A stretch of 64,000 nt of DNA from positions 128,001 through 192,000 of the IMG/VR virus record IMGVR_UViG_3300010224_000001. One strand, written 5' to 3'. Shown piece by piece: positions 1 through 64,000 of this stretch. How positions within the stretch are numbered: the first letter of the stretch is position 1; every line of letters starts with the position of its first letter. The position numbers and the translations under genes are program-made. Source of the DNA: a virus. The notes under the pieces were generated by a model that did not search any database, was not told where the DNA came from, and worked only from the letters and a program-made list of their open reading frames with translations.

Positions 1-712
1 GTTAATCACCAAACTGAATCTGGATAACCGTCCTGTCGCTTGGGGTAACTTGATTGACAAACCCGACGCATTTGAACCGGCTCCGCACTTACATGACGCG
101 GGTGACGTTTACGGTATGGAATATATCGTCACGGCGTTAGAACGGGTAGCGCAAGCAATTCAGATTGGTTCACTGCCGGGCGAATCGAAGATCTACGGGT
201 ACATGGATTCGCAAATCCAAGCATTGTACAAAGCACTGAATGACTTTGCAACCTCGACCCAAACCAAAGCTTCTGTTCTCAGAGCGCTTGGTTATACCCC
301 GGCTGATAAAGCAGGCGATACCTTCACTGGTGCCGTTACCTTGACTAAAGGTCTGAACTTAGCCAGTTACTTAAAAGAATCAATCGTGCAGGTGGAAGCA
401 CGTGGTTCGGAAACAGTGCTGGACTTAAGCGCTGGTAGTATCTTCTTCATCAAAGTCTACGCAAGTAGCGGTATTCGTTTCGATACCTCCAAGATCACTG
501 GTATTGGTCCGAACGATTCGATCAGCTTTACGGTGGTGATTGTCAATGCTGTCGCCAATGCTGGTATTTCGTTTGTGAATACCGTGGCTTGGTCAGGTGG
601 TAACATTCCGCCTCGTACAGTAACTTTGAATGGACGCGATGAATACTACTTCAGTACCTTCAATAGCGGAGCTAGCTATACTGGATCGCTGTCTGATCAA
701 GACGTGAAGTAA
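1..712 (+). CDS. phiKZ-like virion structural/tail-associated protein (5' partial)
   Basis: Frame is open from position 2 (LITKLNLDNRPVAWGNLIDKPDAFEPAPHLHDAGDVYGMEY), resembling phiKZ-family virion proteins; tail-fibre-like LGYTPADKAGDTFTG motif and beta-rich C-terminus. Confidence 0.65.
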   Translation, partial: LITKLNLDNRPVAWGNLIDKPDAFEPAPHLHDAGDVYGMEYIVTALERVAQAIQIGSLPGESKIYGYMDSQIQALYKALNDFATSTQTKASVLRALGYTPADKAGDTFTGAVTLTKGLNLASYLKESIVQVEARGSETVLDLSAGSIFFIKVYASSGIRFDTSKITGIGPNDSISFTVVIVNAVANAGISFVNTVAWSGGNIPPRTVTLNGRDEYYFSTFNSGASYTGSLSDQDVK

Positions 713-721
713 GGAGTCATT

Positions 722-2284
722 ATGCCAACTCTCGCTGGTAGAAAGCGCAGGGAAAGAACCAATGCCTCTTCGGTGAATCCGTCCATGGTGTATAATTCAC
801 CGGGTGTCTATCAACCAAAATACGGTAAGATAAAGATCTACGTATCAGGTCATGGCTCACCAGGCAATTCACCAACACCGGCAACGATTGCTAACTACAA
901 TGCACCGACGCCTGGAACTGTCGCTGGTTATAATCCAACGACACCAGGCACAGCAGTCTACAACTCGCCAATCCCTGGCAATGTTGCGTACAACCCACCT
1001 AGTGGTGGTAATTTAGCAGGAACTAATCCACCTACTGAAGTACCGCAAACAGCAACCGCTGTGATTAACTATTCCACTGGTAACCCAACCAGCTATGATA
1101 GTTATACTTACGTAGTGCCTACGCAATGGCCACCGTATACGGTGTATCAGCAACACAACACGAATACAGGTAGTCCCGCAGGTGGTTACGAGTATCAGAT
1201 CTGGACCTTAAGTCAAAGTCCAGTGCCTGGTAATGCGTATTACAATCCAGTTGTGCCTGGAACGAAATATACCAATCCGCCAACTCCTGGCACGATTGCG
1301 TATAATCCACCGACACCTGGTAACGCGTACTATAACCCGGCCACTTACACTCCAGAAAGTTACTCGCCTGGATATGTGGTGCCTGGTAATTACGTGGCTG
1401 GTAATACTAACCCGCCGACGGCTGTACCTGGTAACTATGTGCCTGCGTCGTACACGCCTGGTAATACTGTTCCTGGTAACACGAACCCAGGAACCTATAC
1501 CCCTGGTAATACTGTGGCGGGCACAACTAACCCCGGCACTTACACCCCAGGGAACACGAACGCGCCCGTGTATTCGCCAGGTAATTATAATGGTTACCCA
1601 GGGTACAACGGTCCTGTGTATTTGTCGCAGGATATGTCCACCTTTGCTAATCAAACCTGTCCGATTGGTTGGTCATATTGGGTGCAGTGGGATCCTGAAG
1701 GTGGCAACTATAACCAAGAGATTTGCCGAACATACATCGAGGGCAATACCAATCCGCCGACGTATAGCGCAGGTTATGCGAATCCAGGTACGTACACTCC
1801 AGGTAATACCAACAATGCGTACACCAACCCGGCCACCTATACACCAGGTAACACGAATCCTACTACGATGAATTCGAGTTACTACGTTCCGGCTTACACC
1901 AATCCGACAACGTATACTCCCGGCACTACAAATAGTGGTTACAACAATACCACTTACGTGCCACCGACGTACGTAGCTTCCAAGTACACTCCAGGTAACT
2001 TGACGTATAACCCTGCAACACCGGGTAACGCTATGTATAACCCGTCAACGCCGGGTACTGCATACTACAACCCGACATCACCGGGTAATGCCAACTACAA
2101 TCCGGCTATTCCTGGTAACGCTGGTGCTGACTTTACTGCTATGGGAGTGACCTTCCCAGGCGGTCCAGTTGGCACTCCGGCGCAGGTAATCAGTGATACT
2201 TTGGTAACAGTGCCGTATACCAATACGACTGTGCCTGTTCCGGTTGGACCTGGTGGACAAGTTGTTGTTAAAGAAACATGGTAA
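722..2284 (+). CDS. Pro/Gly/Asn/Tyr/Thr-rich repeat protein, probable tail fibre/adhesin
   Basis: Many YNPxTPG and YTPGNT repeats; SD AAGGAG; lies between a tail-like gene and the lysis genes. Confidence 0.6.
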   Translation: MPTLAGRKRRERTNASSVNPSMVYNSPGVYQPKYGKIKIYVSGHGSPGNSPTPATIANYNAPTPGTVAGYNPTTPGTAVYNSPIPGNVAYNPPSGGNLAGTNPPTEVPQTATAVINYSTGNPTSYDSYTYVVPTQWPPYTVYQQHNTNTGSPAGGYEYQIWTLSQSPVPGNAYYNPVVPGTKYTNPPTPGTIAYNPPTPGNAYYNPATYTPESYSPGYVVPGNYVAGNTNPPTAVPGNYVPASYTPGNTVPGNTNPGTYTPGNTVAGTTNPGTYTPGNTNAPVYSPGNYNGYPGYNGPVYLSQDMSTFANQTCPIGWSYWVQWDPEGGNYNQEICRTYIEGNTNPPTYSAGYANPGTYTPGNTNNAYTNPATYTPGNTNPTTMNSSYYVPAYTNPTTYTPGTTNSGYNNTTYVPPTYVASKYTPGNLTYNPATPGNAMYNPSTPGTAYYNPTSPGNANYNPAIPGNAGADFTAMGVTFPGGPVGTPAQVISDTLVTVPYTNTTVPVPVGPGGQVVVKETW

Positions 2285-2339
2285 TAAATGCATGATGTTT
2301 ATGTAGAGCAACTTTTATTAACGTTTTAAGGACCGCAAA

Positions 2340-2537
2340 ATGAGGTACGGACTCATGTACGAAGGCGAGGTAGTCTCAATCTTTAAGCCTCCCGCCGGAC
2401 GGACTATCAACGACGTCATGACTGATGAGCGTGCGGAGGAGTACGTGAGTATTCCTGACCACGTTACAGTCGGTTATAAACAAACCCTGGATGGGAAGTG
2501 GGTTCCTCCCGATAGCACACTTCCTGATCCAGCTTAA
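2340..2537 (+). CDS. small protein, possible tail-fibre chaperone
   Basis: 65 aa, SD AAGGA; IPDHVTVGY..DGKWVPP resembles small fibre-associated proteins. Confidence 0.45.
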   Translation: MRYGLMYEGEVVSIFKPPAGRTINDVMTDERAEEYVSIPDHVTVGYKQTLDGKWVPPDSTLPDPA

Positions 2538-2552
2538 GAATAGGAGTGAAGA

Positions 2553-2933
2553 ATGGAATCACGATTCTTTGGTATTCGTCAATCCACCTGGCAAGAGATT
2601 CGCTACATGGCACTGCGTAGCATCTTCCTAGGCTTCTTAACGATTGCTGGTTTCGCCCTACTGGACTATCTGGTAGAAAGCGGTGCTGCTGATCGTTTCG
2701 CCCTGGTGCATCGTTTCCCTGAGTTCATCCTGATGATGAGTGCGGCTGCTAAGCTGACCTTTATCAAGATGTCGCTCTACTGGATTCGTTTAGGTACGCA
2801 AGTGCGCAATGTTAAGCAAGATGCAATTGAATCTGCGAACAGAACGCCGCTGAGTGCTGCAATTGTGTATGCTACCAATACTGTTGGCGCGTTAGCACAC
2901 ATTGCCGTATTCCTCTTGCTGATGTATCTGTGA
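2553..2933 (+). CDS. putative holin / membrane protein
   Basis: About three hydrophobic segments; stop codon overlaps the endolysin start. Confidence 0.5.
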   Translation: MESRFFGIRQSTWQEIRYMALRSIFLGFLTIAGFALLDYLVESGAADRFALVHRFPEFILMMSAAAKLTFIKMSLYWIRLGTQVRNVKQDAIESANRTPLSAAIVYATNTVGALAHIAVFLLLMYL

Positions 2934-3628
2934 TGGGTAAGTTCTTCGACAAGCTCATTATAGGGTTGACGCTCTTCTTCCATTTGACTATGGTGTTCGG
3001 AGCGTCAACCCTACCGGGTGACTCGGCAAGACTCCTGCCAGTTTTAAATAACGAAATCACAACCTTCTGGCCTACTCTTACACCCCGCACTTTTCCTGCT
3101 GGTGTGATCGATCAAGAAAGTAACTGGAAGGTCAGAGCGACTCTGAAAACTTCCCGTGAACTTGGTTGTGGATTAGGTCAATTTACGATTGCGTATGATG
3201 CGAATGGTAAACCACGCTTTGATGCTTTAACAGAAACCAAACAACTTAACTCTAATTTGAAAGGGTGGAGTTGGAGTGACTGTTATAACGAAGAGTATCA
3301 GATGCGTGGTGTACTAACTAAGCTTCGTGTAAATGACCGTAACTGTACCGGACTCATGCGTGATAATCGCGAGATTAAAGCGTGTGCAGCTGCGCAGTAT
3401 AATGGCGGCGCAGGAAGTGTCGCAAAACGCATCAGAACGTGCCGTATGACGCCTGGATGCGATTCCCGTGTATGGTTTGACAACTTGGACAAACAGTGCC
3501 CACAATCGACTGTAAAGGTCGCAGGGTACGGTGAGTCGTTTTGTGAAATCAACAGTAAGTATCCGTCTCGGGTATTTAATCGCATGACTAAGTTTGAGGG
3601 TTTCTTTTCAAAAGAAACAAAAAAATAA
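2930..3628 (+). CDS. lytic transglycosylase (SLT-like) endolysin with N-terminal signal/SAR segment
   Basis: IDQES catalytic Glu motif, GLGQF, AAQYNGGAG; hydrophobic N-terminus; several Cys. Confidence 0.85.
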   Translation: MMGKFFDKLIIGLTLFFHLTMVFGASTLPGDSARLLPVLNNEITTFWPTLTPRTFPAGVIDQESNWKVRATLKTSRELGCGLGQFTIAYDANGKPRFDALTETKQLNSNLKGWSWSDCYNEEYQMRGVLTKLRVNDRNCTGLMRDNREIKACAAAQYNGGAGSVAKRIRTCRMTPGCDSRVWFDNLDKQCPQSTVKVAGYGESFCEINSKYPSRVFNRMTKFEGFFSKETKK

Positions 3629-3640
3629 AGACAGCGACAT

Positions 3641-3675
3641 AGAGCCAGCTACCTCCTTGCGGGGGTAGCTGGACT
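3641..3675. terminator. bidirectional terminator hairpin
   Basis: CCAGCTACCTCC-TTGC-GGGGGTAGCTGG inverted repeat between convergent genes, flanked by CATA/TTATG. Confidence 0.8.
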
Positions 3676-3683
3676 TATGCCGT

Positions 3684-4058
3684 TTAGTCGATGTTGTAAG
3701 CTTCACGCAGCTGACGCATATGGTGGCCACCGTCACGGTATTCGACAGTGATATCGCGAGCGATCTCGACGTCACTCATGCCTTGCTTGCGGCGTGCTGC
3801 AACGTATTTGGCGCGCGCATCGCCGAACTGTTTGCTGAGAACGCTGATGGTTTCGTCCTCTTCGGTTACCGTTGCATCAGGCTTCAGTTCTGCCACCACT
3901 TTGATCCAGATAGCGGATTTCTTGTCATCGCAGGTATGGCCGATGATTTTCCAACCAGCCATGGTCAGTCTGACGATCTCAGCGTGCGTTTCTTCCAACA
4001 CACCTGGTGGAGATTTGAGATCGGGCACTTCCATGATTTTCATTTCACACAGGGACAT
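3684..4058 (-). CDS. hypothetical protein
   Basis: ORF with SD in a tightly packed minus-strand operon. Confidence 0.7.
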   Translation of the reverse strand: MSLCEMKIMEVPDLKSPPGVLEETHAEIVRLTMAGWKIIGHTCDDKKSAIWIKVVAELKPDATVTEEDETISVLSKQFGDARAKYVAARRKQGMSDVEIARDITVEYRDGGHHMRQLREAYNID

Positions 4059-4082
4059 GATACTTTCCTTTCTAATTGATTG

Positions 4083-4520
4083 TTATTTATTCAGCAGATT
4101 TTTATCGAAGATCATACCGACGAGATTGTCGAGTTCTTCGATGGCGACATTCTTTTCGTTCTTAGCTTTTGTCAATTCTTCCATATGGAAACCGCTAGAA
4201 CTAATAGCCATGCGAACCTCCATACAGAGCACGATGTTCATTCGCACACCGTCGATCATTACTGCCGGTTCAGATTCAACCATACTACCCGGTAAACCTG
4301 GATGTCCGATAAAGAGACCGATGTTAACCAACGGATCCTTATCAATCAACTGAACCAAGGTCATTGCATTCTGACGATAATGGTAGAATACCGTTAGGTC
4401 AGTTGTACCATTATCGCGAATGATGTCGCTATTTGAAGCGATATCGAGGAGTAAGACTTCGCGTAAGCAGTCGAGTTGTTGCTGATTCAGGTCATGTCCG
4501 TTAATACTTACAGAACGCAT
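4083..4520 (-). CDS. hypothetical protein
   Basis: ORF with SD; N-terminus (SVSINGHDL) resembles that of 5541..6077 (TVRINGITL). Confidence 0.7.
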   Translation of the reverse strand: MRSVSINGHDLNQQQLDCLREVLLLDIASNSDIIRDNGTTDLTVFYHYRQNAMTLVQLIDKDPLVNIGLFIGHPGLPGSMVESEPAVMIDGVRMNIVLCMEVRMAISSSGFHMEELTKAKNEKNVAIEELDNLVGMIFDKNLLNK

Positions 4521-4530
4521 ACAGTTCCCC

Positions 4531-4842
4531 TTATTTAACCGTTACATTGTTGAACCAGTAATGCCAGTGAGCAGACTGTGAACACGATGACCATTCGATG
4601 CGGATCACGTTGTCATCATTATCGCCCGTTTTGTTATACTTCGCATCGACTATGCCAGTATCGCCATCGCAACCGACGACTTCCATACCGATCCAAATTT
4701 CATCGTACGGAACTTCGGACAACTTCTTGCCGGAATGAACACTTACCAGTTCCAAACCGGCTTCACGTAGTCCATCACGAAGTTGTTTTGGAGTCAACCC
4801 TTCGATGGTCCTTAAAGCGCGTTGTAAGAAGACGTCGTTCAT
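4531..4842 (-). CDS. hypothetical protein
   Basis: ORF overlapping the upstream gene (ATGA). Confidence 0.7.
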   Translation of the reverse strand: MNDVFLQRALRTIEGLTPKQLRDGLREAGLELVSVHSGKKLSEVPYDEIWIGMEVVGCDGDTGIVDAKYNKTGDNDDNVIRIEWSSCSQSAHWHYWFNNVTVK

Positions 4843-5096
4843 GATTTGAGGTCAATCAAAATGTAATCGTCATAATCACTACCATCGTACCGATCGTAAT
4901 AGATCGCGCGGGTGTGGATCTTTTCCGACGTAATGACAAGATCGTCGAGCGTAGCACTCGGCCATTTACGTTTCGCGATATCGAGCAGATCAGCCATCGT
5001 GTTGTCCATACCGCTCAGGACGTAGATCCGGGTATCCGTATCGTCCGGAGTGAAGTCCCAGCACTCTTGCGTACCTTCACGCAATTGTTTACCCAT
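4839..5096 (-). CDS. hypothetical protein
   Basis: ORF with SD AAGGA. Confidence 0.7.
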   Translation of the reverse strand: MGKQLREGTQECWDFTPDDTDTRIYVLSGMDNTMADLLDIAKRKWPSATLDDLVITSEKIHTRAIYYDRYDGSDYDDYILIDLKS

Positions 5097-5111
5097 GATG
5101 ATGTTCCTTTC

Positions 5112-5537
5112 TTAGTTGTTTAATTGCTGTTCGAGGAGATTGATGAGATGTTCGATGTTGGAGAATTCCTCGCTATCTTCGGCATTGCTATTACGATACC
5201 ACACCAAAGCAGCATGCAATCGCTTTTCATCATCTTTCGACAGACGCATTGCGGTGTCGCCCAGCCAACTCAATACCGAGTTACTTTCATCGGTATCAGC
5301 ACGGATGCCATCAAAGCGTTCCATAAGAACAAAGACAGCCCGTCGTTCTTTGATGGTTTTTTCACGCTGGACCTCCATCACTTCTTTACCAGCAGCCATT
5401 TCGATAGCTGCCGACATTTCCGAGATGTGGCGAATCAATACTGGCCGCATCCGCTTTGCTACTTGCGGCTCAATAATCCAACCATGGATTGACAGCTGAA
5501 TGTTTCCGGAATAATCTTTATCGATCTTAACGCTCAT
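5112..5537 (-). CDS. hypothetical protein
   Basis: ORF in operon with SD. Confidence 0.7.
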   Translation of the reverse strand: MSVKIDKDYSGNIQLSIHGWIIEPQVAKRMRPVLIRHISEMSAAIEMAAGKEVMEVQREKTIKERRAVFVLMERFDGIRADTDESNSVLSWLGDTAMRLSKDDEKRLHAALVWYRNSNAEDSEEFSNIEHLINLLEQQLNN

Positions 5538-5540
5538 GCC

Positions 5541-6077
5541 TTACTCCCTTAATTCACGCACCATGCGGCCAGTCGGAACACCTTTCGACACCTCACGTTT
5601 CCAACCATCGTTTGGTGGCGGGTCCGTGTGAATGCGTGACAGATCAGCTTGTGTCATGTGACGATATTCGAAATTCTGTTTACCGTCACCCAGATGGAGT
5701 TTGAAATTCTCCATCACCTTTTTGTGTTCAGGCGGACATTCTTTCATTTTACTGTAGATGTCCCAAGCGACTTCGATTACTGCAACATACTGGTCCGGTA
5801 AATCCAGATCAGCAATTGTGATCTTTCTCCGGCGGTCGTAATTGAGGAAGGTAGTCGCATCTTCGGGAGAAGGTCCTTCAATGCCGGTGTCGAAGAAGTT
5901 GAGAAGATGCAGCAAGCGGCGCCGTTGCAAAGCAGCTTCCAATACCTTCTGCATACCGCTGAAGATCCCGACGTCAACCATCAGAATCAAAGCCAGTACC
6001 TCTTCCAAGGCACGCCGGAATACCGCCCTCGAATTCTCATCGAGAGTGATGCCGTTAATGCGAACAGTACTAAACAT
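5541..6077 (-). CDS. hypothetical protein
   Basis: ORF with SD AAGGAGG. Confidence 0.7.
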   Translation of the reverse strand: MFSTVRINGITLDENSRAVFRRALEEVLALILMVDVGIFSGMQKVLEAALQRRRLLHLLNFFDTGIEGPSPEDATTFLNYDRRRKITIADLDLPDQYVAVIEVAWDIYSKMKECPPEHKKVMENFKLHLGDGKQNFEYRHMTQADLSRIHTDPPPNDGWKREVSKGVPTGRMVRELRE

Positions 6078-6086
6078 TTAACCTCC

Positions 6087-6395
6087 TTAACTGATGTTGA
6101 CAGATACAGCAGTGCTGACAGTCGCTGGATTAACTTCAATCGCAACGAACTCGTCTTTACTGTAGCTGGTAAGACTGGTTTTGGTACGTTTCTCGATTTC
6201 AGTCACCCATTCAGTTTTGTCAAGGAATGCTTGATAACTGATGTAGGAGAACGAAGAAGGAGAATCGCCTGGGTCATAACCTGGCTCGGTGCCAGTGCTC
6301 GTAGTGATGATCGCCCAATGTTTTTCCTTGGGAATGTCTTTCGAATTAGAGCAGTAAAATTTAGTACGTTGAGGTTGTGGATTACTGAAATTCAT
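6087..6395 (-). CDS. hypothetical protein
   Basis: ORF with SD. Confidence 0.7.
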   Translation of the reverse strand: MNFSNPQPQRTKFYCSNSKDIPKEKHWAIITTSTGTEPGYDPGDSPSSFSYISYQAFLDKTEWVTEIEKRTKTSLTSYSKDEFVAIEVNPATVSTAVSVNIS

Positions 6396-6406
6396 GCTTA
6401 ATTTCC

Positions 6407-6910
6407 TTATGCCGCCAGCTCGAAACGCTTTGCGTCGAATTGGAATTGACGACCATTTGCTTTGAGCACGATGATGAATGGACGATTGACGTTAGTGCGG
6501 TCCATCATGGTAACGATGTCTCCCCATTTCAGACCACCATCGCACGGTTCGCCATCTTCTTCCGTAACCCAGACAGCGCGCAGCTTGTCGTCCTTCTTGA
6601 AGACTTGAGGTTGGACAACACGAATGGAATCCGGCTCGTAAACATCTTTGTAACCTTGCGGATACTTCTCGCTCGGATCGTAGTGAACCACGTATGGGCA
6701 ACGCGCACTACTGTAGAAACCCGAAACAAGACCGCCCAGGAGACCAGCCTTACTAGCCAGCTCGATTGCCTCAGCAGGCTTCTCTTCCAGGTACGAATTA
6801 GGTTGCGCACCGTTGTACGCAACGATGACGCCTTTACCATGGGTGTTCGGACCACCGTCGAAGTGAGTGACGCGAGTACCGATCGGAAGAAGTTCGTTAT
6901 TGGTGTTCAT
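6407..6910 (-). CDS. hypothetical protein (possible SH3-like barrels)
   Basis: LPIGTRV...GVIV and FKKDDKL...KWGDIVT patterns. Confidence 0.65.
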   Translation of the reverse strand: MNTNNELLPIGTRVTHFDGGPNTHGKGVIVAYNGAQPNSYLEEKPAEAIELASKAGLLGGLVSGFYSSARCPYVVHYDPSEKYPQGYKDVYEPDSIRVVQPQVFKKDDKLRAVWVTEEDGEPCDGGLKWGDIVTMMDRTNVNRPFIIVLKANGRQFQFDAKRFELAA

Positions 6911-6921
6911 GCATGTTCCTT

Positions 6922-7296
6922 TCAGTCGTATTTATAGCCAGTAGGTTCTTTGATTTCGCCATGGATTGGATAGGATTCCAGAGGTTCGAGCACGACCCTC
7001 ATCACCACAGCTTTACCTTCAGCTTTAGGTTTCTTATTGTCGATGTCGAGTGCGCCTTGAACATCAGTGTCGGGGAACAACGTACCACCGCTAAGTACCC
7101 GCGGCGACTGCTTAGCTTTCTCGCTCAAATCAACCGCGACAGCAACGGCATCTTCCTTCTTGTAGTGCACGTCTGCTTGAGACAATCTGCTAGGCCACCA
7201 CGGGCAGCCGCCAGAAGTACGATCGATGGCATGGAAACGTTTGACTTCATTGTTTTCGACGATTGCAACGACGAAGCATTCTTGATTGATATTCAT
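6922..7296 (-). CDS. hypothetical protein
   Basis: ORF with SD and upstream TAATAATCAATTA motif. Confidence 0.7.
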   Translation of the reverse strand: MNINQECFVVAIVENNEVKRFHAIDRTSGGCPWWPSRLSQADVHYKKEDAVAVAVDLSEKAKQSPRVLSGGTLFPDTDVQGALDIDNKKPKAEGKAVVMRVVLEPLESYPIHGEIKEPTGYKYD

Positions 7297-7342
7297 GATA
7301 AGTTCCTTGTAATTGATTATTAGGAGAGAGTGAAACTATTGA

Positions 7343-7540
7343 TTAATACCAGCCGTAGTCACCATGACCAGCAGCTTGGTTCCAGCCATCGTTCCAAGCG
7401 CTCGCCATTGCGTCATCCTTACCGATGTAGGGATTCTTACGGTAGTAGTAGCGATAATCGCTCTGGCCTTGTTTACGTGCTTCGTTGAGACGCATTTCGC
7501 GTTGAGTCATGTGAACGCCGTCGATAAAGTGCATTGTCAT
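7343..7540 (-). CDS. hypothetical protein (Rmf-like NPY...W.xGW motif)
   Basis: ARKQG...KNPY...AWNDGWNQA pattern resembles Rmf/CrpP-like small proteins. Confidence 0.5.
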   Translation of the reverse strand: MTMHFIDGVHMTQREMRLNEARKQGQSDYRYYYRKNPYIGKDDAMASAWNDGWNQAAGHGDYGWY

Positions 7541-7552
7541 GTTACAGTCCTT

Positions 7553-7762
7553 TCAAGTTTTAAAGTTGTTGAGCATCTTTTTGACATCTTCATCGGTGAG
7601 TGGAGTACCATCTCGCCGTTTAAATTGGGTATTGCATTTAATACATTTATAAGTACCGTCGCCATTCTCGGCGCAACTGATGCCTAGTTCAAATATCTTA
7701 AAAGTGGAACCACATTCGCACATTGGAATGTCCAAAACTGTTTTTGACGATCCTTTCGCCAT
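7553..7762 (-). CDS. small zinc-ribbon protein
   Basis: CECG...CIKC motif. Confidence 0.6.
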   Translation of the reverse strand: MAKGSSKTVLDIPMCECGSTFKIFELGISCAENGDGTYKCIKCNTQFKRRDGTPLTDEDVKKMLNNFKT

Positions 7763-7773
7763 GACGATTCCTT

Positions 7774-8694
7774 TCAGTGTTTATTGAAGCGTTCTATTGC
7801 CCACGCACATTTGGAAATAAAACGTTTCTTGTTCTGACGCAGCCAAGCACCGAATGGTTTAACTGGATGCCATAACACATTCTTACGACGCCCAGCCCAC
7901 AGACGAATATTCATCGTACCGAACGAGCCGTTCTTATCAAACCCATCAGCAGTATGGCCGTAGTAGTGCTTGTTGCGATCTTCCTCCGCCACATGCTCAC
8001 CTTGACCGCCAATATCCACTACAGTGCGACCGGCATGCAAGAGAATGGTAGCCCACATGTTTTCATGGTGACCATCCCAGCCTTTGTGGTAATACGCATC
8101 GATGGTGTCGAGTGCTTCTGCACTAACGCGATAAAACGGTAAGAAGATCAACCAGTTGTTATCGGCATCGCAACCAGGGGTATAACGACGCGCAGAGTAA
8201 GTCCAGTCATCATAACCCCGCGCCAGGTGCGTCGCAAGCAGATCACCTTTACGTTTGCTGAGGTCTTTGAACAGATTAGCTGGATCGCCCGAATATTCCA
8301 CATCGTCTTCCAAGAACCAGTAGTTCTCAAATTGCGGCTGGATCTTACGGAACAGGATTGTGATCAGATCACTGTTACCTGGAATCAGACTAAATGGACG
8401 AGCCGCACCTTTATTCGGATAACCCAGCGTCTCAATCGCATCCACACCCAAAACGTAATAATCGAGGATCGCGCCACCCACGTCGATGCGTTTATACTGC
8501 GTCTTAGCTTTACCGTCAAACGTCACTACAACAAAGGAATTATAGGGCTGCGCTTTGAGGAAGGCTGCCCGGAATCGCAACATACGCTTTCGAGCGAGCT
8601 TGACGTCAGTGGTGATGTACAGTAGAACGTCTGGTTTTGCTTGCTGTTGAACAGGGATAAGGCGTGCGATTTCAAACAGATCTTCAAAATTCAT
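7774..8694 (-). CDS. glycosyltransferase-like protein (GT-A fold, DUF3405-like)
   Basis: YWFLEDDVEYSG DxD-like motif, GHHE, WHPVK; basic amphipathic C-terminus. Confidence 0.55.
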   Translation of the reverse strand: MNFEDLFEIARLIPVQQQAKPDVLLYITTDVKLARKRMLRFRAAFLKAQPYNSFVVVTFDGKAKTQYKRIDVGGAILDYYVLGVDAIETLGYPNKGAARPFSLIPGNSDLITILFRKIQPQFENYWFLEDDVEYSGDPANLFKDLSKRKGDLLATHLARGYDDWTYSARRYTPGCDADNNWLIFLPFYRVSAEALDTIDAYYHKGWDGHHENMWATILLHAGRTVVDIGGQGEHVAEEDRNKHYYGHTADGFDKNGSFGTMNIRLWAGRRKNVLWHPVKPFGAWLRQNKKRFISKCAWAIERFNKH

Positions 8695-8706
8695 GATACC
8701 TCCTAA

Positions 8707-8964
8707 TTAGTACATGAAGTATTTCGGATGCGCCATTGCACGTCCTACTAATGCAGTGTCGACTTCCGGATTGGATTTCAGACGTAAACCAGTTGATTCG
8801 CCGTAGACCTTTACGTCTTCTGGTTCGAAGTGGCAAAAGCCAGCACTCTTGACTTCGACGAAAACGCTTGCTAGGTTGACATGCTTGATGGTTTCAGAAC
8901 CCACAGCAGCTTCCAGCTCGCCATCGTGGGTTAATCCGACTACGTATTTTGATTTGGTGAACAT
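8707..8964 (-). CDS. hypothetical protein
   Basis: SAGF..VYGESTGLRLKS motif common in phage small proteins. Confidence 0.7.
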   Translation of the reverse strand: MFTKSKYVVGLTHDGELEAAVGSETIKHVNLASVFVEVKSAGFCHFEPEDVKVYGESTGLRLKSNPEVDTALVGRAMAHPKYFMY

Positions 8965-8990
8965 GCGCTTCCTTAGTTATTCTTGAGGGA

Positions 8991-9548
8991 TTATAGGTGT
9001 TCGTAAGAAACCAGCACCGGTTCTGCTACCGGTTCCTCATAACGGACAACACGAAGCATAACCAAGGGACTGTGCTCAAACACATTACTTTTTGTAGGTG
9101 GTTCGCCTTCGAAATTGAAGAATTGTTGATATGCTCGTTGGGCTGCAACGTTGTCACTCTTCCAGACGCAGTCAATTAAATCGAGCAAACGATGAAAAGG
9201 TTTAGTTGCAGCTTCCATATGCAGTTCATGAAACTTAATGATATTTTCACAAACATCACGCATTTCATACACGTCATCGGGAGTTGCTTGATAATTGGGA
9301 TGAAATGGGTTGGTGGTGAAATCAGGATTGGTACGGTGAGCGGCTTCGTATTTCAGAGCCAGTTGAATAGAAGCGACCACTTTGCTGGCTTCTTCCACAG
9401 TTGCATAGGTTTTAGGCTTACAAGCAGGTGCCGTCTCCGCATAAGCGTCGAGGCGATCACCATTCGGAAACCATACATGTGGACATACAAACATCGGCAT
9501 CAGTTTAGTGTTTTGCGTAGTGTAGGAATCGATCTGGATAGCGTACAT
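8991..9548 (-). CDS. hypothetical protein
   Basis: Start moved to the ATG at 9548, which follows SD AAGGA. Confidence 0.7.
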   Translation of the reverse strand: MYAIQIDSYTTQNTKLMPMFVCPHVWFPNGDRLDAYAETAPACKPKTYATVEEASKVVASIQLALKYEAAHRTNPDFTTNPFHPNYQATPDDVYEMRDVCENIIKFHELHMEAATKPFHRLLDLIDCVWKSDNVAAQRAYQQFFNFEGEPPTKSNVFEHSPLVMLRVVRYEEPVAEPVLVSYEHL

Positions 9549-9639
9549 GGTGTTTTCCTTATTGATTATTAAACAAAGCTTCCTAACTAGCATCCTATTG
9601 CTAAGACGCTAGTGAGTGACTTTTAGTTATTTTTCGATA

Positions 9640-9780
9640 TCAGTGTTCGTTTACGATCGATTTGATATCCCAGTCGGTCGCCTTCGTATCTTTCTTGAAG
9701 AGTTCTAAAGCTTCGACCAATTCCATTTGCCGCGGTGCTTTCCACACGGTTCCGTTGTAGAGCGTAATTGTCCAGAGCAT
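9640..9780 (-). CDS. small hypothetical protein (46 aa, not in ORF track)
   Basis: MLWTITLYNGTVWKAPRQMELVEALELFKK..., SD AAGGA. Confidence 0.55.
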   Translation of the reverse strand: MLWTITLYNGTVWKAPRQMELVEALELFKKDTKATDWDIKSIVNEH

Positions 9781-9827
9781 TTCTTTTTATCCTTTCAAAG
9801 AAAAAATGTTATTCCAGGCCGATTTCC

Positions 9828-10109
9828 TTATTTGAGCCCGTGCATCAGTTTATACATCGGACCCGCATTGACTTGAATGCTTTCAAATGGATTACCGTGA
9901 GTATCACATTGTGCTTCAGCCGCAGCCTTACGGAAACGATTGGTTTCCTCCTGAGCACGGCGATCAGCCCATTCCTTACCATGCTTCATATTCGTTTTGT
10001 AAGCATCGCCACCGACTTGATGGCTTATCCATTCCTGACGAATCTTCGAAAGGTTAGCGCGCTTACGTTCAATCGCTTCCTTCTGTTTCTGTTCTTTAGT
10101 TTTGGCCAT
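9828..10109 (-). CDS. hypothetical basic protein
   Basis: MAKTKEQKQKEAIERKRANL start after SD AAGGA. Confidence 0.7.
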   Translation of the reverse strand: MAKTKEQKQKEAIERKRANLSKIRQEWISHQVGGDAYKTNMKHGKEWADRRAQEETNRFRKAAAEAQCDTHGNPFESIQVNAGPMYKLMHGLK

Positions 10110-10122
10110 ACTAGTTCCTTTG

Positions 10123-10989
10123 TTATTTATTGGTCTTTGGTTTCTTGAACGGAGGTTTCCAGCCTTTGAGGTCAGTGCCGAGTTGAATGCCCATGCGCTG
10201 CAGCTTCTGCACAATGACAGCCGCAAACACGTGTGCAACGCCTTTCTTTTCCAGTTCTTCACGGGTGAGTTTAGCCAAGTCGCCCACGTAGTACAAACCC
10301 TTCTTATTAAGATCGTTGATCAGGTATGTAGGGAAGCTAGCTTCCAGCAGAGTCTTATCGTAAGCGGTTTGACCCGTACCACCGACAGCTTTGTCTTCTT
10401 CGGAAGGAATCTTCCAGTCAGGGAATCGGCTATTGAGAACAATACCGAATTCGTGCAACGTATCGCAAACCTGAGCGATACTCTTTTCGCCCACACCACT
10501 GATCTGACGCAGTTGATCGACGGTCATTTGAGCGATCTGGCCGATGTAAACGATTTTGTGGTTAAACAATAGCGCACTGACACGATGATTCAAATTGGTG
10601 TCCACAAGTTTAAGGTCGAGGATATTTTTCAATCCCTTCTTGCTCTTGCGGCCTGCCGGAATCGATTTGTCTTCGACTTTTTCCTCCACATGCTCGTAAG
10701 CCGGGTTGGCGGTTTGGATAGGCAGGAACGCAACGCCTATGTTAAACCCGAGTATTTTTGCTACTGGCACGAACTCTTCCCAGCTGAGATGAGGTTGAAT
10801 CAACGTCATTTTGATCTGAGTGATAATATTCTCACGATCTTTATCGGTGTAGAAATCGCCTTTGAAACTTTGTTCAACATGCGACTTAATTAGAAGATTA
10901 AACTGTGCTTTAGACAAGCTGAGGCCGGTGATGAACTGTTCCAACACTGCTGCCAAGCTGCCGTCATTGATCATGATGTCATTGCTCAT
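10123..10989 (-). CDS. protein with two tandem RNA polymerase alpha-subunit C-terminal domains
   Basis: LNHRVSALL..IVYIGQIAQMTVDQLRQISGVGEKSIAQVCDTL and YYVGDLAKLTREEL..MGIQLGTDLKGWKPP match the RpoA CTD pattern. Confidence 0.8.
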   Translation of the reverse strand: MSNDIMINDGSLAAVLEQFITGLSLSKAQFNLLIKSHVEQSFKGDFYTDKDRENIITQIKMTLIQPHLSWEEFVPVAKILGFNIGVAFLPIQTANPAYEHVEEKVEDKSIPAGRKSKKGLKNILDLKLVDTNLNHRVSALLFNHKIVYIGQIAQMTVDQLRQISGVGEKSIAQVCDTLHEFGIVLNSRFPDWKIPSEEDKAVGGTGQTAYDKTLLEASFPTYLINDLNKKGLYYVGDLAKLTREELEKKGVAHVFAAVIVQKLQRMGIQLGTDLKGWKPPFKKPKTNK

Positions 10990-11073
10990 TTTGTTTATTC
11001 CCTTCTTGTGGTTAAAAAATAAAGTTTCCTCGATAACACACCCCGATGTTCCGGGGTGCGCTATCAAGTTGCT

Positions 11074-12927
11074 TTATTCGGCAAAGTTAGTAGCGTCACC
11101 GAAGCCGTAGGTTTCGAGTTCGATAGCGATCTCTTGCACCATGGTTGCGGAGAAGTCTTTGCCTTTGATACGGTAGGTAGCCGAGAACAGGTTGGTGTTC
11201 TCATCGCTAACCGGAACCGTGCGAGCGTCGCCGAAGCCGTGAGCTTTCAGTTTAGCGTGCAGAGTGCGCGCTTCTTCCATCGACATCGAGATGTCTTTGA
11301 CTTGCACAACGAACTTCAGGTACTTACCACCGGCCAGGTTCGGAGTAGCCGGTTTGGCTTCAGGAGTGGTCGTGGTATTGGTTTTGGTCATGGTTGCCTT
11401 TTCATCTTTCGGAGTGTTGATAATGCCAGCTTCACGCGCTGCGTTAGCTGCGATCATTGCGCCAGGCGTGTTAGCTTTCTTGGCAGCTGCGTCCATCACA
11501 TCGGCCAGCATGTCGCGACCTTGTTCGGTAGCGCCAATTTGACGGATGGTTTCTTCGCTAGCTTTGAGAAGGTCGTCACGCGCCCCTTTCAGCGTCGCGC
11601 CGAGCGGAGCCACAGCGCCACCTTTATTGACATGATCCATGTCAGCCGCGATCTGTTTAGCCAGCCCGTGGATTTCAGGCGAAACGAACGGCGTTTTGAC
11701 CGGCTCATTCAGAGTTGCGGCCACAGGAGCTTGCGGTTGCAGGTTCGGCAGTTCTTCCTGTTTCGCTTCGGCAGCTTTCGTTTCGACCACCGGTGCTGCA
11801 TTCGGATCAACCGGACGAGCCACATCGCGTTTCAGGCGATACTTGAAAGAACGAGTACCTTCCATCTTCTCGCGTTCGAACCAGTCGTGGTCCAGGTGCA
11901 GTTTCGAAATCCGCACTTGGGTCGACTTCGGATTAAAGCCGAGATCCGACAACAGCAGGCCGACGTCTTGCGCCGTGTACTGCTTGAAGTCGCGCATCAT
12001 CTTCCAGATAGCCAGGTCCCAGCTATCGCCTTTGCGCACTACCAGATCCTCTTCCAGCGGTGTCAGAGGCAGGACTTGCTTGGCAGGCGTTTGCTCTTGC
12101 ATCGTTTCCTCCTTCACTTGGTGGGTTTGAGTTACAGCCGGAGCGTTCGTATTGACGACACGGTCCGAATAGTCCTTCTCATTACGCGAATGGAAGGTAG
12201 TGGTCGAATTGACCTTGATTTCATTTGCCGGAGTCTTGACTTCTTGATTCTCCGGTTTCGGGAACGGAATGTTCTTCTTGAGAGCATACTTGGTTTTATT
12301 CCCGGTTCCAGTACGGTCGTACCAGTGCTTGTTCGCCAGGAAGATCACCCGATCCCTGACGATGTGCGGTGCGAATCCGAACGTTCTAGCCAGTTCCCCG
12401 ATTTCATCCAGGGACCTATTCTTGCGATCACGCGTGAGTTTCCACAGCGTGCAGTCGAGCCCTTCAGCCGGATCGACCTTCGCCATCGGATCGTATTGCG
12501 AGATCGGCGCCGAGGCAGCGCGTTGTTTGTAATGACGGAAACCTTGTTCTTTTTGGTTATTATTGGGCATTTCTACACCTTTCTTCATGGAGTAAATCGG
12601 ATTCTCAGGACGACCGGTCGTGAGGAAGTAACCGCTGTTATGCAACAGCTTGAGCATTGTAACGACATCTTCGCTTGGGACGAGATGGATTTCGAATACA
12701 CGCTCAACTTCACTTGCTGTACGACCTTTGTAGTCGGCCATGACGCGCCAAATGTTTTCTAATGTGTCACCCTCCGGATCAAGTTGAATCGAGCTGGTCG
12801 GTGCCTTGGGCGCAACCGATACCAACGTAGCGGGCTTCTTGTTTTCTTTCAACAAGCTACCCAATTGGGATAAGTCCTTGATTACTGCTCCTGGACCGTT
12901 CTTATTGTCTTTTTTGGCTGACATCAC
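11074..12927 (-). CDS. multi-domain protein with three winged-helix-like repeats
   Basis: Three ~60 aa repeats (IWRVMADYKGRTASEV; LWKLTRDRKNRSLDEI; IWKMMRDFKQYTAQDV), each ending Y.(L/M)K(K/R). Confidence 0.7.
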   Translation of the reverse strand: MMSAKKDNKNGPGAVIKDLSQLGSLLKENKKPATLVSVAPKAPTSSIQLDPEGDTLENIWRVMADYKGRTASEVERVFEIHLVPSEDVVTMLKLLHNSGYFLTTGRPENPIYSMKKGVEMPNNNQKEQGFRHYKQRAASAPISQYDPMAKVDPAEGLDCTLWKLTRDRKNRSLDEIGELARTFGFAPHIVRDRVIFLANKHWYDRTGTGNKTKYALKKNIPFPKPENQEVKTPANEIKVNSTTTFHSRNEKDYSDRVVNTNAPAVTQTHQVKEETMQEQTPAKQVLPLTPLEEDLVVRKGDSWDLAIWKMMRDFKQYTAQDVGLLLSDLGFNPKSTQVRISKLHLDHDWFEREKMEGTRSFKYRLKRDVARPVDPNAAPVVETKAAEAKQEELPNLQPQAPVAATLNEPVKTPFVSPEIHGLAKQIAADMDHVNKGGAVAPLGATLKGARDDLLKASEETIRQIGATEQGRDMLADVMDAAAKKANTPGAMIAANAAREAGIINTPKDEKATMTKTNTTTTPEAKPATPNLAGGKYLKFVVQVKDISMSMEEARTLHAKLKAHGFGDARTVPVSDENTNLFSATYRIKGKDFSATMVQEIAIELETYGFGDATNFAE

Positions 12928-12987
12928 ACTCCCTGCGATAAAAAGTACATGTGATAGTTATTCACAATGGTACGGACTAGAAACTTC

Positions 12988-13674
12988 TTAGATCAACTCG
13001 ACCTTGACATGCGTGAAGCCCAACAGCTTTGCGCAGAACAGGTAGTTGCTGTACGACATTTTCTTATCGATAAAGACCTTCATGATTTCGCTGTGTTTCG
13101 ACCACCGCTGGATGTCGTCGTTGCGAGCATTGACAACCAGTTCTTCTTCCAGACGGTCCTTGAATGCGTCGGTAGTAATGTGAAGACGCAACAGCATGGT
13201 TAAGAAAGCTTGGCCCCAGAACGAGTCCTGATCAACTTCATGACCAAGCGTCCACTCGATCGGTTGTTCTACCGAGTAACGACCAGGAATTTCCTCCTTC
13301 TTGTGAATGGGTTCTTCGAGTTTCAGGAGATTCTTGAAGAAGTTTGACAGTTCCGTCGCTGTCAGCGTAGCCACCAAGCCGTTGATGAAATCCACAGCTT
13401 GTTCCAGGTCCGACGACATTTGCTGACGGACAACTGTTTCGACGAGGTCGGTAAATTGCTCGTCTTCCGATTTCCCTTTGAGGAACTCTTCTTCTGCGCT
13501 GAGAATGCAACGCATGTAGAACTTGAAACGGCTGATGGTTTCCGACGGGATCACTTGATCCACCGAAGCTTTCAGAGCGATGACTGCCTTTTCGACGGCA
13601 GCTTCGACCTTCATCATGTCGTCGTTAATTTTCGTCATATCGCTATTGGCCAGAGCTACCAAATTTTTGTCCAT
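12988..13674 (-). CDS. hypothetical protein (C-terminal motif shared with the alpha-CTD protein)
   Basis: MSYSNYLFCAKLLGF vs LSWEEFVPVAKILGF. Confidence 0.7.
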   Translation of the reverse strand: MDKNLVALANSDMTKINDDMMKVEAAVEKAVIALKASVDQVIPSETISRFKFYMRCILSAEEEFLKGKSEDEQFTDLVETVVRQQMSSDLEQAVDFINGLVATLTATELSNFFKNLLKLEEPIHKKEEIPGRYSVEQPIEWTLGHEVDQDSFWGQAFLTMLLRLHITTDAFKDRLEEELVVNARNDDIQRWSKHSEIMKVFIDKKMSYSNYLFCAKLLGFTHVKVELI

Positions 13675-13698
13675 TTTACTTTTCCTTGTAATTGATTA

Positions 13699-13995
13699 TT
13701 AGAAGAAGAACCAACGTTTTACTGCACGATCCACCAGCACTACCGGCAGATCCACCTCATCGGCGATCTGTTCGATAGTTTGCAGGTTACCCTGATGATT
13801 GAGCATGCTCACCATCTCATCGAGACGGAAGCGTTTACCTGCCAGCAAGAGCTTACGCAGATTCTCTGCGCGTTCCTTGCGTTTCTGTTCAGCCTGTTCT
13901 TTGGCATCCATGAAGAAGATACCGAAGGTGACTTTGGCGACACCGCTAATTACGTCTGCTAGCGGATTGTTTTCGTAATTATCTTTCGTACCCAT
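13699..13995 (-). CDS. hypothetical protein, possible HTH
   Basis: TIEQIADEVDLPVVLVDRAVKR. Confidence 0.6.
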   Translation of the reverse strand: MGTKDNYENNPLADVISGVAKVTFGIFFMDAKEQAEQKRKERAENLRKLLLAGKRFRLDEMVSMLNHQGNLQTIEQIADEVDLPVVLVDRAVKRWFFF

Positions 13996-14052
13996 ATTGT
14001 ACTCCTGCTAGGTAATAATTTAAAGGGGTAACTCGAAGATGCGAATATGCGA

Positions 14053-14274
14053 TTATTTTTTATCGATCGATTCGAGGAAACTGTTGATAGATTGCGAGCT
14101 TTGTTGCATACGTGACAGAATGCCTTGAGTCCTTTCCAAGTACTCACGATTGGCTTCAATCATGCGGTGATTGGTTTCGATCATACGTTGCTGGATCGTA
14201 CTGATGTTACCCAGAGCTTCGGAAGCATTTTGGGTATCTTTGATTTTGTTACGCCAGCCATTAAAAATACTCAT
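14053..14274 (-). CDS. hypothetical coiled-coil protein
   Basis: ORF with SD GGGAG. Confidence 0.6.
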   Translation of the reverse strand: MSIFNGWRNKIKDTQNASEALGNISTIQQRMIETNHRMIEANREYLERTQGILSRMQQSSQSINSFLESIDKK

Positions 14275-14346
14275 TCGAACTCCCTTGAAGATGCGAACAT
14301 AAGAGATGCATTGGAGAAGGCTTTCGCCCTCTCCAATGCATTCTTA

Positions 14347-14700
14347 CTAGAATGGTAAGATGGTAAACACTTTACCAAGGAATTGGTATAACAATATCCC
14401 TTCAGCAAAGAGCATGATGCTCATGGTAATTCGCCAACGTGGATAAGATATCCAGACGTCACTGGCAAACCAGAAGCATGTTGCAAGAAGTAATAGCGCG
14501 CCCATGTCAGAGAAGTCTTGACTGGTAGTCACACGTTCTGGTGGTAAGAGACCCCATAGATACTCCCGCATGGGAAGTGGGAAGAATCCGTAGATAGTAA
14601 CTAAGAAGCCATCTGTGCCAAAACAGAATAGCCATACAGAGCTACCAAACGATAGAACAGCTAAGACAAGGTCAGAAAACACTACACGTAATGCACTCAT
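14347..14700 (-). CDS. hypothetical membrane protein
   Basis: 3-4 hydrophobic segments. Confidence 0.6.
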   Translation of the reverse strand: MSALRVVFSDLVLAVLSFGSSVWLFCFGTDGFLVTIYGFFPLPMREYLWGLLPPERVTTSQDFSDMGALLLLATCFWFASDVWISYPRWRITMSIMLFAEGILLYQFLGKVFTILPF

Positions 14701-14747
14701 CGCTATTACCCCTTTTGCAACATGGAAGAATTAGTCGATCAACTGTA

Positions 14748-15233
14748 TTACCAGTCTTGTTCAGCAAAACCTTTGTTCTGCAACCACTGAGCGATTGCGG
14801 GATAGTTTCGGATCTTATCCCAATCGGTGTGAGCGATTGTTTTAGCGCCTTTATAATCACCCCAGAGAATCTCAGCAGCGACTTGACGCACGCAGCTTAC
14901 ACCACGACCGTCATTTTCGTTTTCTTGCAGCTTTGTCAGCTCGTAAGACAGCTCGATGTGTTCTTTGATACCACGCAGCTTCTCGAGATTGCGAATGTCG
15001 AAGCATGCTAACGCACTGCCGTGAATACCTGGATTAGCGATCAGGTAGGGATGCTCTTTGATGGAATCCCAGATGTCTTGACATTCGAAGAAAACTGGAT
15101 TACCATCTCGCGGCCATCCTTTTTGAAGTCTGACTGCTTCAGCGGGAGTGGTGCCGCCACATTGTAAACGAAACACTTCTTCGCTAGTAAGGGCGCCGTT
15201 TCTTTGCAACTCCGCCGTTTTCTTACTATCCAT
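14748..15233 (-). CDS. hypothetical protein
   Basis: Start MDSKKTAELQ after SD AAGGAG. Confidence 0.7.
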   Translation of the reverse strand: MDSKKTAELQRNGALTSEEVFRLQCGGTTPAEAVRLQKGWPRDGNPVFFECQDIWDSIKEHPYLIANPGIHGSALACFDIRNLEKLRGIKEHIELSYELTKLQENENDGRGVSCVRQVAAEILWGDYKGAKTIAHTDWDKIRNYPAIAQWLQNKGFAEQDW

Positions 15234-15411
15234 CTTGTTCTCCTTTGATGATATCTGCTTCAAGTTTATTAAGACTGGCGAGATCATTCTGGATAATGAA
15301 GTCAGCAGCCAAACCTTTTTGAACAACCGTTACGTTCGGAGCGCGAATGATGCGATGAAGTACCGCGGCAAAATCACGCGGTACAGGAATCGACTGGATT
15401 ACAGCCATCAC
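15226..15411 (-). CDS. small hypothetical protein
   Basis: SD GAGGTG; overlaps the next gene. Confidence 0.55.
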   Translation of the reverse strand: MMAVIQSIPVPRDFAAVLHRIIRAPNVTVVQKGLAADFIIQNDLASLNKLEADIIKGEQDG

Positions 15412-15418
15412 CCACCTC

Positions 15419-15574
15419 TTAGTTGAAGAAGCGGATCAAGGTCCAGACGCAGCCAGCCAGGATCGGCAGCGAGACAATCCAGGTGATCTTAGCATCGCTC
15501 TTCTCACGATTAGCGACTGCGATATTTTTAGCGATGTTCGATTCGTTGAAATTGTTTTGACGGTATTGGTTCAT
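15419..15574 (-). CDS. small membrane protein
   Basis: C-terminal TM helix; first gene after an early promoter. Confidence 0.6.
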   Translation of the reverse strand: MNQYRQNNFNESNIAKNIAVANREKSDAKITWIVSLPILAGCVWTLIRFFN

Positions 15575-15641
15575 GATGTTTCCTTTACTTGTAATTGATA
15601 AGAGAATTAGTTTGAATGCATTCTTGCTCCATTTCAATCTA

Positions 15642-15660
15642 GTTATATATACCTGAAAAA
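15642..15660 (-). promoter_or_regulatory. phage early promoter (phiKZ TATATTAC-like)
   Basis: TTTTTCAGGTATATATAAC; motif recurs at 31032, 51796 and 57765. Confidence 0.7.
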
Positions 15661-15678
15661 ATCTAGCTCCATATGGAC

Positions 15679-15729
15679 GTCATAAAGCCTTAACCTAGCC
15701 CTCGTAAGAGAGCCAGGTTAAGTATGACT
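15679..15729. terminator. terminator hairpin
   Basis: TTAACCTAGCCCTC-GTAA-GAGAGCCAGGTTAA flanked by GTCATA/TATGAC. Confidence 0.7.
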
Positions 15730-16499
15730 TAGAGATCTTCGTAGAACTTGGTAATGTGAGCATTCGGCAGACTTAAGAATTGCTTCATCTCTTTCACGAC
15801 CGCCTTCTGTTCTTCAGTTAAGTTCGGATCTTTACTGTCGAACACCTGCTCGAAGCCTTCTGGAAACGGTGGAATCTCAACTGATCTATCAGGCACTTCT
15901 AAATCAATCTTACACCACGGGAAGTATTTCGGTCGATCGTTATATACCTCGCCACCAGGTACAACAAACATATCGACTTCCCAAGTCAGATTCGTTCCAG
16001 AGTAAGCAATGGGTTCTGAACTGCCAGGAATGAAGTAAGGTTTCTTACCACTTTCAGGAATGTCAAACCGATAACGATGTTTTGCCATGCCTGAATCAGC
16101 CAAAATCTTAAAGGCTTTGAAAGCGTCAGAAGAAGATTCATCTGGAATCTCTAAAGCATCACCTTCTTTAGTTTTGATCTTGATGGTTTGGACGTACTGT
16201 GTAGGAGACCTTACAGCGACTAAACCACCATCAATCATCCCTTTAGGTGTAATACGACGAACGCGGATTGAACCAGTGCCTGCATTCTCCTCAGTCTTAT
16301 CGTACCAAAGTCCCCACTGTTCCTGAATCTCAACACTACGTGCATTATTGAGAATATTCTCGTCCTCGAGTTTAGCGTAAAACATATACTCGATTTCTTT
16401 GGTTACCTTACCGTCAGCTTTCTCTTCTTCTAACGCAACCTTCTGTGCAGATTGAAAAATAGAAGTTAGTAACTGAGTACGGTATTGTGCATTAGACAT
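15729..16499 (-). CDS. CYTH/triphosphate-tunnel-like protein
   Basis: EIE motif near the N-terminus, RVRR, KHRYRF, WEVDMF, IDLEV. Confidence 0.65.
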   Translation of the reverse strand: MSNAQYRTQLLTSIFQSAQKVALEEEKADGKVTKEIEYMFYAKLEDENILNNARSVEIQEQWGLWYDKTEENAGTGSIRVRRITPKGMIDGGLVAVRSPTQYVQTIKIKTKEGDALEIPDESSSDAFKAFKILADSGMAKHRYRFDIPESGKKPYFIPGSSEPIAYSGTNLTWEVDMFVVPGGEVYNDRPKYFPWCKIDLEVPDRSVEIPPFPEGFEQVFDSKDPNLTEEQKAVVKEMKQFLSLPNAHITKFYEDL

Positions 16500-16506
16500 A
16501 ACGGAC

Positions 16507-17103
16507 CTATTTAAAGTTAAACAATACCTTGATGACTTCAGTTACAGATTTTAGTAGCGTGCTTACCACTTCGCCATTACCTGGCATCTTATCGTTTTTG
16601 ATTGCTAAAAAAATCATCGTTACCACAACCATGGCGACTAACACCATCGATGTGATAATGCAGAACTTAATTAACCAGCGTTTGAGTTTTCTATCTTCAC
16701 GTGCAGAGGTTGTCGAATCTTCTTCAGCGTCTTCTTCATCTTCGTCAGTATGATGATGCTGATGATTTTGATGAGAAGGCGAATAAGGTTCTGATGAAGT
16801 AAGAGGCGGTCCAGGCGGAACCATTGTCTCAGACTTATGCAAGTAGAGATTTAAAAGACGATGTTGAGACTTAAGAGGTAGATGCGCCATGCCGTCTTTC
16901 AAAGTGATCCCTAACGAATCGCCTGTAACTGGAAAGACTTCTTCACTTAGCGGAGTAGAACCGTCGTCTAACACATCGTCCATGATGACACTATTGTAAT
17001 TGATAATCAAATCAGCTAAAGCAAGATTACTCGCTAACTGCTTTGATAAAATTACATCATCTAGAACGTTGTTCAATATCCTTCGAATGACAAGCATGAT
17101 CAC
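16507..17103 (-). CDS. membrane protein
   Basis: Long TM helix followed by an amphipathic C-terminal helix; adjacent to spanins. Confidence 0.6.
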   Translation of the reverse strand: MIMLVIRRILNNVLDDVILSKQLASNLALADLIINYNSVIMDDVLDDGSTPLSEEVFPVTGDSLGITLKDGMAHLPLKSQHRLLNLYLHKSETMVPPGPPLTSSEPYSPSHQNHQHHHTDEDEEDAEEDSTTSAREDRKLKRWLIKFCIITSMVLVAMVVVTMIFLAIKNDKMPGNGEVVSTLLKSVTEVIKVLFNFK

Positions 17104-17471
17104 TCCTTCTTCTGAGGAGTGTTAACTTCTTTAATCACTTTGGCTTTCCACTCACGCAGCTTCTTGAACTTAACATTACACGATTGCAGGTTAGTGACTT
17201 GTTTCGTATTGACACGAATCAACAGACCTTCGCGTTCCCGTAAGTTAGCAATCTCGTTGAGCGCTACATCGATTTCACTTGTACCGATCCGTGTGCCATA
17301 GTTAGCTAAATACACTGACTTTGCCGGAGGCGGTTCGATGTCACAATCTTGCAGCAGGCTATCGTCAGGCGTCACAGCAATGAATCGAACTTCAGGTGGT
17401 AACGGTTGCGGTGTTTGGCAAGCAGCCAGCATGAAACACATCAGCAGCATTAAGTACAGATAGTTACGCAT
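17100..17471 (-). CDS. o-spanin (Rz1-like lipoprotein)
   Basis: MRNYLYLMLLMCFMLAAC lipobox, Pro-rich segment, LLQDCDIEPPP, SCN; overlaps the i-spanin 3' end. Confidence 0.75.
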   Translation of the reverse strand: MRNYLYLMLLMCFMLAACQTPQPLPPEVRFIAVTPDDSLLQDCDIEPPPAKSVYLANYGTRIGTSEIDVALNEIANLREREGLLIRVNTKQVTNLQSCNVKFKKLREWKAKVIKEVNTPQKKE

Positions 17472-17919
17472 GAGAAGCTCCTTGTTCAGTAGTTTGGCAT
17501 TCCGGTGCAGAGTCATTACCGATACAGTAAGACTCCCACAAGCTATCAATTCGAGCAGCGCTAATTTGTTCTTGCTTACTAACCTCATTAGCGACTGTTG
17601 TGGGTTTCGTTGCAAAGGTTTGGTCAATCGCTACGGTCTTTTCTTCTAAGCGTTTCGTAACAGTTTCTTGCTTCTTGACTACCTTAGCAGTTTCAGTAGT
17701 GACAGCTACCTGGGTGTCTTCATTAATAGCCGCTACTTTCTCTTGCGTATCAATCGCTTTGTTTTGCGTGATAATCGTGTGCGCTTGTTGAGCATTCGTT
17801 ACAGTTAAGTTAGTGATCTTCTTATCATTACTGTAGCTGTGCCACATGAACATACCAACAAAAGCTACCAGTAATAAAACGAATACTGATTTTACCACCA
17901 CGTCGACATTCTTTAACAT
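17464..17919 (-). CDS. i-spanin (Rz-like)
   Basis: N-terminal TM helix, coiled coil, C-terminal Cys pair. Confidence 0.7.
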   Translation of the reverse strand: MLKNVDVVVKSVFVLLLVAFVGMFMWHSYSNDKKITNLTVTNAQQAHTIITQNKAIDTQEKVAAINEDTQVAVTTETAKVVKKQETVTKRLEEKTVAIDQTFATKPTTVANEVSKQEQISAARIDSLWESYCIGNDSAPECQTTEQGASHA

Positions 17920-18494
17920 GATATTTCCTTAAGAGCTAGATAGTCCGCGTAAGCGACTGCTAATGCGTCGATCGCGTGTTCGTCTAAAGCTGTAATTGGG
18001 TAAGGCCCACCCCAGCGTAACTGGGACATGTTCGTTACCTTTTCTTTCATAACGTCTTTATCAGCACCGCCCTTCGCACCGACTGCTTTCTTAACACTCG
18101 GTGGATCGTAAGTCTGAATCCGGCGCCATCTATCGTAATTCCATACCGTGTCGCGAATCGCAGCTAGGATTTCGACAAGCGAACCATAAGCCATCGGCCG
18201 ACGAGGATTGTAAAAAGGTGATTCACAAGCGATGCGAACTGGATTGTAAAAGTTAAAGCAACGATCTAGTTCGGTCATCAAGGTATAAATACGTGCAGCA
18301 CGCTCACCATGCATTTCAATCGCCCATGAATCTTTAGGCATGAATTTCAATGCAGTGACGGTAAATGCAACTGAAGCAAGAATTTCAAACGTACCAAACT
18401 CGACTGTCAGAATACCTACACCCAGGTGATGTGTGCCTGGGTCAATACCTAAAATGTTGAAGTATGGACGAGTGCCTACTGGCATGGTGAGCAT
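17913..18494 (-). CDS. ruvC: RuvC-like Holliday junction resolvase
   Basis: ILGIDPG, IACESPF, PPSVKKAVG..ADK, EHAIDALAV. Confidence 0.9.
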   Translation of the reverse strand: MLTMPVGTRPYFNILGIDPGTHHLGVGILTVEFGTFEILASVAFTVTALKFMPKDSWAIEMHGERAARIYTLMTELDRCFNFYNPVRIACESPFYNPRRPMAYGSLVEILAAIRDTVWNYDRWRRIQTYDPPSVKKAVGAKGGADKDVMKEKVTNMSQLRWGGPYPITALDEHAIDALAVAYADYLALKEISC

Positions 18495-18530
18495 AGTGCA
18501 CCTTTATTTCAAAACACTAAAACTTAGTTA

Positions 18531-19415
18531 TTACGCACCATTAGTAATGGTTTGCGTACCACCGCTACCGCCCACTTTAGTCAACGGTTCGGTCGCGCCG
18601 ATATCTAAGTTCCAGCTAACGTCATTAGTAAATTGCAGAGAAGCCACAGTGTTCACGAAGTCATTGACTTGAACGCAGATTGCTTCCAGCATGTTAAAGG
18701 GGGAACCGCCACTGCTAACGTCAGTGACCTGCACTTGACGATCGACACCCGAGCACAGCGCAATCTCAGAAATCATGGCGTAATCACGATCACCTTGATA
18801 GATGATGTCAATCACGTTCAGGAATTCTTGCACATCGATATCCGACAGGATAATGCCGATGGTAGCTTTCGAGTTGACGTAAGTACCGTCCGTGGTATTG
18901 ACGCCAGTATTGGACAGCAGCGGCGGAGCTGGGTTCAGGCATGATGAGTCAGGCACGAATGGTGTCGTAACCGATTGACCATCTTGTACCGTGGTTAACG
19001 ACATCGACGGTTGCACGTTCGTCATGTCCAGACGACGCAGATAGTAAGCGATGTAGCTCACGCCATTACGTTGTTCAATACGACGCAGTGCGTATTTAGC
19101 ACGGTCGGTCGGCGACAGGTCGTTACCGATTGGACGCAGCACAAACGGCAGGTGACTATACAGCGCAGCAGAAGTTGCATAGAACATTTGCTGGCTCAGC
19201 TTGAAGACACCGTCAGCGCCCACTTTACCCACGTGCCCGCCATTACCGATAGCATAGTAAGTGACATTCGGGTAAGTATTTGCATCCGGCGGAACACCAG
19301 CTTGCACCGCGAACTTTTCATTCAAGGTGGTATTGGTCTTCATGTTGAAGTCTGCGCCAATCTTTTTGCACGAGTCTAAGTAAGCACCGTAAATAGTACG
19401 AGTGGTGTATTCCAC
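18531..19415 (-). CDS. conserved phiKZ-like virion structural protein
   Basis: RTIYGA..TLNEKF..YYAIGNGGH..HLPFVLR..ISEIALCSGVD motifs recalled from phiKZ-family tail/baseplate proteins. Confidence 0.75.
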   Translation of the reverse strand: MEYTTRTIYGAYLDSCKKIGADFNMKTNTTLNEKFAVQAGVPPDANTYPNVTYYAIGNGGHVGKVGADGVFKLSQQMFYATSAALYSHLPFVLRPIGNDLSPTDRAKYALRRIEQRNGVSYIAYYLRRLDMTNVQPSMSLTTVQDGQSVTTPFVPDSSCLNPAPPLLSNTGVNTTDGTYVNSKATIGIILSDIDVQEFLNVIDIIYQGDRDYAMISEIALCSGVDRQVQVTDVSSGGSPFNMLEAICVQVNDFVNTVASLQFTNDVSWNLDIGATEPLTKVGGSGGTQTITNGA

Positions 19416-19483
19416 GATAATTCCTTTTGCTAAAATGAGATAATCACACTATTAATAAAAAGCAATATTGATTAGCATTTTGA

Positions 19484-21856
19484 TCACTGCGGATAAGTCT
19501 TACCCAAGATCGTATTGCTGATTGCACGACGTAACAGTTCTTTGGTTTCAGATAAATCAAATGGTAACAGTTCAGTGATAACCACCACTTCACGCAATGG
19601 AATCAGCTTACTGATTTCAGGACGGTAATAGTCGCCATTGTAAATATCTTTAAACGTTTGCTGTTGTTCATAAGTCAAACTTAAGAACTTATCCATACCA
19701 ACAATCGGTAACACACCACGCGGCACAGTACCAATTGGGTTGCTTTGCGTAACACGCATCCTTGACATCGGAATGGTTAAGTGATAAATCTCAGGACGCT
19801 TCCCGGCAAAGGTCGCCACCGATCCTTGTGAGACCACATTGTAATGACTACGAATAGTGATCTTCGGATCAATCGGTTCTCGATCAAAGTCAATCGAAAT
19901 ACGATTGTGTTGCGAGAAACGCATCTCGAGCACATCTTGACTTTGTGCTATCCGGTTAAGTTCAGTCAAGTTCATTGTGACTGCGCCTAATCGAATACCT
20001 GGCCAATCTGTCTTACGGATATTCGTGTCATTAATTTCTGTAATAACTTGAATACCGTAGCTAGAGAGTTGGGTAAACATTTTCACCATGGTTTCTTGCA
20101 TTGCTTTCAGCGATTGAGATTGGTGCAGTGACGCACCTGTCGCTTGACTTACAATGTTTTGAAACAATGCACTAAAGTCATCATGCGTGAATTCTGTCAA
20201 GTCAATATTACGATCACTTAACCAGCTATCGTAAGTCGTATCTGCAGGCACCAACTCAACAATATGGTCGCTATAAATACGTGTCACCATGGCTTGCACC
20301 ATGGCCCGTCTTTGGAAGTCTTCTTGTGCAGCAATTAAGAAGCGTTGACGTTGCACAGCGTTGTAAATCGCTACACCCAAATTGTAGAAGGCTTCAATCG
20401 AGATGACGTAATCAATTTTAGGTTGACCCAACAATGCTTCAACAGCTACCGAACGTGGTATTAAGTTATGGTCAACAATTGAATAGATATCATCCACCGT
20501 TGGACCAAAGAGATCATCCACAGTCGGGAATCGCTGCACTCGCGAGACAAACGCATTTGGGATCGTGACAATATCCATCGCTTGTGACTTTAACCAAGCA
20601 TACATCGCTAAGATGAAGGATTCTTTAGCAGTTAAAGGAATCTTCTCACCAGTGCGAGTATTGTCGATATTGATGTAAGCGGTATAGATATCTTGACTTG
20701 CTAAATAGACCCAGTGATTGAACAACACCTCACTTAAGATCCATGGCGAACTATTCGATTCATCCACCATCTGTGATTCAAGAGACTTAGTCGCTACCAC
20801 ATTCGACGGCGAGTTCTTCATTAAAGAACGCACCTTGGTAACAGCTTCATCTACATCAGTACCGTTGCCAACTGCGAGCGGAATCTGCTTATTTAAGAGC
20901 TGTTCGATCGTCGTCTTGTTATCGGGTTCCAACTCAATCCCTAAATTGAGCTGCTTCATTCTGAAGATAACGTCAGCGTAATCGTTCTGTAATTGCTGAG
21001 TTACATCATGGCGCATGGTATATTCCGCAAGAGGGATATACCTTTCAGACATGATATGATCCATTAACGAATTGAACGTGTCGCGTTTGCCGACATTGCG
21101 CTCAATATACGCAATATTCCGATAGAAGTGTAAAGCTTGCTTCTTCGTTAAGGTATCCATGTACTGATCTAAGAATCCATGGCTGCCTAAGTATTGAGTA
21201 ATATGAAAGCTATGCGCTTCACTCGTATTACAAGCACATAAGCGCAGAACCAGAATCGCAGGGACTAAATTCTGGTACATGATCGCCAGCAGAGTCGCTG
21301 CATACAGTTCATCGGTAATATAGAAACCGGGCACTGTCCAACGATTCTTGAAACCATTGATCCATGTTTGAAGATTCGGAATTAAGCTATATTCGTTCTC
21401 TTCAACCAAGTTAGGAGGATATGTGAGGATTGCACCATCGTCAGCATCAATCGCAGTTTGTATATCTACTGGATAAAGAATGCCCAAAATGAGCTGTTCT
21501 TGATTTGGATATTTAGCTACGAGTTCGGTATATTGACGAGAACCGTATTGATAGGCAGCAGCTGTTGCCCGATGGATCGCTAGATTCGGTTTGTTAAACA
21601 CAATCTGTTCCAGCGTATCCATTGAGATAATGGTCATCTCTTGGTCAGTGCTATGATATTCTCCGGACAGATTTAAGTAATACTTCCAGGTTGTTGGATC
21701 GGATGAGACTAAGGTAAGTCCACCACTAGTCGCGTACACCCAGTCATTAAGAGCTTCAGCAGTGTAAGAAGATTTGATAACGATCGTCTCAGCCAGCTGA
21801 AATGTTTTGTTGATGAAGATCTGATAATCATTGGAATAATTCACGACTATCCCCAA
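19484..21856 (-). CDS. conserved phiKZ-like virion structural protein (gp128-like)
   Basis: TWKYYLNLSGEYH..D..M...S.DT motif; divergent from the portal gene as in phiKZ synteny. Confidence 0.75.
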   Translation of the reverse strand: MGIVVNYSNDYQIFINKTFQLAETIVIKSSYTAEALNDWVYATSGGLTLVSSDPTTWKYYLNLSGEYHSTDQEMTIISMDTLEQIVFNKPNLAIHRATAAAYQYGSRQYTELVAKYPNQEQLILGILYPVDIQTAIDADDGAILTYPPNLVEENEYSLIPNLQTWINGFKNRWTVPGFYITDELYAATLLAIMYQNLVPAILVLRLCACNTSEAHSFHITQYLGSHGFLDQYMDTLTKKQALHFYRNIAYIERNVGKRDTFNSLMDHIMSERYIPLAEYTMRHDVTQQLQNDYADVIFRMKQLNLGIELEPDNKTTIEQLLNKQIPLAVGNGTDVDEAVTKVRSLMKNSPSNVVATKSLESQMVDESNSSPWILSEVLFNHWVYLASQDIYTAYINIDNTRTGEKIPLTAKESFILAMYAWLKSQAMDIVTIPNAFVSRVQRFPTVDDLFGPTVDDIYSIVDHNLIPRSVAVEALLGQPKIDYVISIEAFYNLGVAIYNAVQRQRFLIAAQEDFQRRAMVQAMVTRIYSDHIVELVPADTTYDSWLSDRNIDLTEFTHDDFSALFQNIVSQATGASLHQSQSLKAMQETMVKMFTQLSSYGIQVITEINDTNIRKTDWPGIRLGAVTMNLTELNRIAQSQDVLEMRFSQHNRISIDFDREPIDPKITIRSHYNVVSQGSVATFAGKRPEIYHLTIPMSRMRVTQSNPIGTVPRGVLPIVGMDKFLSLTYEQQQTFKDIYNGDYYRPEISKLIPLREVVVITELLPFDLSETKELLRRAISNTILGKTYPQ

Positions 21857-21877
21857 AAAGAAGCGAAAGAGATTTGT

Positions 21878-24800
21878 ATGTCACAACAACAATATCGAAG
21901 AGCATTTGAGCTGCAAAGTTCTGGCCGTCGTTATCCTGCTACCAACCTGGTGCGTGAAAACCCCAAGGCTGCAGCAGTGATCAGTAAACTTGTTGCCGAC
22001 CCGCGCAATAAGAATTTCAAACCTGATGGTGATCGGAATATTGCACCACCGAACGTTGCACAGTTTCGTAATACGGCAATGCAAACTGCTCAGAACATCT
22101 CTGATGCAGAAACCGTTAACCAGGTTCTTCCCGATACTGACTTAGCTGCGCAGATTTTAGTAAGTTCCATCCTGTCCCCAAAAGACATGATGGCAGTCTC
22201 ACTTAATTACGCATCTGCAGACGGTAAATGGAAATTACCGCACGAACTCAGCACCGCTTTAATTGATGTGGTGCGTACCCACTTTGAACAAGACTATAAA
22301 ATAAAGCCGCTACTGCCCAAGATGTTACGGGATATTTTATTCCGTACCGGTAGCTATGCCTTAGCAGTGATTCCTGAGAACGCCGTTGATGAAATCATCA
22401 ATAGCACCGGTTCCGTAAAAATGGAAAGCTTCTCTGACTTACTGCGCGCGGATGGCAATCTGCATAGCATGGGTCTATTAGGACCGCGTGACGACGAGCA
22501 GCAAAGCAATCCTGCAGCGGCTCGAAATACTCCAGGTCTCGTATTAGAATCCTTGATCAAGTACGAAGTACCAAAAGATACCTCTGGTAAAGTCAAGATG
22601 GTGTTTGAAGGTGAGAACAATGTCAAGAAGACACTCGATCCCTTCATCAACGTCACTGACAACTTCAACTTACTGAAGATCCCTGAACTTAGTCAGCGTA
22701 TGCGGGAAGAACGCACTCGTCAGATTCTGGCTGGCGATAGTACGTTCTCGCTTGAGAGTTTAGTGGAGCGTTACGAAACGTCGCCGACCGTGATTGCAAA
22801 TAATCGCGGTAACGATCCGACTAAGATGGGTGACCGTCAACTGGTATCGCGTATTTATAAAGCACCACGCAATCGCCATCAAACTGTGGTGACGATCAAG
22901 ACGCAAGATAAACTCGCACGTCGTTCGGTCGGTAGTCCGCTTGTGATGCACTTGCCGTCAGAAGCTGTGATTCCGGTACACGTACCAAATCGTCCTGACC
23001 ATCAAATCGGTTACTTTATCCTGATTGACCAAGAAGGTAATCCGATTAGTAAGAATGATAGCGCTGACTATTACAAAGAACTTAACCAGCGGATGCAAGC
23101 TGGCGATAGCTTTGCATCGTCGATGATGGAACGCTCTAAACAACTGCTGAGTGACAGCTTTAATGTGAATAGCCGTAGCACGCTTGACTATTCCGCATTG
23201 ATCTACGGTCAGATGTTGGAAGACGATCTGAATCAACGTCTGCGTAATGGCTTGGTGGGCGGGAACGCAGTTATCGCTAAGAACCAAGAAGTGTATCGCT
23301 TGATGATGGCACGTTCGTTGTCGCAGCAACATACTCAGCTTCTGTATATCCCGGCTGAGTTCATGACGTATATCGCTTTCCGTTACCATAGCAACGGTAT
23401 TGGTAAGTCGCTGCTGGAAGATGGTCGCATCCTGAACAGTATGCGTACGATGCTCTTAGTGGCTAACGTCATGACGAGTCTGCGTAACTCGATTGGTCGC
23501 ACTCATGTGAATCTGAAGCTCGATCCGGATAGTCCTGATCCGATGAAGAATATCGAGCAGATGATTGGCGAGATTATGCGCGTCAATAGCAACAGCTTCC
23601 CGTTGGGTTCCAATAACCCGACTGATATCGTAGAAAGCATGCAGCGTGCTGCCTTCGAATTTAGCTTTACTGGACACCCTGGTATTCCTGACATGGAAGT
23701 CGAGTTTAGCGAAAAGAATAGCAACTACGCTCAGCCTGATACAGCATTAGAAGAACTGCTGCGTAAACGTGCGATCATGATGTACGGCCTAACGCCTGAA
23801 ATGGTCGATGCAGCTGCAGGTTCTGACTTCGCAACCAGTGTGAATGCGAATACGATTTTGCTGTCGAAACGCGTTCTGACGTATCAGCAAGACTTCGTAC
23901 CGCAGTTGTCGGATCACATGCGTAAATACATGATTGCCTCGGCAGACATCATGGAAGAACTGGTCAAGCTCATTGAAGGTTCTTACGATGAGATCATCAA
24001 AGGTATCACGGATAAAGAACAGATCAAACTCGATAGTGGTCAAGCCATTACCAAAGAGCAACTCCAAGAGAATAAACTGTATAAAGCAGTGATTATCAAG
24101 GAGATCTTAGAAGAGTTTCTCGGTAACTTTAACGTGGCTCTGCCTGAGCCAGATGTGACGAAGATCGATAACGAGAATGAATCGTACGAGAAATACGAGA
24201 AGCTCTTGGATTCGGCTCTGAATGCCTGGATCAGTGAAGACATGTTTACCAGTGGTGAACTTGGTGCTGCAACTGAACACATCCGTGCTGTTCGTAACCA
24301 GATGAAAGCTTACTTCCTGCGTGAATGGCAAATTCGCAATGGTGTTATTCCTGAACTGGCGAAGATTACTTCTAAAGGTCCGGATGGTAATGCAGAAATC
24401 AACTTCCAAAAGGCACAGGTGGATCATGTGGAATCCCTGCTCGAAGCTATTCAAGGCCTCTTCAAAGGAATCAAATCCACGAAGGAGAAGACTGACAAGA
24501 TCCTCGAAGACTCTGGTCTGTCTGCTAACTCTGGCGGTGGCTATGGTGGCGGTAGTGACCTTGGCGGCGGTAATGGTGGTAATGACATGGGTGGTTTCGG
24601 TGATTCTGGCGGTTTCGGAGGCGGCGACGATTTTGGCGGATCTGATGGCTTAGGTGGTTCCGGCGATCATGATCTCGGTTTCGGTAATTCCGACGGCGGG
24701 AGTAACTCTGGTGATTTAGGCGGAGATGGGGATAGCGGAGGTGGTTTCGGCGGTGGTGATGATCTTGATCTAGATGCAAAGCAAGGCGAAGGTCAAGGCT

Positions 24801-25099
24801 CTGATGATCAAGCTGAAGCTAAAACCGATACTCCTGAAGAGTTCAATGAGTTAGATGGCTCTCCTGAAGGTGAACACAAAGGTGAACCAGCTGATGAAAT
24901 TGATGCTGCTTTAAAAGACGCTCATCAAAACGAACCTCAATTCGAGGAACCTAAAGATACGCCTCAATCTGAACCTTCCAAGGAAACCACTAAGGAAGAA
25001 GACGATAAGAAGGAACCTGAGAAGGAAGACAAACAGGAACCTGAAGAAGATAAGGAAGAAAAGAAAGACGATGACAAAGAGTCGAAAGACAAAGCGTAA
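21878..25099 (+). CDS. portal protein (phiKZ gp129-like)
   Basis: ILVSSILSPKDM, HLPSEAVIPVHVP, NGIGKSLLE; xME/xLE protease sites; Gly-rich then acidic C-terminal tail. Confidence 0.8.
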   Translation: MSQQQYRRAFELQSSGRRYPATNLVRENPKAAAVISKLVADPRNKNFKPDGDRNIAPPNVAQFRNTAMQTAQNISDAETVNQVLPDTDLAAQILVSSILSPKDMMAVSLNYASADGKWKLPHELSTALIDVVRTHFEQDYKIKPLLPKMLRDILFRTGSYALAVIPENAVDEIINSTGSVKMESFSDLLRADGNLHSMGLLGPRDDEQQSNPAAARNTPGLVLESLIKYEVPKDTSGKVKMVFEGENNVKKTLDPFINVTDNFNLLKIPELSQRMREERTRQILAGDSTFSLESLVERYETSPTVIANNRGNDPTKMGDRQLVSRIYKAPRNRHQTVVTIKTQDKLARRSVGSPLVMHLPSEAVIPVHVPNRPDHQIGYFILIDQEGNPISKNDSADYYKELNQRMQAGDSFASSMMERSKQLLSDSFNVNSRSTLDYSALIYGQMLEDDLNQRLRNGLVGGNAVIAKNQEVYRLMMARSLSQQHTQLLYIPAEFMTYIAFRYHSNGIGKSLLEDGRILNSMRTMLLVANVMTSLRNSIGRTHVNLKLDPDSPDPMKNIEQMIGEIMRVNSNSFPLGSNNPTDIVESMQRAAFEFSFTGHPGIPDMEVEFSEKNSNYAQPDTALEELLRKRAIMMYGLTPEMVDAAAGSDFATSVNANTILLSKRVLTYQQDFVPQLSDHMRKYMIASADIMEELVKLIEGSYDEIIKGITDKEQIKLDSGQAITKEQLQENKLYKAVIIKEILEEFLGNFNVALPEPDVTKIDNENESYEKYEKLLDSALNAWISEDMFTSGELGAATEHIRAVRNQMKAYFLREWQIRNGVIPELAKITSKGPDGNAEINFQKAQVDHVESLLEAIQGLFKGIKSTKEKTDKILEDSGLSANSGGGYGGGSDLGGGNGGNDMGGFGDSGGFGGGDDFGGSDGLGGSGDHDLGFGNSDGGSNSGDLGGDGDSGGGFGGGDDLDLDAKQGEGQGSDDQAEAKTDTPEEFNELDGSPEGEHKGEPADEIDAALKDAHQNEPQFEEPKDTPQSEPSKETTKEEDDKKEPEKEDKQEPEEDKEEKKDDDKESKDKA

Positions 25100-25139
25100 T
25101 CGTTTCTAATCTCGCTGTATTGAAACAAAAAAAGATTAG

Positions 25140-25188
25140 GTCATAACCCCTCACCACCCCGTAATGGAGTGGTGAGGGAATTATGACG
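25140..25188. terminator. bidirectional terminator
   Basis: CCCTCACCACCCC-GTAAT-GGAGTGGTGAGGG flanked by GTCATAA/TTATGAC. Confidence 0.75.
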
Positions 25189-25189
25189 T

Positions 25190-25438
25190 TTAGTGAATAG
25201 CTGTCGATGTAGAGGTAGTGATCGGTTGATCTTTACTCAGACTTGTTTCTTGGTTATATTTGTCAACCGCATTCTTATCGGAGTACAGGGTTTCTGTAGC
25301 AACTACAAACACGTTACTAAACCCGCGAGCTGTCAAGCTATCGCTGATGCATTCAGCCAACATAGCTTCTTCTTCCATTGTGGCGCCTTCAATTTCAATG
25401 GCAACACGCAATGGGTCCAACTTAAGATCATTTGGCAT
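25190..25438 (-). CDS. hypothetical protein
   Basis: Shares a (D/E)(G/S)LT..xF.N motif with 25428..25862 and 58948..59673. Confidence 0.6.
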   Translation of the reverse strand: MPNDLKLDPLRVAIEIEGATMEEEAMLAECISDSLTARGFSNVFVVATETLYSDKNAVDKYNQETSLSKDQPITTSTSTAIH

Positions 25439-25862
25439 AAATGCAATCCTCAGTCACACCTTCATCGATATAACGAATGGTATCTGCCAGACGTTCACGC
25501 GGATACACTCGCGGTGCTTCAATCACATGGTTAATACTTGCCATGGCTTCAGCTGACTTTGCTGACACCACCAGAATCGGTACATCAAGAATCGGGTTAG
25601 TAGGTGGCGGTGCAGTAAAGAAGTTGTGGACAGGTTCACCGGTTTTATCCGAAACTTCTTGCACATTCTTGAAATGGTGATCTTTAGTCAAACCATCCAG
25701 AATGCAACGTTCAATGGTCATTATGGTGCTAAGACCATCTAACATATTGTCTTTAGCTTGCTGTTCATTGCTAATAATTCGGGCATGAATGGAAACGTTA
25801 GGTGTGAGTCGTTTCTCCATTACCGCCATGCGAATGATGTTGTCATCCTCTTTATCAGACAT
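25428..25862 (-). CDS. hypothetical protein
   Basis: ORF with SD AAGGA. Confidence 0.65.
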   Translation of the reverse strand: MSDKEDDNIIRMAVMEKRLTPNVSIHARIISNEQQAKDNMLDGLSTIMTIERCILDGLTKDHHFKNVQEVSDKTGEPVHNFFTAPPPTNPILDVPILVVSAKSAEAMASINHVIEAPRVYPRERLADTIRYIDEGVTEDCIYAK

Positions 25863-25948
25863 GATCTATCCTTAATCAAAAAGAAAAAAAAAGAAATTTA
25901 ACTAAGGAAGAGGGAGCTTGCTAACTTCAACAAGCTCCCTACTTACCC

Positions 25949-28042
25949 TTAGTGATACAGGCTGATCAGGATGAAGTCCTGGTTGATGTTACCTTTGGTG
26001 ATCTCGAAGATACGACCATCTTTGGTACGCACCAGATGACGCGACGTGCCCCAGCCCAGTTGCTCGGAAGATTCCAGGATGTTGCGCGCCAGACCCAGCA
26101 GCGAGATTTGGAAATCCTTCAGCAGCACATTGCCGACACCTTCCACACCAGCCACTTGCAGATCGTGCGACAGCACTTCCAGGAAAGTGATGCTGTAGGT
26201 CGATGCCACTAGCGTAATTTCCGGTTTCTTTTCGACGTCTTCGAACGTATCGGCGATGATGTTGCCGGTCAGTGCTTTGTAGACATCGGTTTCACGATCC
26301 ACCGTCTGGAACAGATTGGCGATTTCTTGACGCTGATCCTTCAGGAAGGCTTTCTCGATGTGTTCACCGAAGGTATCACGCAGCCAGGTGGTCAGCTTTT
26401 CCAGATCGTTGACGAAGTCTTCCACCGTTACCGTATCAGCCGTGATCGACATGCGATTACGCAGGATATGGTTGATGTGATTCGTCATGCGCATGTTGAC
26501 CATCGTGACCAGTTCCGGCGAGCAGTACTCGCTGGCAGCCTTCAGTTCTTCACGCAGAGCGATGTAAGAAGCACAGCGAGCAAATACTTCCACTTGCTCA
26601 GTCTCATCTTCCCAGCCCAGGATCGGTTCAGCCACTTTCACGAACCCGCGATAGATGACCGGCTTGCTTTCGTGCAGGCGCAGCATTTCGGCACGCAGCG
26701 TGAGGATCGCCATTTCCAGGTTGGTATCGTGCAGCAGCTTCGGTTTGGTCAGGACAGTCGGTTTGTCTTCCGTTGCCTCGTCCATCTCGCTCTTGATCTT
26801 TGCCACACCCACATCGACACGCGCCATCACTTGCTTGTTGTCTTTTGCCAGATTCAGACCCGGCAGAGGTTTACCAAACAAGCTTGCCACAGCATGGCGG
26901 TCGTAATCGATCATGTTGATACCACTTTGATGAATTTCCGGCACAGTCGAGCCGTCTGGTTGGATCTTGAAGTAGAGGTTGAATTGAACCGGGTTGAACG
27001 CCGGAGGATATGCCAGCTCAGGATGATTGAGCGACATACGCCAGCCAGCTTCGTCCGGAGTTTTGAGCGATGGATCAACCGGGATCGCCGTGCCATTTTG
27101 GTTCATCGGAATTTCCTTTCCTTGTGCAGGACCGAACTGAGTCGGTTGAGTAGGTTGATGTGCGGAAGCGCTTTGTTGGAACGGCGGAACTAACGTCGAA
27201 CCAGGATGTGCAGTGACGCGTTGTTGCTGTACTTGTTGCGTTTGCATCTGCTGCGGTTGTTGCGACGGTGCTGCGCCACCATAATCGCGACCACCGGATG
27301 CCGTGCGTACTTGCGGTCCATAACCAGGCCCAGCAGCCATGGTATTGACACCGCCATTTGCTTGTTGATACGCACTGCCACCTGCAGTGAAAGGCATGTG
27401 ACCTTGCACTCGGTTGACTTGACCCTGCGGCATGTAACCACCACCCATCGGTTGCATGCCCATCGGCATCATACCTGGCTGCATCTGCGGTTGATACATG
27501 ACAGGTTGACCAATCGGCATGTTTGCCATGTTCGCGGTATCTTGACGCATGCGCAGGATACGACCCATCAGCTGCTGATAGTTATTGACTTGCACGTTGA
27601 CAGACGGACGGTCGTTTTCGTTGATGCAAAACCACAGTGCCGGGAAGTCTGCCAGGCAGCCATACACGCGAATGCGCAGGAAGTTAACCACACCATCACG
27701 GACGATGTGTTCGACTTGATGCGGGGGCGGTTGCCAGGTCTGATTCTCGATATAGATGTAATCGACGATGTCCTGAATCAGGCCAGCAAACTGCTGATTA
27801 CGCCAACCATTATCGCTCATCATGTTGTACAGGAACACCGACAACGGACCTTGTTGGGTATTCACCATCAACGTTTCCATTGCCAGACCTGTTGCCAGCT
27901 GAACATACGGCATCATCCACTGCACCGTTTGCACACCACCGACGTTAATCGGAAGGTTGTTATAGTTCACCTGGAAGAACGGATTGGTGATCTGGTTCGT
28001 ACTGAACGGGATCGTGTTTTGTTGATTATAATTAGGATTCAT
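25949..28042 (-). CDS. conserved phiKZ-like hypothetical protein with Q/P/M-rich low-complexity linker
   Basis: 697 aa next to the nvRNAP subunit; MIDYDRH motif; strong codon bias. Confidence 0.8.
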   Translation of the reverse strand: MNPNYNQQNTIPFSTNQITNPFFQVNYNNLPINVGGVQTVQWMMPYVQLATGLAMETLMVNTQQGPLSVFLYNMMSDNGWRNQQFAGLIQDIVDYIYIENQTWQPPPHQVEHIVRDGVVNFLRIRVYGCLADFPALWFCINENDRPSVNVQVNNYQQLMGRILRMRQDTANMANMPIGQPVMYQPQMQPGMMPMGMQPMGGGYMPQGQVNRVQGHMPFTAGGSAYQQANGGVNTMAAGPGYGPQVRTASGGRDYGGAAPSQQPQQMQTQQVQQQRVTAHPGSTLVPPFQQSASAHQPTQPTQFGPAQGKEIPMNQNGTAIPVDPSLKTPDEAGWRMSLNHPELAYPPAFNPVQFNLYFKIQPDGSTVPEIHQSGINMIDYDRHAVASLFGKPLPGLNLAKDNKQVMARVDVGVAKIKSEMDEATEDKPTVLTKPKLLHDTNLEMAILTLRAEMLRLHESKPVIYRGFVKVAEPILGWEDETEQVEVFARCASYIALREELKAASEYCSPELVTMVNMRMTNHINHILRNRMSITADTVTVEDFVNDLEKLTTWLRDTFGEHIEKAFLKDQRQEIANLFQTVDRETDVYKALTGNIIADTFEDVEKKPEITLVASTYSITFLEVLSHDLQVAGVEGVGNVLLKDFQISLLGLARNILESSEQLGWGTSRHLVRTKDGRIFEITKGNINQDFILISLYH

Positions 28043-28088
28043 CTCTTGTTATTTCCTTTCTAAGTTTCCGTAATCTAGTGCACGCTAG

Positions 28089-29744
28089 TTACGGAAGGTC
28101 AATCCACTGTTGAATGCTGTTAAACAGTGGGATGAATCTCGGATCACGCTGAACCACGTTTTCCATGTCAAGCGACAGGTACAGGCTCAGCCTGAACCAA
28201 CCAGACGGCTGGCTCTTCGGAAGGTTTGCGTATGCGCCCACTTCCGCAATCGATACGTGCAGTTGATTGATCGGGTCCGAGAGTTGCAGACTATTGTGCC
28301 CCTTGGACTTCTTACTTGAGGCTTGCTGCGGTACTACCAACGACGTAATCTTCAGTGCTTTGTTATCCCCAGGATAGCTATTGGTCGAGACGGAACCAAC
28401 GTTCTTGTGGATGTTGTAAATCAAGCCAGGCTTAATCGACGAGGTAAAGGCACTGATGATTTCCTTCTCTTCCAGATTGGGCTTCTCCGACAACTTCATC
28501 ATCTTAAAGCCGAGTTCCACAATGGCTCTACTGATGTCATACAAGACAAAGTAGTTAACGTTCAACTCTTTATCGTACATGCTGGACAGTTGGCCAGAAC
28601 CTTTCAACAGCAATTCATCGAAACGTTCTGTGAGAATAGCAAACAGCTGATACACGTTATCCACATGCATGTCGATGTTTGCCAACTGGTCTTGCATAAT
28701 CGCGTCGATATACTCATCCAGCGAACGCATGTGGTCGTCCATTTCTTTGAGCAGCTTACCGAGCGAGGTCGTGCCAGGTGCTACGATGTAACCGAGCAGA
28801 CGAATCCAGATCAGCGTCTTATCAAAGTCCGCTACATTCTTCATCTGTTCTGGGAACAAATCCAACAGGTAATACAAACCACCGATCATCTTCTCAACCA
28901 TCGGCGTAGTTTCGCTCTTACGCACAGCTACGCGGATTGCAGGAGGTTCGTAGAACAGACGATCATTGCGCCCCGAAGGTGGCTGACCGCTGATCACACG
29001 CGAACTCATGAAGATGTTCCAATCACTGGCTGGATACTTCTCAGTCGTGATCGATTGTGCGTCACCCACGATCGGTGTGCAGTTGGCAAACAGCTGGAAA
29101 GCAGCCGACAAGCCATACTTGCAGAACAGATAGTGAGGCATGGTCGAATGTGCGTTGACACGATTCGGGTCGTTCCGATCTTTGACGATCTGCTTTTGGT
29201 AAATCTTAGAGAACACCACATGGGTCGAATGATCTTGACCATTCATTAAGTAGTGTTGACTCATGCGAAGCACCATGAAGCGAGTCTTGATCAGACGCAC
29301 AAACACAGTCTTAGGCAGGATCGAAATCACGCGGTCTGCTAACACCGGAGAGATGGTGTATCGGCTACCACTGATTTTGATATGCCCGCCATCGGTGACA
29401 TACGGCAAGAACATGTAACGTGGAGGCAGATCTTTACCTTTCCACTTGAACGTGTACATCATCATGCGCAGATACGATTCCGCGATATCATAAGTGCTCT
29501 TATTGTTCTTCCGAGCATTCTTCTGATTCTTAGGTTTAGTAATCTGTCTCAGTTCCTCCGATGGAAGGCAAGGACGAAATCCAGTATACTCCAGACCAGG
29601 TGGAAAACTCCTGGAAATCGCCTTGAACAGCATATGGACATACTTGTCAGCCACAGGAATCTGTGAAGTTGCAAAACCGTCGGCTAAGACAGGATTGAAC
29701 TTTGGCATTGTTTCACGAATATGCTCTCGTAATGCTGGATCCAT
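28089..29744 (-). CDS. non-virion RNA polymerase beta subunit, N-terminal part (phiKZ gp123-like)
   Basis: MPKFNPVLADG, FPPGLEYTG, LPYVTDGG, ISPVLAD, HYLFCKYG, HVSIAEVG; synteny with MCP and DnaB. Confidence 0.85.
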   Translation of the reverse strand: MDPALREHIRETMPKFNPVLADGFATSQIPVADKYVHMLFKAISRSFPPGLEYTGFRPCLPSEELRQITKPKNQKNARKNNKSTYDIAESYLRMMMYTFKWKGKDLPPRYMFLPYVTDGGHIKISGSRYTISPVLADRVISILPKTVFVRLIKTRFMVLRMSQHYLMNGQDHSTHVVFSKIYQKQIVKDRNDPNRVNAHSTMPHYLFCKYGLSAAFQLFANCTPIVGDAQSITTEKYPASDWNIFMSSRVISGQPPSGRNDRLFYEPPAIRVAVRKSETTPMVEKMIGGLYYLLDLFPEQMKNVADFDKTLIWIRLLGYIVAPGTTSLGKLLKEMDDHMRSLDEYIDAIMQDQLANIDMHVDNVYQLFAILTERFDELLLKGSGQLSSMYDKELNVNYFVLYDISRAIVELGFKMMKLSEKPNLEEKEIISAFTSSIKPGLIYNIHKNVGSVSTNSYPGDNKALKITSLVVPQQASSKKSKGHNSLQLSDPINQLHVSIAEVGAYANLPKSQPSGWFRLSLYLSLDMENVVQRDPRFIPLFNSIQQWIDLP

Positions 29745-29775
29745 GTAAGACTTCCTCTTATTAGTTTTTAATCAA

Positions 29776-30948
29776 TCAAGTTTTGGCAGGTTCAGGCTTG
29801 AAAGCTTTGACTGCCATGAGTACTGTACCAATCGCTGTGAGAATCACAGGTAGGTACTTGACCATATCGCTTGTTTCTTTGCGATCAATTGAACGACGAT
29901 GATATCCTTCATCAATCCGCATGCGTTCCAAATCCATCAAACGCTTCAGATTGTCTTCAGTATCCTTTAGTCGTCTTTGATGGCTTTCTCTCTCCATTTC
30001 AGATTCACGATTTTTCCTTTCTAGTTCGGCTTGCAGTCGATCGAACTCACTCTTCTCACGTCCCATCTGCAACTGAAGAAGTTTATTCTCGTGCTGCAAT
30101 TTCTCCAACTCTTCTTTTCGATGTAAATTGGGATCGCCATAAGTTTTGGCATGCTCGTAATTTTTATACAAACCTAACCGCTCTTCGGCTTCCCCAAACT
30201 CATACACCTCAGTGATTATTTCATTTGTAGCAATTCTACCGTGCGCAGGCTTGGTGGAAATCACATAGATACCATCTGGTCGCGTATCGCGTTTCGGCGT
30301 AATCATAAACACTTGATTACAGATCGATACAAAGCGCTCACCATGTTTACCGAGCGAATCCACAATCTCAATCATGAACACCATGCCTCGATCGTTTTGA
30401 AACGATTGAGCATAGTTCTCCGTCTGCTCTTTCTTACCAACCAAACTATGCGGATGGTTAGGGATCTCACACCCGTCACCATATGCAAATACACAATCTA
30501 AGTCATGGTGGTAAAAAATGTTTCCAACATCTTGAATATCCTTTTGCAAGAAGTAATATTCGTAGGTGATACGGATGTCACGTTGCATCCTGTTAAGGTT
30601 CTGATAAAGGTGAAAGAACGCTTCACGAATCTCTTGTAACTCTAGAGAATGCTCAGGCGTCACAGTGGAAAGAAACTCCGCAACAGCGGGAAGGTTTTCA
30701 CGTAAGAAAGTATACTCGTGGCGAACGATAAATTCGTAATCTCCAGTAGACTGATTAATCTCACGGCGTCTACCGTTTATTACTGGGAACGTCACTACCA
30801 GACCCGAACGCTTACGCATTTTCACTTCCTGTGAAAAATTGTTGATGTAAGTCGTACGTTGGGTAAACACACTGTCTGGCTCGATTGCTCCGGCTCGAAT
30901 ATTCGCGACGCGTACACGACCGTAGTGAGTAATCAGGTCTCGGGTCAT
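29776..30948 (-). CDS. conserved phiKZ-like protein with coiled coil and C-terminal hydrophobic helix
   Basis: Syntenic between MCP and the RNAP subunit; RSGL, HPHS, DGIYV motifs. Confidence 0.75.
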   Translation of the reverse strand: MTRDLITHYGRVRVANIRAGAIEPDSVFTQRTTYINNFSQEVKMRKRSGLVVTFPVINGRRREINQSTGDYEFIVRHEYTFLRENLPAVAEFLSTVTPEHSLELQEIREAFFHLYQNLNRMQRDIRITYEYYFLQKDIQDVGNIFYHHDLDCVFAYGDGCEIPNHPHSLVGKKEQTENYAQSFQNDRGMVFMIEIVDSLGKHGERFVSICNQVFMITPKRDTRPDGIYVISTKPAHGRIATNEIITEVYEFGEAEERLGLYKNYEHAKTYGDPNLHRKEELEKLQHENKLLQLQMGREKSEFDRLQAELERKNRESEMERESHQRRLKDTEDNLKRLMDLERMRIDEGYHRRSIDRKETSDMVKYLPVILTAIGTVLMAVKAFKPEPAKT

Positions 30949-31031
30949 AAAAGCGCTTTCTAGGAAATTATCATTAGTGCCTATATTTGTCTGCGATTAG
31001 TTTCTTGTATACTAATCACAATCTCATTAAG

Positions 31032-31050
31032 ATGATATATGCCTGAAAGT
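31032..31050 (-). promoter_or_regulatory. phage early promoter
   Basis: CTTTCAGGCATATATCAT upstream of the nvRNAP operon. Confidence 0.65.
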
Positions 31051-31089
31051 TTTTTGATCAAAAAACAAAATGAGGGCATAGAGCAATAC

Positions 31090-31120
31090 CTCTCCTCCCA
31101 GCCTTGCGGCCAGGAGGAGA
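31090..31120 (-). terminator. terminator hairpin
   Basis: CTCTCCTCC...GGAGGAGAG inverted repeat followed by TATG on the minus strand. Confidence 0.6.
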
Positions 31121-31159
31121 GTCAAGCCCCAATGCTTTAGCTACAGAAGAATAGCTTAC

Positions 31160-31195
31160 AGCCATGGCCTGCCTCCGAAGAGGCAGGCTTGGTTG
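31160..31195 (-). terminator. hairpin downstream of MCP
   Basis: GCCTGCCTC-TTCG-GAGGCAGGC (UUCG loop on the minus strand). Confidence 0.7.
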
Positions 31196-31212
31196 CTCAG
31201 TTCCCTACCAGA

Positions 31213-33402
31213 TTACACGCTATGCATGTTGATCGGCAGTTTGCTGTCGACGACGTCGCTGATACCGGTCACGGTGATGCGACCCAGGACCGGCAGGTTG
31301 ACATGGTGACGGAACGACGGCGACACCGTGATCTCTTTCGAGTACGAACCATCACGGGCGGTCGGCAGAACCACGGTCAGTTCCGGACGATATTGCATCG
31401 TACCGAAATGCAGCACGTTCGGGACACCAGCTTCAGCCGTGGTGAAGTCACCGAAGGTCACGAAGATCTTACCACGCATCTTGATGTTGGTGGTGGAGAC
31501 GATCTTGACCGGGAAGTGATCACCCAGCGTACGCAGGTCACCAGTCACCGTCAGGTAACGAGCGATCTCTTGGTCCGTCGCGATGATGACGGTCGGCGGA
31601 GCCGACATGCCACCGTTCTGCGAGTCAGCAGCCGGTTTGTAGCCCGAGTTCTGATACATCTCGTAAGCCATGTCACGGATCATGTTGACCAGCGAGGCTT
31701 GGATGTCAGCAGCACGTTCGTGCGACTTCACCGAGTCGATCACAGCCGGAGCATCGTAGGTGCGATCATCGAACTGCGGATCAACCAGCCAACGAGCCAG
31801 ACCCAGGACTTCGATAGTGTCACCAGCGCGAGCTTGCGTACCAACGATGCTCTTCAGGATGTCGGCGGTTGCCAGCAGCTTGTCCACAGCAGCGTTCGAG
31901 GTACGGACGTGCGTGGTGAAGATCAGTGCGTTCAGGTCGCGAGCGTCGTTAGCATCACCAGCCGAGTGCGGACGCGGCACCGTGATCGGCGACAGCAGGT
32001 TAAGTTTGTAGTACTGACGATAAGTGGTGGTATCCACCAGCTGACCGCGTTGACGACGGTTCATGTTCGAACGCTTAGCGTCCAGGTTGTAACCGATGAA
32101 CTCAGCACCTTTGAAGATGTCAGCAATGGTCTTACCAGTGCCGGTCTTCGTGTCCAGGTTGACGCCGTTCTGACGGACCGAGACGACTTGCAGCTTATTG
32201 GTGAAAGCCGTGGTCGTGCCGAACTGAACGTTCATTTTGCCCGAGACAACGATGCCCAGACGAACTTCGTATTGACCAGCCACGATCGGAGCCAGCAGCG
32301 TCGAAACGCCGTTGTCATACTTAACCGTGTCTTTGTTAACCGTCAGAACGTTGGTGTCGAAATTCAGCACCATGTCCTTGTAGTTACCTTGGACAGCGTA
32401 GTTGAAGTTGCTCAGCGGCAGGTCCATCGTGTTGAAACGGACCACTTCTTTGGTCGAACCGTCAGCGTTGGTCAGCTGCAGGAACAGTTCCTTCAGGGTG
32501 ACGCCCGGATCCACCGAGTCGGTGACGTCCATGACGCCAGCTTGCAGCAGAGCGTCGGTTTGCGACAGACCCAGCAGGTCGAATTCCGTACCCATGGCCA
32601 GAGCCGAGGTCTGGATGGATTCACCATTGTCCATGGTGATGTTGACCGGAGCCATATCGGTCGACGGCACGAAGTAGTCTTCGTTGACGCCATCACGGAA
32701 CACCGGGATGATGTTGGTAGCGTCGTTCTGCAGCAGCGTCGGGTAGGTCAGTGCGCGGATAACGTTCGAACGACGGAAGTCTTCGACAGCGCCCGAGGTT
32801 TGATGCTTAGCATCGTTTTGCAGCATGACCAGGTCGATGGTCATCATCATACCAGCTTGATCCGGCGGGATCACGACGGTCGGGAACAGAGCTTCGCCGA
32901 ACTCGTCTTGACGAGCAGCAGCCAGGTTGTAAGCGATCGAGAAAGCGACCGTGGTCGAGGTCGACTGTTCGTCGTAAGCTTCCAGAGCAGCACGACGGTT
33001 GTCCAGACCAACGCTATCGGCTTCCACGACCGAGATGCCTTCTTGGGCGATCACGTTCGATTTGATCGGAGCCTTGACAGCGGCGCCAATGTCACCACCC
33101 ATGATACCAGCATACAGAGCAGCTTGCATCTGAGCTTGGCTGACGTTTGCTTTACCCGACTTCTTGTCGACTTGCAGGTTGCTTTGGCAGATGCCTTCCA
33201 GCGAAGCGTGCAGTTGGCTAACTGCAGTGTTCAGTTCGGTCTTAGCGGTGATGTCGATCGATTCCATCGAGACAATGTTGCTAGCCAGCTTAGCGGCGTG
33301 ACTAGTACGGCCCTGGGAAGCTGCCAGTTGTTTAGTGGCTTCCAGGACACCCACCATACCTTTAGCACCGCTTTGGGTGATCGAGCTAAAAATATCATTC
33401 AT
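31213..33402 (-). CDS. major capsid protein (phiKZ gp120-like)
   Basis: AALEAYDE cleavage site, AYNLAAARQDEFGEALFPT, SNMNRRQRGQL, VIIATDQEIARYL, HHVNLPVL. Confidence 0.92.
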   Translation of the reverse strand: MNDIFSSITQSGAKGMVGVLEATKQLAASQGRTSHAAKLASNIVSMESIDITAKTELNTAVSQLHASLEGICQSNLQVDKKSGKANVSQAQMQAALYAGIMGGDIGAAVKAPIKSNVIAQEGISVVEADSVGLDNRRAALEAYDEQSTSTTVAFSIAYNLAAARQDEFGEALFPTVVIPPDQAGMMMTIDLVMLQNDAKHQTSGAVEDFRRSNVIRALTYPTLLQNDATNIIPVFRDGVNEDYFVPSTDMAPVNITMDNGESIQTSALAMGTEFDLLGLSQTDALLQAGVMDVTDSVDPGVTLKELFLQLTNADGSTKEVVRFNTMDLPLSNFNYAVQGNYKDMVLNFDTNVLTVNKDTVKYDNGVSTLLAPIVAGQYEVRLGIVVSGKMNVQFGTTTAFTNKLQVVSVRQNGVNLDTKTGTGKTIADIFKGAEFIGYNLDAKRSNMNRRQRGQLVDTTTYRQYYKLNLLSPITVPRPHSAGDANDARDLNALIFTTHVRTSNAAVDKLLATADILKSIVGTQARAGDTIEVLGLARWLVDPQFDDRTYDAPAVIDSVKSHERAADIQASLVNMIRDMAYEMYQNSGYKPAADSQNGGMSAPPTVIIATDQEIARYLTVTGDLRTLGDHFPVKIVSTTNIKMRGKIFVTFGDFTTAEAGVPNVLHFGTMQYRPELTVVLPTARDGSYSKEITVSPSFRHHVNLPVLGRITVTGISDVVDSKLPINMHSV

Positions 33403-33493
33403 GTTTGTAACCTATCCTTGCTTTATAAATAAAAGAAAAAAGGCTTTGGGGCTTTTGCCTCAAATCATTAGTAATTAATTACTTACTTTTGTT

Positions 33494-34174
33494 TTAGTGA
33501 GACATAGAAGCAAGTCTTACTAATTCTTCGAGATACTTTCGAAAGTATGGTGTCTTGCACACCGAAGCGTACGAGTTGTACACATACAATACTTTTAATA
33601 TCGACTTCAGAAGCGGATATCTGAAGTCTGAAAACTTATCCCGGTTGAAGTAACCCGGATATACGACAACGCCAATGATGTCACGAGTTAAGTCATAAGT
33701 AATAAAGGGTTCTTTATGTTGTTCTGAGAAACTCTCCTTACAAAACAGTCGTGAAGCAATCTCTTTTTCGGTAGAACTCGTCAGGTTGATGTAGTTCAGA
33801 GTATGAAATAAATCTTTTGTTGCCAAATCATTTGCAGCAACACTTTTACGCCAGATCTCTTCCAAGAACTTAGAGTCATACCACTCTGTAATATCTGTTC
33901 CTCTTTGAGGATACGCGTAGCTGATAGGGATGCCGTCAGCGTCGAACGTCGGATCAAATAATGAGTATGTTTGCAACTGAAGCAGAACACTTTGTTCTTC
34001 TAGACTTAAGATTTGCTTCATTACCTTGAAATCTAAAAACGTGTTGAGCGGCAGGTTGCGGCGTTCCAGCATGCCCTTAATCCAATACGGAATAAATACC
34101 ACAGTCTTCGGTGTCTCAGCTAACATAGCATGGAACACGCCAGACGGGTTGTGGGCTAATACTTGGTTTTCCAC
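33494..34174 (-). CDS. conserved phiKZ-like protein between MCP and DnaB
   Basis: Synteny; VVYPGYF motif. Confidence 0.7.
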   Translation of the reverse strand: MENQVLAHNPSGVFHAMLAETPKTVVFIPYWIKGMLERRNLPLNTFLDFKVMKQILSLEEQSVLLQLQTYSLFDPTFDADGIPISYAYPQRGTDITEWYDSKFLEEIWRKSVAANDLATKDLFHTLNYINLTSSTEKEIASRLFCKESFSEQHKEPFITYDLTRDIIGVVVYPGYFNRDKFSDFRYPLLKSILKVLYVYNSYASVCKTPYFRKYLEELVRLASMSH

Positions 34175-34312
34175 GATAAAACTCCCTTGTGTGAATCAAT
34201 AAACACAGGTGAAAAAAACTAGCATGCCTCTTGATATGTGTAAGACGTATGCTGTCAAAAATAACAACCGCTTAAACTAACTTAAGCGGCATTTTAATTA
34301 CCACTCATAGCC

Positions 34313-35860
34313 ATGAATCCTAAGCTTTTACTTATCAGCGCAATCACACTGCTCTTTCGAGAAAGTCAACAAGTCGGTCATACCAATAACTCTGCAGAAC
34401 TAGTACGACAAGTTGTTGATGAAGTAAAGGCGCCTGAAGTTTCGCTAGGACGTGAAATTCATGATTTGCATACTGAAGTGTTAATGGGTCTTCGTGACAC
34501 TGCCTTCTATATGGCAACACTTCCCTATAATCATCAGTATGAAATCAACGAAATTCTCCAGCGTCTCAAAATCAACTGCGGTGCAGATGAAACGACGTAT
34601 GATGCATTGGTTGATGGCATCTCTCAAGAGTTGTCCGAGAATGCGTTAAAACGCACAGTTCTCAACATTCAAAAGCAAATTCGGAATTACTTCCGTGAAA
34701 AGGAGATCACTCAAGTAATTAGCCAAGCTTTTCAGAAACTTAAGTTTAATAAAGCCAAAATCCCCAACATGAACGAGTTCGTTCAAGAGGTTGTGGGTAA
34801 GCTTTCTGAGTACCAATCTGATAGCACAAACGCTGACCCAGCAGTCGTGGGTGAAGTTGACTTTGCGAATGTCAATGAAATCAGTGCCATTTTCAAGACT
34901 GCTAAAGAAGCAGACAACGATGAATGGACGATGACGACTGGCTTGCAAGGTTTGAATCGTGCATTAGATGGTGGCTTTCGGCGTGGTGAAAGTTGGGTGT
35001 TTGGCGCACTACCTCACAACTTCAAAACCGGTATGTCACTGACTATCTTTAGACAGATAGCCATGTATAACGTGCCGAAGATGCGGGATCCTAATAAGAA
35101 GCCGTTGTTGGTCCGTATCACATTTGAAGATAGCTTGAAAGAAAACTTCACGTTCATGTATCAGCAGATGTACACGAACGAGAATCGTATCAAACCCGAT
35201 ATGGCTGCTGTCACAGACGAAGACATGGCGGCGTATGTGATGGAACGCTTAACTCGTACTGGCTACCATATTCGCATGGTGGAAGTCAATCCGAGTGGCT
35301 GGACTTATTTGGATATTCAGAATAAGATCCTGCAATATGAAGCCGAAGGTTACGAAGTACATCTGTGTGCAATTGACTACCTGCCGATGATCCCGACTAC
35401 GGGTTGTATCATGACGACGATTGGTTCAGATATTCGCGATCTGTATCGTCGTATGCGTAACTTCTTTAAAGCACGCTGGACCACGATGATTACCCCACAT
35501 CAATTGTCGATGGATGCGAAGAAGTTAATCCGTGATGGTCATGGCGATCTAGTTAAACTGGTGCTCAATAAAGGCATGTACGACGCGTGTGGACGTCTTG
35601 ACCAAGAAGTTGATGGTGAGATGTTCCAGCATATCGAATACGTCAATAACAAGCCTTTCTTGACCTTCCAGCGTGGTAAACACCGTAAGACCCGTCAGAC
35701 ACCTCTCGTTGATCGTTACTTTGTCTTGACGTTGCATGAAATCGGCGACTTGTACGACGATATCGACGGTGAAGACACGACGCTGCGTCGTCCTGGCGGT
35801 GGTAAGATTGGTTCAGCAACGGAAACTCCGTACTGGGAATTTGATGCTCAACCTGCGTAA
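34313..35860 (+). CDS. dnaB: DnaB-like replicative helicase (phiKZ gp118-like)
   Basis: TGLQGLNRALDGGFRRGE, ALPHNFKT Walker A variant, IDYL Walker B, TPHQLS, QRGKHR. Confidence 0.9.
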   Translation: MNPKLLLISAITLLFRESQQVGHTNNSAELVRQVVDEVKAPEVSLGREIHDLHTEVLMGLRDTAFYMATLPYNHQYEINEILQRLKINCGADETTYDALVDGISQELSENALKRTVLNIQKQIRNYFREKEITQVISQAFQKLKFNKAKIPNMNEFVQEVVGKLSEYQSDSTNADPAVVGEVDFANVNEISAIFKTAKEADNDEWTMTTGLQGLNRALDGGFRRGESWVFGALPHNFKTGMSLTIFRQIAMYNVPKMRDPNKKPLLVRITFEDSLKENFTFMYQQMYTNENRIKPDMAAVTDEDMAAYVMERLTRTGYHIRMVEVNPSGWTYLDIQNKILQYEAEGYEVHLCAIDYLPMIPTTGCIMTTIGSDIRDLYRRMRNFFKARWTTMITPHQLSMDAKKLIRDGHGDLVKLVLNKGMYDACGRLDQEVDGEMFQHIEYVNNKPFLTFQRGKHRKTRQTPLVDRYFVLTLHEIGDLYDDIDGEDTTLRRPGGGKIGSATETPYWEFDAQPA

Positions 35861-36006
35861 ATAAGACCTGGCAAAGCTTAGAAATACTTTTGTTTTAAAC
35901 CAAAGAAAAATGTAGCAAACGTACACCTACTCACTAGCCTATCTTGTGGCTAGTGAGTAGGCAGTATGCTGTTATTCTTTCATTTATTTTCTTTGGAACT
36001 TTTGCC

Positions 36007-38070
36007 ATGTTTAGCGCATTACGAAAGATGGTTGGTAATATCAACATCGTGCAAAGAGGCAATCAAATCGTCATCGAGGGCTTACCTCGAGACGTGTATA
36101 TGAACGACATATACAAAATCTGGAAGACGTCTAAAATCGAAGACTACATGTTTACAAGAAGTACAAGTTCTTCGGTGATCTTCCATCAATTCTTTTTACC
36201 TGATGTTCTTTACACGCTAGAACAAGTTGTTGCTAACCCAAGACGTGGTACTGGTTTTAATTATCGTGTACTTCGGAAAGTCATTGATCAAATCAAGAAT
36301 GAAACATGGATGAGTCGGATTTACCGACAAGATACTCCAGACATCCTTGACTTTGACCAGTTGAATCTTCTCAAGTATAAACCCTTACCCCACCAAGCAG
36401 AATTCTTCCGTGTCTATAATGACATTGTGCCGCGTTATGGGCTGTTAGGACTGATGTTAGGTGCTGTGCCAGGTTCTGGTAAGACCTTAGCGTCGATCAT
36501 GCTCTCGTGCATGTTAAAGAACGATGTGACGATCATCATTTCGCCTAAGAACGCAATTGATCGGGTTTGGCAAGACACAGTCGCAACCTGCTTTAAAGAA
36601 CCAGTCGATTATTGGGTCTCTTCGATGAAAGAAGATCCAACGCCTGGTAAGCGCTTCTACATCTTCCATTACGAGCAATTAGACCGCGCTATTGAGTTCT
36701 TCACGAAACACAAACCAGTTAACCCAATGCTGGTGTTGGATGAATCGCACAACATGAATGAAGCCGATTCACTACGCACGCAACGTTTTGTGGAACTGGC
36801 TCGTGATGTGTTGAACTCGAAGCACGTGTTGTGGGCGTCTGGCACGCCGATCAAAGCGATTGGTAATGAAGCGATTCCGTTCTTACGTTGCATCGATCCG
36901 CTGTTTGATAGCTTTGCGGAAGAACGCTTCCGTAAGATCTTTGGCAAGAACGTGTCTCGTGCTGTCGACATTCTGCGTAACCGGATTGGTTTCTTGACCT
37001 TTAAGGTTGAGAAGATTGCGGTGATTAAGAATGAGGTTACGACGTACACTAAAGATATCGAGATCCCCAACGGGAAGATGTATACGCTCGACGTAATTAA
37101 AGAAGACATGAAACAGTTTGTGACTGAGCGCATGAACTATTACAAGTCAAACTTTAAGAAATACGAAGAGCAGTATAACCGCGGTCTTAAGTTACATGAA
37201 TCGATGATTGAGCGTGATAAAGCTAAGCGTGCTCAATTTGACATCTATCGTAAATACATTGCTATCATCCGTCGTGGCTTTGATGCTGCGACTATGAAAG
37301 AACAAGCGATGTTCTGTAACAAGTACGAGCTGAAAGAAATCATTCCGTTCTTGGCACCAGGTATCAAAGAAGAATTTAAGAATGCTCGTTCAGTGGTTAA
37401 GTACTACGATTTGAAAGTGCGTGGTGAAGCCTTAGGTCGTATCCTGGGTAAGAAGCGTGCTCAGTGTCACGTTGACATGGTGCCTTACTGTAACCTGGAA
37501 GAAGAGATCGATAACGCACGGAAGAAGACGGTGATCTTTACTAGCTATGTCGAAGTGGTGGACAAGATCTGCGACATGTTAGAAGCCAGTGGTTACAAAC
37601 CCTTACGTGTTTACGGTACGACTAATAAAGACCTGCCGAATATTGTTAAGACGTTTGGTGACGATGAAGATGCTAATCCGTTAGTCGCTACGTTCCAATC
37701 GCTCTCAACCGCTGTTCCACTCGTGATGGCATCTACTGCAATCATGATGAATAGTCCGTTCCGTATTCATGAATTAGAACAAGCTACTGCGCGTGTCGAT
37801 CGCATTGGTCAAGACGGCCCAGTGACAATTGTGAACATGTTCTTGAAGACCGGTACAGAAGGCAACATCTCGACTCGTTCGGGTGATATCCTGGAATGGT
37901 CCAGAGAGGCTGTAGATGCGATTTTGGGCCGAAATACTGACGTAGGTGATCTCGTTATGGAAGCAGTCGAATATGACGTCTGTAAGGCCCCGTATAGCGT
38001 CGAAAGAGAACTGTTTAATATCGACTATGTACCAGAAATGCCAGTAGCTCCTGTGTGGTCTGCTTGGTAA
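36007..38070 (+). CDS. SF2 (DEAD/SNF2-like) helicase, probably virion-associated
   Basis: PGSGKT, LDESH, ASGTP, QATARVDRIGQ; start at MFSALRK. Confidence 0.88.
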   Translation: MFSALRKMVGNINIVQRGNQIVIEGLPRDVYMNDIYKIWKTSKIEDYMFTRSTSSSVIFHQFFLPDVLYTLEQVVANPRRGTGFNYRVLRKVIDQIKNETWMSRIYRQDTPDILDFDQLNLLKYKPLPHQAEFFRVYNDIVPRYGLLGLMLGAVPGSGKTLASIMLSCMLKNDVTIIISPKNAIDRVWQDTVATCFKEPVDYWVSSMKEDPTPGKRFYIFHYEQLDRAIEFFTKHKPVNPMLVLDESHNMNEADSLRTQRFVELARDVLNSKHVLWASGTPIKAIGNEAIPFLRCIDPLFDSFAEERFRKIFGKNVSRAVDILRNRIGFLTFKVEKIAVIKNEVTTYTKDIEIPNGKMYTLDVIKEDMKQFVTERMNYYKSNFKKYEEQYNRGLKLHESMIERDKAKRAQFDIYRKYIAIIRRGFDAATMKEQAMFCNKYELKEIIPFLAPGIKEEFKNARSVVKYYDLKVRGEALGRILGKKRAQCHVDMVPYCNLEEEIDNARKKTVIFTSYVEVVDKICDMLEASGYKPLRVYGTTNKDLPNIVKTFGDDEDANPLVATFQSLSTAVPLVMASTAIMMNSPFRIHELEQATARVDRIGQDGPVTIVNMFLKTGTEGNISTRSGDILEWSREAVDAILGRNTDVGDLVMEAVEYDVCKAPYSVERELFNIDYVPEMPVAPVWSAW

Positions 38071-38091
38071 ACTAATAATAACGGTGAAAAC

Positions 38092-38826
38092 ATGAAAAGT
38101 GTTAAAGACTTATGGAATATCTTCGAAGAACAACTTCGTAAAGAAGAGCCAGTCGAGTTAAGGAAACTGAACGGGCCGGTTACAACAGCCGAGCTTAAGA
38201 AACTCGACGCGATCTTACCGCATGGTGCAAGACTACCTAATGATTATCTGGATCTGATTCGGATTCATAACGGTAGTAATCATGACAATGCATTTGACTT
38301 TGAAGGTTATGATTTCTTGTCGATGGATGGTATTTTGCAAGCTTACGGCTACATGAAAGATCGTGCTGATAAGTTTACGGCACAATACGGCGAAGGCGGT
38401 CCTAAGCCGGTAGCTGTTCATGGTGTTCAACAAGTGTTCAATAATCCTTTCTGGATTCCTGTTCTGGCTGCTTCTGATTGGAAGAACTTCATTTGCCTCG
38501 ACTATGATCCAGCTTCTGGTGGAACTAAGTGTCAAGTGATTGACGTACACTTCCGTGCTGGTCCAGTAGGTAAAGTCTTTAGGAACTTTACTGAATTCTT
38601 CAATGAACTCATGTGGTATCACATTGAAGACTCTAGTGTGAATGAAGAAACGAAACCAGCACAAGCTGAGGTAAAAGCTGCGCCAGTTAAAGAAGAAAGC
38701 AAAAAACCTCAAAAGACTTCTATCTGGTCAAGAATCTTTGCTAGAGAAAGCCTGAGTCAGGAGTCGATTGATATTAGCACACAGAGCAATAAGTCTGCTT
38801 ATAAGCCTACTTACTTGAAGTGGTAA
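38092..38826 (+). CDS. SMI1/KNR4 (SUKH) family protein
   Basis: PVTTAELKKL..LPNDYLDL..HNG, WIPV...FICLDYDP..G.KCQVI. Confidence 0.85.
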   Translation: MKSVKDLWNIFEEQLRKEEPVELRKLNGPVTTAELKKLDAILPHGARLPNDYLDLIRIHNGSNHDNAFDFEGYDFLSMDGILQAYGYMKDRADKFTAQYGEGGPKPVAVHGVQQVFNNPFWIPVLAASDWKNFICLDYDPASGGTKCQVIDVHFRAGPVGKVFRNFTEFFNELMWYHIEDSSVNEETKPAQAEVKAAPVKEESKKPQKTSIWSRIFARESLSQESIDISTQSNKSAYKPTYLKW

Positions 38827-38887
38827 GCAAGTGGTTGAATTATATAGTTTACTCCCCCGTAACCTCTGTATTTAAGGAATTGATCAA

Positions 38888-40546
38888 ATGCGCAATAAGT
38901 ACGTGCAACCAACACCTGCTAAAAAGGCAGCTCTGGAATCCGACGATGTGAAGCTGAATGCTCCTGAATCGGAAGATAACCGCCCCATGGAACCGGCTTC
39001 GGCTGATAACGCCGAGAATGGTTCTGGCAAAGGTGGTGAGCAAGAAGTCAAAGTGACTGCTCCGGAAACCGAAGACAATCGTCCGACCGAACCCGCAGGT
39101 GATCCTGACGCTGCTCCGATGAGCAACACGTCTGGCGAAGAAACCGTTAAAGTCACGCAAGGTGAAACGGATGACGACCGTCCTCTGGAAGCTGAACAAA
39201 CGGCTAACACCGAAACCGATGCTGATGCTAACACCGGTGCTCTGGATGTGACTGACGTTGAATTCGAAATCATCGAAAACGCTGTCGACGAAGCTGACGT
39301 TGAGATCGAACAGAAACAACAGATCAATAACGCCGTTGAAGTCTTCGAAGGTTATCAAGAGACCATCCGTCATCTGCTGGCTACCGAATCATTTAGCGAT
39401 GCTACTGCAAATGTTCTGCAACAAGCGATTGCTGTGCAGATGCGTACGGTTAGCTCTGGCATTCCACATGTCTCGCTGGAAGACTTTGGTGGTTCCCTTA
39501 CAGCTAAAGCTCGTCATGAACAAATGCTGGGTCAGCTGATTCTTGAAGGCGCCGCGCTGAACACGATCGCGCAATCCTACGTGGTTAACTGGAAGCAAGG
39601 TTTCCGTGCCTATGCTGATCTGTTCCGTAGTAATGCCGGACTGGTTAAGAAGTATAAAGCTAAGTTGATGGATGCGCAGAAAGAGTTTGATGCTAAGAAA
39701 GCTAAATTTGGCACCGGCACGCATCAGGTTAGCTTGCTTCGCTTTAGTAGCATTTACGCTACTGGCGATGGTCGAGTTAAGGATATTATTGCGGCTCTGA
39801 CTGCAGACTTTGCGATGTCGCGTTATGCACTCGTAGAATACCCAACTAAGGTTCTGCAAGTTCTCACCAAGATTAACAGCATTGTTAGTTCTGGTAATAT
39901 GTCGACTCCTGACTCGGCAGCTAAAGTAATTGCCTCGATCGAAGCTATTCCGCATCCTGGCGATCTGTTTGATAAGAAGTTTATTGAAGGCAAATCTTAC
40001 CTCACCCAAGTCAATCTGGATGTCGACGTTAGCAAGACACGCGAATCTGTTGAAATCAACGGTAAACGGTTTGATAAACTGGCTAACCTGGCCACCAGGA
40101 AGAAAGTTGTTGAAGCTGGCGCGTGGGGCGCTAGAGCTGCTAACGGTTTCGGTAACGACGGCGCTGTCGCTGATGAAATCGTCGGTAAAGGTGTGGCTGG
40201 TATGACTACCGATCAAATTGGTAAACTGATTAAGTTCGGTATGGAATACTTGCATCTGGTTGAACAGAACATGGAGCTGGTCAAGAAATCGCAAAGCTTG
40301 ATGGATTCGATCAGTAGTGGTCTGAGGAAGATGGAAGATTCGATCGACAGAGGCGCTGAGAAAGCTATCGATCGTGCTTTCAATCAGATCTCTGACTTTG
40401 CAAGCAATGTAATGTTTGCTAACTTCATGAGTCCGGCTCGCAGTGAAGTCAAGCGCGCGATTAAGATCGCTTCTGCAAATCAGATGATGGCTCTGCGAGT
40501 CATTTACAATGCTGAACGTGGTGCGACTCAGAAACAAGCTAAATAA
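38888..40546 (+). CDS. internal head (inner body) protein with acidic propeptide
   Basis: AALE, ATE and VSLE protease-type sites; acidic N-terminal repeats. Confidence 0.7.
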   Translation: MRNKYVQPTPAKKAALESDDVKLNAPESEDNRPMEPASADNAENGSGKGGEQEVKVTAPETEDNRPTEPAGDPDAAPMSNTSGEETVKVTQGETDDDRPLEAEQTANTETDADANTGALDVTDVEFEIIENAVDEADVEIEQKQQINNAVEVFEGYQETIRHLLATESFSDATANVLQQAIAVQMRTVSSGIPHVSLEDFGGSLTAKARHEQMLGQLILEGAALNTIAQSYVVNWKQGFRAYADLFRSNAGLVKKYKAKLMDAQKEFDAKKAKFGTGTHQVSLLRFSSIYATGDGRVKDIIAALTADFAMSRYALVEYPTKVLQVLTKINSIVSSGNMSTPDSAAKVIASIEAIPHPGDLFDKKFIEGKSYLTQVNLDVDVSKTRESVEINGKRFDKLANLATRKKVVEAGAWGARAANGFGNDGAVADEIVGKGVAGMTTDQIGKLIKFGMEYLHLVEQNMELVKKSQSLMDSISSGLRKMEDSIDRGAEKAIDRAFNQISDFASNVMFANFMSPARSEVKRAIKIASANQMMALRVIYNAERGATQKQAK

Positions 40547-40549
40547 AGC

Positions 40550-40599
40550 GTCATAACTCCCTACTCTCCGCTGGTCTGGAGAGTAGGGGTTTTATGATC
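40550..40599. terminator. bidirectional terminator
   Basis: CCCTACTCTCC-GCTGGTCT-GGAGAGTAGGG flanked by GTCATAA/TTATGA. Confidence 0.8.
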
Positions 40600-40601
40600 T
40601 A

Positions 40602-41012
40602 TCAAACTTTTTTGTAACGAGAGAGTGCTTTCTCTGCTACTTCAGGGAATTGATTCTTTACATCCGTAATGTATTTGTCAACATTACTTTTGAAACCTTC
40701 CACGGAGATTTCGTTAGTAACTGGTTTAGTGCAAAACAATTCAGTCGTGTCGATGTCTGTACCAGCACTCGCCATATCAGACACAGATTCAATTAATTGC
40801 TTTTCCACGTCACCAATCTCAGATGCTGAAGCCAGTATCTCTACAACGTCATTAGCGCCTTGCTGGATATCCTCAACACGAGCAATAGCGTGAGCGTTGT
40901 TTTGATCTTCGTTCATCTGATCTTGAATCTCACTCATTAAGATAGCTTCTTCTTCCAACGAGAGAACAATTGGTTTTGGTGCATTCTCTTTCTTTGTAAA
41001 AAACTGTTCCAT
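40602..41012 (-). CDS. head-protein propeptide-like small protein
   Basis: LSLEEE...ASAGTD...ISVEGF resembles phiKZ head protein propeptides. Confidence 0.6.
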   Translation of the reverse strand: MEQFFTKKENAPKPIVLSLEEEAILMSEIQDQMNEDQNNAHAIARVEDIQQGANDVVEILASASEIGDVEKQLIESVSDMASAGTDIDTTELFCTKPVTNEISVEGFKSNVDKYITDVKNQFPEVAEKALSRYKKV

Positions 41013-41069
41013 GTCACACTTTCGGGTCGGTTGGAGATAAACAATACGTTAAGTCATATCGATTAGCCA

Positions 41070-41386
41070 AAAAAAAAAGACGTCATAAGGACAGTGAGGA
41101 CAGCCCGAAGGCCATCCTCACTTTCCCACCTTTTCCACCATCTCTTGGAGTGATGCCTGGCAAGCATCCCTAAGGGTAATAGAAGAGCAGGCAAACTCAT
41201 TCATCCCCTTAAGGCTGACCACTAGACTACCGCGCGTATGACGCTGGACCGATACTCCTCATGACAACTTGATAGGTTGCAGCCTACCCGCACCGTTCGC
41301 TGTCTCCCCGAGCCCACATACTCAAAACAGCACCGCTTCAGTCTCTGATGTTACACGGTAAGTTGCATCAGGACATACCTGCACAT
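41070..41386 (-). ncRNA. candidate structured non-coding RNA (~310 nt)
   Basis: No ORF of 60 aa or more, relatively GC-rich, multiple stem-loops, TATG at the 5' end and a UUCG hairpin plus U-tract at the 3' end. Confidence 0.5.
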
Positions 41387-41390
41387 AGTA

Positions 41391-41849
41391 TTAGTTATTT
41401 TGGGTAGGTTGAAGCGGTTCTGCTTTTCTACGCAGTAGTAGCAAATTCTCTTGTATTACAGTGTCATACTCACCTGCCAGTAGGCCGTTACAGTACGCGC
41501 CTTGTTCTCGTAACGATTCCCACAGCACTTCTGCAAACTCTCGCAAGAAGTCAGTGTACTTTGTCATGGCTGACATAATCGATTTGAGTTCAAGACCTTC
41601 GGTTTTAAAGTACTCGGCATAATCGTCGAGTAACTTATCCGCATACGCATGGACAACATGACCGCTCGAATGCTCAAACTTCATATTGCCAAGTAAGCAT
41701 TCAACTTCCATCGTAAACGTTTCCTGCTCATCATACTCAGGTGGTATCATTACACAAGTACGTCTGACTTCTGGCACTTGGTTAAAGTACTTTTCTCGAA
41801 TCTCCTTTAGATCGACAATGTACACCTTATCCTTGGGTGGATTGTTCAT
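41391..41849 (-). CDS. hypothetical protein (paralog family A)
   Basis: KVYIVDLKEIREKY ... ESLREQGAY. Confidence 0.7.
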   Translation of the reverse strand: MNNPPKDKVYIVDLKEIREKYFNQVPEVRRTCVMIPPEYDEQETFTMEVECLLGNMKFEHSSGHVVHAYADKLLDDYAEYFKTEGLELKSIMSAMTKYTDFLREFAEVLWESLREQGAYCNGLLAGEYDTVIQENLLLLRRKAEPLQPTQNN

Positions 41850-42252
41850 CCTGGTTCTCCTTTGCTAACTTGCGAGCATGCAGGACGATAAAGGAAGAAT
41901 GATAAGTGGACTCGTGGCACACTTTCAATTCTCCCTCGTCATTGTAAAGTCCATACTCTACTAGTTGATTAAAGATTCCTTGGGCATAATGCTGAAGCGT
42001 CTCTTCTAATTCTTCATCGAGAGGATTTCCAACATCCCTCATACTGACGAGATGTTCTTTATAACTATCGAGCGCCGTTGCCTTATATTCAAAATGCGCA
42101 AGCATTTCTTCATGTAAAGCTTCGATGTACATTTCTTCAGCGGAAATCATATTCGGATCAGAAGGTTCGTTCATGATCCGGTTATACGCTGCAATATACT
42201 TTCTTGTCTCTTCTCTTATACCTAGTAGGTAGACTTTAAGTTTAGTCGTCAT
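41827..42252 (-). CDS. hypothetical protein (paralog family A)
   Basis: KVYLLGIREETRKY ... NQLVEYGLY. Confidence 0.7.
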   Translation of the reverse strand: MTTKLKVYLLGIREETRKYIAAYNRIMNEPSDPNMISAEEMYIEALHEEMLAHFEYKATALDSYKEHLVSMRDVGNPLDEELEETLQHYAQGIFNQLVEYGLYNDEGELKVCHESTYHSSFIVLHARKLAKENQDEQSTQG

Positions 42253-42685
42253 AGGGTCGCAATACTAATGAATGTCCCATCATGCTATCGTAAACATATT
42301 TGGACACGAGATAAGTATCACGCAACCCGTATTCATAGGTCTGGGTAATAATGTCACGTGCGACTTCCATCCAGAGATAGCGCTGCATAGAAGTAAACTG
42401 GTAAAACGTGTATTCTTGAGCACGATCTAAACAATCGTCGATAGTGCGCTTTAAATGCTCGACGGTGTGAAAGTTCAGGTAATGCTCAAGGCTACTAAAC
42501 AAGTCGTTCATGAACAGATCCAATTCAATCGGATCGTCTAGATTGACTACACAAATTTCTCGATTCTTGATACACTCATTACGCACCATTTGTAGAAGAT
42601 GCGCGGTATTGAGAATGATGCGATGATCTTTCTGTTGGATGAATACACCATCAGGCGTATCGTTGACGACTACACCTCTTTGCAT
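42242..42685 (-). CDS. hypothetical protein (paralog family A)
   Basis: ... TQTYEYGLR. Confidence 0.65.
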   Translation of the reverse strand: MQRGVVVNDTPDGVFIQQKDHRIILNTAHLLQMVRNECIKNREICVVNLDDPIELDLFMNDLFSSLEHYLNFHTVEHLKRTIDDCLDRAQEYTFYQFTSMQRYLWMEVARDIITQTYEYGLRDTYLVSKYVYDSMMGHSLVLRPYDD

Positions 42686-42696
42686 CTTATCTCCTT

Positions 42697-43293
42697 TTAA
42701 GAAGAAGCTTCGAACAACTTACTCCACTCATCCACTGATTCAGATTTGTCTGAATAAGAAGCATCAATAGCTTCTGCATATGGGCGAATGGGTAATGTGT
42801 TAAGTACGAAGCTATGATCGTCATTGAAATACATCTGCAGAATCACATAGTTCTCAGCATCGACTTCAGTTTCATGCATGAGAATTTCAATGATACTACG
42901 CGAACACATTGTTTCCATCATACCCGCGATGAGATCACGGCGATGGTTAAACGACCACATGAGGTTACTTAGCGCACCTGCGTTACTACGGTCACACATC
43001 GTCGTATTGCCGATGATCTTTTCTTCATCAACATAGACTGAACCTAACGCACTAACTGACCAATGAAAGTTATGCCGAGTAGGATTCCCTACCGAAGCTA
43101 ACTTAACATTCAGATGAAAGCATTGCAAATAGTCTTCTACATCCTTACTCGGTCTAGTGACTGAGACTTCACAGAAGTCACCTTTTACACGGGCAAAGTT
43201 GTACTTTACAATTCCTTCCTCAGAATCAATTGTCGAATGGGTACGTGGCATAACCACATAAAGCTTTTTGTGTCGATAGATGCAGATGCTCAT
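42697..43293 (-). CDS. hypothetical protein
   Basis: 198 aa ORF in operon. Confidence 0.65.
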   Translation of the reverse strand: MSICIYRHKKLYVVMPRTHSTIDSEEGIVKYNFARVKGDFCEVSVTRPSKDVEDYLQCFHLNVKLASVGNPTRHNFHWSVSALGSVYVDEEKIIGNTTMCDRSNAGALSNLMWSFNHRRDLIAGMMETMCSRSIIEILMHETEVDAENYVILQMYFNDDHSFVLNTLPIRPYAEAIDASYSDKSESVDEWSKLFEASS

Positions 43294-43381
43294 TTTGTTC
43301 TTCTTGACGTAAAGTGGCTGTCAATAGATACCGAACTGCAGTTAGCTTTTACAGTTTTATAGTCAAAAAGAAATCATGCAA

Positions 43382-43978
43382 TTACCATGGACGAGATACT
43401 TCCTCAATTACTTTGCCCATTTGGATGTAGCCGTTTGGCCGAATCACTTCATGCGTTTTGCCATTAACTAAGAACGTAGGTCGCATTGACGAGGTCAAAC
43501 TCTTTGCTGATACGACATTTCTTCTTTTGATTAGAAAGGTAAGACGTATCATCATCTTGGTGTGAGAACCAATGGGATTTTCTTTGACTAACTTATCAAA
43601 CTCTTCCTTTGTGTAAAAGTAAGGCTGATAAATCGGATCGTTAGTCACAACACGATGAATCACTGCACCCATTTGCTCCGTAAACTTCTTCAAGTATTTA
43701 TACGGAACACACAAGGTCGGACATAACTCCATTGCTTGAACCAGAACGCTATCTATCACTTCTTCGATTGAATTATTGATGTTTAGTTCTGTAGCCACTT
43801 GATCAGAAGTTAACGTCTTAGCAACTGGTACAGCAAAATCAAAGGTTGCACCATAGAGGTTATCTGGGTTAGCAGGATCGTCGACAGGCATAAGCCTAAC
43901 ATTAGCTATAAACTTGTTGATATGGCTTTTCTGATCATCGCTAAGATTACTGATAAGATCTTTGATAAAATCCGGCAC
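43382..43978 (-). CDS. hypothetical protein (paralog family B)
   Basis: GTG start after SD AGGAG; NDPIYQPY motif. Confidence 0.7.
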   Translation of the reverse strand: MPDFIKDLISNLSDDQKSHINKFIANVRLMPVDDPANPDNLYGATFDFAVPVAKTLTSDQVATELNINNSIEEVIDSVLVQAMELCPTLCVPYKYLKKFTEQMGAVIHRVVTNDPIYQPYFYTKEEFDKLVKENPIGSHTKMMIRLTFLIKRRNVVSAKSLTSSMRPTFLVNGKTHEVIRPNGYIQMGKVIEEVSRPW

Positions 43979-43991
43979 AATACTACTCCTT

Positions 43992-44585
43992 TTATTTCGT
44001 GTAAGGCATAGACTCAATAGGTGGGGTAAATTTGATTCTATCAGTTTCACCCGAGACGATGGAATCTGTTATACCTACTACAAACACCACTGGTTGGTCA
44101 ACCGATGTCTCTGGAATAAGTTCCTTAGAGTTCATGACCTTAAAAACAAGATGAAACCATAGCTTACAATGGAGCTTGTCAGGTTCACTATCCAACAGTT
44201 GCCGGTATTGTTCAAGCGGATGTAGATAAGGTTGGTATATTGGATCGTTAAATGCAATTTTTCTAACTGTCTGTTCAGCATCGTGTAGAAACATTTTTAC
44301 AAATTCGTCTCCTGCATATAAGTCAGGAAATTGATGAATCGCTTGATCCATTAATTTGTTTACAGTTTCTTCGATTAATCGAAACATATCTTTCTTGTGA
44401 TTGATTTGTTTCTCTGGGGTATTTTTATAGTAACCTAATGGAAAGTGGACTTCAGCTTTACAGTATACACCGGGTGACTTTTCTTGATCGACCGGAGTAA
44501 GTTTAACTTCCCTTACAGCCGTGAGAAAGTTATTCTCTAAATCATTGGCGGCTTTGGCAACTAGTTTCTTGATGAAATCAGACAT
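43992..44585 (-). CDS. hypothetical protein (paralog family B)
   Basis: MSDFIKKL; NDPIYQPY motif. Confidence 0.7.
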   Translation of the reverse strand: MSDFIKKLVAKAANDLENNFLTAVREVKLTPVDQEKSPGVYCKAEVHFPLGYYKNTPEKQINHKKDMFRLIEETVNKLMDQAIHQFPDLYAGDEFVKMFLHDAEQTVRKIAFNDPIYQPYLHPLEQYRQLLDSEPDKLHCKLWFHLVFKVMNSKELIPETSVDQPVVFVVGITDSIVSGETDRIKFTPPIESMPYTK

Positions 44586-44643
44586 GATCTACCTCTTATT
44601 GATTATTAGGTCATAAAAGCCAGCCTTACTTGGCTGGCTGTCA

Positions 44644-44967
44644 TTATTCGTTGGCAGCCCAGTAGAAAGCTTCAACTCGGCCATGCATGAAGGCAATGAA
44701 ACGCGTAGCTGCTTCGACTACCACATCGTTACCATAGCGGTAGGTCAAACGAGCACGACGGTTATCATGTTTGTCGAACACCACTTTCCAGTTGTTGTTA
44801 AGGTCAACTACGTATTCATCTGTCCGTCCAGGCACAACTTCATACGGAATATTGTTGATCTCTTTACCGTGGGTGAAGAACCGCGATATAAATTCAGCAA
44901 AACCTTTGCGTTTTTCATCATTATCGAACGCAGCATTATTTGCCATCTGAACGTAGAGTGTGCCCAT
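44644..44967 (-). CDS. hypothetical protein
   Basis: ORF with SD between two hairpins. Confidence 0.7.
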   Translation of the reverse strand: MGTLYVQMANNAAFDNDEKRKGFAEFISRFFTHGKEINNIPYEVVPGRTDEYVVDLNNNWKVVFDKHDNRRARLTYRYGNDVVVEAATRFIAFMHGRVEAFYWAANE

Positions 44968-45019
44968 ATCTTCCTCTTGTTATTGAAAGAGCCAGCATAA
45001 AAGCTGGCCCTTATGACGT

Positions 45020-45595
45020 TTAGCTGAACAGATCTTTCGCGCTGATAACTTCACCAGCTTTGATCTGAGCACCCAAACGATCTTGATAGATGCCAGAATA
45101 GATCGGCGCTTTCTCAGGCTGATACTGGTGTATGTCGAACGTTTCGTCTTTCTTACCAGTCGTCTTCAGGTGTTCCTGACGCTTGGCTTCGCGAGAGCGC
45201 TTCTCTTCGTCTTGAGCATTGTGGATACCCCAGACGACGCCGTGCGCTACTTCACGTTTGCTCAGATTAGGTTTGTTAGCCCATTCTTCAGCAATCTCGA
45301 AGTCACGATTCAAGTGCTTCTTGGCTTCACCGCTAAGAGTCTCTTTCCATTCTTCAGTGATCAGCTTGGAACTCTCGATGTTGCGAGTGCGTTGCTCCGG
45401 TGTGATTTCTTCACCAGATTCTTCGACCATCGCTTCGACTTCCAGATTCGAGTCTGGATATTTCGCCAGCAATACGTCACGTACTTGCTTCGAAACATCT
45501 TCACCGAGTTGAATAGCTTCCTGCGGAGTCAGGTTTTTCACTTGACCACCACCCATGACCATTACGTCATAGCTTTTCTTTTCTTGATCACTCAC
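45020..45595 (-). CDS. hypothetical protein (paralog family C, SAKDLF tail)
   Basis: FEIAEEWANKP..AHGVVW..SAKDLFS. Confidence 0.75.
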   Translation of the reverse strand: MSDQEKKSYDVMVMGGGQVKNLTPQEAIQLGEDVSKQVRDVLLAKYPDSNLEVEAMVEESGEEITPEQRTRNIESSKLITEEWKETLSGEAKKHLNRDFEIAEEWANKPNLSKREVAHGVVWGIHNAQDEEKRSREAKRQEHLKTTGKKDETFDIHQYQPEKAPIYSGIYQDRLGAQIKAGEVISAKDLFS

Positions 45596-45606
45596 TTGAT
45601 TCTCCT

Positions 45607-46365
45607 TTAGTCAAACAAGTCTTTAGCTGAAGGCATCAGACCATCTTTGATCTTGGTAGCCATATTGGCGTCATACAGCTGTGCGTATTCTGCGCCAGGA
45701 TCAATCGTGTTGATATATTGACCGTTCTGATAACCGTAGGTATCGCCGAAGTTCTTCTGCATTTCCCACGCAACACCATGAGCTGCTTGCGCCGCAGTGA
45801 TGTTCGGCTTCTGGCTCCAGCGTTCTGCGATATCGAAAGTCTTCTTCTGACCTTCCATACGCAGCGCGGCAATGTAATCGGAGACGCTCTTGAGCGCGTT
45901 ATCACGCTGGTCAGCGAATTCAATCATCTCCTCTTTTGAAGAAGTGCTGTCAATCCGCGCCGGATTGTTGTGCAACAGTTCATCAGTCGCTCGCGCCGCA
46001 AAGCCGACGATGGCGCGAGCGTCCGGACGAGTCGTTTCAGATTGAGGACCGCGATTATTATAATGCGGGCTCGAATAGCGCGGGCTAGGCGTATTGGTAC
46101 TAGCCAGAATAGCCCCCTGTTCTGGCGTAATGTTACCTACAGCCACATCGTGTATGTAACTCTTGATGTATGCGTAGTCGCCGCCGTGTTGAAGTTTCAG
46201 GTCGCTGATGAACTCTTCGACTCGCTTCAATTTCTCAGGTTCTTCGCTATACGCACTTCGTGCATCAGTTTTGAGAGCTTCAGTAATCCGCGTGTCAACC
46301 GCATCATACATCCGCGAATCGTAGTAAGAGCGATGTCCACCATATCGGCCTAGGTCGTAGCACAT
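45607..46365 (-). CDS. hypothetical protein (paralog family C)
   Basis: FDIAERWSQKP..AHGVAW..SAKDLFD. Confidence 0.75.
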   Translation of the reverse strand: MCYDLGRYGGHRSYYDSRMYDAVDTRITEALKTDARSAYSEEPEKLKRVEEFISDLKLQHGGDYAYIKSYIHDVAVGNITPEQGAILASTNTPSPRYSSPHYNNRGPQSETTRPDARAIVGFAARATDELLHNNPARIDSTSSKEEMIEFADQRDNALKSVSDYIAALRMEGQKKTFDIAERWSQKPNITAAQAAHGVAWEMQKNFGDTYGYQNGQYINTIDPGAEYAQLYDANMATKIKDGLMPSAKDLFD

Positions 46366-46382
46366 GTTCTTTTCTTCCTTTC

Positions 46383-46877
46383 TTAGTCGAACAACTCTTT
46401 TGCACTCTTAGCCAGAAACTCTTTGATTTCTGACGCTTTGTTATTGTCGTAGAACGAAGCATACTCAGGAGCACGATAGCTCGGTTCTACGGGAGCGTTA
46501 TCTACAGGGAGATCTGGATTGACATCCTGCAGTTCTTCAAACACTCGCATCCGGCGGTCATAATCTTCTTGAGCACGAAGATCACGCACACGATGCATTT
46601 CCCAGACTACGCCATGACAGCGTTCAGCATTCGTGAGGCTGGGCTTAGCAGCCCAACGCTCAGCGATTGCGAATTCTTGTTCATACATTGCCCGGCGTTT
46701 TTCATCGACTTTGTCCTTCCAGCCAGCAACTGGAACGACCTCGATTGGATAATTGATATCTGGTTCCGGTAACGGATGACCTTCGCCAGCAGGAATCGTA
46801 GGAAAGTCAAGACCTTCCATGTCTTCCATTTTATCGTAAACCAGATCTAAATCACGATCATTAAAATCGTCACTCAT
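46383..46877 (-). CDS. hypothetical protein (paralog family C)
   Basis: FAIAERWAAKP..CHGVVW..SAKELFD. Confidence 0.75.
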   Translation of the reverse strand: MSDDFNDRDLDLVYDKMEDMEGLDFPTIPAGEGHPLPEPDINYPIEVVPVAGWKDKVDEKRRAMYEQEFAIAERWAAKPSLTNAERCHGVVWEMHRVRDLRAQEDYDRRMRVFEELQDVNPDLPVDNAPVEPSYRAPEYASFYDNNKASEIKEFLAKSAKELFD

Positions 46878-46906
46878 TTCAGCAGACTCCTTTCTAGAGA
46901 GGTAGC

Positions 46907-47254
46907 TTAGGTATTAAAGAAATCGTAGATAAACTTTGCCGCCTTATAATACTCGTCGCATGTAAAATTGTGAACACCAGCTTGCACTGGAGCAACTTGC
47001 GTTGTCGAGTTAGGATCCTGATGCTCGCCGACAAACACACAAGCAGCATCGTTACCATTTCGAGAAGCGTAGACCCAGACGACTTTACCGGACACTTGGT
47101 CGAGTACACGTAAGGCAGAAACATCACCTAACGTTTCAGGACCCACCGCTAACTTGACATCAGTTACGACGTTATCATTGTCGTTAATTACCAGCAGACA
47201 AGCTACCACGGCTTCAGCAATCAACAAACTTGAATCTTTTTGAATCGTCAGCAT
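46907..47254 (-). CDS. hypothetical protein
   Basis: ORF with SD. Confidence 0.65.
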   Translation of the reverse strand: MLTIQKDSSLLIAEAVVACLLVINDNDNVVTDVKLAVGPETLGDVSALRVLDQVSGKVVWVYASRNGNDAACVFVGEHQDPNSTTQVAPVQAGVHNFTCDEYYKAAKFIYDFFNT

Positions 47255-47270
47255 TGTAAATTCCCTTTGT

Positions 47271-47825
47271 TTAGATTTCCCAACTACCTTTAAATTTACG
47301 GATCATAGAAGACCGACCATGATCCTTACCTGGAAGCTTTGCCCATTGTTCAGTGGCAGAGAGAGCTAACAGGTTCACAACATCACGCCTTATGTCTCTA
47401 GAGACAGAATGATCTAGTCTTAGAACGATAAAGGTTTCTGGCAGATCAATCTCTTTGCCAGTTTGGAGAAGATAGGAACCGTAAGGAGGTTCGCCCCTCA
47501 TGATCTCTTCGCAGAACAACATGTTGGCTTGTTTGCTTTTCTCGAAAGACTCCTCGATAACCTGGATGCCAGGAAATAGTTCTAGTGAACGCACCACAAG
47601 CTTGTGATGAAGTTCTTCCCAGAGGTTATCAATGAATGCTTTTACTTTGTCACGTTCTTCCTGTTTTGAAACTCGGAATGTGAATGGAATAAGTGTAGAA
47701 GCATACCCCATTGTAGCCGCGATACCCTCTTTCGAAACAAACGGCGGATCGACAATCTCGTAATCTGCTACCGAGATCAGGACAGTGCCGTCGCCGAATG
47801 GTTTTACGAAAGCATCATAATTCAT
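47271..47825 (-). CDS. hypothetical protein (divergent family B)
   Basis: RSLELFPGI...GEPPYGSY resembles family B. Confidence 0.65.
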   Translation of the reverse strand: MNYDAFVKPFGDGTVLISVADYEIVDPPFVSKEGIAATMGYASTLIPFTFRVSKQEERDKVKAFIDNLWEELHHKLVVRSLELFPGIQVIEESFEKSKQANMLFCEEIMRGEPPYGSYLLQTGKEIDLPETFIVLRLDHSVSRDIRRDVVNLLALSATEQWAKLPGKDHGRSSMIRKFKGSWEI

Positions 47826-48595
47826 GACGGTTCCTCACCAAACAATTCATCGAACAGAAGCTCAATGGATTTCATTGCAGCTTCAATGTCGTAATACAGA
47901 TAAACCTTCTCTTCGTAGAGCGGATTACCGGTCTGTACGAACTCCATCAGAAGCTCGCCTGGCATTTTACGATTCTTTTCTTTATCGTAATTAACCACGT
48001 ACCCGTACCGAGCTAATACATAACCCTTTTTGATGAGGGTGTCAATCAACTCGTAAGCAAGCGCGGTATTGGATCCTCGATCACGTTCGCCATCTGCATC
48101 AGGATGTTCGTAAGCGTAGTTATACGCAACTGTTTGTACTTGTTTGAGATCAGTCTCAGGAGTCATGCTGACATCCTGGAGTAAAGTCTCGACATCGTAA
48201 TCAAACTTGTCTTTATAACCTTCCTTTGTCCCAAGCGCCAAGACCGTCATGGACAGTTCTTCAATCTTGCTGTTGCCAGCTTGATTGATAAGGCGCACGC
48301 AATTAACAAGACCAGTTTCTTCTTTATTGATGATGTTAATATCAGGTCCAGCCGCCGCGAACATGAGTTCCATGCTACTGGCGAATACCTCATGATTAGC
48401 CAGCCGATGTAATGTTTCGTAAAACATCGCTAGCGTGAGATTATAATCATTTTGCGTAGTACCTTTCAGCATACCGTCAAAATGGTCAATGTAAATCTTA
48501 GCACGCTCTCGAATCGTGTTGTTGGCATTAGTGAGGTCTTGTTTGATTTGTTGGCGTTTAGCGAGAGCGTCTTGAAAGTTGGTAATGTTTATCAT
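47822..48595 (-). CDS. hypothetical protein
   Basis: 257 aa ORF, SD AAGGA. Confidence 0.7.
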   Translation of the reverse strand: MINITNFQDALAKRQQIKQDLTNANNTIRERAKIYIDHFDGMLKGTTQNDYNLTLAMFYETLHRLANHEVFASSMELMFAAAGPDINIINKEETGLVNCVRLINQAGNSKIEELSMTVLALGTKEGYKDKFDYDVETLLQDVSMTPETDLKQVQTVAYNYAYEHPDADGERDRGSNTALAYELIDTLIKKGYVLARYGYVVNYDKEKNRKMPGELLMEFVQTGNPLYEEKVYLYYDIEAAMKSIELLFDELFGEEPS

Positions 48596-48600
48596 TTTAG

Positions 48601-48975
48601 TTATTCCTTATCCGTCATCGTTTTTAGCATTTCCGGGACTCGGTAGACTTCATTGTAGAAGTGATCTATCGTAAGCTTAGGATCAGTGATGCTGTAGAAA
48701 CTACGGATCTCTTCTTCCGTATACAAACCGGAATCAAGAAAACCGCTCATCTCTAATGTATCTTTAAACGTTACGTCTTCGAGATCCTGTAATTCCATCT
48801 TAGCCAGCATGGCCTTAGCCATTGCTACTGTAGCGTCGAAATGGATCATGTCTTCCGATACTTGATCAGGAGGCAGCATCTTTGCGCGTAGCTTCTCCAT
48901 ATCGAAAATACTGCGGCGTATCGTCGCGATGTTACTACGCACGGTTTGGGAGCGAACACATTTACTTCGCAACAT
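48601..48975 (-). CDS. hypothetical protein
   Basis: Start MLRSKC after SD AAGGAG. Confidence 0.65.
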   Translation of the reverse strand: MLRSKCVRSQTVRSNIATIRRSIFDMEKLRAKMLPPDQVSEDMIHFDATVAMAKAMLAKMELQDLEDVTFKDTLEMSGFLDSGLYTEEEIRSFYSITDPKLTIDHFYNEVYRVPEMLKTMTDKE

Positions 48976-48985
48976 AACAGTCTCC

Positions 48986-49528
48986 TTAATCAAACAGTTC
49001 TTCAGCAGAGATGGAGGGTCGTTCACGATAGTCATCGTAAGCTTGAGCATGTGCTGCTGCAAAACCGTTGTTTTCAGTTGTGACGATGGGGTGATCGAAA
49101 TTCCAGTTGTACTTATCGTACTCGTTGGATTTATAGTCCGTCACGTAACGATCATCGTTCTTCTGAGGATCGTATTGCGGAATCAAAACCATTGCCGGTA
49201 CGCGACCATGCCCTTTATCTAGCATCTGCAAAATGCTATTAGCAACGCCGTGACAGAGTTCGCTCTGCGTGAGATGCAGAGGCTTGTTATTCGCCCAGTC
49301 TTCCGCGATGTACCAAGCCTGCACGCCAATCTCATTAGCCTGAAGATCATCGCTAGCGGGTTCCATGGGATTGGAAGCGTCCGGATCTTTCTGCTGATCC
49401 AACACAGTAGACCTGACACCCACACCTTGTGGTTTATAGCTGCCCGGTTTTACGACTTCTTCGATCACTCGGTCTATATCACTGCGACCAATCTGATCTA
49501 CGCTGAGTACTTTTCCATCGACTTTCAT
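48986..49528 (-). CDS. hypothetical protein (paralog family C)
   Basis: WYIAEDWANNKP..CHGVA..SAEELFD. Confidence 0.75.
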   Translation of the reverse strand: MKVDGKVLSVDQIGRSDIDRVIEEVVKPGSYKPQGVGVRSTVLDQQKDPDASNPMEPASDDLQANEIGVQAWYIAEDWANNKPLHLTQSELCHGVANSILQMLDKGHGRVPAMVLIPQYDPQKNDDRYVTDYKSNEYDKYNWNFDHPIVTTENNGFAAAHAQAYDDYRERPSISAEELFD

Positions 49529-49555
49529 GTCACACTCCTTTCTAAGAAGCTACAC

Positions 49556-49978
49556 TTAAATCTTGACGATCTTACGGAAACGACCGCCTACGGCAAAGTT
49601 ATTGATCAGTTCATGCACTGCGTTCGATTTACTTACAGCACCCATTGTGACGCTATGTTGCGTAACTTTATTCTTGACAATGAATTTTGCAAATCGCAGT
49701 GACACAGTTTCTGGCTGGGTACTCTTATTGAGTTTAACCTCGACAAAGCTGTCCATCTTCATACCGAGATCACGGCATGTGAATTTGACAATACCCATCG
49801 GCGCATAATCGCCATTGAAATCAAAGTCGATTTCTGCGGTAGCTTCGAGTGAGCCACTTACGTCAGGGAAGTAGATGCTGCGAGGAGTGCGATTGTTTCG
49901 CAATTCATCAATGAGAGGAAGCATGAAGTTAAATTCTTCACGGTTTTCCAGCTTAGCTTCGTTGATAATAACTTCCAT
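49556..49978 (-). CDS. hypothetical protein
   Basis: ORF in operon. Confidence 0.65.
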   Translation of the reverse strand: MEVIINEAKLENREEFNFMLPLIDELRNNRTPRSIYFPDVSGSLEATAEIDFDFNGDYAPMGIVKFTCRDLGMKMDSFVEVKLNKSTQPETVSLRFAKFIVKNKVTQHSVTMGAVSKSNAVHELINNFAVGGRFRKIVKI

Positions 49979-49986
49979 TGTTCTTG

Positions 49987-50409
49987 TTACCTTTTCTTGT
50001 TCGTAAAAGTTGATTCAGACAGACTAAAAGAGCGCACAATGCGTTCGAAACTACCCTCAGGGGTAATCTCAAACACAAAGGCGTAAATCGTTTTGGGGCG
50101 CTGTATGTTCTCGCAAATGCGTAACACCAGCTGTCCTGGAATGTTGGACATCCAAGTCAAAGACGCTTTGATCTCGGCTTCTTCGTTATCAAGCTCTTTC
50201 TTGATGCTGAAAACGTAAGTCGCAATCGTATCGGTAATTTGTTGTTTGAGCGCTTTGTTAGGAGTGCAGGTGCGAATCAAATCTGCTAGTGTATCGGCAG
50301 TGGTCCACATCACTGCATTTTGCATGTAGAGGAAAATGCCAGGATGTTCATTTCCTCGGGTAGCACGCATGAAGTTTCTAAACCAGATCGGTTGTTCGAG
50401 CGAATACAT
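49987..50409 (-). CDS. hypothetical protein
   Basis: First ORF downstream of the omegaRNA-like region. Confidence 0.65.
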   Translation of the reverse strand: MYSLEQPIWFRNFMRATRGNEHPGIFLYMQNAVMWTTADTLADLIRTCTPNKALKQQITDTIATYVFSIKKELDNEEAEIKASLTWMSNIPGQLVLRICENIQRPKTIYAFVFEITPEGSFERIVRSFSLSESTFTNKKR

Positions 50410-50449
50410 GTAAGCTTCTTTCTTGAGTTTTTAATAAACAGGAGTCCTC

Positions 50450-50560
50450 TGGCTGACTCTCTAATGGTAATCTGGCATTCCTCAATTTCAGGATTCCTGC
50501 TGCTGATCGCTCCACTACACGATTCACTTGACAGGCTAGCTGGGTCTACCCGGCCCTTGT
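50450..50560 (-). ncRNA. TnpB omegaRNA (reRNA) scaffold plus putative guide
   Basis: GGGCCGGGTAGACCCAGCTAGCCTGTCAAGTGAATCG...CAGCAGGAATCC resembles IS605-family tnpB 3' RNA scaffolds; boundaries approximate. Confidence 0.7.
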
Positions 50561-50574
50561 AAAGTTAAAGTAAT

Positions 50575-51753
50575 TTATCTAGCGAAGCTAAATTCTGAAG
50601 CCTTGTTGTAAATATTCATAGCTGCCACTACATCAGCATTGTTAGAATATCCGCAATCAATGCAACAAAACTGTGATTGTGTCTTACGATTCTCTTTAGC
50701 TACAAAGGAACAGCTAGGACAAGTTTGACTAGTGTGTTTAGCGTTTACAACAGCTAAATAAGAACCATACCAACCACACTTGTAGGAGATTTGTCTTAAT
50801 AGCTCACCCCAACCTTGCTGTAGGATAGAGCGATTAAGTCCTCGTTTCTGAGCCACATTCCTACCAGGCTGTTCAATCGTACCTCTAGAACTCTTTGACA
50901 TTTGAGTAATCTTCAAATCTTCCATAATCACCGCGGCGTGGTTTTTGCTGATGTAAGATGAAAGTTTGTGAAGAGTATCATTACGCATGTCGGAAATACG
51001 TTTATGTTGCTTTGCTACTTTAAGTTTTGCTTCGTCGTGATTACGAGAACCTTTGACTTTACGAGTAAATCTTTTCTGTAAAATCTTGAGCTTTTCATAA
51101 GTTTCTCTCATTCGAGGATTATGATCAGTTATCTTGACTAGAGATCCATCAAAGGTAGTTGCTAGATGAACAATTCCAACATCAACTCCTATCGACTTAT
51201 TTGAAGTATTATATCTTTTCTCAATCTCGATTTCGCACAGAACGTTCGCATACCAGTGACCGGCTCTGTGCGAGATGGTAATTGACTTCGGAATACCTTC
51301 TAACGATCTATCTTTTCTATACTTAACTAACCCTACCTTTGGTAGCTTTAAATGCTTTTCTCTAATTTCGAAATATTGAGGAATCCTAAATGAATCACTA
51401 ATACCTTTCTTTTTGAATTGAGGGTAATTAGATTCTTTTCTAAAAAAGCGTTGAAAAGCCATACCAAGATTAGCAAGACTCTGCTGAAGGACTTGTCCAG
51501 AGCAATCGTTTAACCAGAAAGTATCAGGATTTTTCTTAAGTAACACTAACTCATTGCTTAATGAAAATACATTTACACTGATACTTTGCTGATGAAGTTC
51601 TTTCCAGCGCGCTAACCCCCAGTTATAAACAAAACGAGAACAACCGGAGAATTGCTTGAATATTTTCTCTTGTGCTGCATTACAGTCAAGTTTATATTTA
51701 AACGTTTTGTTGATTTTATTGACCCTTCTAGAAGGGTCTGATGAAACTATCAT
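50575..51753 (-). CDS. tnpB: TnpB RNA-guided endonuclease (IS200/IS605 family)
   Basis: N-terminal HTH (CSRFVYNWGL), RuvC-I GVDVG, RuvC-II MEDL, Zn finger TSQTCPSC..CIDC, RuvC-III NADVVAAMNI. Confidence 0.95.
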   Translation of the reverse strand: MIVSSDPSRRVNKINKTFKYKLDCNAAQEKIFKQFSGCSRFVYNWGLARWKELHQQSISVNVFSLSNELVLLKKNPDTFWLNDCSGQVLQQSLANLGMAFQRFFRKESNYPQFKKKGISDSFRIPQYFEIREKHLKLPKVGLVKYRKDRSLEGIPKSITISHRAGHWYANVLCEIEIEKRYNTSNKSIGVDVGIVHLATTFDGSLVKITDHNPRMRETYEKLKILQKRFTRKVKGSRNHDEAKLKVAKQHKRISDMRNDTLHKLSSYISKNHAAVIMEDLKITQMSKSSRGTIEQPGRNVAQKRGLNRSILQQGWGELLRQISYKCGWYGSYLAVVNAKHTSQTCPSCSFVAKENRKTQSQFCCIDCGYSNNADVVAAMNIYNKASEFSFAR

Positions 51754-51795
51754 CTTTACCTCCTTTGAAGAAAGATAATCGTAGTGTATATGTTA

Positions 51796-51814
51796 GTAAT
51801 ATATACTTGAAAAA
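51796..51814 (-). promoter_or_regulatory. phage early promoter upstream of tnpB
   Basis: TTTTTCAAGTATATATTAC (exact TATATTAC) about 42 nt before the tnpB ATG; SD AAAGGAGGT. Confidence 0.75.
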
Positions 51815-51835
51815 CTATCTAGTCTAAAAATGAAC

Positions 51836-51885
51836 AAAAAAAAGAATAGCCTAAGCCATTCTTTTTGTAGACCCGAAGGTCTACG
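51836..51885 (-). terminator. tandem hairpin terminator
   Basis: GTAGAC-CTTCGG-GTCTAC then AAAAAGAATGGC-TTAG-GCTATTCTTTTTTTT on the minus strand. Confidence 0.75.
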
Positions 51886-51891
51886 TTTATA

Positions 51892-52056
51892 TCAAGCACA
51901 CCACCAAGGACGTTTCCATGGATCGTTAGAACGAGCACAGATGAAAGCTTCGGTGCGTTCAATGGCGGTGGGTTCCTTACCAGTCTTTCTGCGGTAAGTG
52001 TCCAAGCACTCGCGATAAAGCGTGGCAGCTTTACCTTTGAGTTGAATGATTGCCAT
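51892..52056 (-). CDS. small hypothetical protein (54 aa, not in ORF track)
   Basis: MAIIQLKGKAATLYRECLDTYRRKTGKEPT..., SD GGGAGAG. Confidence 0.6.
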   Translation of the reverse strand: MAIIQLKGKAATLYRECLDTYRRKTGKEPTAIERTEAFICARSNDPWKRPWWCA

Positions 52057-52067
52057 TAGACTCTCCC

Positions 52068-52328
52068 TTATCCTGAAACCACGTTGAAAGTCTTATGAAA
52101 GTCCACAGCGGTGTAGACCTCCGTCAGTTCTTTGTTGGGCATCTTGACAACGAAGTTGCCAGGACGAACCATCACTGCATCACGGAGCATGTCCATCTGG
52201 CTGGCGTTGACCCATGCAGTGCCATTCTTATCCGTAGTGACAAGACGACACTTTACGCCTGGCTGCCATTCCCAGGCTTCACCCTGAACAACTATGGGTT
52301 CTACCTTGAGCTTTGCAGTAGTTTTCAT
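52068..52328 (-). CDS. hypothetical protein (PGDYG-like)
   Basis: VRPGNFVVK...DFHKTF pattern. Confidence 0.6.
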   Translation of the reverse strand: MKTTAKLKVEPIVVQGEAWEWQPGVKCRLVTTDKNGTAWVNASQMDMLRDAVMVRPGNFVVKMPNKELTEVYTAVDFHKTFNVVSG

Positions 52329-52329
52329 T

Positions 52330-53616
52330 TTAGTCCTTCTTATTAGGGTCCGAGGTAAAATTACCTTCTTCGGTTTCACCATCATCGATGTAGGTAGTTT
52401 TATCGGACAACATTTCATCTGAACCAGGATCGTTATCAGCAAACTTCACAAGCAGTAATTCATCATCGCCAATGTATGGAATGAGGCGACTTTTCAGATC
52501 ATCCCTGGTAAACTTGACAGTTTCTGGAAGACCTTTAACGACCTCACTGATAAGTTCCTGACGATGTTTCAGACTACCATCATACTCCATAACCTCATCG
52601 CCTTCGCGCGGAATATGTTTTTCCGCGTTAGCCATGAGTTGCTCCTGCTCCATCCTTGCAAACTTCTGCTTGAGAAGATCACCCAAGCTAGGTGGATTAC
52701 CTTGTTTGTCTTTAGGACGAGTAAGCTCAGCTGGAGATTCGAGAAACGCGCCAGCAACTGCGCTGTTGCATAACTTAATTGGTTTTCCATCTTCTCCGGT
52801 TGGTGGAAATGAGAACATTCCCGGAATGAATGGACTGTCAGAAGTATCGTCAGATGCGACAAGATCTGCGGTGACATCGTAGTCACGATAACCGCTAGGA
52901 ACATACTTGTCAGCGTCATCGAAAATTACAACCGCACGAGGAATGGAATCCAAAGCATTCATGGATTTCATGATGTCTCCGTCATATTCTTCCTGCGCTG
53001 TATAAGCTTTCATGCGGCACTTCGGAATAAGACGTTTGACAACTTGATGAAGCTTCTTCTTGCTAACATGGTAACGATGCGGGCCATCAAATGTTTTGGT
53101 TGGCTCAATGACTTTGACGATATGCGTGTCGAAAATCATACCGACGAGTTTCTCATGATTCACAAGCTCGTCAGGTTTCATGTACTTATTAGAAACGTAC
53201 ATGACCAAATCATCGAAGGCACTTACATCGTAATAGGAAGGGTGCTTGATCCAACCGTATTGAATCGCCAGGTAATTCTCTACCTCCCAGAATTCTTTGA
53301 AGAAAGCACTGTCGTCACCGTTATCGATCATTGCCACACCTGGAGCACGGTGAGTGATCTCCAACACATTCAAAATGCTATATGTTTCTGGTTCAGCATT
53401 TTCTTTTGGAGTGTACCAAATATGCGCCATCGGTTTGCCGGTGATGACGTAATTGTCCGGCGTGTTCTTACTCAGCTTCTGAACTTCCAGCTTGATGTGT
53501 ACAGCGTCAATTACCTTTCCATCAGAATGGCTGTATGCTTTAACCACAGCGATTGTACCTTTGCTGAAGAAGGCAGGCGAGAACTTACGACGATACGGAT
53601 TAAATTTGTTGCTCAT
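52330..53616 (-). CDS. hypothetical protein (paralog family D)
   Basis: FSPAFFSKGT, RAPGVA, VSKKKL..KC.M..Y.AQ shared with 53662..54564. Confidence 0.75.
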   Translation of the reverse strand: MSNKFNPYRRKFSPAFFSKGTIAVVKAYSHSDGKVIDAVHIKLEVQKLSKNTPDNYVITGKPMAHIWYTPKENAEPETYSILNVLEITHRAPGVAMIDNGDDSAFFKEFWEVENYLAIQYGWIKHPSYYDVSAFDDLVMYVSNKYMKPDELVNHEKLVGMIFDTHIVKVIEPTKTFDGPHRYHVSKKKLHQVVKRLIPKCRMKAYTAQEEYDGDIMKSMNALDSIPRAVVIFDDADKYVPSGYRDYDVTADLVASDDTSDSPFIPGMFSFPPTGEDGKPIKLCNSAVAGAFLESPAELTRPKDKQGNPPSLGDLLKQKFARMEQEQLMANAEKHIPREGDEVMEYDGSLKHRQELISEVVKGLPETVKFTRDDLKSRLIPYIGDDELLLVKFADNDPGSDEMLSDKTTYIDDGETEEGNFTSDPNKKD

Positions 53617-53661
53617 TTTGATTCTCCTTTATTGATTATTAACAGCTAAATAGTGAATGGA

Positions 53662-54564
53662 TTAGGAAAAGAAATCGTCGCCGAAATGTGCTTCCATCAT
53701 GCGGTCATCTTCGCGAGCACACATGTCGCACATCATTCCGGTACCTTTATTGACATAGCGTTCATAACAAGTATTGCAAACCGGGATATTCTTGCTACAG
53801 TCACCCGGATCTTCCATCATCATCTGTTTATGACCGTGTTCATTGACTGTTTCGAAACGAATAGCGCGGTCGTCTTCACGATCATCCGGATCATCATGCA
53901 AGTGTTCCCATTCACGGTCGTTTTCGTCTTGTGCCTTGTATTGATTCATCAAGCACTTGTTGAAAACACGTTTGATGGCTTTACGCAGCTTCTTCTTATT
54001 GACAGAAGACATGTAACCCCAATCGACATTATCGAGATGGAAGATGTGCTGTTGCCTCAACAACGAAACCATCTTTTCCACATCGATGACGTGATCCATG
54101 GAGTTAGCTATTTCGAAGGCAATGCCGCCGACTAGTCGATTAACGTCCATCACCTTGTAGCGCGAATGGTGTTTTACTTCAGTCGGATCATAGCAGCGCA
54201 TGTTGTTCTTGACGTTTTCGTCAAAGAACTCCTTCAGATATTTCTTGTTCGGCACGCCATAACCGTGACCGGCTTCATGAACCACTGCGACGCCTGGAGC
54301 GCGCTTGATGATCTTCCTCACGTAGCAGATGTTGAACGCTTCGTTACACCCCGTAACATCCTTGAACACCGGAGTTTCCAGGATGTAACTGTGAGGACCA
54401 TTCTTGATCAGCCGCTTGACCTCAATTGTCAGATCGCCGCCACAGACGTTGACAACGCAGGTTGTACCTACGGTAAAGAAAGCGGTCGAGAACGGATGCG
54501 TTTCTTTACGTTCTTTACGGGAATTCTTGTATTCGTTTGATTTGGTATTGACTTGAGTGTTCAT
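53662..54564 (-). CDS. hypothetical protein (paralog family D) with C-terminal Zn finger
   Basis: FSTAFFTVGT, RAPGVA; CNTC..CDMC. Confidence 0.75.
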   Translation of the reverse strand: MNTQVNTKSNEYKNSRKERKETHPFSTAFFTVGTTCVVNVCGGDLTIEVKRLIKNGPHSYILETPVFKDVTGCNEAFNICYVRKIIKRAPGVAVVHEAGHGYGVPNKKYLKEFFDENVKNNMRCYDPTEVKHHSRYKVMDVNRLVGGIAFEIANSMDHVIDVEKMVSLLRQQHIFHLDNVDWGYMSSVNKKKLRKAIKRVFNKCLMNQYKAQDENDREWEHLHDDPDDREDDRAIRFETVNEHGHKQMMMEDPGDCSKNIPVCNTCYERYVNKGTGMMCDMCAREDDRMMEAHFGDDFFS

Positions 54565-54605
54565 GATGGACTTTCCTTTCTAATTGGTTATTAAGAGTGC
54601 AGCAT

Positions 54606-55145
54606 TTAGATGTGAACGAAACCGGACGTTGCTGTGGGGTCTCCCGACACCCAGAGTGAAAGATATTTGGATCGCGGTTGCTCGGACGAAAGGTAGTGAT
54701 CGATCATCTTGGTGATTTCGATAACATAACCTTTACCGAGCGGGTATTCTACGATCTTTGCGATCGTTCCTTCGACCACCGCCCGCGTATTAAGGAAGTA
54801 ACAATGAATCAAGACCTTGCCACCTTCGGCTTTATCACGAGGTAGGTATTCTTTACGCACTGCCTTAAGAATGGGATGGGGATTACCACCTTTGAAGTTG
54901 GAAATTGCTTTTGCAAACATTTCTTCATCTGAAGAAGTCCATTGCACTTCTTCGTTAACTTCGTAGTAATCTTTTTTGCTGTAAGCTTCTTGCAGAGCGA
55001 TTGCAGCTTTTGCCAGTTCGGTCTTACCAGGGGACATCGGTTTACCTTCGAGATGCCACTGAACATAAAGACCAACAAGCTTCATGTTCATGTTTTCAAC
55101 CGGAACAGAAGAAGCTTGCAGTTGTTGATCGATAGTAAAAGACAT
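54606..55145 (-). CDS. hypothetical protein
   Basis: ORF with SD and leader motif. Confidence 0.7.
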   Translation of the reverse strand: MSFTIDQQLQASSVPVENMNMKLVGLYVQWHLEGKPMSPGKTELAKAAIALQEAYSKKDYYEVNEEVQWTSSDEEMFAKAISNFKGGNPHPILKAVRKEYLPRDKAEGGKVLIHCYFLNTRAVVEGTIAKIVEYPLGKGYVIEITKMIDHYLSSEQPRSKYLSLWVSGDPTATSGFVHI

Positions 55146-55189
55146 GGGGATTCCTTATAGTTGATTATTAGTTAACAGCATAAATAAAA

Positions 55190-55222
55190 GGAGAGTGATA
55201 CCGTTATTCTGGTATCACTCTA
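55190..55222 (-). terminator. terminator hairpin
   Basis: AGAGTGATACC-GTTATTCT-GGTATCACTCT, followed by TTTTATTTATG on the minus strand. Confidence 0.75.
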
Positions 55223-55232
55223 CTGGGTTGTA

Positions 55233-55766
55233 TTACGTGAAAAGGATTTCGGCTTTGGTGTAACCCAGCGAAGCCATACCCCATTTGAGATGGAGCCAGT
55301 CGATTTGATCTTGCTTCAAGCTGTCCATAAGACCGAGCGTCATGATGCCGACACTAAGTCCTGGGAATTTCGCAGTGAAGAATTGCTCCACACACTCAGT
55401 CAACTGCTCCTCACTCAGACCGCTCTTTTTGAGAGCTTCCTTGAAGATGTTAGCGAAATGATGATGTTCCTCGATTTTCGACGAGGTCATTTCGACAACG
55501 ACTTCAAATGGATCTTCGACACTGACAGTGACCCATTCAACATCCGCAAAATCCGGATCAGCTTTCAAGGTTTCCAGATCAACCAGACTAACGGTAGACG
55601 GGTAACCGAGTTCGCGTGACGTGACCAGATGACTAACAATTGCATCACGCGCATTCGTAACCGCTTCGTCTTTGGTATCACCAGAGCTAAAACAACCCAG
55701 CAGATTAGCTATCGTAACACCGTAGCATCTTTCTTGACCTTTGTGAATCGCTAGATAGTAATTCAT
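55233..55766 (-). CDS. HicB-like antitoxin domain protein
   Basis: YLAIHK...YGVTIANLLGCFSSGDTKDEAVTNARDAIVSHL is the HicB N-terminal pattern. Confidence 0.8.
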   Translation of the reverse strand: MNYYLAIHKGQERCYGVTIANLLGCFSSGDTKDEAVTNARDAIVSHLVTSRELGYPSTVSLVDLETLKADPDFADVEWVTVSVEDPFEVVVEMTSSKIEEHHHFANIFKEALKKSGLSEEQLTECVEQFFTAKFPGLSVGIMTLGLMDSLKQDQIDWLHLKWGMASLGYTKAEILFT

Positions 55767-55778
55767 CTACTCCCTTTC

Positions 55779-57029
55779 TTAATAGGCTTGTTGCAAGGCC
55801 GGATCACCGTAATGACCGCCGTAACCACGACCATTACGCCACGGCATACGGACACGCTCGAACTCTTCCTGGGCTTCACGGAACTTGGCATGGTAAGCGT
55901 CGCGGTCAATATAACGGCAGATGTAAGACACGTCGCCTTTCTTGAACTCGAGCTTAGTCTTGTCGTCAGCGAAGTAGCCCACGAAATCATCTTGCGACAG
56001 CTTGATCGTCACGTTCTCGGCAGACTTCTTGTCTTCCTTGAATTCGTAATACGACACGTCGATAGAGAATTTATCTTTGTTCAGATAAACGCCCTGGAAG
56101 CTACCGACTGCTGTGCCAGTGTGGACTTCTTTGCAATCCTGATACGCCTTCATTTCGAAGTACGAGTTAGTATTGCGACCATTGGTGGCCATGATCTCGA
56201 TGCACTCGTTCAGATCGTTGTCGAACTGATTCATCTCTTCAACGAAACTTGCCATGCCGTCAAAGTTCATGCCAACCTTATCGTTAGCATGCGACAGAGC
56301 CAAATGAACGAATGCACCAACATGTGATTCATCTTTGTCTTTCAGATGTTCACGCACATATTCTTCAACCGTGTTCACATCCATGTGCTTAAAGCGAATG
56401 ATGTAACGAACGCGGGAAGGACGATCTTGCAGGTACTTCGAGATCAAATGCATGTCGTTGGCCGTGAGGACGGTAAGTTTCTTACCTGAAGCTGAAACAC
56501 CGTCGAGCACTTGCAGAATCGAATCCTGCGCTTTCGAACCGTACTGCTGACCATGTTTATTCTGCTCGCTATACGTTTTGCAGAATTCATCGAAGGCCAG
56601 CATACAGTCCTGCGTGATCGAAGCCAGGAAGCTGACAAACAAATCACCAGCGTAAGGCTGATTGATCAGAATCACCGGCATATCCAGATCAATTGCAGCT
56701 TTAGCCATTGCCTTGAGGGTAATGGTTTTGCCAGAACCACGTTCGCCTACCAGCAGCGCGCCGAGGTTCTTGTTGTTGATGCAATACGACTTGAAGAAGC
56801 GGTCGATGTTCTTGAGCACATTACCATAGACACGCTTGGGAAGCTCAAAGTCGAGTGCAGGTTTCAGATAGAAGTAAGCTTCAGTCTGGGTTTCATGATA
56901 GCTGAGGATATACACCCCGGCAGGCAGTTTAGTACTAGGTTGATGGCGCGGCACCGTACCGACGCGAAACGTCTTGTCTGCGATCTCATGAAAGTTGTAC
57001 TGAATCTCGTCTTTCTTGGGATTTGCCAT
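55779..57029 (-). CDS. AAA+ ATPase
   Basis: GERGSGKT Walker A, FDEF Walker B, LTAN sensor, DRPSR Arg finger. Confidence 0.9.
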   Translation of the reverse strand: MANPKKDEIQYNFHEIADKTFRVGTVPRHQPSTKLPAGVYILSYHETQTEAYFYLKPALDFELPKRVYGNVLKNIDRFFKSYCINNKNLGALLVGERGSGKTITLKAMAKAAIDLDMPVILINQPYAGDLFVSFLASITQDCMLAFDEFCKTYSEQNKHGQQYGSKAQDSILQVLDGVSASGKKLTVLTANDMHLISKYLQDRPSRVRYIIRFKHMDVNTVEEYVREHLKDKDESHVGAFVHLALSHANDKVGMNFDGMASFVEEMNQFDNDLNECIEIMATNGRNTNSYFEMKAYQDCKEVHTGTAVGSFQGVYLNKDKFSIDVSYYEFKEDKKSAENVTIKLSQDDFVGYFADDKTKLEFKKGDVSYICRYIDRDAYHAKFREAQEEFERVRMPWRNGRGYGGHYGDPALQQAY

Positions 57030-57086
57030 AGTTGGACTTACTCCTATATTGGTTAAAAAAGAGGCAATGTAAATTGCCCCTCTCGT

Positions 57087-57680
57087 TTATTGCACAGCTG
57101 ATGGGGTCATTGCTGTGATCTTGCCATCGAAGCCGTAGACTGGCTCCAGCATAGCCAGTTCAAGAGCGTCTTCGATAGATACGTTGTCGATGCGAACCAA
57201 GGTCAGAATACTGATCAAGGTATCGGCATCGAGTTTGAAAAGCTTGGTCATCACCTCGTCGCTATCAGCGCCGATCATTGCAACCAAGGTAGCCTTCAAG
57301 GTGTAGCTGCCGGTAATGAAACCAGCGCCGAGCTTGATGAAGAGTGGTTTACCTTTAGTGACTTCCATCACACGGTCCAGAACGACGTTCTTGTACTGTT
57401 CCGGGATACCTTTGTTGAACGGATTATTCACAGCGCTGTAGTAAGCCGCTTCCATCAGCAGCTTCATTTCTTCAGCACTACCTTCGTAGGTGACGACGTC
57501 GATGCAGTCGAGCACGCGCGTCTTGATCACCACTTTGGTATCCGTGACATCCTGCACAGTGCCACCGAAACCGATCTCGTGTTTCAGCAGACCATACAGA
57601 GCACGCGGTACGTCTTGTTCGCGATCAGACGGAAACACTTCACCGTACGGTTTATAACGAACGTCGGTAATTTTGATCAT
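57087..57680 (-). CDS. hypothetical protein
   Basis: First gene after an early promoter. Confidence 0.75.
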   Translation of the reverse strand: MIKITDVRYKPYGEVFPSDREQDVPRALYGLLKHEIGFGGTVQDVTDTKVVIKTRVLDCIDVVTYEGSAEEMKLLMEAAYYSAVNNPFNKGIPEQYKNVVLDRVMEVTKGKPLFIKLGAGFITGSYTLKATLVAMIGADSDEVMTKLFKLDADTLISILTLVRIDNVSIEDALELAMLEPVYGFDGKITAMTPSAVQ

Positions 57681-57764
57681 GATAAATCCTTTCAGTTTTG
57701 TAATTGGTTATTAGTAAGTGAATAAACATTTCGATAGAAAACACACAGTTCTCTATTCACGCCA

Positions 57765-57783
57765 ATGATATATATCTGAAAAT
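57765..57783 (-). promoter_or_regulatory. phage early promoter
   Basis: ATTTTCAGATATATATCAT. Confidence 0.65.
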
Positions 57784-57800
57784 TTTTATCGCCATACAAA

Positions 57801-57832
57801 AAAATAAAGAGGGCCGGAACCCTCTTTATTTA
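57801..57832. terminator. terminator hairpin
   Basis: AAATAAAGAGGG-CCGGAA-CCCTCTTTATTT. Confidence 0.75.
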
Positions 57833-57846
57833 TGCTGCTTTATTTT

Positions 57847-58665
57847 TTAGAACGTTTTGGTGACCAGCCAGTTCATAGCTGCTTGCACTACCACTTCAGC
57901 GTCAGTGTCAGGAGTATCGGGGAAAACATCTTCCGATTTCTGCGCAGGAGAGCCGTCGCTCTTGAGATAAGAAAGACGCACCGAACCATCTTCCATACCC
58001 ATCAAACGAATCATTTGCTGCATGTTGCCAGTGCTGGAACCAGCGCGGATACCAATCACACCCGGCTTGCGATCGAATACCGCACCAATCACATTGCTCT
58101 TGTAAAGACGAGACATAACTTCAACAGCAATCTCGAGCAGATGCATCGAGTCTTTCACGGTTTCTGCTTGCAGGGCTTCTTGCAGCTTTGCTTTATCGCA
58201 GTTACCGTTATTTACCCAATCTTCAACAATGTGAATAATGCGCTGACGTTGTGATTCGTTAACGGCGTTGTTGATGTACGAGCTGATCAGTAAATTGTGG
58301 GAATTGTCCTGACCATTACCAGCAGCATTGTCCGCTTGAGGATGCGGTTGGATCTGGTAGCTTGTGCTGTAAGCCGTAGCGTTCGGAGCATTGTCCGACG
58401 TAGTTGCAGTATCGGAAGCTTGATTACCATTGCTGGAAGCAGCACCTTCAGCGTAATCGGAAGCCGTGGCACCTGCGGCGATTTCATGACCAGGCTTGAT
58501 GTCAGCCAATACAACAGCCGGAGCTACAGCATCGCTAGCGCCTTCAGCATTGACTGTCTGGCCAGGAATCGGTTGCTGCGTCTGTGGAAGACTTGCCAAC
58601 TGTCGCTCAACATTTTCTTCCGGCATGCTGGTGACTGTGGGCTTGTCGGCTTCATTGATGCTCAT
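57847..58665 (-). CDS. hypothetical protein with disordered A/Q/N-rich N-terminus
   Basis: Start MSINEADK after SD AAGGAG. Confidence 0.7.
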   Translation of the reverse strand: MSINEADKPTVTSMPEENVERQLASLPQTQQPIPGQTVNAEGASDAVAPAVVLADIKPGHEIAAGATASDYAEGAASSNGNQASDTATTSDNAPNATAYSTSYQIQPHPQADNAAGNGQDNSHNLLISSYINNAVNESQRQRIIHIVEDWVNNGNCDKAKLQEALQAETVKDSMHLLEIAVEVMSRLYKSNVIGAVFDRKPGVIGIRAGSSTGNMQQMIRLMGMEDGSVRLSYLKSDGSPAQKSEDVFPDTPDTDAEVVVQAAMNWLVTKTF

Positions 58666-58726
58666 GACTTCTCCTTTCATTAACAACAAAGAAATGCAAG
58701 AGGGTTAGAGTCTCTTGCTCTAGAAC

Positions 58727-58945
58727 TTAATGCGTTGTCGATGGCTTACCAGGATAACCTAACGAACCTAACGGGAACTGGAGTCCAAATGTGGTGTTAT
58801 TACGTGTCTTGCCGCTTGGAAAACGCGCAATGCCATCTTCCCCAATAGTGACGTTGTATTGTTTATCAAAGTCAGCCAGAGCTTGAATAGAGCGAGCTTG
58901 AATCTCTTCTTTTTCTTCCTGAGTCATTTCGGAGATAGATTTCAT
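58727..58945 (-). CDS. hypothetical protein
   Basis: SD AAGGAG. Confidence 0.65.
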   Translation of the reverse strand: MKSISEMTQEEKEEIQARSIQALADFDKQYNVTIGEDGIARFPSGKTRNNTTFGLQFPLGSLGYPGKPSTTH

Positions 58946-58947
58946 CT

Positions 58948-59673
58948 TTATTCTCCTTTATTCTGATGTGAGCTAGCTGTAAAGTCGATTTGACGATGCC
59001 GTGGTTTAGACGGGTGGATGTTGGCGTTGATACGAACTTCCTTACTGAGGAATTCTGCAAGGGTTTCGTCTTCTGCAGTTCCGCGCACAGCCATCCCTTT
59101 TAGGAGGTCGTCAAGGATTTCAATAGGTTCTTCGGCTTCGATGCGTTTGAAATTATTGAAACCGTGCTTAGTGAGACCTTCGATAAGAATGGCTTCAATG
59201 AGTGTTTTGCCGGTATGATGATAGCCACCAATAAGCACTTCAAGCGGTGCTTTACGATGATTATCGAATTGCGCTTCACACAAACGCTGATCGGCGTTGT
59301 ATGCAGCATTGGTAAAGCTAATGTTCGGAAGACGGTTGATTTGGAGAGCCCGAAGAGCAGTCACTTCTTCCTGCAGTTGACTAATCTTTTCATGCAGCGA
59401 TACTTCAGACACTTGCATGAGTGCCATTTGCTGAATGATGAATTCCACATGCGGCAGTAGCGGTTGTTCGTCAATTACGATACCGCTGCCATTTTTCATT
59501 TGCAGCAGTTTCTCAGCACGTTTCGCAATCAGGATAATGACGCTGTTATCACCACCCATCAGTGCGATCTCAGGTTCATTCTCCATCTTGGAGATGATTT
59601 GATCTTCCGTCAAACCTGCCTGATGCAGAGCCGCCATGCGATTGCGCACGTATTCCAGATTACTAGCCGACAT
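58948..59673 (-). CDS. hypothetical protein with P-loop-like motif
   Basis: VLIGGYHHTGKTLI. Confidence 0.65.
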   Translation of the reverse strand: MSASNLEYVRNRMAALHQAGLTEDQIISKMENEPEIALMGGDNSVIILIAKRAEKLLQMKNGSGIVIDEQPLLPHVEFIIQQMALMQVSEVSLHEKISQLQEEVTALRALQINRLPNISFTNAAYNADQRLCEAQFDNHRKAPLEVLIGGYHHTGKTLIEAILIEGLTKHGFNNFKRIEAEEPIEILDDLLKGMAVRGTAEDETLAEFLSKEVRINANIHPSKPRHRQIDFTASSHQNKGE

Positions 59674-60241
59674 TAGCTTCTCCTTCTTGTTGGGTTTGTG
59701 CTTCTTCTTCAGTAATGTTGACCTGAATATGTTTGGCCTTCATGGCACGTACTTGATTAGCCGTACCTTCGTAGACAGAGTGGTAACCAGTTGCGCTCTT
59801 ATCGCCATCACTTTGTGCGAGATGTTCTTCCCATTCCTTCTTCAAGCCATCTGCTGCCGTTTGCAGCTTGTCTGCAATGTGATCAACGGCTTGATTGTAG
59901 GCTTGCAGAGCGACTTTTTCCAGGTCTTGTTGCGTTATAGCTTTATCGGCCATCTCGCGTTCCTTGCGGATCATCAAACCTTCTACAACCATTTGACCCA
60001 GGTAGCAACGAACAGTTTCTTGCAACAGCAAGAGTTCAATACCGACGATTGGACGATCCAGCGAAATCGTACCATCTTCTTCATGAATCTTCAGGTTGAC
60101 ACGGTCTCGAGCATCAATCACCACCTTACGACCATCCGATAATTCGGTATCGTAATAAGGTTGCGATATTAACGTAGCGATGATTTGATCCGGGTCTACA
60201 CCTTGTTCTTGCAGTATTTTAAACTGTTGCTCCAAAATCAT
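59663..60241 (-). CDS. hypothetical protein
   Basis: N-terminus resembles that of 58948..59673 (QGVDPDQII vs AGLTEDQII). Confidence 0.65.
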   Translation of the reverse strand: MILEQQFKILQEQGVDPDQIIATLISQPYYDTELSDGRKVVIDARDRVNLKIHEEDGTISLDRPIVGIELLLLQETVRCYLGQMVVEGLMIRKEREMADKAITQQDLEKVALQAYNQAVDHIADKLQTAADGLKKEWEEHLAQSDGDKSATGYHSVYEGTANQVRAMKAKHIQVNITEEEAQTQQEGEANVG

Positions 60242-60626
60242 TTTCTTTCCTTTTTGCTATTTGTATTTTGAATTGCTTCATGCCGTTACTAACTACTTGG
60301 CGAATCCTCTTTAACCAATCGCGATCATGTTCACGTAATGCTACGATAGCATGCTCGCTGATCTTGTTGAGAATCGCGAATTCTTCAAACTCAATACCGT
60401 CACTGGTTTGAGCTTTATAGATCATCTCAGAGATCTGTTTGAAGGTGTTGTTGATAAAGAAATCATTACAACCATTAAAGAACTGATCGACTGTAGCGTA
60501 ACGATTGGTATCTTTTACGGCTTCTAATAACTTCTCAACAGTAAAGTTATCAGGATCAAATTCATAATTTACTGCCAGTAAAGCAGCGTAGACTTTTTCA
60601 AGCTTCTTGCGGCTCACGATGTACAT
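60219..60626 (-). CDS. hypothetical protein
   Basis: Start MYIVSRKK after SD GAGGAG. Confidence 0.65.
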   Translation of the reverse strand: MYIVSRKKLEKVYAALLAVNYEFDPDNFTVEKLLEAVKDTNRYATVDQFFNGCNDFFINNTFKQISEMIYKAQTSDGIEFEEFAILNKISEHAIVALREHDRDWLKRIRQVVSNGMKQFKIQIAKRKENDFGATV

Positions 60627-60810
60627 CGATATTCTCCTCGGCTTGCTCTTTATCGTCCGACCAGATTTCGCGTTCGCGACCGCATTTGATACACTCTCTT
60701 TCATTCGGATTGTGACCTACGCCGCAACGACAGATCCAGCGTGTGTTCGGATAGACGATAGCGCTTTTCACAGGGTCCCACGGTGATGCGGATGTAGCAA
60801 CTCGTTTCAT
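60598..60810 (-). CDS. small Zn-finger protein
   Basis: WICRCG..N...CIKCG (RanBP2-like). Confidence 0.55.
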   Translation of the reverse strand: MKRVATSASPWDPVKSAIVYPNTRWICRCGVGHNPNERECIKCGREREIWSDDKEQAEENIDVHREPQEA

Positions 60811-60861
60811 GTCGTAATAAGTAGAGATAAGGATTACCCTACCTCTACTCCTCTCCTATTG

Positions 60862-61278
60862 TTAATTGTTTTCAGTAGGCGTAGGGATAAACCCTTTTGC
60901 CAAGTATTTGTGAACATCCCTGTGCGCAATTGACATTTCATGTATCTGATAGCCAATTGCCGCTGCGTACTTTTGCGGTTGATGATTCACGGTACGACCA
61001 AACAGGATCACCATGTCTACACCATTCTCTGCCAAACTAATGCTGACGTAGCGAGCGCTATCTGGTGGCGACAAATGAAAACCAAGCAAGGTCACATTGC
61101 CTACCGTCACAAGCTTGATTCGATATACGCGAATAAAGTCACCATTCAAAGGAGCAACACGATGGTAACGAATTGCTTTGCTATTTTCTAGCTTCTTTGT
61201 ACCGGTGATAACTTCTAATGCCATCTCTTCGATTCGACGCACTTGTTGCTCATTCCAACGCGGAATAGTCATGGCCAT
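60862..61278 (-). CDS. hypothetical protein
   Basis: C-terminus (AHRDVHKYLAKGFIP) resembles 61520..61888 (ARRDIVEYLANGITP). Confidence 0.65.
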   Translation of the reverse strand: MAMTIPRWNEQQVRRIEEMALEVITGTKKLENSKAIRYHRVAPLNGDFIRVYRIKLVTVGNVTLLGFHLSPPDSARYVSISLAENGVDMVILFGRTVNHQPQKYAAAIGYQIHEMSIAHRDVHKYLAKGFIPTPTENN

Positions 61279-61508
61279 TATCTGTCTCCTTTCCTTGTTA
61301 TCATTATCAGCTCAAATGGTGAGTAATGATAGGAAGCAAAGAAAAGAGCGCAACCTACAATGAACAGAATAACGGCAAACAGCAACTCTCTGTTCCATTT
61401 GCCGTTATAGCTCATGACACTAAAGCAGACGCAGACGTAAGCTGCAATCCAGCAGCCGACACCAAGTAAGATCAAAACAATCAAGCCTACAATTGCAAGT
61501 GGATTCAT
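61278..61508 (-). CDS. small membrane protein
   Basis: Two TM helices. Confidence 0.65.
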   Translation of the reverse strand: MNPLAIVGLIVLILLGVGCWIAAYVCVCFSVMSYNGKWNRELLFAVILFIVGCALFFASYHYSPFELIMITRKGDR

Positions 61509-61519
61509 GTTTGTTTTTA

Positions 61520-61888
61520 TTAGAGGTTGGTAGGAACAGGTGTAATCCCGTTGGCAAGATACTCGACGATATCTCGACGCGCAATATCGATTTCTTCTGG
61601 CTTATACGCAATCGCGATCTTGGTACTCGTTGGTTTCTTTCGATGCAATACATGGAAGCACAGAACAAACTTACCAGTTAGACGTTTAGTCGAAATGGCC
61701 ACAAACGGACCAGTATCAGGCTTCCAGTCAGCAGGCATCATTCGGTGTTCTACACGTGGTAGACGAAAGAAGAACGCGATACTCGGATCCAGAGTACGAT
61801 AAATACGATAGTTATGCGAATAACGATCCTTCTCAAGCAACTCAATGTTGGGAAGGATCTTTTGAATCATATCTTGCGCAACGGGCAT
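61520..61888 (-). CDS. hypothetical protein
   Basis: Probable paralog of 60862..61278. Confidence 0.65.
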   Translation of the reverse strand: MPVAQDMIQKILPNIELLEKDRYSHNYRIYRTLDPSIAFFFRLPRVEHRMMPADWKPDTGPFVAISTKRLTGKFVLCFHVLHRKKPTSTKIAIAYKPEEIDIARRDIVEYLANGITPVPTNL

Positions 61889-61914
61889 TTTTTCTTATTC
61901 CTTTTTATTGGTAT

Positions 61915-62316
61915 TTAGTTTTTCGGTGCCAGATTAAACCACTCTGCTGGAAGGGTGGTCAGGAGTTTGGGATCGTACGGGTCGTCACGGTACAGACTGT
62001 GAACATCACCGAATACGTCTCGACGCCAGATGCAGATCAAGCGACCAGTCTCTTCATTCCATACCACAGCAATCCACGCTTTATCGTGCGTATTCTCATG
62101 CAGGTAATCCTGAGCATTCTTGGAAATGTTCCGCGGGTTCAGACCACGATTACGCCATACTGGTTTGATGGAATCGTTGAGGGAGAAGAAATCAGCGATG
62201 ATGGGATAAGTCTTTTTCTCGCGCATGATCGTTTTCTTGACAGTGCGGAGCGGCACGACGTTGGAGGGAGTTTCGGAAACTGCAGTAGTTTGTGCGTTAA
62301 GCATTGGAATCATCAA
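61915..62316 (-). CDS. hypothetical protein
   Basis: ORF in operon. Confidence 0.65.
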   Translation of the reverse strand: MMIPMLNAQTTAVSETPSNVVPLRTVKKTIMREKKTYPIIADFFSLNDSIKPVWRNRGLNPRNISKNAQDYLHENTHDKAWIAVVWNEETGRLICIWRRDVFGDVHSLYRDDPYDPKLLTTLPAEWFNLAPKN

Positions 62317-62391
62317 CTTTCTATTTAAGGTTGATGGGAAGGTGGTCCTTCCTTCTTATTGGTTATTATAAAGTACAACGAAGGATGCTAC

Positions 62392-63090
62392 TTAAAACAG
62401 GTAACGTAAGAGATTGATAAACGTTACATTCTTAGGACGGTACAAGTCACTGTACTTTGGAGTAAACGCCAGACTAATCGCATTATCGAGTTCTTTTTCG
62501 AAACCATCCCAGTAATTATCATCTGATGGAATGAAACCCTCTTTGACTTCCGGGAACAATGTTTCGATGACTTCTTGTTCAGTGCTGGTATCACTTGCAC
62601 CACTATCTGGCTTGTAACCATTTTTAACATGGATACCTTGATCGATTTCTTCTGCCTGCCTAGTGGGGATAGCACGTACAAAACGGAATAGACCATGCGG
62701 ATCAGCATCACCATCAAAATAGATACGGTCGGCCTTGAGCCAATTGGTAGGACACGAGTGTTCATTATAAAAGTAGCTCTTATCCAAATCCATGGCTTCG
62801 CCTTTCTTGACGAAATCCATACCTTCCACTACCACATACAGCGGTTTATCTTGAGGCGGTAGTACCAGCAATACCTCAAGCTTTTCAACACGTTTATAAT
62901 CCAAGAGCTTGATATCGATATCGGTAGCGGAGTTGATTACCAATTCGAAATAATTGCCGCACGCGTCGCAAGACCAAGGCCCTACCTCTTTTGGAAGTTT
63001 ATCTTCCAACAAGTGATCGATGTAACTGCCAGTATCTCCCTGGCAATGCGGACAAACGATGTAATGCTTGGTGTAGATTTGAGCTTTCAC
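62392..63090 (-). CDS. Zn-ribbon-containing hypothetical protein
   Basis: CPHC..CDAC; YFYNEHSCPTNW; GDADPHGLF. Confidence 0.7.
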   Translation of the reverse strand: MKAQIYTKHYIVCPHCQGDTGSYIDHLLEDKLPKEVGPWSCDACGNYFELVINSATDIDIKLLDYKRVEKLEVLLVLPPQDKPLYVVVEGMDFVKKGEAMDLDKSYFYNEHSCPTNWLKADRIYFDGDADPHGLFRFVRAIPTRQAEEIDQGIHVKNGYKPDSGASDTSTEQEVIETLFPEVKEGFIPSDDNYWDGFEKELDNAISLAFTPKYSDLYRPKNVTFINLLRYLF

Positions 63091-63164
63091 TTTTGTTATT
63101 CCTTATTATCGACTAGCGGAGTCACCCAATTACGTAGTTGGGTATTTTTAGAAATCAACGAGAC

Positions 63165-63202
63165 GGCATAAAAGAGAGGGATTTCTCCCTCTCCTTATGA
63201 TG
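63165..63202. terminator. terminator hairpin
   Basis: GAGAGGGA-TTTC-TCCCTCTC flanked by GCATAA/TTATGA. Confidence 0.75.
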
Positions 63203-63207
63203 CTTTA

Positions 63208-64000
63208 TTAACCTTTCACACAGACGACTTGTTTAAGCGTATACACCACTTCCACCAGATCAGACTGCGCATTCATGACTGCGTCAATGTCTTTGTACGC
63301 CATCGGGATCTCATCAATCACTTCAGCATCCTTACGGCATTCAACACCTTCCGTAGCCTTGATCTGGTCTTCCACAGTAAAGTTTTCTTTTGCTTTAGTG
63401 CGGCTCATCTTACGACCAGCTCCGTGCGAGCAGCTGTCGAATGACTCAGGATTACCTTTGCCGCGCACGATAAAGCTCTTGGCACCCATCGAGCCAGGAA
63501 TGATACCCAGCTGACCAGGTTTAGCCGAGACAGCACCTTTACGCGTCACCAACACTTCTTGACCAAAGTGGGTTTCTTTCTGGACGTAGTTATGATGGCA
63601 ATTGATGGCTTCGATGTGGGTTTCGAAAGGCTTTTTGATTACAGTGCGGATAGCGTCAATGACATTACTCATCATGACTTCGCGATTCATTCGAGCAAAC
63701 TTCTGCGCCCAACCAACCGCTTCGACATAATCGTCATAATGCTGCGTACCTTCCTTCAGATACGCCAGATCCTTATCCGGCACGTTGATCTGGTGAACAC
63801 GCATGTCTTCTTTAGCCAGCTCGATGAATTGCATCCCGATGCTATTACCGACACCACGTGAGCCAGAGTGCAGCATGATCCAAACCGTCTGGTGTTCATC
63901 CAAACACAGTTCGATAAAGTGGTTACCAGTGCCGAGCGTGCCTAGATGAGTAACGTTATTCGTTTTAGCTAGGCGTGGATATTTGTCGGTAATTGCAACG
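63208..64000 (-). CDS. rtcB: RtcB RNA 3'-phosphate/5'-OH ligase (5' partial)
   Basis: LGTLGTGNHFIE, LHSGSRG, CHHN, RKGA, PGSMG, SCSHGAGR, DEIPMAYK. Confidence 0.95.
   Translation of the reverse strand, partial: VAITDKYPRLAKTNNVTHLGTLGTGNHFIELCLDEHQTVWIMLHSGSRGVGNSIGMQFIELAKEDMRVHQINVPDKDLAYLKEGTQHYDDYVEAVGWAQKFARMNREVMMSNVIDAIRTVIKKPFETHIEAINCHHNYVQKETHFGQEVLVTRKGAVSAKPGQLGIIPGSMGAKSFIVRGKGNPESFDSCSHGAGRKMSRTKAKENFTVEDQIKATEGVECRKDAEVIDEIPMAYKDIDAVMNAQSDLVEVVYTLKQVVCVKG

Follow-up and report, generated by a model that had tools for sequence, protein, structure and literature searches.

A TnpA-less TnpB-omegaRNA element at an early-type promoter of a nucleus-forming jumbo phage: a candidate homing or competition element

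TnpB genes are common in phages, where they are generally taken for passenger insertion sequences. The question raised by the present locus is whether that reading suffices for a tnpB gene that stands directly behind a promoter motif of a giant phage. The gene was found in a window of 64,000 nt (positions 128,001 to 192,000 of IMG/VR record IMGVR_UViG_3300010224_000001), part of a phage genome record of 322,570 bp that is rated 100% complete and has terminal repeats. A first-pass annotation, made from the letters of the window, had proposed that the phage had recruited and domesticated an RNA-guided nuclease expressed at the start of infection. The explanation favored here, to which we give about an even chance of being right, is that the locus may be a TnpB-omegaRNA element adapted to phages, independent of TnpA and wired to early promoters, which would serve homing or competition and would not be an anti-host weapon.

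The carrier phage, G000, was compared with two related jumbo phages, G001 and G002, the record of the latter covering 82% of its genome. A homologue of the phiKZ chimallin gp054 was found in all three genomes (for G000, E 1.2e-27 over residues 20 to 617 of 626). G000 furthermore encodes a phiKZ-type RNA polymerase subunit, an RNAP beta'-like protein of 539 aa, and an MCP of 729 aa (phrog_3231) with 48% identity to its counterpart in Burkholderia phage FLC9. By its chimallin, RNAP and MCP, G000 is a nucleus-forming phiKZ-like jumbo phage of the Chimalliviridae type, in terms of gene content rather than formal taxonomy, which bears out the carrier assigned at first pass. Such phages enclose their own DNA in a nucleus, and a cytoplasmic nuclease would be no danger to DNA so enclosed. 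No DNA relative was matched by megablast against phages, no relatives were found for either of the proteins flanking tnpB, and a viral scan with a single protein gave no closer relative. Among listed sequencing runs, none of RNA contained the stretch; small shares of three DNA sequencing runs yielded contigs of 150 to 270 nt over parts of 50237..52400, with no joints.

The tnpB gene (50575..51753, minus strand) is an ORF of 392 aa with an ATG start and a GC content of 0.369. Its product scored above the cut-off for the Pfam domains HTH_OrfB_IS605 (2.9e-14), OrfB_IS605 (8.8e-22) and Cas12f1-like_TNB (1e-19), reached 289.7 bits against a cut-off of 100 for NCBIfam guided_TnpB, and aligned over its full length with the ISDra2 TnpB (8H1J/8EXA, E 3e-54). 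The three RuvC motifs that had been read in the gene, GVDVG (D191), MEDL (E278) and NAD (D374), were invariant in 15 of 15 aligned sequences, as were the CxxC...CxxC pairs of the zinc finger (C345, C348, C364 and C367). The same D-E-D RuvC residues and zinc finger are present in ISDra2 (PDB 8H1J, 8EXA and 8BF8), from which this TnpB clade is set apart by some 15 aa inserted ahead of the KRGLNR motif. The nuclease looks catalytically intact, and from its sequence the protein is predicted to carry out TAM-dependent, omegaRNA-guided DNA cleavage. Comparison of the G000 and G001 genes gave a pN of 0.31 against a saturated pS of 0.79, from which it was deduced that the protein has been under constraint.

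The lack of tnpA, first observed in the window, was found to extend to the complete 322.6-kb genome. The Y1 transposase family PF01797 was not detected in the whole G000 record (0/1, with the control detected in 6 of 14 genomes) or in a further search (0/2), and the serine recombinase family PF00239 was likewise not detected in the whole record (0/1; control, 12 of 14 genomes). Across the genome, therefore, no tnpA occurs and tnpB is present in a single copy. The absence of tnpA is normal for this TnpB group, and the element is, judged by its sequence, a TnpA-less IS200/IS605-type TnpB-omegaRNA. Its closest characterized relative is the tnpB-only IS605-family element insQ of Escherichia phage RCS47 and Salmonella phage SJ46, whose TnpB shows 41.6 to 41.8% identity over 93% of the length; the RCS47 element is likewise without tnpA and has a clean empty site in phage P1. 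No CRISPR array was found in 47000..55000, where the only tandem repeat within 8 kb was a 9-nt unit present twice, and there is one scaffold per genome rather than the repeated scaffolds of type V CRISPR-Cas or of a TnpB with an array.

All features on the upstream side lie on the minus strand. An ORF of 54 aa (51892..52056) has its stop just before a perfect 7-bp hairpin (51868..51885), beyond which lies an intrinsic-terminator-like hairpin with a T-run and bidirectional A/T tracts (51839..51866). The pair had been described as a tandem terminator; this holds for the hairpin at 51839..51866 but not for the one at 51868..51885, which is without a T-run on the minus strand. The phage promoter motif (51796..51826) consists of a T-rich tract and GTATATATTAC, its 19-nt core running from 51814 to 51796, and the region gives a 9/12 sigma-70-like match. 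Exactly 42 nt separate this core from the tnpB ATG, and the leader so defined (51754..51795) is without a hairpin and carries the strong SD AAAGGAGGT at 51766 to 51758, 4 nt before the ATG. The SD and the motif directly before the leader, both recognized at first pass, were confirmed, and the motif is above chance, with 2 matches in the window at up to 3 mismatches against 0.02 expected. At up to 2 mismatches, the genome of G000 contains 8 sites of its motif, all on the minus strand (shuffle mean, 0.6); the corresponding motifs have 13 sites in G001, 12 of them on the plus strand (shuffle mean, 0.8), and 9 sites in G002, 8 of them on the minus strand (shuffle mean, 0.47). A zero-mismatch member stands directly before tnpB in G000, before tnpB in G001, and before a scaffold without tnpB in G002. 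The leaders are short at all three copies and the SDs are strong at both tnpB copies. The 42-nt leader of G000 does not resemble the sequence 5' of the G001 orthologue.

The 8-mer TATATTAC is presumably a word within the phiKZ early consensus; a literal literature search for it returned unrelated papers only. The designation of the motif as an early-type promoter is made by analogy with the promoters treated in PMC7598289 and PMC8244752, and by the occurrence of the same motif family before the chimallin homologue in both G001 and G002. The phiKZ chimallin gp054 bears the early motif, according to PMC8244752. With a complete promoter motif, the 42-nt leader and a strong SD on the left of tnpB, phage transcription should make both the tnpB mRNA and an omegaRNA after the ORF. 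The next gene downstream (49987..50409, minus strand, 140 aa) lacks a complete promoter motif and is probably cotranscribed.

The 3' scaffold of the omegaRNA (50473..50558, minus strand) occupies 86 nt of the right-end region, starts 17 nt past the tnpB stop and contains three hairpins. It is conserved over 86 to 88 nt in the three phages, and the RNAalifold consensus comprises 25 pairs, 6 of which have compensatory changes. The covariance model found exactly one match in each of the three genomes and also detected a homologous scaffold after the tnpB of the more distant locus L003 (E 6.6e-6). Single-sequence folds were no better than shuffles (z of -0.37 and +0.40), and when about 160 loci were searched with the scaffold by nhmmer, the single match was at chance level (E 0.46). 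No Rfam family matched the scaffold; the only Rfam matches, RybB (22.9 bits against 40) and a snoRNA, were below threshold and were rejected as chance.

Homology of the phage scaffold extends to the right ends of three other elements, those of RCS47, Morganella and L003. Shared between the RCS47 IS and the phage copies are hairpin 1, GCCTGTG(A/G)AG, hairpin 2, the GCAGGAA box and the terminus ...GGA(A)TG(T/C)CA(N). The RCS47 element differs from the phage copies in having a left end of 83 nt, an additional module of some 45 nt and a GC-rich terminal hairpin of 8 bp; its scaffold runs into the end of the ORF, and its site is between ddrB and ddrA rather than in a promoter. In the jumbo-phage copies, the left end is unrecognizable, the terminal hairpin has 4 bp, the scaffold has no overlap with the ORF, and the left junction is occupied by a phage promoter. 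ISDra2 has a TnpA, a TAM of TTGAT and a longer omegaRNA that overlaps the ORF. The TnpA-type right-end hairpin, with 8-bp GC-rich stems in the relatives (CCACGCCC/GGGCGTGG in RCS47 and CCTCGCCC/GGGCGAGG in L003), has collapsed to a 4-bp stem, TCCT/AGGA, in the phage copies. As to the left end, comparison of the left sides of the three copies showed no significant similarity (p 0.31 and 0.42). The first-pass statement that there is no room for one is therefore upheld as far as detection by similarity goes, but it is qualified by a palindrome of 6 to 8 bp in the variable first codons of both orthologues. In G000, this is a perfect palindrome of 18 nt (51721..51738, minus strand; about codons 6 to 11 of tnpB), and in G001, despite a different peptide, a 6-bp palindrome stands at the matching place. 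The palindrome may be what remains of a left end, or else a structure of the mRNA. With an undetectable left end and a collapsed right-end hairpin, the route of the element to three different promoters is difficult to account for. Shuffling of the PeSL type, which occurs among cassettes of T4-type phages, was considered as a possible mover of the cassette between promoters, the data speaking neither for it nor against it.

Karvelis in 2021 and Meers in 2023 are said to have described the TnpB mechanism, in which the guide follows the right end of the element. The same logic is found in ISDra2-type systems, according to PMC13565253. The last base of the right end was assigned to 50472 (minus strand; ...GAGGAATGCCAG), with an uncertainty of about 1 nt, by homology with the terminus ...GGAGGATGTCAC of the RCS47 IS. 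When the RCS47 IS is compared with the P1 empty site, the element is seen to be inserted after a T-rich ...TAT motif (CCTTAT), to end in ...GGAGGATGTCAC and to be followed directly by the guide, and the phage right ends align to this arrangement. The empty site in G001 reads ...CACATAT/AACC..., with the slash at the junction, and in G002 the insert stands between promoter and leader. All three junctions are compatible with insertion after ...ATAT. Given this one empty-site pair (about 70% nt identity) and the right-end homology to a relative whose TnpB is 42% identical, we infer that the junction of the element lies within the -10 box of the promoter. The TAM would be approximately (C/T)ATAT, represented in G000 by TATAT in the -10 box (51801..51805, minus strand). 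The right end adjoins ATTAC of the -10 box and the leader of the next gene, so that these bases would form the guide, ATTACCATTAGAGAGT if a length of 16 nt is taken (50456..50471, minus strand). A weak terminator-like hairpin (50442..50459, minus strand; 5 bp with an 8-nt loop, then CTGTTTATT) overlaps the distal guide end. For G000 itself no empty site was found, its flanking genes having no relatives.

The pentamer ATTAC at 51800 to 51796, the last five bases of the motif, recurs directly after the right end, and in all three phages the first 4 to 5 bases past the putative left TAM (ATTAC, CACGC and AACC) are also the first bases past the right end. Such identity on both sides of an element is not predicted by peel-and-paste transposition. 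Cut and capture, by which an imperfect 18- to 20-nt direct repeat would be the remnant of a target cut by TnpB, was rejected because the guide is no closer to the left junction than to other promoter-following regions: in similarity to the guide, the left junction ranked tied 4th of 8 in G000, tied 3rd to 5th of 13 in G001 and tied 3rd to 5th of 9 in G002.

The placement of the guide bears directly on the proposed target. An early-expressed, domesticated TnpB directed against host DNA, prophages, plasmids or unrelated phages, with the phage's own DNA shielded in the nucleus, would account for the intact nuclease, the phage promoter, the absence of TnpA and of a left end, the collapsed TnpA-type hairpin and the presence of chimallin. 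It would also fit the orthologue of a second chimallin-encoding phage, which again stands behind that phage's promoter, and the harmlessness of a cytoplasmic nuclease to nucleus-enclosed DNA that is established for phiKZ-like phages. The guide position, however, is occupied by sequence of the phage itself, the 3' portion of its promoter with the leader, and not by a foreign sequence, and at up to 3 mismatches the guide has no other match in G000, G001 or G002. An 18-nt version of the guide had no match in one genome at up to 2 mismatches and none in 401 sampled genomes of one bacterial order, a candidate host order, at up to 1 mismatch, a weak test, the order being a candidate only. Nothing was found pointing to a target in a host, plasmid or prophage. 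These results, together with the differences among copies given below, make a weapon of this kind improbable.

A guide that consists of promoter and leader sequence could also suggest a regulator, in which the complex would bind, and not cut, promoter-proximal DNA of phage early genes and thereby time early transcription. TldRs offer a precedent, being phage-encoded TnpB derivatives with promoter targets (PMC10705468 and PMC13565253). The likeness to the present element includes its location in a phage, the lack of TnpA and an adjacent guide RNA. TldRs, however, are nuclease-dead, whereas the present protein retains its catalytic triad, its zinc finger and a C terminus without truncation, and it was concluded from the intact catalytic residues that this TnpB is not a TldR. 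Furthermore, the genome contains no second match to the guide, and at its own locus the guide is preceded by the right end and not by the putative TAM. A regulatory role is accordingly considered very improbable.

The distribution of further copies was informative about mobility. The G001 TnpB is 58% identical and occupies a nonsyntenic site, directly behind G001's own, different promoter motif. In G002, the scaffold is promoter driven and stands without a tnpB in the 82% of the genome on record, and its position differs from that in G001. Synteny of the locus across relatives, the comparison suggested at first pass, was thus not observed. Among 89 shared ORF pairs, GC3 is lowest for tnpB in both phages: it is 0.316 in G000, where the mean is 0.484, and 0.330 in G001, where the mean is 0.688. 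Nonsynteny and the lowest GC3 together point to a gene that moves horizontally and not to one that has been domesticated and fixed; the composition argues against ancient vertical domestication, and descent from the common ancestor of G000 and G001 was ruled out on both grounds as the main story. The two genes are nevertheless anciently diverged, as their saturated pS shows. The view of a TnpB recruited by the phage is therefore retained in part: the intact nuclease, the phage-specific promoter, the collapsed right-end hairpin and the G001 orthologue behind a promoter are in its favor, and the nonsyntenic, low-GC3 copies are against domestication. For the anti-host weapon, copies that are nonsyntenic and compositionally foreign in both phages, and whose presence and place differ between G001 and G002, are unlike a fixed core function.

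The same data must be weighed for an inert passenger, that is, an ordinary tnpB-only IS that met a TAM in a promoter by chance, was moved by a TnpA of the host acting in trans and has come to decay, without a phage role or current activity. The closest characterized relative, found in a P1-like phage, is precisely a plain insertion of this type, and the low GC3, the single copy, the left end that was not found and the G002 scaffold without tnpB on the 82% of its genome recorded are all compatible with decay or passage of this kind. Simple decay is difficult to reconcile with two full-length tnpB ORFs that keep all catalytic and zinc residues despite saturated synonymous sites, with the compensatory pairs retained in the scaffold, or with the zero-mismatch promoters and short leaders before all three copies and the strong SDs for tnpB. 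On balance, we think it unlikely that the element is such a passenger.

The best TnpB relatives in 185,579 species genomes were at most 43% identical, the 631 TnpB matches in 50,697 phage records were all below 60%, and in IMG/VR only L002 exceeded 39% (1 of the 80 loci retained). The best match of a metagenome scan, among the matches listed, was 42%. Closer TnpB relatives are P0001 (70% identity), P0002 (69%) and P0003 (62%), the last on a contig of 140 kb. Among records with visible context, this TnpB lineage is confined to chimallin-encoding jumbo phages.

For the favored homing or competition element, the following sequence of events is proposed. The promoter core, (C/T)ATAT, would serve as TAM, and the complex would recognize the unoccupied promoter-leader junction in cassette-free genomes of sibling or coinfecting phages. 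The cut would be repaired by recombination with the carrier, whereby the cassette would be copied (homing, or gene drive); alternatively, the outcome may be plain damage to a competitor. Phage homing endonucleases, free-standing or intron encoded, resemble this scheme in the proposed role alone, that of cutting the cassette-free allele of a coinfecting relative, and recognition here would differ in being RNA guided. T4 Seg/Mob and the PhiPA3 intron endonuclease are phage homing endonucleases. Intronless homing and the killing of competitors by phage endonucleases are described in PMC13565253.

A more specific version, which we hold only tentatively, is a TnpB-omegaRNA lineage specialized on the early promoters of virion RNA polymerase, with the -10 core as TAM and RNA-guided gene drive in place of a transposase. 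Insertion would keep a complete promoter before tnpB, so that production of nuclease and guide would fall in the first minutes after infection. The guide would be the promoter-leader junction of the displaced early gene, from which it follows that the element could both spread by gene drive and cripple early genes of cassette-free coinfecting relatives. Promoter-driven solo omegaRNA genes, as in G002, would on this specialized-lineage reading be extra guides or decoys for TnpB supplied in trans.

A full-text literature search for "Chimalliviridae" with "TnpB" found nothing, and among full-text matches "TnpB" and "jumbo phage" never stood together in a title or abstract. New here are the chimallin and RNAP genes of G000, the G001 orthologue, the G002 solo scaffold, the right-end placement with its putative TAM and guide, and the lowest GC3 of tnpB. 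At 392 aa the TnpB is compact, and its short scaffold (about 86 nt conserved) does not overlap the ORF, features of possible interest to genome engineers. In three related chimallin-encoding jumbo phages, the element or its solo scaffold stands at the same position of the phage's own early-type promoters, without a transposase and with a reduced right end. If the proposed TAM and guide are true, giant phages would have among them a naturally occurring, RNA-guided system of homing or competition, and it would bear on the transposase-free spread of mobile nucleases, on competition among nucleus-forming phages and on whether a nuclease made in the cytoplasm gains access to phage DNA.

Read along its minus strand, the window has two hairpins after the stop of an upstream 54-aa ORF (51892): the first is perfect (51885-51868), and the second (51866-51839) resembles a terminator and has a T-run. 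Next come a promoter motif composed of a T-rich tract and GTATATATTAC (core 51814-51796), a 42-nt leader containing AAAGGAGGT, the 392-aa tnpB ORF (51753-50575), a 16-nt spacer, a conserved non-coding block of 86 nt (50558-50473), a weak hairpin (50459-50442) and the next downstream gene (start 50409). The first-pass annotation had described this promoter and Shine-Dalgarno arrangement, and it was recovered with both upstream hairpins. The ORF encodes a full TnpB, matching three Pfam domains and NCBIfam guided_TnpB; ISDra2 TnpB structures align with it end to end (E 3e-54), and D191, E278, D374 and both CxxC pairs were invariant in an alignment of 15 relatives. The earlier observation of an intact tnpB behind a phage promoter was therefore correct.

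The carrier record (G000; 322,570 bp, the window being bases 128001-192000) has terminal repeats and is rated complete. Its 729-aa capsid protein is of the phiKZ type (best named relative Burkholderia phage FLC9 at 48%, followed at 40% by RP12 and RP31 of Ralstonia), a 539-aa protein matches proteins annotated elsewhere as phage RNA polymerase beta/beta' subunits, and gp054, which forms the nuclear shell of phiKZ, has a nearly full-length homologue here (E 1.2e-27). By these three proteins, the carrier is, on predicted gene content, a chimallin-encoding jumbo phage. The chimallin homologue is a 651-aa frame at genome 37256-39088 (minus strand). Long mirror ORFs at window 11056-12927 and 31189-33432 were rejected as shadow frames opposite real genes, such as that for the capsid. 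Two short contigs from sequencing runs correspond to this stretch: one of 243 nt, from a root metagenome, covers window 51804-52047 with 3 differences and 1 gap, and one of 252 nt, from a different run, is identical to window 52044-52295. At low depth, this phage or a close relative of it is present elsewhere.

Genome-wide, allowing two mismatches gave eight matches to the promoter motif, every one of them on the minus strand (0.6 expected from shuffles); four remain at ≤1 mismatch (0 expected). The zero-mismatch score of the tnpB copy is partly by construction, because the pattern was built from first-seen sites that partly included it. Further family members lie on the minus strand at window 15642-15660, about 31032-31049 and about 57765-57782 and at genome 52866, 59209, 62697 and 83053; the 160 nt upstream of chimallin hold only a looser variant, a T-rich tract plus CTATATCAC. 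The motif is real and phage-specific. Jumbo phages encoding RNA polymerases are described as each carrying a distinct AT-rich motif, about 10 nt long, around position −10 of early genes (PMC7598289), and the phiKZ early motif as an extended −10 box with an upstream T-rich tract and leaders typically of 31-40 nt (PMC8244752). The tnpB arrangement fits these descriptions, and its promoter would by this analogy be of the early class.

The protein search returned 2,531 TnpB relatives at E ≤ 1e-20, of which only a handful were close (70, 69, 62, 58, 55 and 55% identity). The 55-70% clade was absent from the matches listed for 185,579 species, each represented by a single genome (best 43%), and from those listed for 50,697 phage records (631 matching, all <60%, best about 42%); both scans work with seeds or caps and may miss members. 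An IMG/VR profile scan gave one close locus among its best 80, L002 (58%), carried by a 218.7-kb contig, G001. This contig is a related jumbo phage encoding a capsid protein and chimallin, with BLASTP partners for 154 mechanically called G000 ORFs in long syntenic runs and core identities of about 25-57%. The check for conserved synteny proposed in the first-pass annotation came out negative: in G001, tnpB occupies another variable region, which is not syntenic with this one. In G000 the gene stands in a long run of minus-strand genes that lack BLASTP partners in G001 (window 47000-55000; genome about 168.5-189.9 kb); from window 50575 to 61915, tnpB alone had such a partner, and two tested neighbours had no relatives in phage collections. 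The surroundings are a hypervariable accessory region.

The G001 tnpB stands 28 nt behind the promoter motif AAATTATAACCACATATCAC, which has 13 sites in that genome at ≤2 mismatches (12 on the plus strand; 0.8 expected), and in both G001 and a third phage, G002, the chimallin homologue has a canonical member of this family upstream. The two 5' flanks gave no alignment, yet this tnpB too follows its own phage's motif; two distantly related phages would thus each drive TnpB from their own promoter type. Several G000 motif sites are succeeded by TAG..TGAA, and most of those in G001 and G002 by C...GTGA, with a stem-loop next in either case. Promoter-plus-stem-loop cassettes occur in T4-type phages, and these sites resemble them.

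The 86-nt block 3' of tnpB, the predicted omegaRNA scaffold, is conserved between G000 and G001 while its flanks are unrelated. A degenerate scaffold pattern matched only two IMG/VR contigs, G001 and G002 (221.5 kb); the latter encodes chimallin, its genes in common with G001 show about 70% identity, and neither tnpB nor a Y1 transposase was found in the recorded 82% of its genome. Its stand-alone, promoter-driven scaffold (L175 3397-3568, G002:C1 about 13431-13600, minus strand) is 84% identical to that of G001. It lies behind a terminator and a promoter motif with zero mismatches, from which about 63 nt of unrelated sequence separate it, and the next gene, with its leader, begins after it; the scaffold may be a functional guide gene or a leftover. 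The consensus of the three scaffolds has three hairpins and 25 pairs, 6 of them kept via changes on both sides. A covariance model built from them found exactly one copy in each of these genomes and also the equivalent region directly after the tnpB of L003, a more distant viral contig (E 6.6e-6). Folded singly, the sequences had energies no better than those of shuffles, and no Rfam family matched. In the L003 element (38% identity), the left and right ends still bear classical paired hairpins, both with the loop TTCA (about 3076-3095 and 4383-4402), in contrast to the reduced jumbo-phage copies.

The closest characterised relative is insQ of the P1-like phage RCS47 (41.6% identity). Relative to P1, RCS47 carries 1,335 inserted bp between ddrB and ddrA, with junctions ...CCTTAT/element...GGAGGATGTCAC/flank; another copy, from a Morganella phage, terminates in ...GGATGTCAA. 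These ends share hairpin 1, GCCTGTG(A/G)AG, hairpin 2 and a GCAGGAA box with the jumbo-phage scaffolds, which lack a module of about 45 nt and have a terminal hairpin with a 4-bp stem rather than the 8-bp GC-rich stem of the reference ends. By alignment, the right ends are ...GAGGAATGCCAG (G000), ...GGGAATGTCAT (G001) and ...GAGAATGTCAT (G002). The bases that follow, ATTAC..., CAC... and AAC..., respectively, are the last bases of each locus's own promoter −10 box, and an ordinary-looking promoter-proximal leader comes next.

The G001 site syntenic to the G002 solo scaffold is empty, consisting of a terminator, a promoter ...CCACATATAAC, a leader and the homologous gene, and in G002 what follows the scaffold can be aligned with that promoter end and leader. 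With the right end taken from RCS47 homology and this one empty site, the G002 insertion point is placed putatively at ...CACATAT/AAC...; the same register fits the tnpB loci of G001 (...CACATAT/CAC) and G000 (...GTATAT/ATTAC). The implied TAM would be (C/T)ATAT, close to the CTTAT preceding the RCS47 element, and the candidate 16-nt guides would be ATTACCATTAGAGAGT (G000, window 50471-50456), CACGCCACTGAGTAGA (G001) and AACCTCGGTGATGTAA (G002), with no other match at ≤3 mismatches in the three genomes. At occupied loci the right end, not the putative TAM, precedes the guide, and the sequence after the left promoter departs from the guide after 4-5 nt; on both grounds the element should spare its own locus from cutting. 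These first 4-5 nt are identical on both element sides (ATTAC, CACGC and AACC in G000, G001 and G002). A longer "target remnant" reading of the left-junction likeness failed its control. Perfect palindromes lie in variable N-terminal codons of both tnpB orthologues (window 51721-51738, 8-bp arms; L002 about 7976-7991, 6-bp arms), where the encoded peptides differ; they may be left-end remnants or translational structures.

The first-pass annotation had proposed a domesticated nuclease, possibly directed against host DNA, plasmids, prophages or competing phages. Long residence or function is favoured by the intact ORFs in G000 and G001, whose synonymous sites are saturated (pS 0.79, pN 0.31), by the co-varying scaffold, by each phage's own promoters, and by the missing or reduced signals needed by TnpA, with no recognisable left end. 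The lack of tnpA noted for the window extends to the whole G000 record, in which neither a Y1 transposase nor a serine recombinase was found (positive controls found their targets) and tnpB is single; this absence says little alone, because the RCS47 relative also has no tnpA. On the side of mobility, the sites are non-syntenic, G001 and G002 differ at both loci, and of 89 ORF pairs shared at E < 1e-20, some shadow frames included, none has a GC3 as low as that of tnpB in either genome (0.316 vs 0.484 ± 0.070 in G000; 0.330 vs 0.688 ± 0.089 in G001). Its composition is adapted to neither genome. Guide searches in the three phage genomes and in 401 sampled genomes of one bacterial order gave nothing in support of host, plasmid or prophage targets, a weak test. 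The earlier observation thus stands, and its interpretation is partly supported. Taken with the intact ORFs, the non-synteny, GC3 and G001/G002 differences suggest a selfish element that has adapted to phages more than a weapon fixed in them: a predicted TnpB-omegaRNA element embedded in jumbo-phage early-type promoters.

Follow-up and report, generated by a model that had tools for sequence, protein, structure and literature searches.

IS605-type elements of the InsQ/TnpB subfamily, such as insQ of Escherichia phage RCS47 (FO818745.1), start with TTATC|...GCCGTAAAAC-hairpin and finish with ...GTAGGAATC-hairpin-GAGGATGTCA(A)|. The right end of an IS605-type element has a dual duty, as the DNA hairpin for TnpA and as the RNA scaffold for TnpB. 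In ISDra2 (PDB 8H1J, 8BF8; Nakagawa et al. 2023, PMC10097598) the omegaRNA scaffold is described as 116 nt long, with stem 1, a pseudoknot, stem 2 enclosing stem 3, stem 4 and then a guide of 16 nt. Its pseudoknot pairs the stem-1 loop with nucleotides -5 to -3, and stem 4, the right-end hairpin with its UUUA loop, is contacted by the WED domain. The ISDra2 tnpB ORF overlaps the scaffold, and the C-terminal tail encoded there is reported in the same paper to be dispensable. TldRs, as presented in PMC10705468, are phage-borne, nuclease-dead TnpB derivatives that act as repressors; they have no tnpA and no recognizable left or right end (LE/RE), their own guide RNA adjoins, and they occur in temperate phages with a clade-specific partner gene. 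Solo tnpB elements of the IS1341 type are also found without tnpA, while retaining an LE and an RE and being movable in trans.

The locus described here lies in a 64,000-nt stretch of DNA (the window), positions 128,001-192,000 of IMGVR_UViG_3300010224_000001, a phage genome of 322,570 bp in which tnpB is present once. The ORF is closed by a TAA codon at 50577-50575 on the minus strand. Its product matches the Pfam families HTH_OrfB_IS605 (2.9e-14), OrfB_IS605 (8.8e-22) and Cas12f1-like_TNB (1e-19), is 40-45% identical to TnpB of InsQ/TnpB elements, and has ISDra2 TnpB as its best solved relative (8h1j; E 3.4e-54 over residues 15-385), with GVDVG aligned to GVDVG and the E and D of NAD/DRD kept. 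The nuclease signature of an OrfB_IS605-type TnpB, a D-E-D triad with a C-terminal zinc finger, is complete: the RuvC residues D191, E278 and D374 and the zinc-finger residues C345, C348, C364 and C367 are all present and are invariant across 20 aligned sequences. No CRISPR array was detected in 49000-53000, and no repeat family there exceeded two copies; the nuclease gene is thus without the adjoining array or repeats of a type V CRISPR-Cas or TranC-like system. The GC content of 0.34-0.40 over 50600-51900, compared with about 0.45 in the surroundings, makes tnpB a low-GC island of foreign composition. Coordinates are collected in Table 1.

Table 1. Features of the tnpB-omegaRNA locus, in window coordinates
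Feature	Position	Strand	Basis
Upstream control region, without IS left end	51754..51885	minus	sequence and scan
Two terminator-like hairpins	51885-51866, 51866-51839	minus	consensus scan
Sigma-70-like site TAGACT-17-TATATT, containing TATATTAC	51826-51798	minus	consensus scan
SD AAAGGAGG	51766-51759	minus	sequence
tnpB ORF, 392 aa	50575..51753	minus	ORF list, Pfam and alignment
Stop-to-scaffold spacer, 18 nt, A/T-rich	50557..50574	minus	sequence
omegaRNA scaffold, 84 nt	50473..50556	minus	A3 columns, model R1
Stem 1	50556-50552 with 50546-50542	minus	A3
Pseudoknot, 5' strand GGTA	50550-50547	minus	A3
Stem 2	50535-50531 with 50500-50496	minus	A3
Stem 3	50525-50519 with 50510-50505	minus	A3
Residual 4-bp hairpin TCCT/AGGA	50493-50490 with 50482-50479	minus	A3
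Pseudoknot, 3' strand TGCC	50477-50474	minus	A3
Candidate guide GATTACCATTAGAGAGTCAG	50453..50472	minus	limit of homology to L003 and R1; relatives diverge at the equivalent point
Terminator-like hairpin GAGTC-8 nt-GACTC and CTGTTTATTA	50433..50459	minus	consensus match only

The family structure of the scaffold was derived with RNAalifold from alignment A3, which holds 18 of the 23 distinct canonical right ends. L027, L044 and L047 were omitted as near-duplicates of L011, L016 and L020, and L032 and L167 for a divergent 5' part in which the anchor was not found. Alignment A4 and the covariance model R1 were restricted to 16 of these 18 rows, the ordinary relatives, by leaving out L010 and L164 (25-nt insertion in the hairpin); the window and L003, a second phage locus discussed below, were kept out of training. 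R1 matched 50560..50472 on the minus strand with 50.0 bits (E 1.1e-12), its sole match on either strand of the 64 kb, and the phage genome holds one copy of the scaffold. The first-pass annotation had placed an omegaRNA scaffold downstream of the ORF, and stem 1 does begin there, 18 nt past the stop. The covariance-model alignment supports that identification, although Rfam itself, searched with 49800-52300 at E up to 10, matched no omegaRNA family. The weak Rfam matches that were obtained (RybB-like at 22.9 bits and two snoRNA models) fell inside the ORF, far under their gathering scores, and were dismissed.

Over the 40 pairs of the family structure 96.2% of cells are paired, compared with 77.8 ± 1.0% in shuffles (0/500), and sliding the partners by 1-3 columns left only 39-48% paired. 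The pseudoknot helix is 98.8% paired in the family. It reads GGTA/TGCC in the window and GACA/TGTC in the relatives, so that two of its four pairs have changed on both sides, a compensatory change that argues for selection at the RNA level. The sequence of stem 1, pseudoknot and stems 2 and 3 is common to the window and the InsQ/TnpB elements, the order of these parts is that of ISDra2, and the pseudoknot matches the one described there. The window thus has what defines an omegaRNA: a scaffold 3' of tnpB that reaches to the right end of the element and has a pseudoknot just before the guide. The minimum free energy fold of the window scaffold retains stems 2 and 3 and the 4-bp hairpin, at an energy within the range of shuffles (z -0.65; 43 of 200 fold equally well), and stem 1 contains one C-A mismatch.

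In length, the scaffold departs from its relatives. The 18 relatives have scaffolds of 133-164 nt ending in GTAGGAATC-[9-10 bp hairpin]-GAGGATGTCAA, compared with 84 nt in the window and in L003. A right end of the form GTAGGAA(T/C)-hairpin-G(A/G)GGA(T/C)GTCAA is carried by 30 of the 239 gathered loci, so the form given in the first-pass annotation is real, and copies of one element in different contexts begin to diverge directly past GTCAA. The window reads GGAATCC-TGAAATT-GAGGAATGCCA and has the end motif GGAATC...GAGGA(A)TG.CA in common with InsQ/TnpB elements. R1 aligns with it end to end, the 38 model positions of H3 being reduced to 3 nt and the 24 positions of H4, the right-end hairpin, to 7 nt. 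By this alignment, loss of H3 and most of the right-end hairpin has shortened the scaffold from about 135-140 nt to 84 nt. The proposal that the hairpin had been lost while the RNA-end motif was kept therefore stands as to the collapse and the motif, but a 4-bp remnant survives and a second stem, H3, has gone as well. ISDra2 likewise has no H3-like stem in its published structure, but it does have the full stem 4 that is missing here. The terminal TCAA of the relatives is GCCA in the window, whereas TCA(A) is kept in 30 relatives, in L003 and in RCS47. In place of the right-end hairpin and cleavage motif of an IS200/IS605 element, the window therefore has a 4-bp stem and GCCA.

Separation of the ORF from the scaffold, which the first-pass annotation had singled out and in which the locus differs from ISDra2, turned out not to be special. 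In 8 of the 18 hairpin-bearing relatives of A3, too, the stop codon precedes the scaffold. Seven of these eight have 6-12 nt from stop to H1, compared with 18 nt in the window; the eighth, L013, which has a premature stop, has 80 nt. A Y1 tnpA adjoins the decoupled locus L009, and also L064, which is of the same element type as the A3 member L020. Decoupling is thus ordinary in the family, in some cases with tnpA. The pseudo-peptide noted earlier is readable at 50560-50531 on the minus strand (ACA AGG GCC GGG TAG ACC CAG CTA GCC TGT = TRAG*TQLAC), and distant relatives whose ORF runs into the scaffold have similar C-termini, ...RAGHARLAC (P0021), ...AAGHAVIAC (P0016) and ...ARGHRVLAC (P0015). 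By coordinate count its frame differs from that of the present ORF, and it may be a dead coding remnant or may never have been coding in this lineage.

L003 carries the same scaffold deletions, with a TnpB 55-58% identical to that of the window. Its site is unrelated: only tnpB and the scaffold were found in common by tblastx, the neighbor proteins of the window are missing from the L003 record, and the similarity stops at the right end. The two scaffolds are identical at 61 of 84 nt (73%), while the ORFs are 59% identical in nucleotides, 41% at third positions and 55% in amino acids. In stem 3, two of six pairs differ on both sides between the two loci with pairing kept. Since two deletions are common to loci at 55-58% identity with near-saturated third positions, the short form appears to be old. 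Selection is inferred from this one comparison, as the short-form loci with DNA number only two. Fourteen further proteins (P0001-P0014; 47-70% identical to the window TnpB) all have short C-termini and are known as proteins only, so that a clade-wide claim rests on protein C-termini and two DNA loci. A search of viral contigs for close-clade DNA gave L003 only, metagenome and genome contigs gave nothing above 43% identity, and a pattern scan of 185,579 species genomes found no clade member, the best match being 43% identical. A short-scaffold pattern scan of IMG/VR returned L242, which is the contig of L003, and L243, a chance match inside a 945-aa ORF.

These data bear on whether the unit is a decaying relic, that is, an IS605-type element that lost its ends by deletion, with a TnpB-omegaRNA particle (RNP) that is inactive or irrelevant and an ORF intact because little time has elapsed. 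Such decay would be consistent with the degradation of both TnpA substrates, the shuffle-level fold energy and mismatched stem 1, the foreign origin suggested by the low-GC island and a variable setting for which known phages offer no homologue; the premature stop of L013 indicates that decay occurs in the family. Nevertheless, a relic is considered unlikely, given that the same two deletions in so divergent a locus mark an old form, that the window and L003 ORFs are intact with every invariant residue present, that the scaffold is conserved above the ORF, and that pairing in the pseudoknot and stem 3 has been preserved by compensatory changes.

The left side of the locus was compared in the same way. 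InsQ/TnpB elements have a left end of the form TTATC-N4-7-G(Y)GCCGTAAAAC-hairpin, many with a Y1 tnpA, and the window has neither. The motif GCCGTAAAAC is absent from 50300-52500 of the minus strand at up to two mismatches, and the window is without the hairpin-bearing left end that follows a target/TAM motif in IS200/IS605 elements. The upstream regions of the window and L003 show no similarity (score 22, compared with 22.9 ± 3.7 in shuffles). The Y1 transposase family PF01797 had no match in the 322,570-bp genome, in a search whose control was positive in 6 of 14 named genomes, and none was found in the phage of L003; this leaves both element and genome without the Y1 HUH transposase of an IS200/IS605 element, though a TnpA may be encoded by the host. 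The solo relatives L005, L013, L015 and L016 keep both hairpins, and the window also differs from IS1341-type elements in being without their ends. From 12 of 14 distinct left ends of relatives and from RCS47, the TAM of the window unit is inferred to be TTATC-like, compared with TTGAT in ISDra2. A lone TTATC at 51778-51774, 20 nt 5' of the tnpB ATG, could be chance. A consensus scan of the region gave six terminator-like sites, compared with 1.3 ± 1.1 in shuffles. The idea that TATATTAC is a recurrent phiKZ-type early promoter of this phage was unsupported (7 occurrences in the genome against 16 expected), and no upstream 10-mer or longer word, T-runs and the SD apart, was repeated beyond a few times.

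L003 has the left-end motif GCCGTAAAAC followed by CCTT-gattg-AAGG, and a right end TCTC-gattta-GGGA. That L003 keeps this motif, with a hairpin that has shrunk in step with the right one, would allow for further movement by some transposase, and the short-hairpin form might be a mobile IS moved in trans by a Y1 enzyme of the host or of another element that accepts 4-bp hairpins. The shrinkage at both L003 ends looks like co-evolution of ends, and the unrelated sites of the two loci imply at least one movement. This possibility is regarded as very unlikely for the window, where no left-end motif of any kind was found and the right end is GCCA rather than the TCA(A) of the 30 relatives, L003 and RCS47; moreover, tnpB and scaffold are single-copy in each of the two phages, tnpA is found in neither, and the clade was not met in the scan of species genomes.

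Both L003 and R1 cease to match at 50473/50472, which puts the start of the guide at 50472 or 50471 and agrees to within 1 nt with the position first proposed. About 16 nt are taken to be functional, following the ISDra2 value. The terminator-like hairpin downstream overlaps guide positions 14-20 and precedes the ATG of the next gene at 50409. The earlier observation of no second copy in the window holds over the whole 322,570-bp genome, where neither the 20-mer at up to four mismatches nor the first 16 nt at up to two matched elsewhere. A flank-derived guide is ordinarily without a second match nearby in any IS605-type element. At 52048-52059 the guide start recurs as a 12-nt inverted near-copy, which was judged probably chance. 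Beyond the genome, the suggested search of phages and plasmids yielded no target above chance. Six 17-mer matches in IMG/VR, about the chance number by estimate, included four in one gene family, and none was preceded by TTATC or extended further; the best match in phage collections covered 17 nt outside the seed (E 3), and plasmid collections gave none. Past the guide, the flanks of the window and L003 aligned with a local score of 19, marginal against 13.2 ± 2.1. Scores that high came up in 8 of 500 mononucleotide shuffles, in 25 of 500 dinucleotide-type shuffles and in 20 of 1000 random genome segments; given this marginal score, a shared flank was not accepted as homology.

No tnpB-less relative was recovered by megablast of 49500-52500, by tblastn of both neighbor proteins against phages or by a viral-contig scan with the 428-aa neighbor, and known phages show no homologue of the variable region around the locus. 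Among sequencing runs, none of RNA was found to contain the locus; the three with pieces of it were all DNA, with contigs of 150-250 nt, none of which bridged the element.

The carrier of the window encodes a chimallin (G000 C1:37394-39139) that matches the chimallin of the L003 record (E 5e-48). The latter in turn matches chimallin 7sqq (3.3e-19) and PhuN 8fne (9.6e-24), and among isolates Burkholderia phage FLC9 comes closest, with 35% identity. By these matches, both carriers are chimallin-encoding jumbo phages of the nucleus-forming type, distantly related to each other.

The first-pass annotation proposed a candidate fixed guide with a foreign target. On this reading the unit would be a domesticated, nuclease-active TnpB with a guide against foreign DNA (host chromosome, plasmid, defense island or unrelated phage), working in the cytoplasm while the phage DNA is enclosed in the chimallin shell. 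The encoded chimallin is in keeping with this, as a cytoplasmic nuclease would not meet the phage DNA, and so are the retained nuclease residues, a guide unique in the phage, a promoter-like site of its own with flanking terminators, and the missing tnpA and transposon ends, loss of LE and RE going with domestication in the TldRs of PMC10705468. The guides of the window and L003 are, however, unrelated, and each continues into the intergenic DNA of its own phage. Were the unit a conserved weapon, its guide should have been retained, which counts against a fixed foreign target, as does the lack of any match beyond chance in IMG/VR, phages and plasmids. Overall, this role is held to be quite unlikely.

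A TldR-like, RNA-guided binder or regulator that occupies DNA without cutting it, for example at a phage or host promoter, would make use of the self-contained transcription unit suggested by the promoter-like and terminator-like scan, and the repressors of PMC10705468 offer a phage-borne precedent. Such a role is highly improbable here. In the TldRs described in that paper the RuvC triad is gone, and often the zinc-finger/RuvC C-terminus too, whereas in the window the zinc finger is intact and invariant, as are D191, E278 and D374, so that the deteriorated active site of a TldR is not found. There is also no conserved gene partner, the neighbors differing between the window and L003, and the carrier is a chimallin-encoding jumbo phage.

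On the favored reading, an IS605-type element of the InsQ/TnpB subfamily gave rise to a stand-alone TnpB-omegaRNA unit; taken in full, with activity and homing included, this reading is given about an even chance. The unit would be independent of TnpA and is probably active, and its role is perhaps that of a nuclease for homing or competition. After the deletions an RNA core remains of stem 1, pseudoknot and stems 2 and 3, as in ISDra2. TnpA peel-and-paste could no longer move such a unit, while an active RNP would still be made. tnpB and scaffold would form one transcript that begins at the promoter-like site (51826-51798) and stops at the hairpin (50459-50433); TnpB would excise the scaffold from its own mRNA, as described for TnpB, and about 16 nt past 50473 would act as the guide. 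More speculatively, the RNP might cut DNA in which a TTATC-like TAM adjoins the flank sequence, which would be the tnpB-less allele of a co-infecting related phage, and the unit might then be copied in by recombination ('non-restorative homing', independent of TnpA) or the rival be damaged. At such an empty site, the left flank is predicted to close with a TTATC-like motif and to be followed immediately by GATTACCATTAG.

Phage homing endonucleases have the same proposed role, cutting the allele without the nuclease gene in a co-infecting relative. They recognize DNA by protein contacts, whereas the window unit would use an RNA guide copied from its flank. An intron endonuclease with which nucleus-forming jumbo phages compete during co-infection was reportedly described by Birkholz et al. 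in 2024. Homing without TnpA, onto phages or plasmids present in the same cell, has already been proposed in print, in the review PMC13565253. Nucleus-forming phages are reported in PMC11797060 to shield their DNA from DNA-targeting nucleases, so a homing RNP must enter the shell or act before its closure.

The conservation of the scaffold above that of the ORF is counted for maintenance of the unit. Counted against the favored reading are the fold energy, the C-A mismatch in stem 1, a TAM taken from relatives only, and the failure to find a target or a tnpB-less relative in the collections searched. The near loss of stem 4, judging from its WED contact in ISDra2, might cripple the RNP and is a point against activity; stem-4 deletion data were not found in the review PMC13639567. 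In the literature searched on TnpB in jumbo or nucleus-forming phages the arrangement was not found described, and the portions that mention TnpB treat it only as a Cas12 relative; supplementary tables of surveys might already list the short form.

The window and L003 together represent a natural experiment in which the TnpA constraint on the right end has been removed, and the surviving stem 1, pseudoknot and stems 2 and 3 would thus mark the part needed by RNA function. If the RNP is active, it would provide a natural 84-nt scaffold for a 392-aa nuclease, useful for compact editors, and a nuclease-active TnpB persisting without transposition would represent the missing stage between the selfish IS passenger and the domesticated TldR or Cas12. 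It would also raise the question whether a phage-made DNA nuclease works inside the shell, in homing, or outside it, on host, plasmids or rivals. More tentatively, a nuclease-competent TnpB lineage freed from TnpA may exist in nucleus-forming jumbo phages, with a minimized 84-nt omegaRNA of stem 1, pseudoknot and stems 2 and 3, spreading or fighting as an RNA-guided homing endonuclease between co-infecting phages. Were this so, it would be the first case in nature of a TnpB retained as a nuclease once both transposon ends were lost, and stem 4 and the TnpA hairpin would be dispensable for the RNP.

The window's genome is a record of 322,570 bp with direct terminal repeats, from which bases 128001-192000 are analyzed here. 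The best solved relative of its TnpB is ISDra2 TnpB (8h1j, E 3.4e-54, residues 15-385), and aligning it with 19 homologues showed no variation at D191, E278, D374 or the four zinc-finger cysteines. One copy each of the gene and of its RNA scaffold occurs in the genome, and GC content is 0.34-0.40 across 50600-51900 compared with about 0.45 on either side. No PF01797 match, and hence no Y1 tnpA, was detected in this genome; the same search was positive as a control in 6 of 14 named genomes. The unit has a sigma-70-like site and a strong SD. Genome counts (7 observed, 16 expected) did not support TATATTAC as a recurrent early promoter. Behind the 54-aa ORF stand two terminator-like hairpins, back to back, of which one (GTAGACC-TTCG-GGTCTAC) is bidirectional. 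Within tnpB, an antisense RybB-like Rfam match at 51351-51441 (+) was weak (22.9 bits, gathering score 40, E 0.12), and a 17-nt inverted match (82%) pairs 51375-51391 with the scaffold end at 50470-50486; chance is the likely explanation of both.

Features of the tnpB unit, of L003 (the only other short-scaffold locus with DNA) and of the window's phage genome (G000 C1)
Feature	Location	Strand	Remarks
tnpB ORF, 392 aa	window 51753..50575	minus	Pfam HTH_OrfB_IS605, OrfB_IS605, Cas12f1-like_TNB
tnpB stop codon TAA	window 50577-50575	minus	
Terminator-like hairpins upstream of tnpB unit	window 51885-51839		
Terminator-like hairpin overlapping guide end	window 50459-50433		
54-aa ORF with own SD	window 51892-52056	minus	just upstream of tnpB unit
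L003 left-end hairpin	L003 2885-2915		CCTT-gattg-AAGG, 4 bp; motif GCCGTAAAAC kept
L003 right-end hairpin	L003 4205-4227		TCTC-gattta-GGGA, 4 bp; loop similar to left-end loop
Second, divergent chimallin-like ORF, 566 aa	G000 C1:265214-265735 (L245 738-2438)	minus	weak: PDB chimallin E 1.9e-4

The scaffold was analyzed in an alignment that combined the window and L003 with 18 ordinary right ends. RNAalifold returned five nested helices, to which a pseudoknot between the first-stem loop and the TGTC just 5' of the right end was added. This structure pairs 96.2% of cells, compared with 77.8 ± 1.0 in shuffles (0/500), and pairing drops to 39-48% when partner columns are slid by 1-3. At 28 of 40 pairs a change on both sides occurs somewhere in the alignment. 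The layout agrees with the solved ISDra2 omegaRNA, which, in the available part of its description (PMC10097598), comprises stem 1, whose loop forms a pseudoknot with nt -5 to -3, stem 2 around stem 3, a UUUA-looped stem 4, and the guide. The family differs in having one additional stem, H3, between stems 2 and 4.

A covariance model trained exclusively on 16 ordinary relatives gave a sole match in the 64-kb window, aligned end to end (50560..50472, minus, 50.0 bits, E 1.1e-12). Three nucleotides stand in place of H3 (38 model positions) and seven in place of the right-end hairpin (24 positions), so that the scaffold measures 84 nt, whereas those of the 18 relatives measure 133-164 nt. The first-pass annotation had read the right end as GGAATCC-TGAAATT-GAGGAATGCCA, then GATTACCATTAGAGAGTCAG, and had proposed a collapsed hairpin by comparison with a consensus for ordinary ends. 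The sequence is as described, and the consensus is correct for this subfamily, where GTAGGAA(T/C)-hairpin-G(A/G)GGA(T/C)GTCAA occurs in 30 of 239 fetched loci. The collapse is likewise borne out, with a 4-bp remnant, UCCU-gaaauug-AGGA. At the junction CAGGAA is fused to TCC, and in relatives AGGAA flanks the lost segment on both sides, which suggests that slippage or recombination between short repeats may have produced the deletion. The terminal TGTCAA of relatives reads TGCCA, and the stem-1 loop GGTA in place of GACA; with this, the pseudoknot retains each of its four pairs, one of them through changes in both partners. The signal that TnpA needs in the DNA is thus damaged, while the RNA pairing has been repaired.

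Copies of the same element at different sites (L015/L016; L024/L025/L028) part immediately 3' of GTCAA, which fixes the right end of the family there. The insQ element of the P1-like Escherichia phage RCS47 has the identical end type (...GCAGGAATCCACGCCCTTCGGGGCGTGGAGGATGTCA). This solo element of the same subfamily (FO818745.1 31230-32438) has full ends and TTATC; it lies between ddrB and ddrA/darA and is an ordinary comparator for phage-borne copies. In two further loci, L010 (4219-4281) and L164 (4209-4271), the right-end hairpin loop carries a 25-nt GC-rich insertion (CCGCGC.AGCGG...), showing that the tip can be enlarged as well as lost.

Decoupling of the ORF from the scaffold, also claimed in the first pass, is real in the window but is not a mark of domestication, since eight full-hairpin elements share it. 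The ORF ends ahead of stem 1 in 10 of the 20 aligned loci, those eight among them, with a gap of 6-18 nt in nine and 80 nt in L013; in the remaining ten it overlaps the scaffold by 65-146 nt. Decoupled L009, an aligned locus, and L064, of the element type of aligned L020, each adjoin a Y1 tnpA. L013 (identical to L014) has a premature tnpB stop 80 nt ahead of an intact scaffold, with intact ends, and reads GGCTATTAAAAC where relatives show GGCTA(T/C)...AA(C/T)AA(C/T); it is a decaying copy with conserved RNA. The supposed dead peptide, ACA AGG GCC GGG TAG ACC CAG CTA GCC TGT, is present 3' of the tnpB stop. By coordinate count its frame (TRAG*TQLAC) differs from that of the present ORF. Because the tail that ISDra2 encodes across its scaffold is reported as disordered and dispensable in the same part of PMC10097598, TRAG*TQLAC is best taken as stem-1/stem-2 sequence read in a coding frame.

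The 14 closest of 2,531 homologues (47-70% identical) all end 8-15 residues past the conserved C-terminal-region (M/I)N(I/L/V) motif, and more distant ones continue with ...RAGHA.LACGE.... This close clade was reached as DNA once, in L003 on a 218,701-bp IMG/VR contig, so the short form is represented by two DNA loci. L003 TnpB is fully intact and 55-58% identical to the window's, depending on the method. Its scaffold has both deletions, is likewise 84 nt long and matches the window at 61 of 84 positions (73%), compared with 59% nucleotide identity across the ORF and 41% at third positions. Two of six stem-3 pairs differ on both sides with pairing retained. Similarity ends at the right end: the rest of the 7-kb L003 locus, including the upstream region, does not match the window, and neither the window's neighbour proteins nor a Y1 tnpA were found in its record (82% complete). 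The left-end motif ATGCCGTAAAAC, absent from the window, is retained in L003, and the hairpin behind it is down to 4 bp, paralleling the right end. This parallel shrinkage hints at co-evolution with some end-binding factor; a still-mobile element, moved by some transposase, is a possible reading.

The L003 record contains a clear chimallin (7sqq, E 3.3e-19; PhuN 8fne, 9.6e-24), whose main homologue in the window's genome lies at C1:37394-39139 (E 5e-48, 29% identity); the 566-aa ORF matches the L003 chimallin at E 1e-4. By chimallin, Burkholderia phage FLC9 (321,833 bp) is the nearest isolate, at 35% identity. The two phages that carry the short form are thus jumbo phages of the nucleus-forming type, and their relationship to each other is only distant.

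Among the distinct left ends of relatives, 12 of 14 have TTATC 4-7 nt ahead of G(Y)GCCGTAAAAC, as does RCS47, and where left-end copies stand in different contexts, the sequence they share starts at TTATC. TTATC is therefore probably the family TAM, judging from these ends; no relevant report linking it to TnpB was found in the papers searched. The window's TTATC at 51778-51774, 20 nt 5' of the ATG, may be a chance occurrence. The candidate guide begins at 50472 or 50471. It recurs nowhere else in the genome at ≤4 mismatches in 20 nt or ≤2 in 16 nt, and TTATC precedes none of three 12-mer near-matches (one mismatch; about 1.4 expected per genome, an estimate). Its first 12 nt (50461-50472, minus) recur inverted with one mismatch at 52048-52059 (+) as GATTGCCATTAG, preceded by TTGAAT. 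The near-copy coincides with the start of the 54-aa ORF, some 300 nt 5' of tnpB, and the unit is thus bracketed by the two copies. This placement is unusual but probably due to chance.

The first-pass reading, a fixed guide against a foreign target, would have the nuclease act in the cytoplasm and fits the chimallin context. Nevertheless, IMG/VR, phage and plasmid collections yielded no convincing target, and the guides of the window and L003 are unrelated. We favor, with some reserve, an active RNP, because the protein is intact, the scaffold is better conserved than the ORF and pairs show compensatory changes. Against this stand a stem-1 mismatch and a fold energy at shuffle level; the near loss of stem 4, touched by the WED domain of ISDra2 (PMC10097598, same part), counts likewise. 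A decaying relic is possible. TnpA-independent homing or competition between co-infecting phages, an idea put forward in the available part of PMC13565253, fits guides that are flank-derived and non-conserved, and would require access to shielded phage DNA. Very probably, this TnpB-omegaRNA unit has lost the features required by TnpA and kept its RNA core, and this form is so old that two distant jumbo phages share it.
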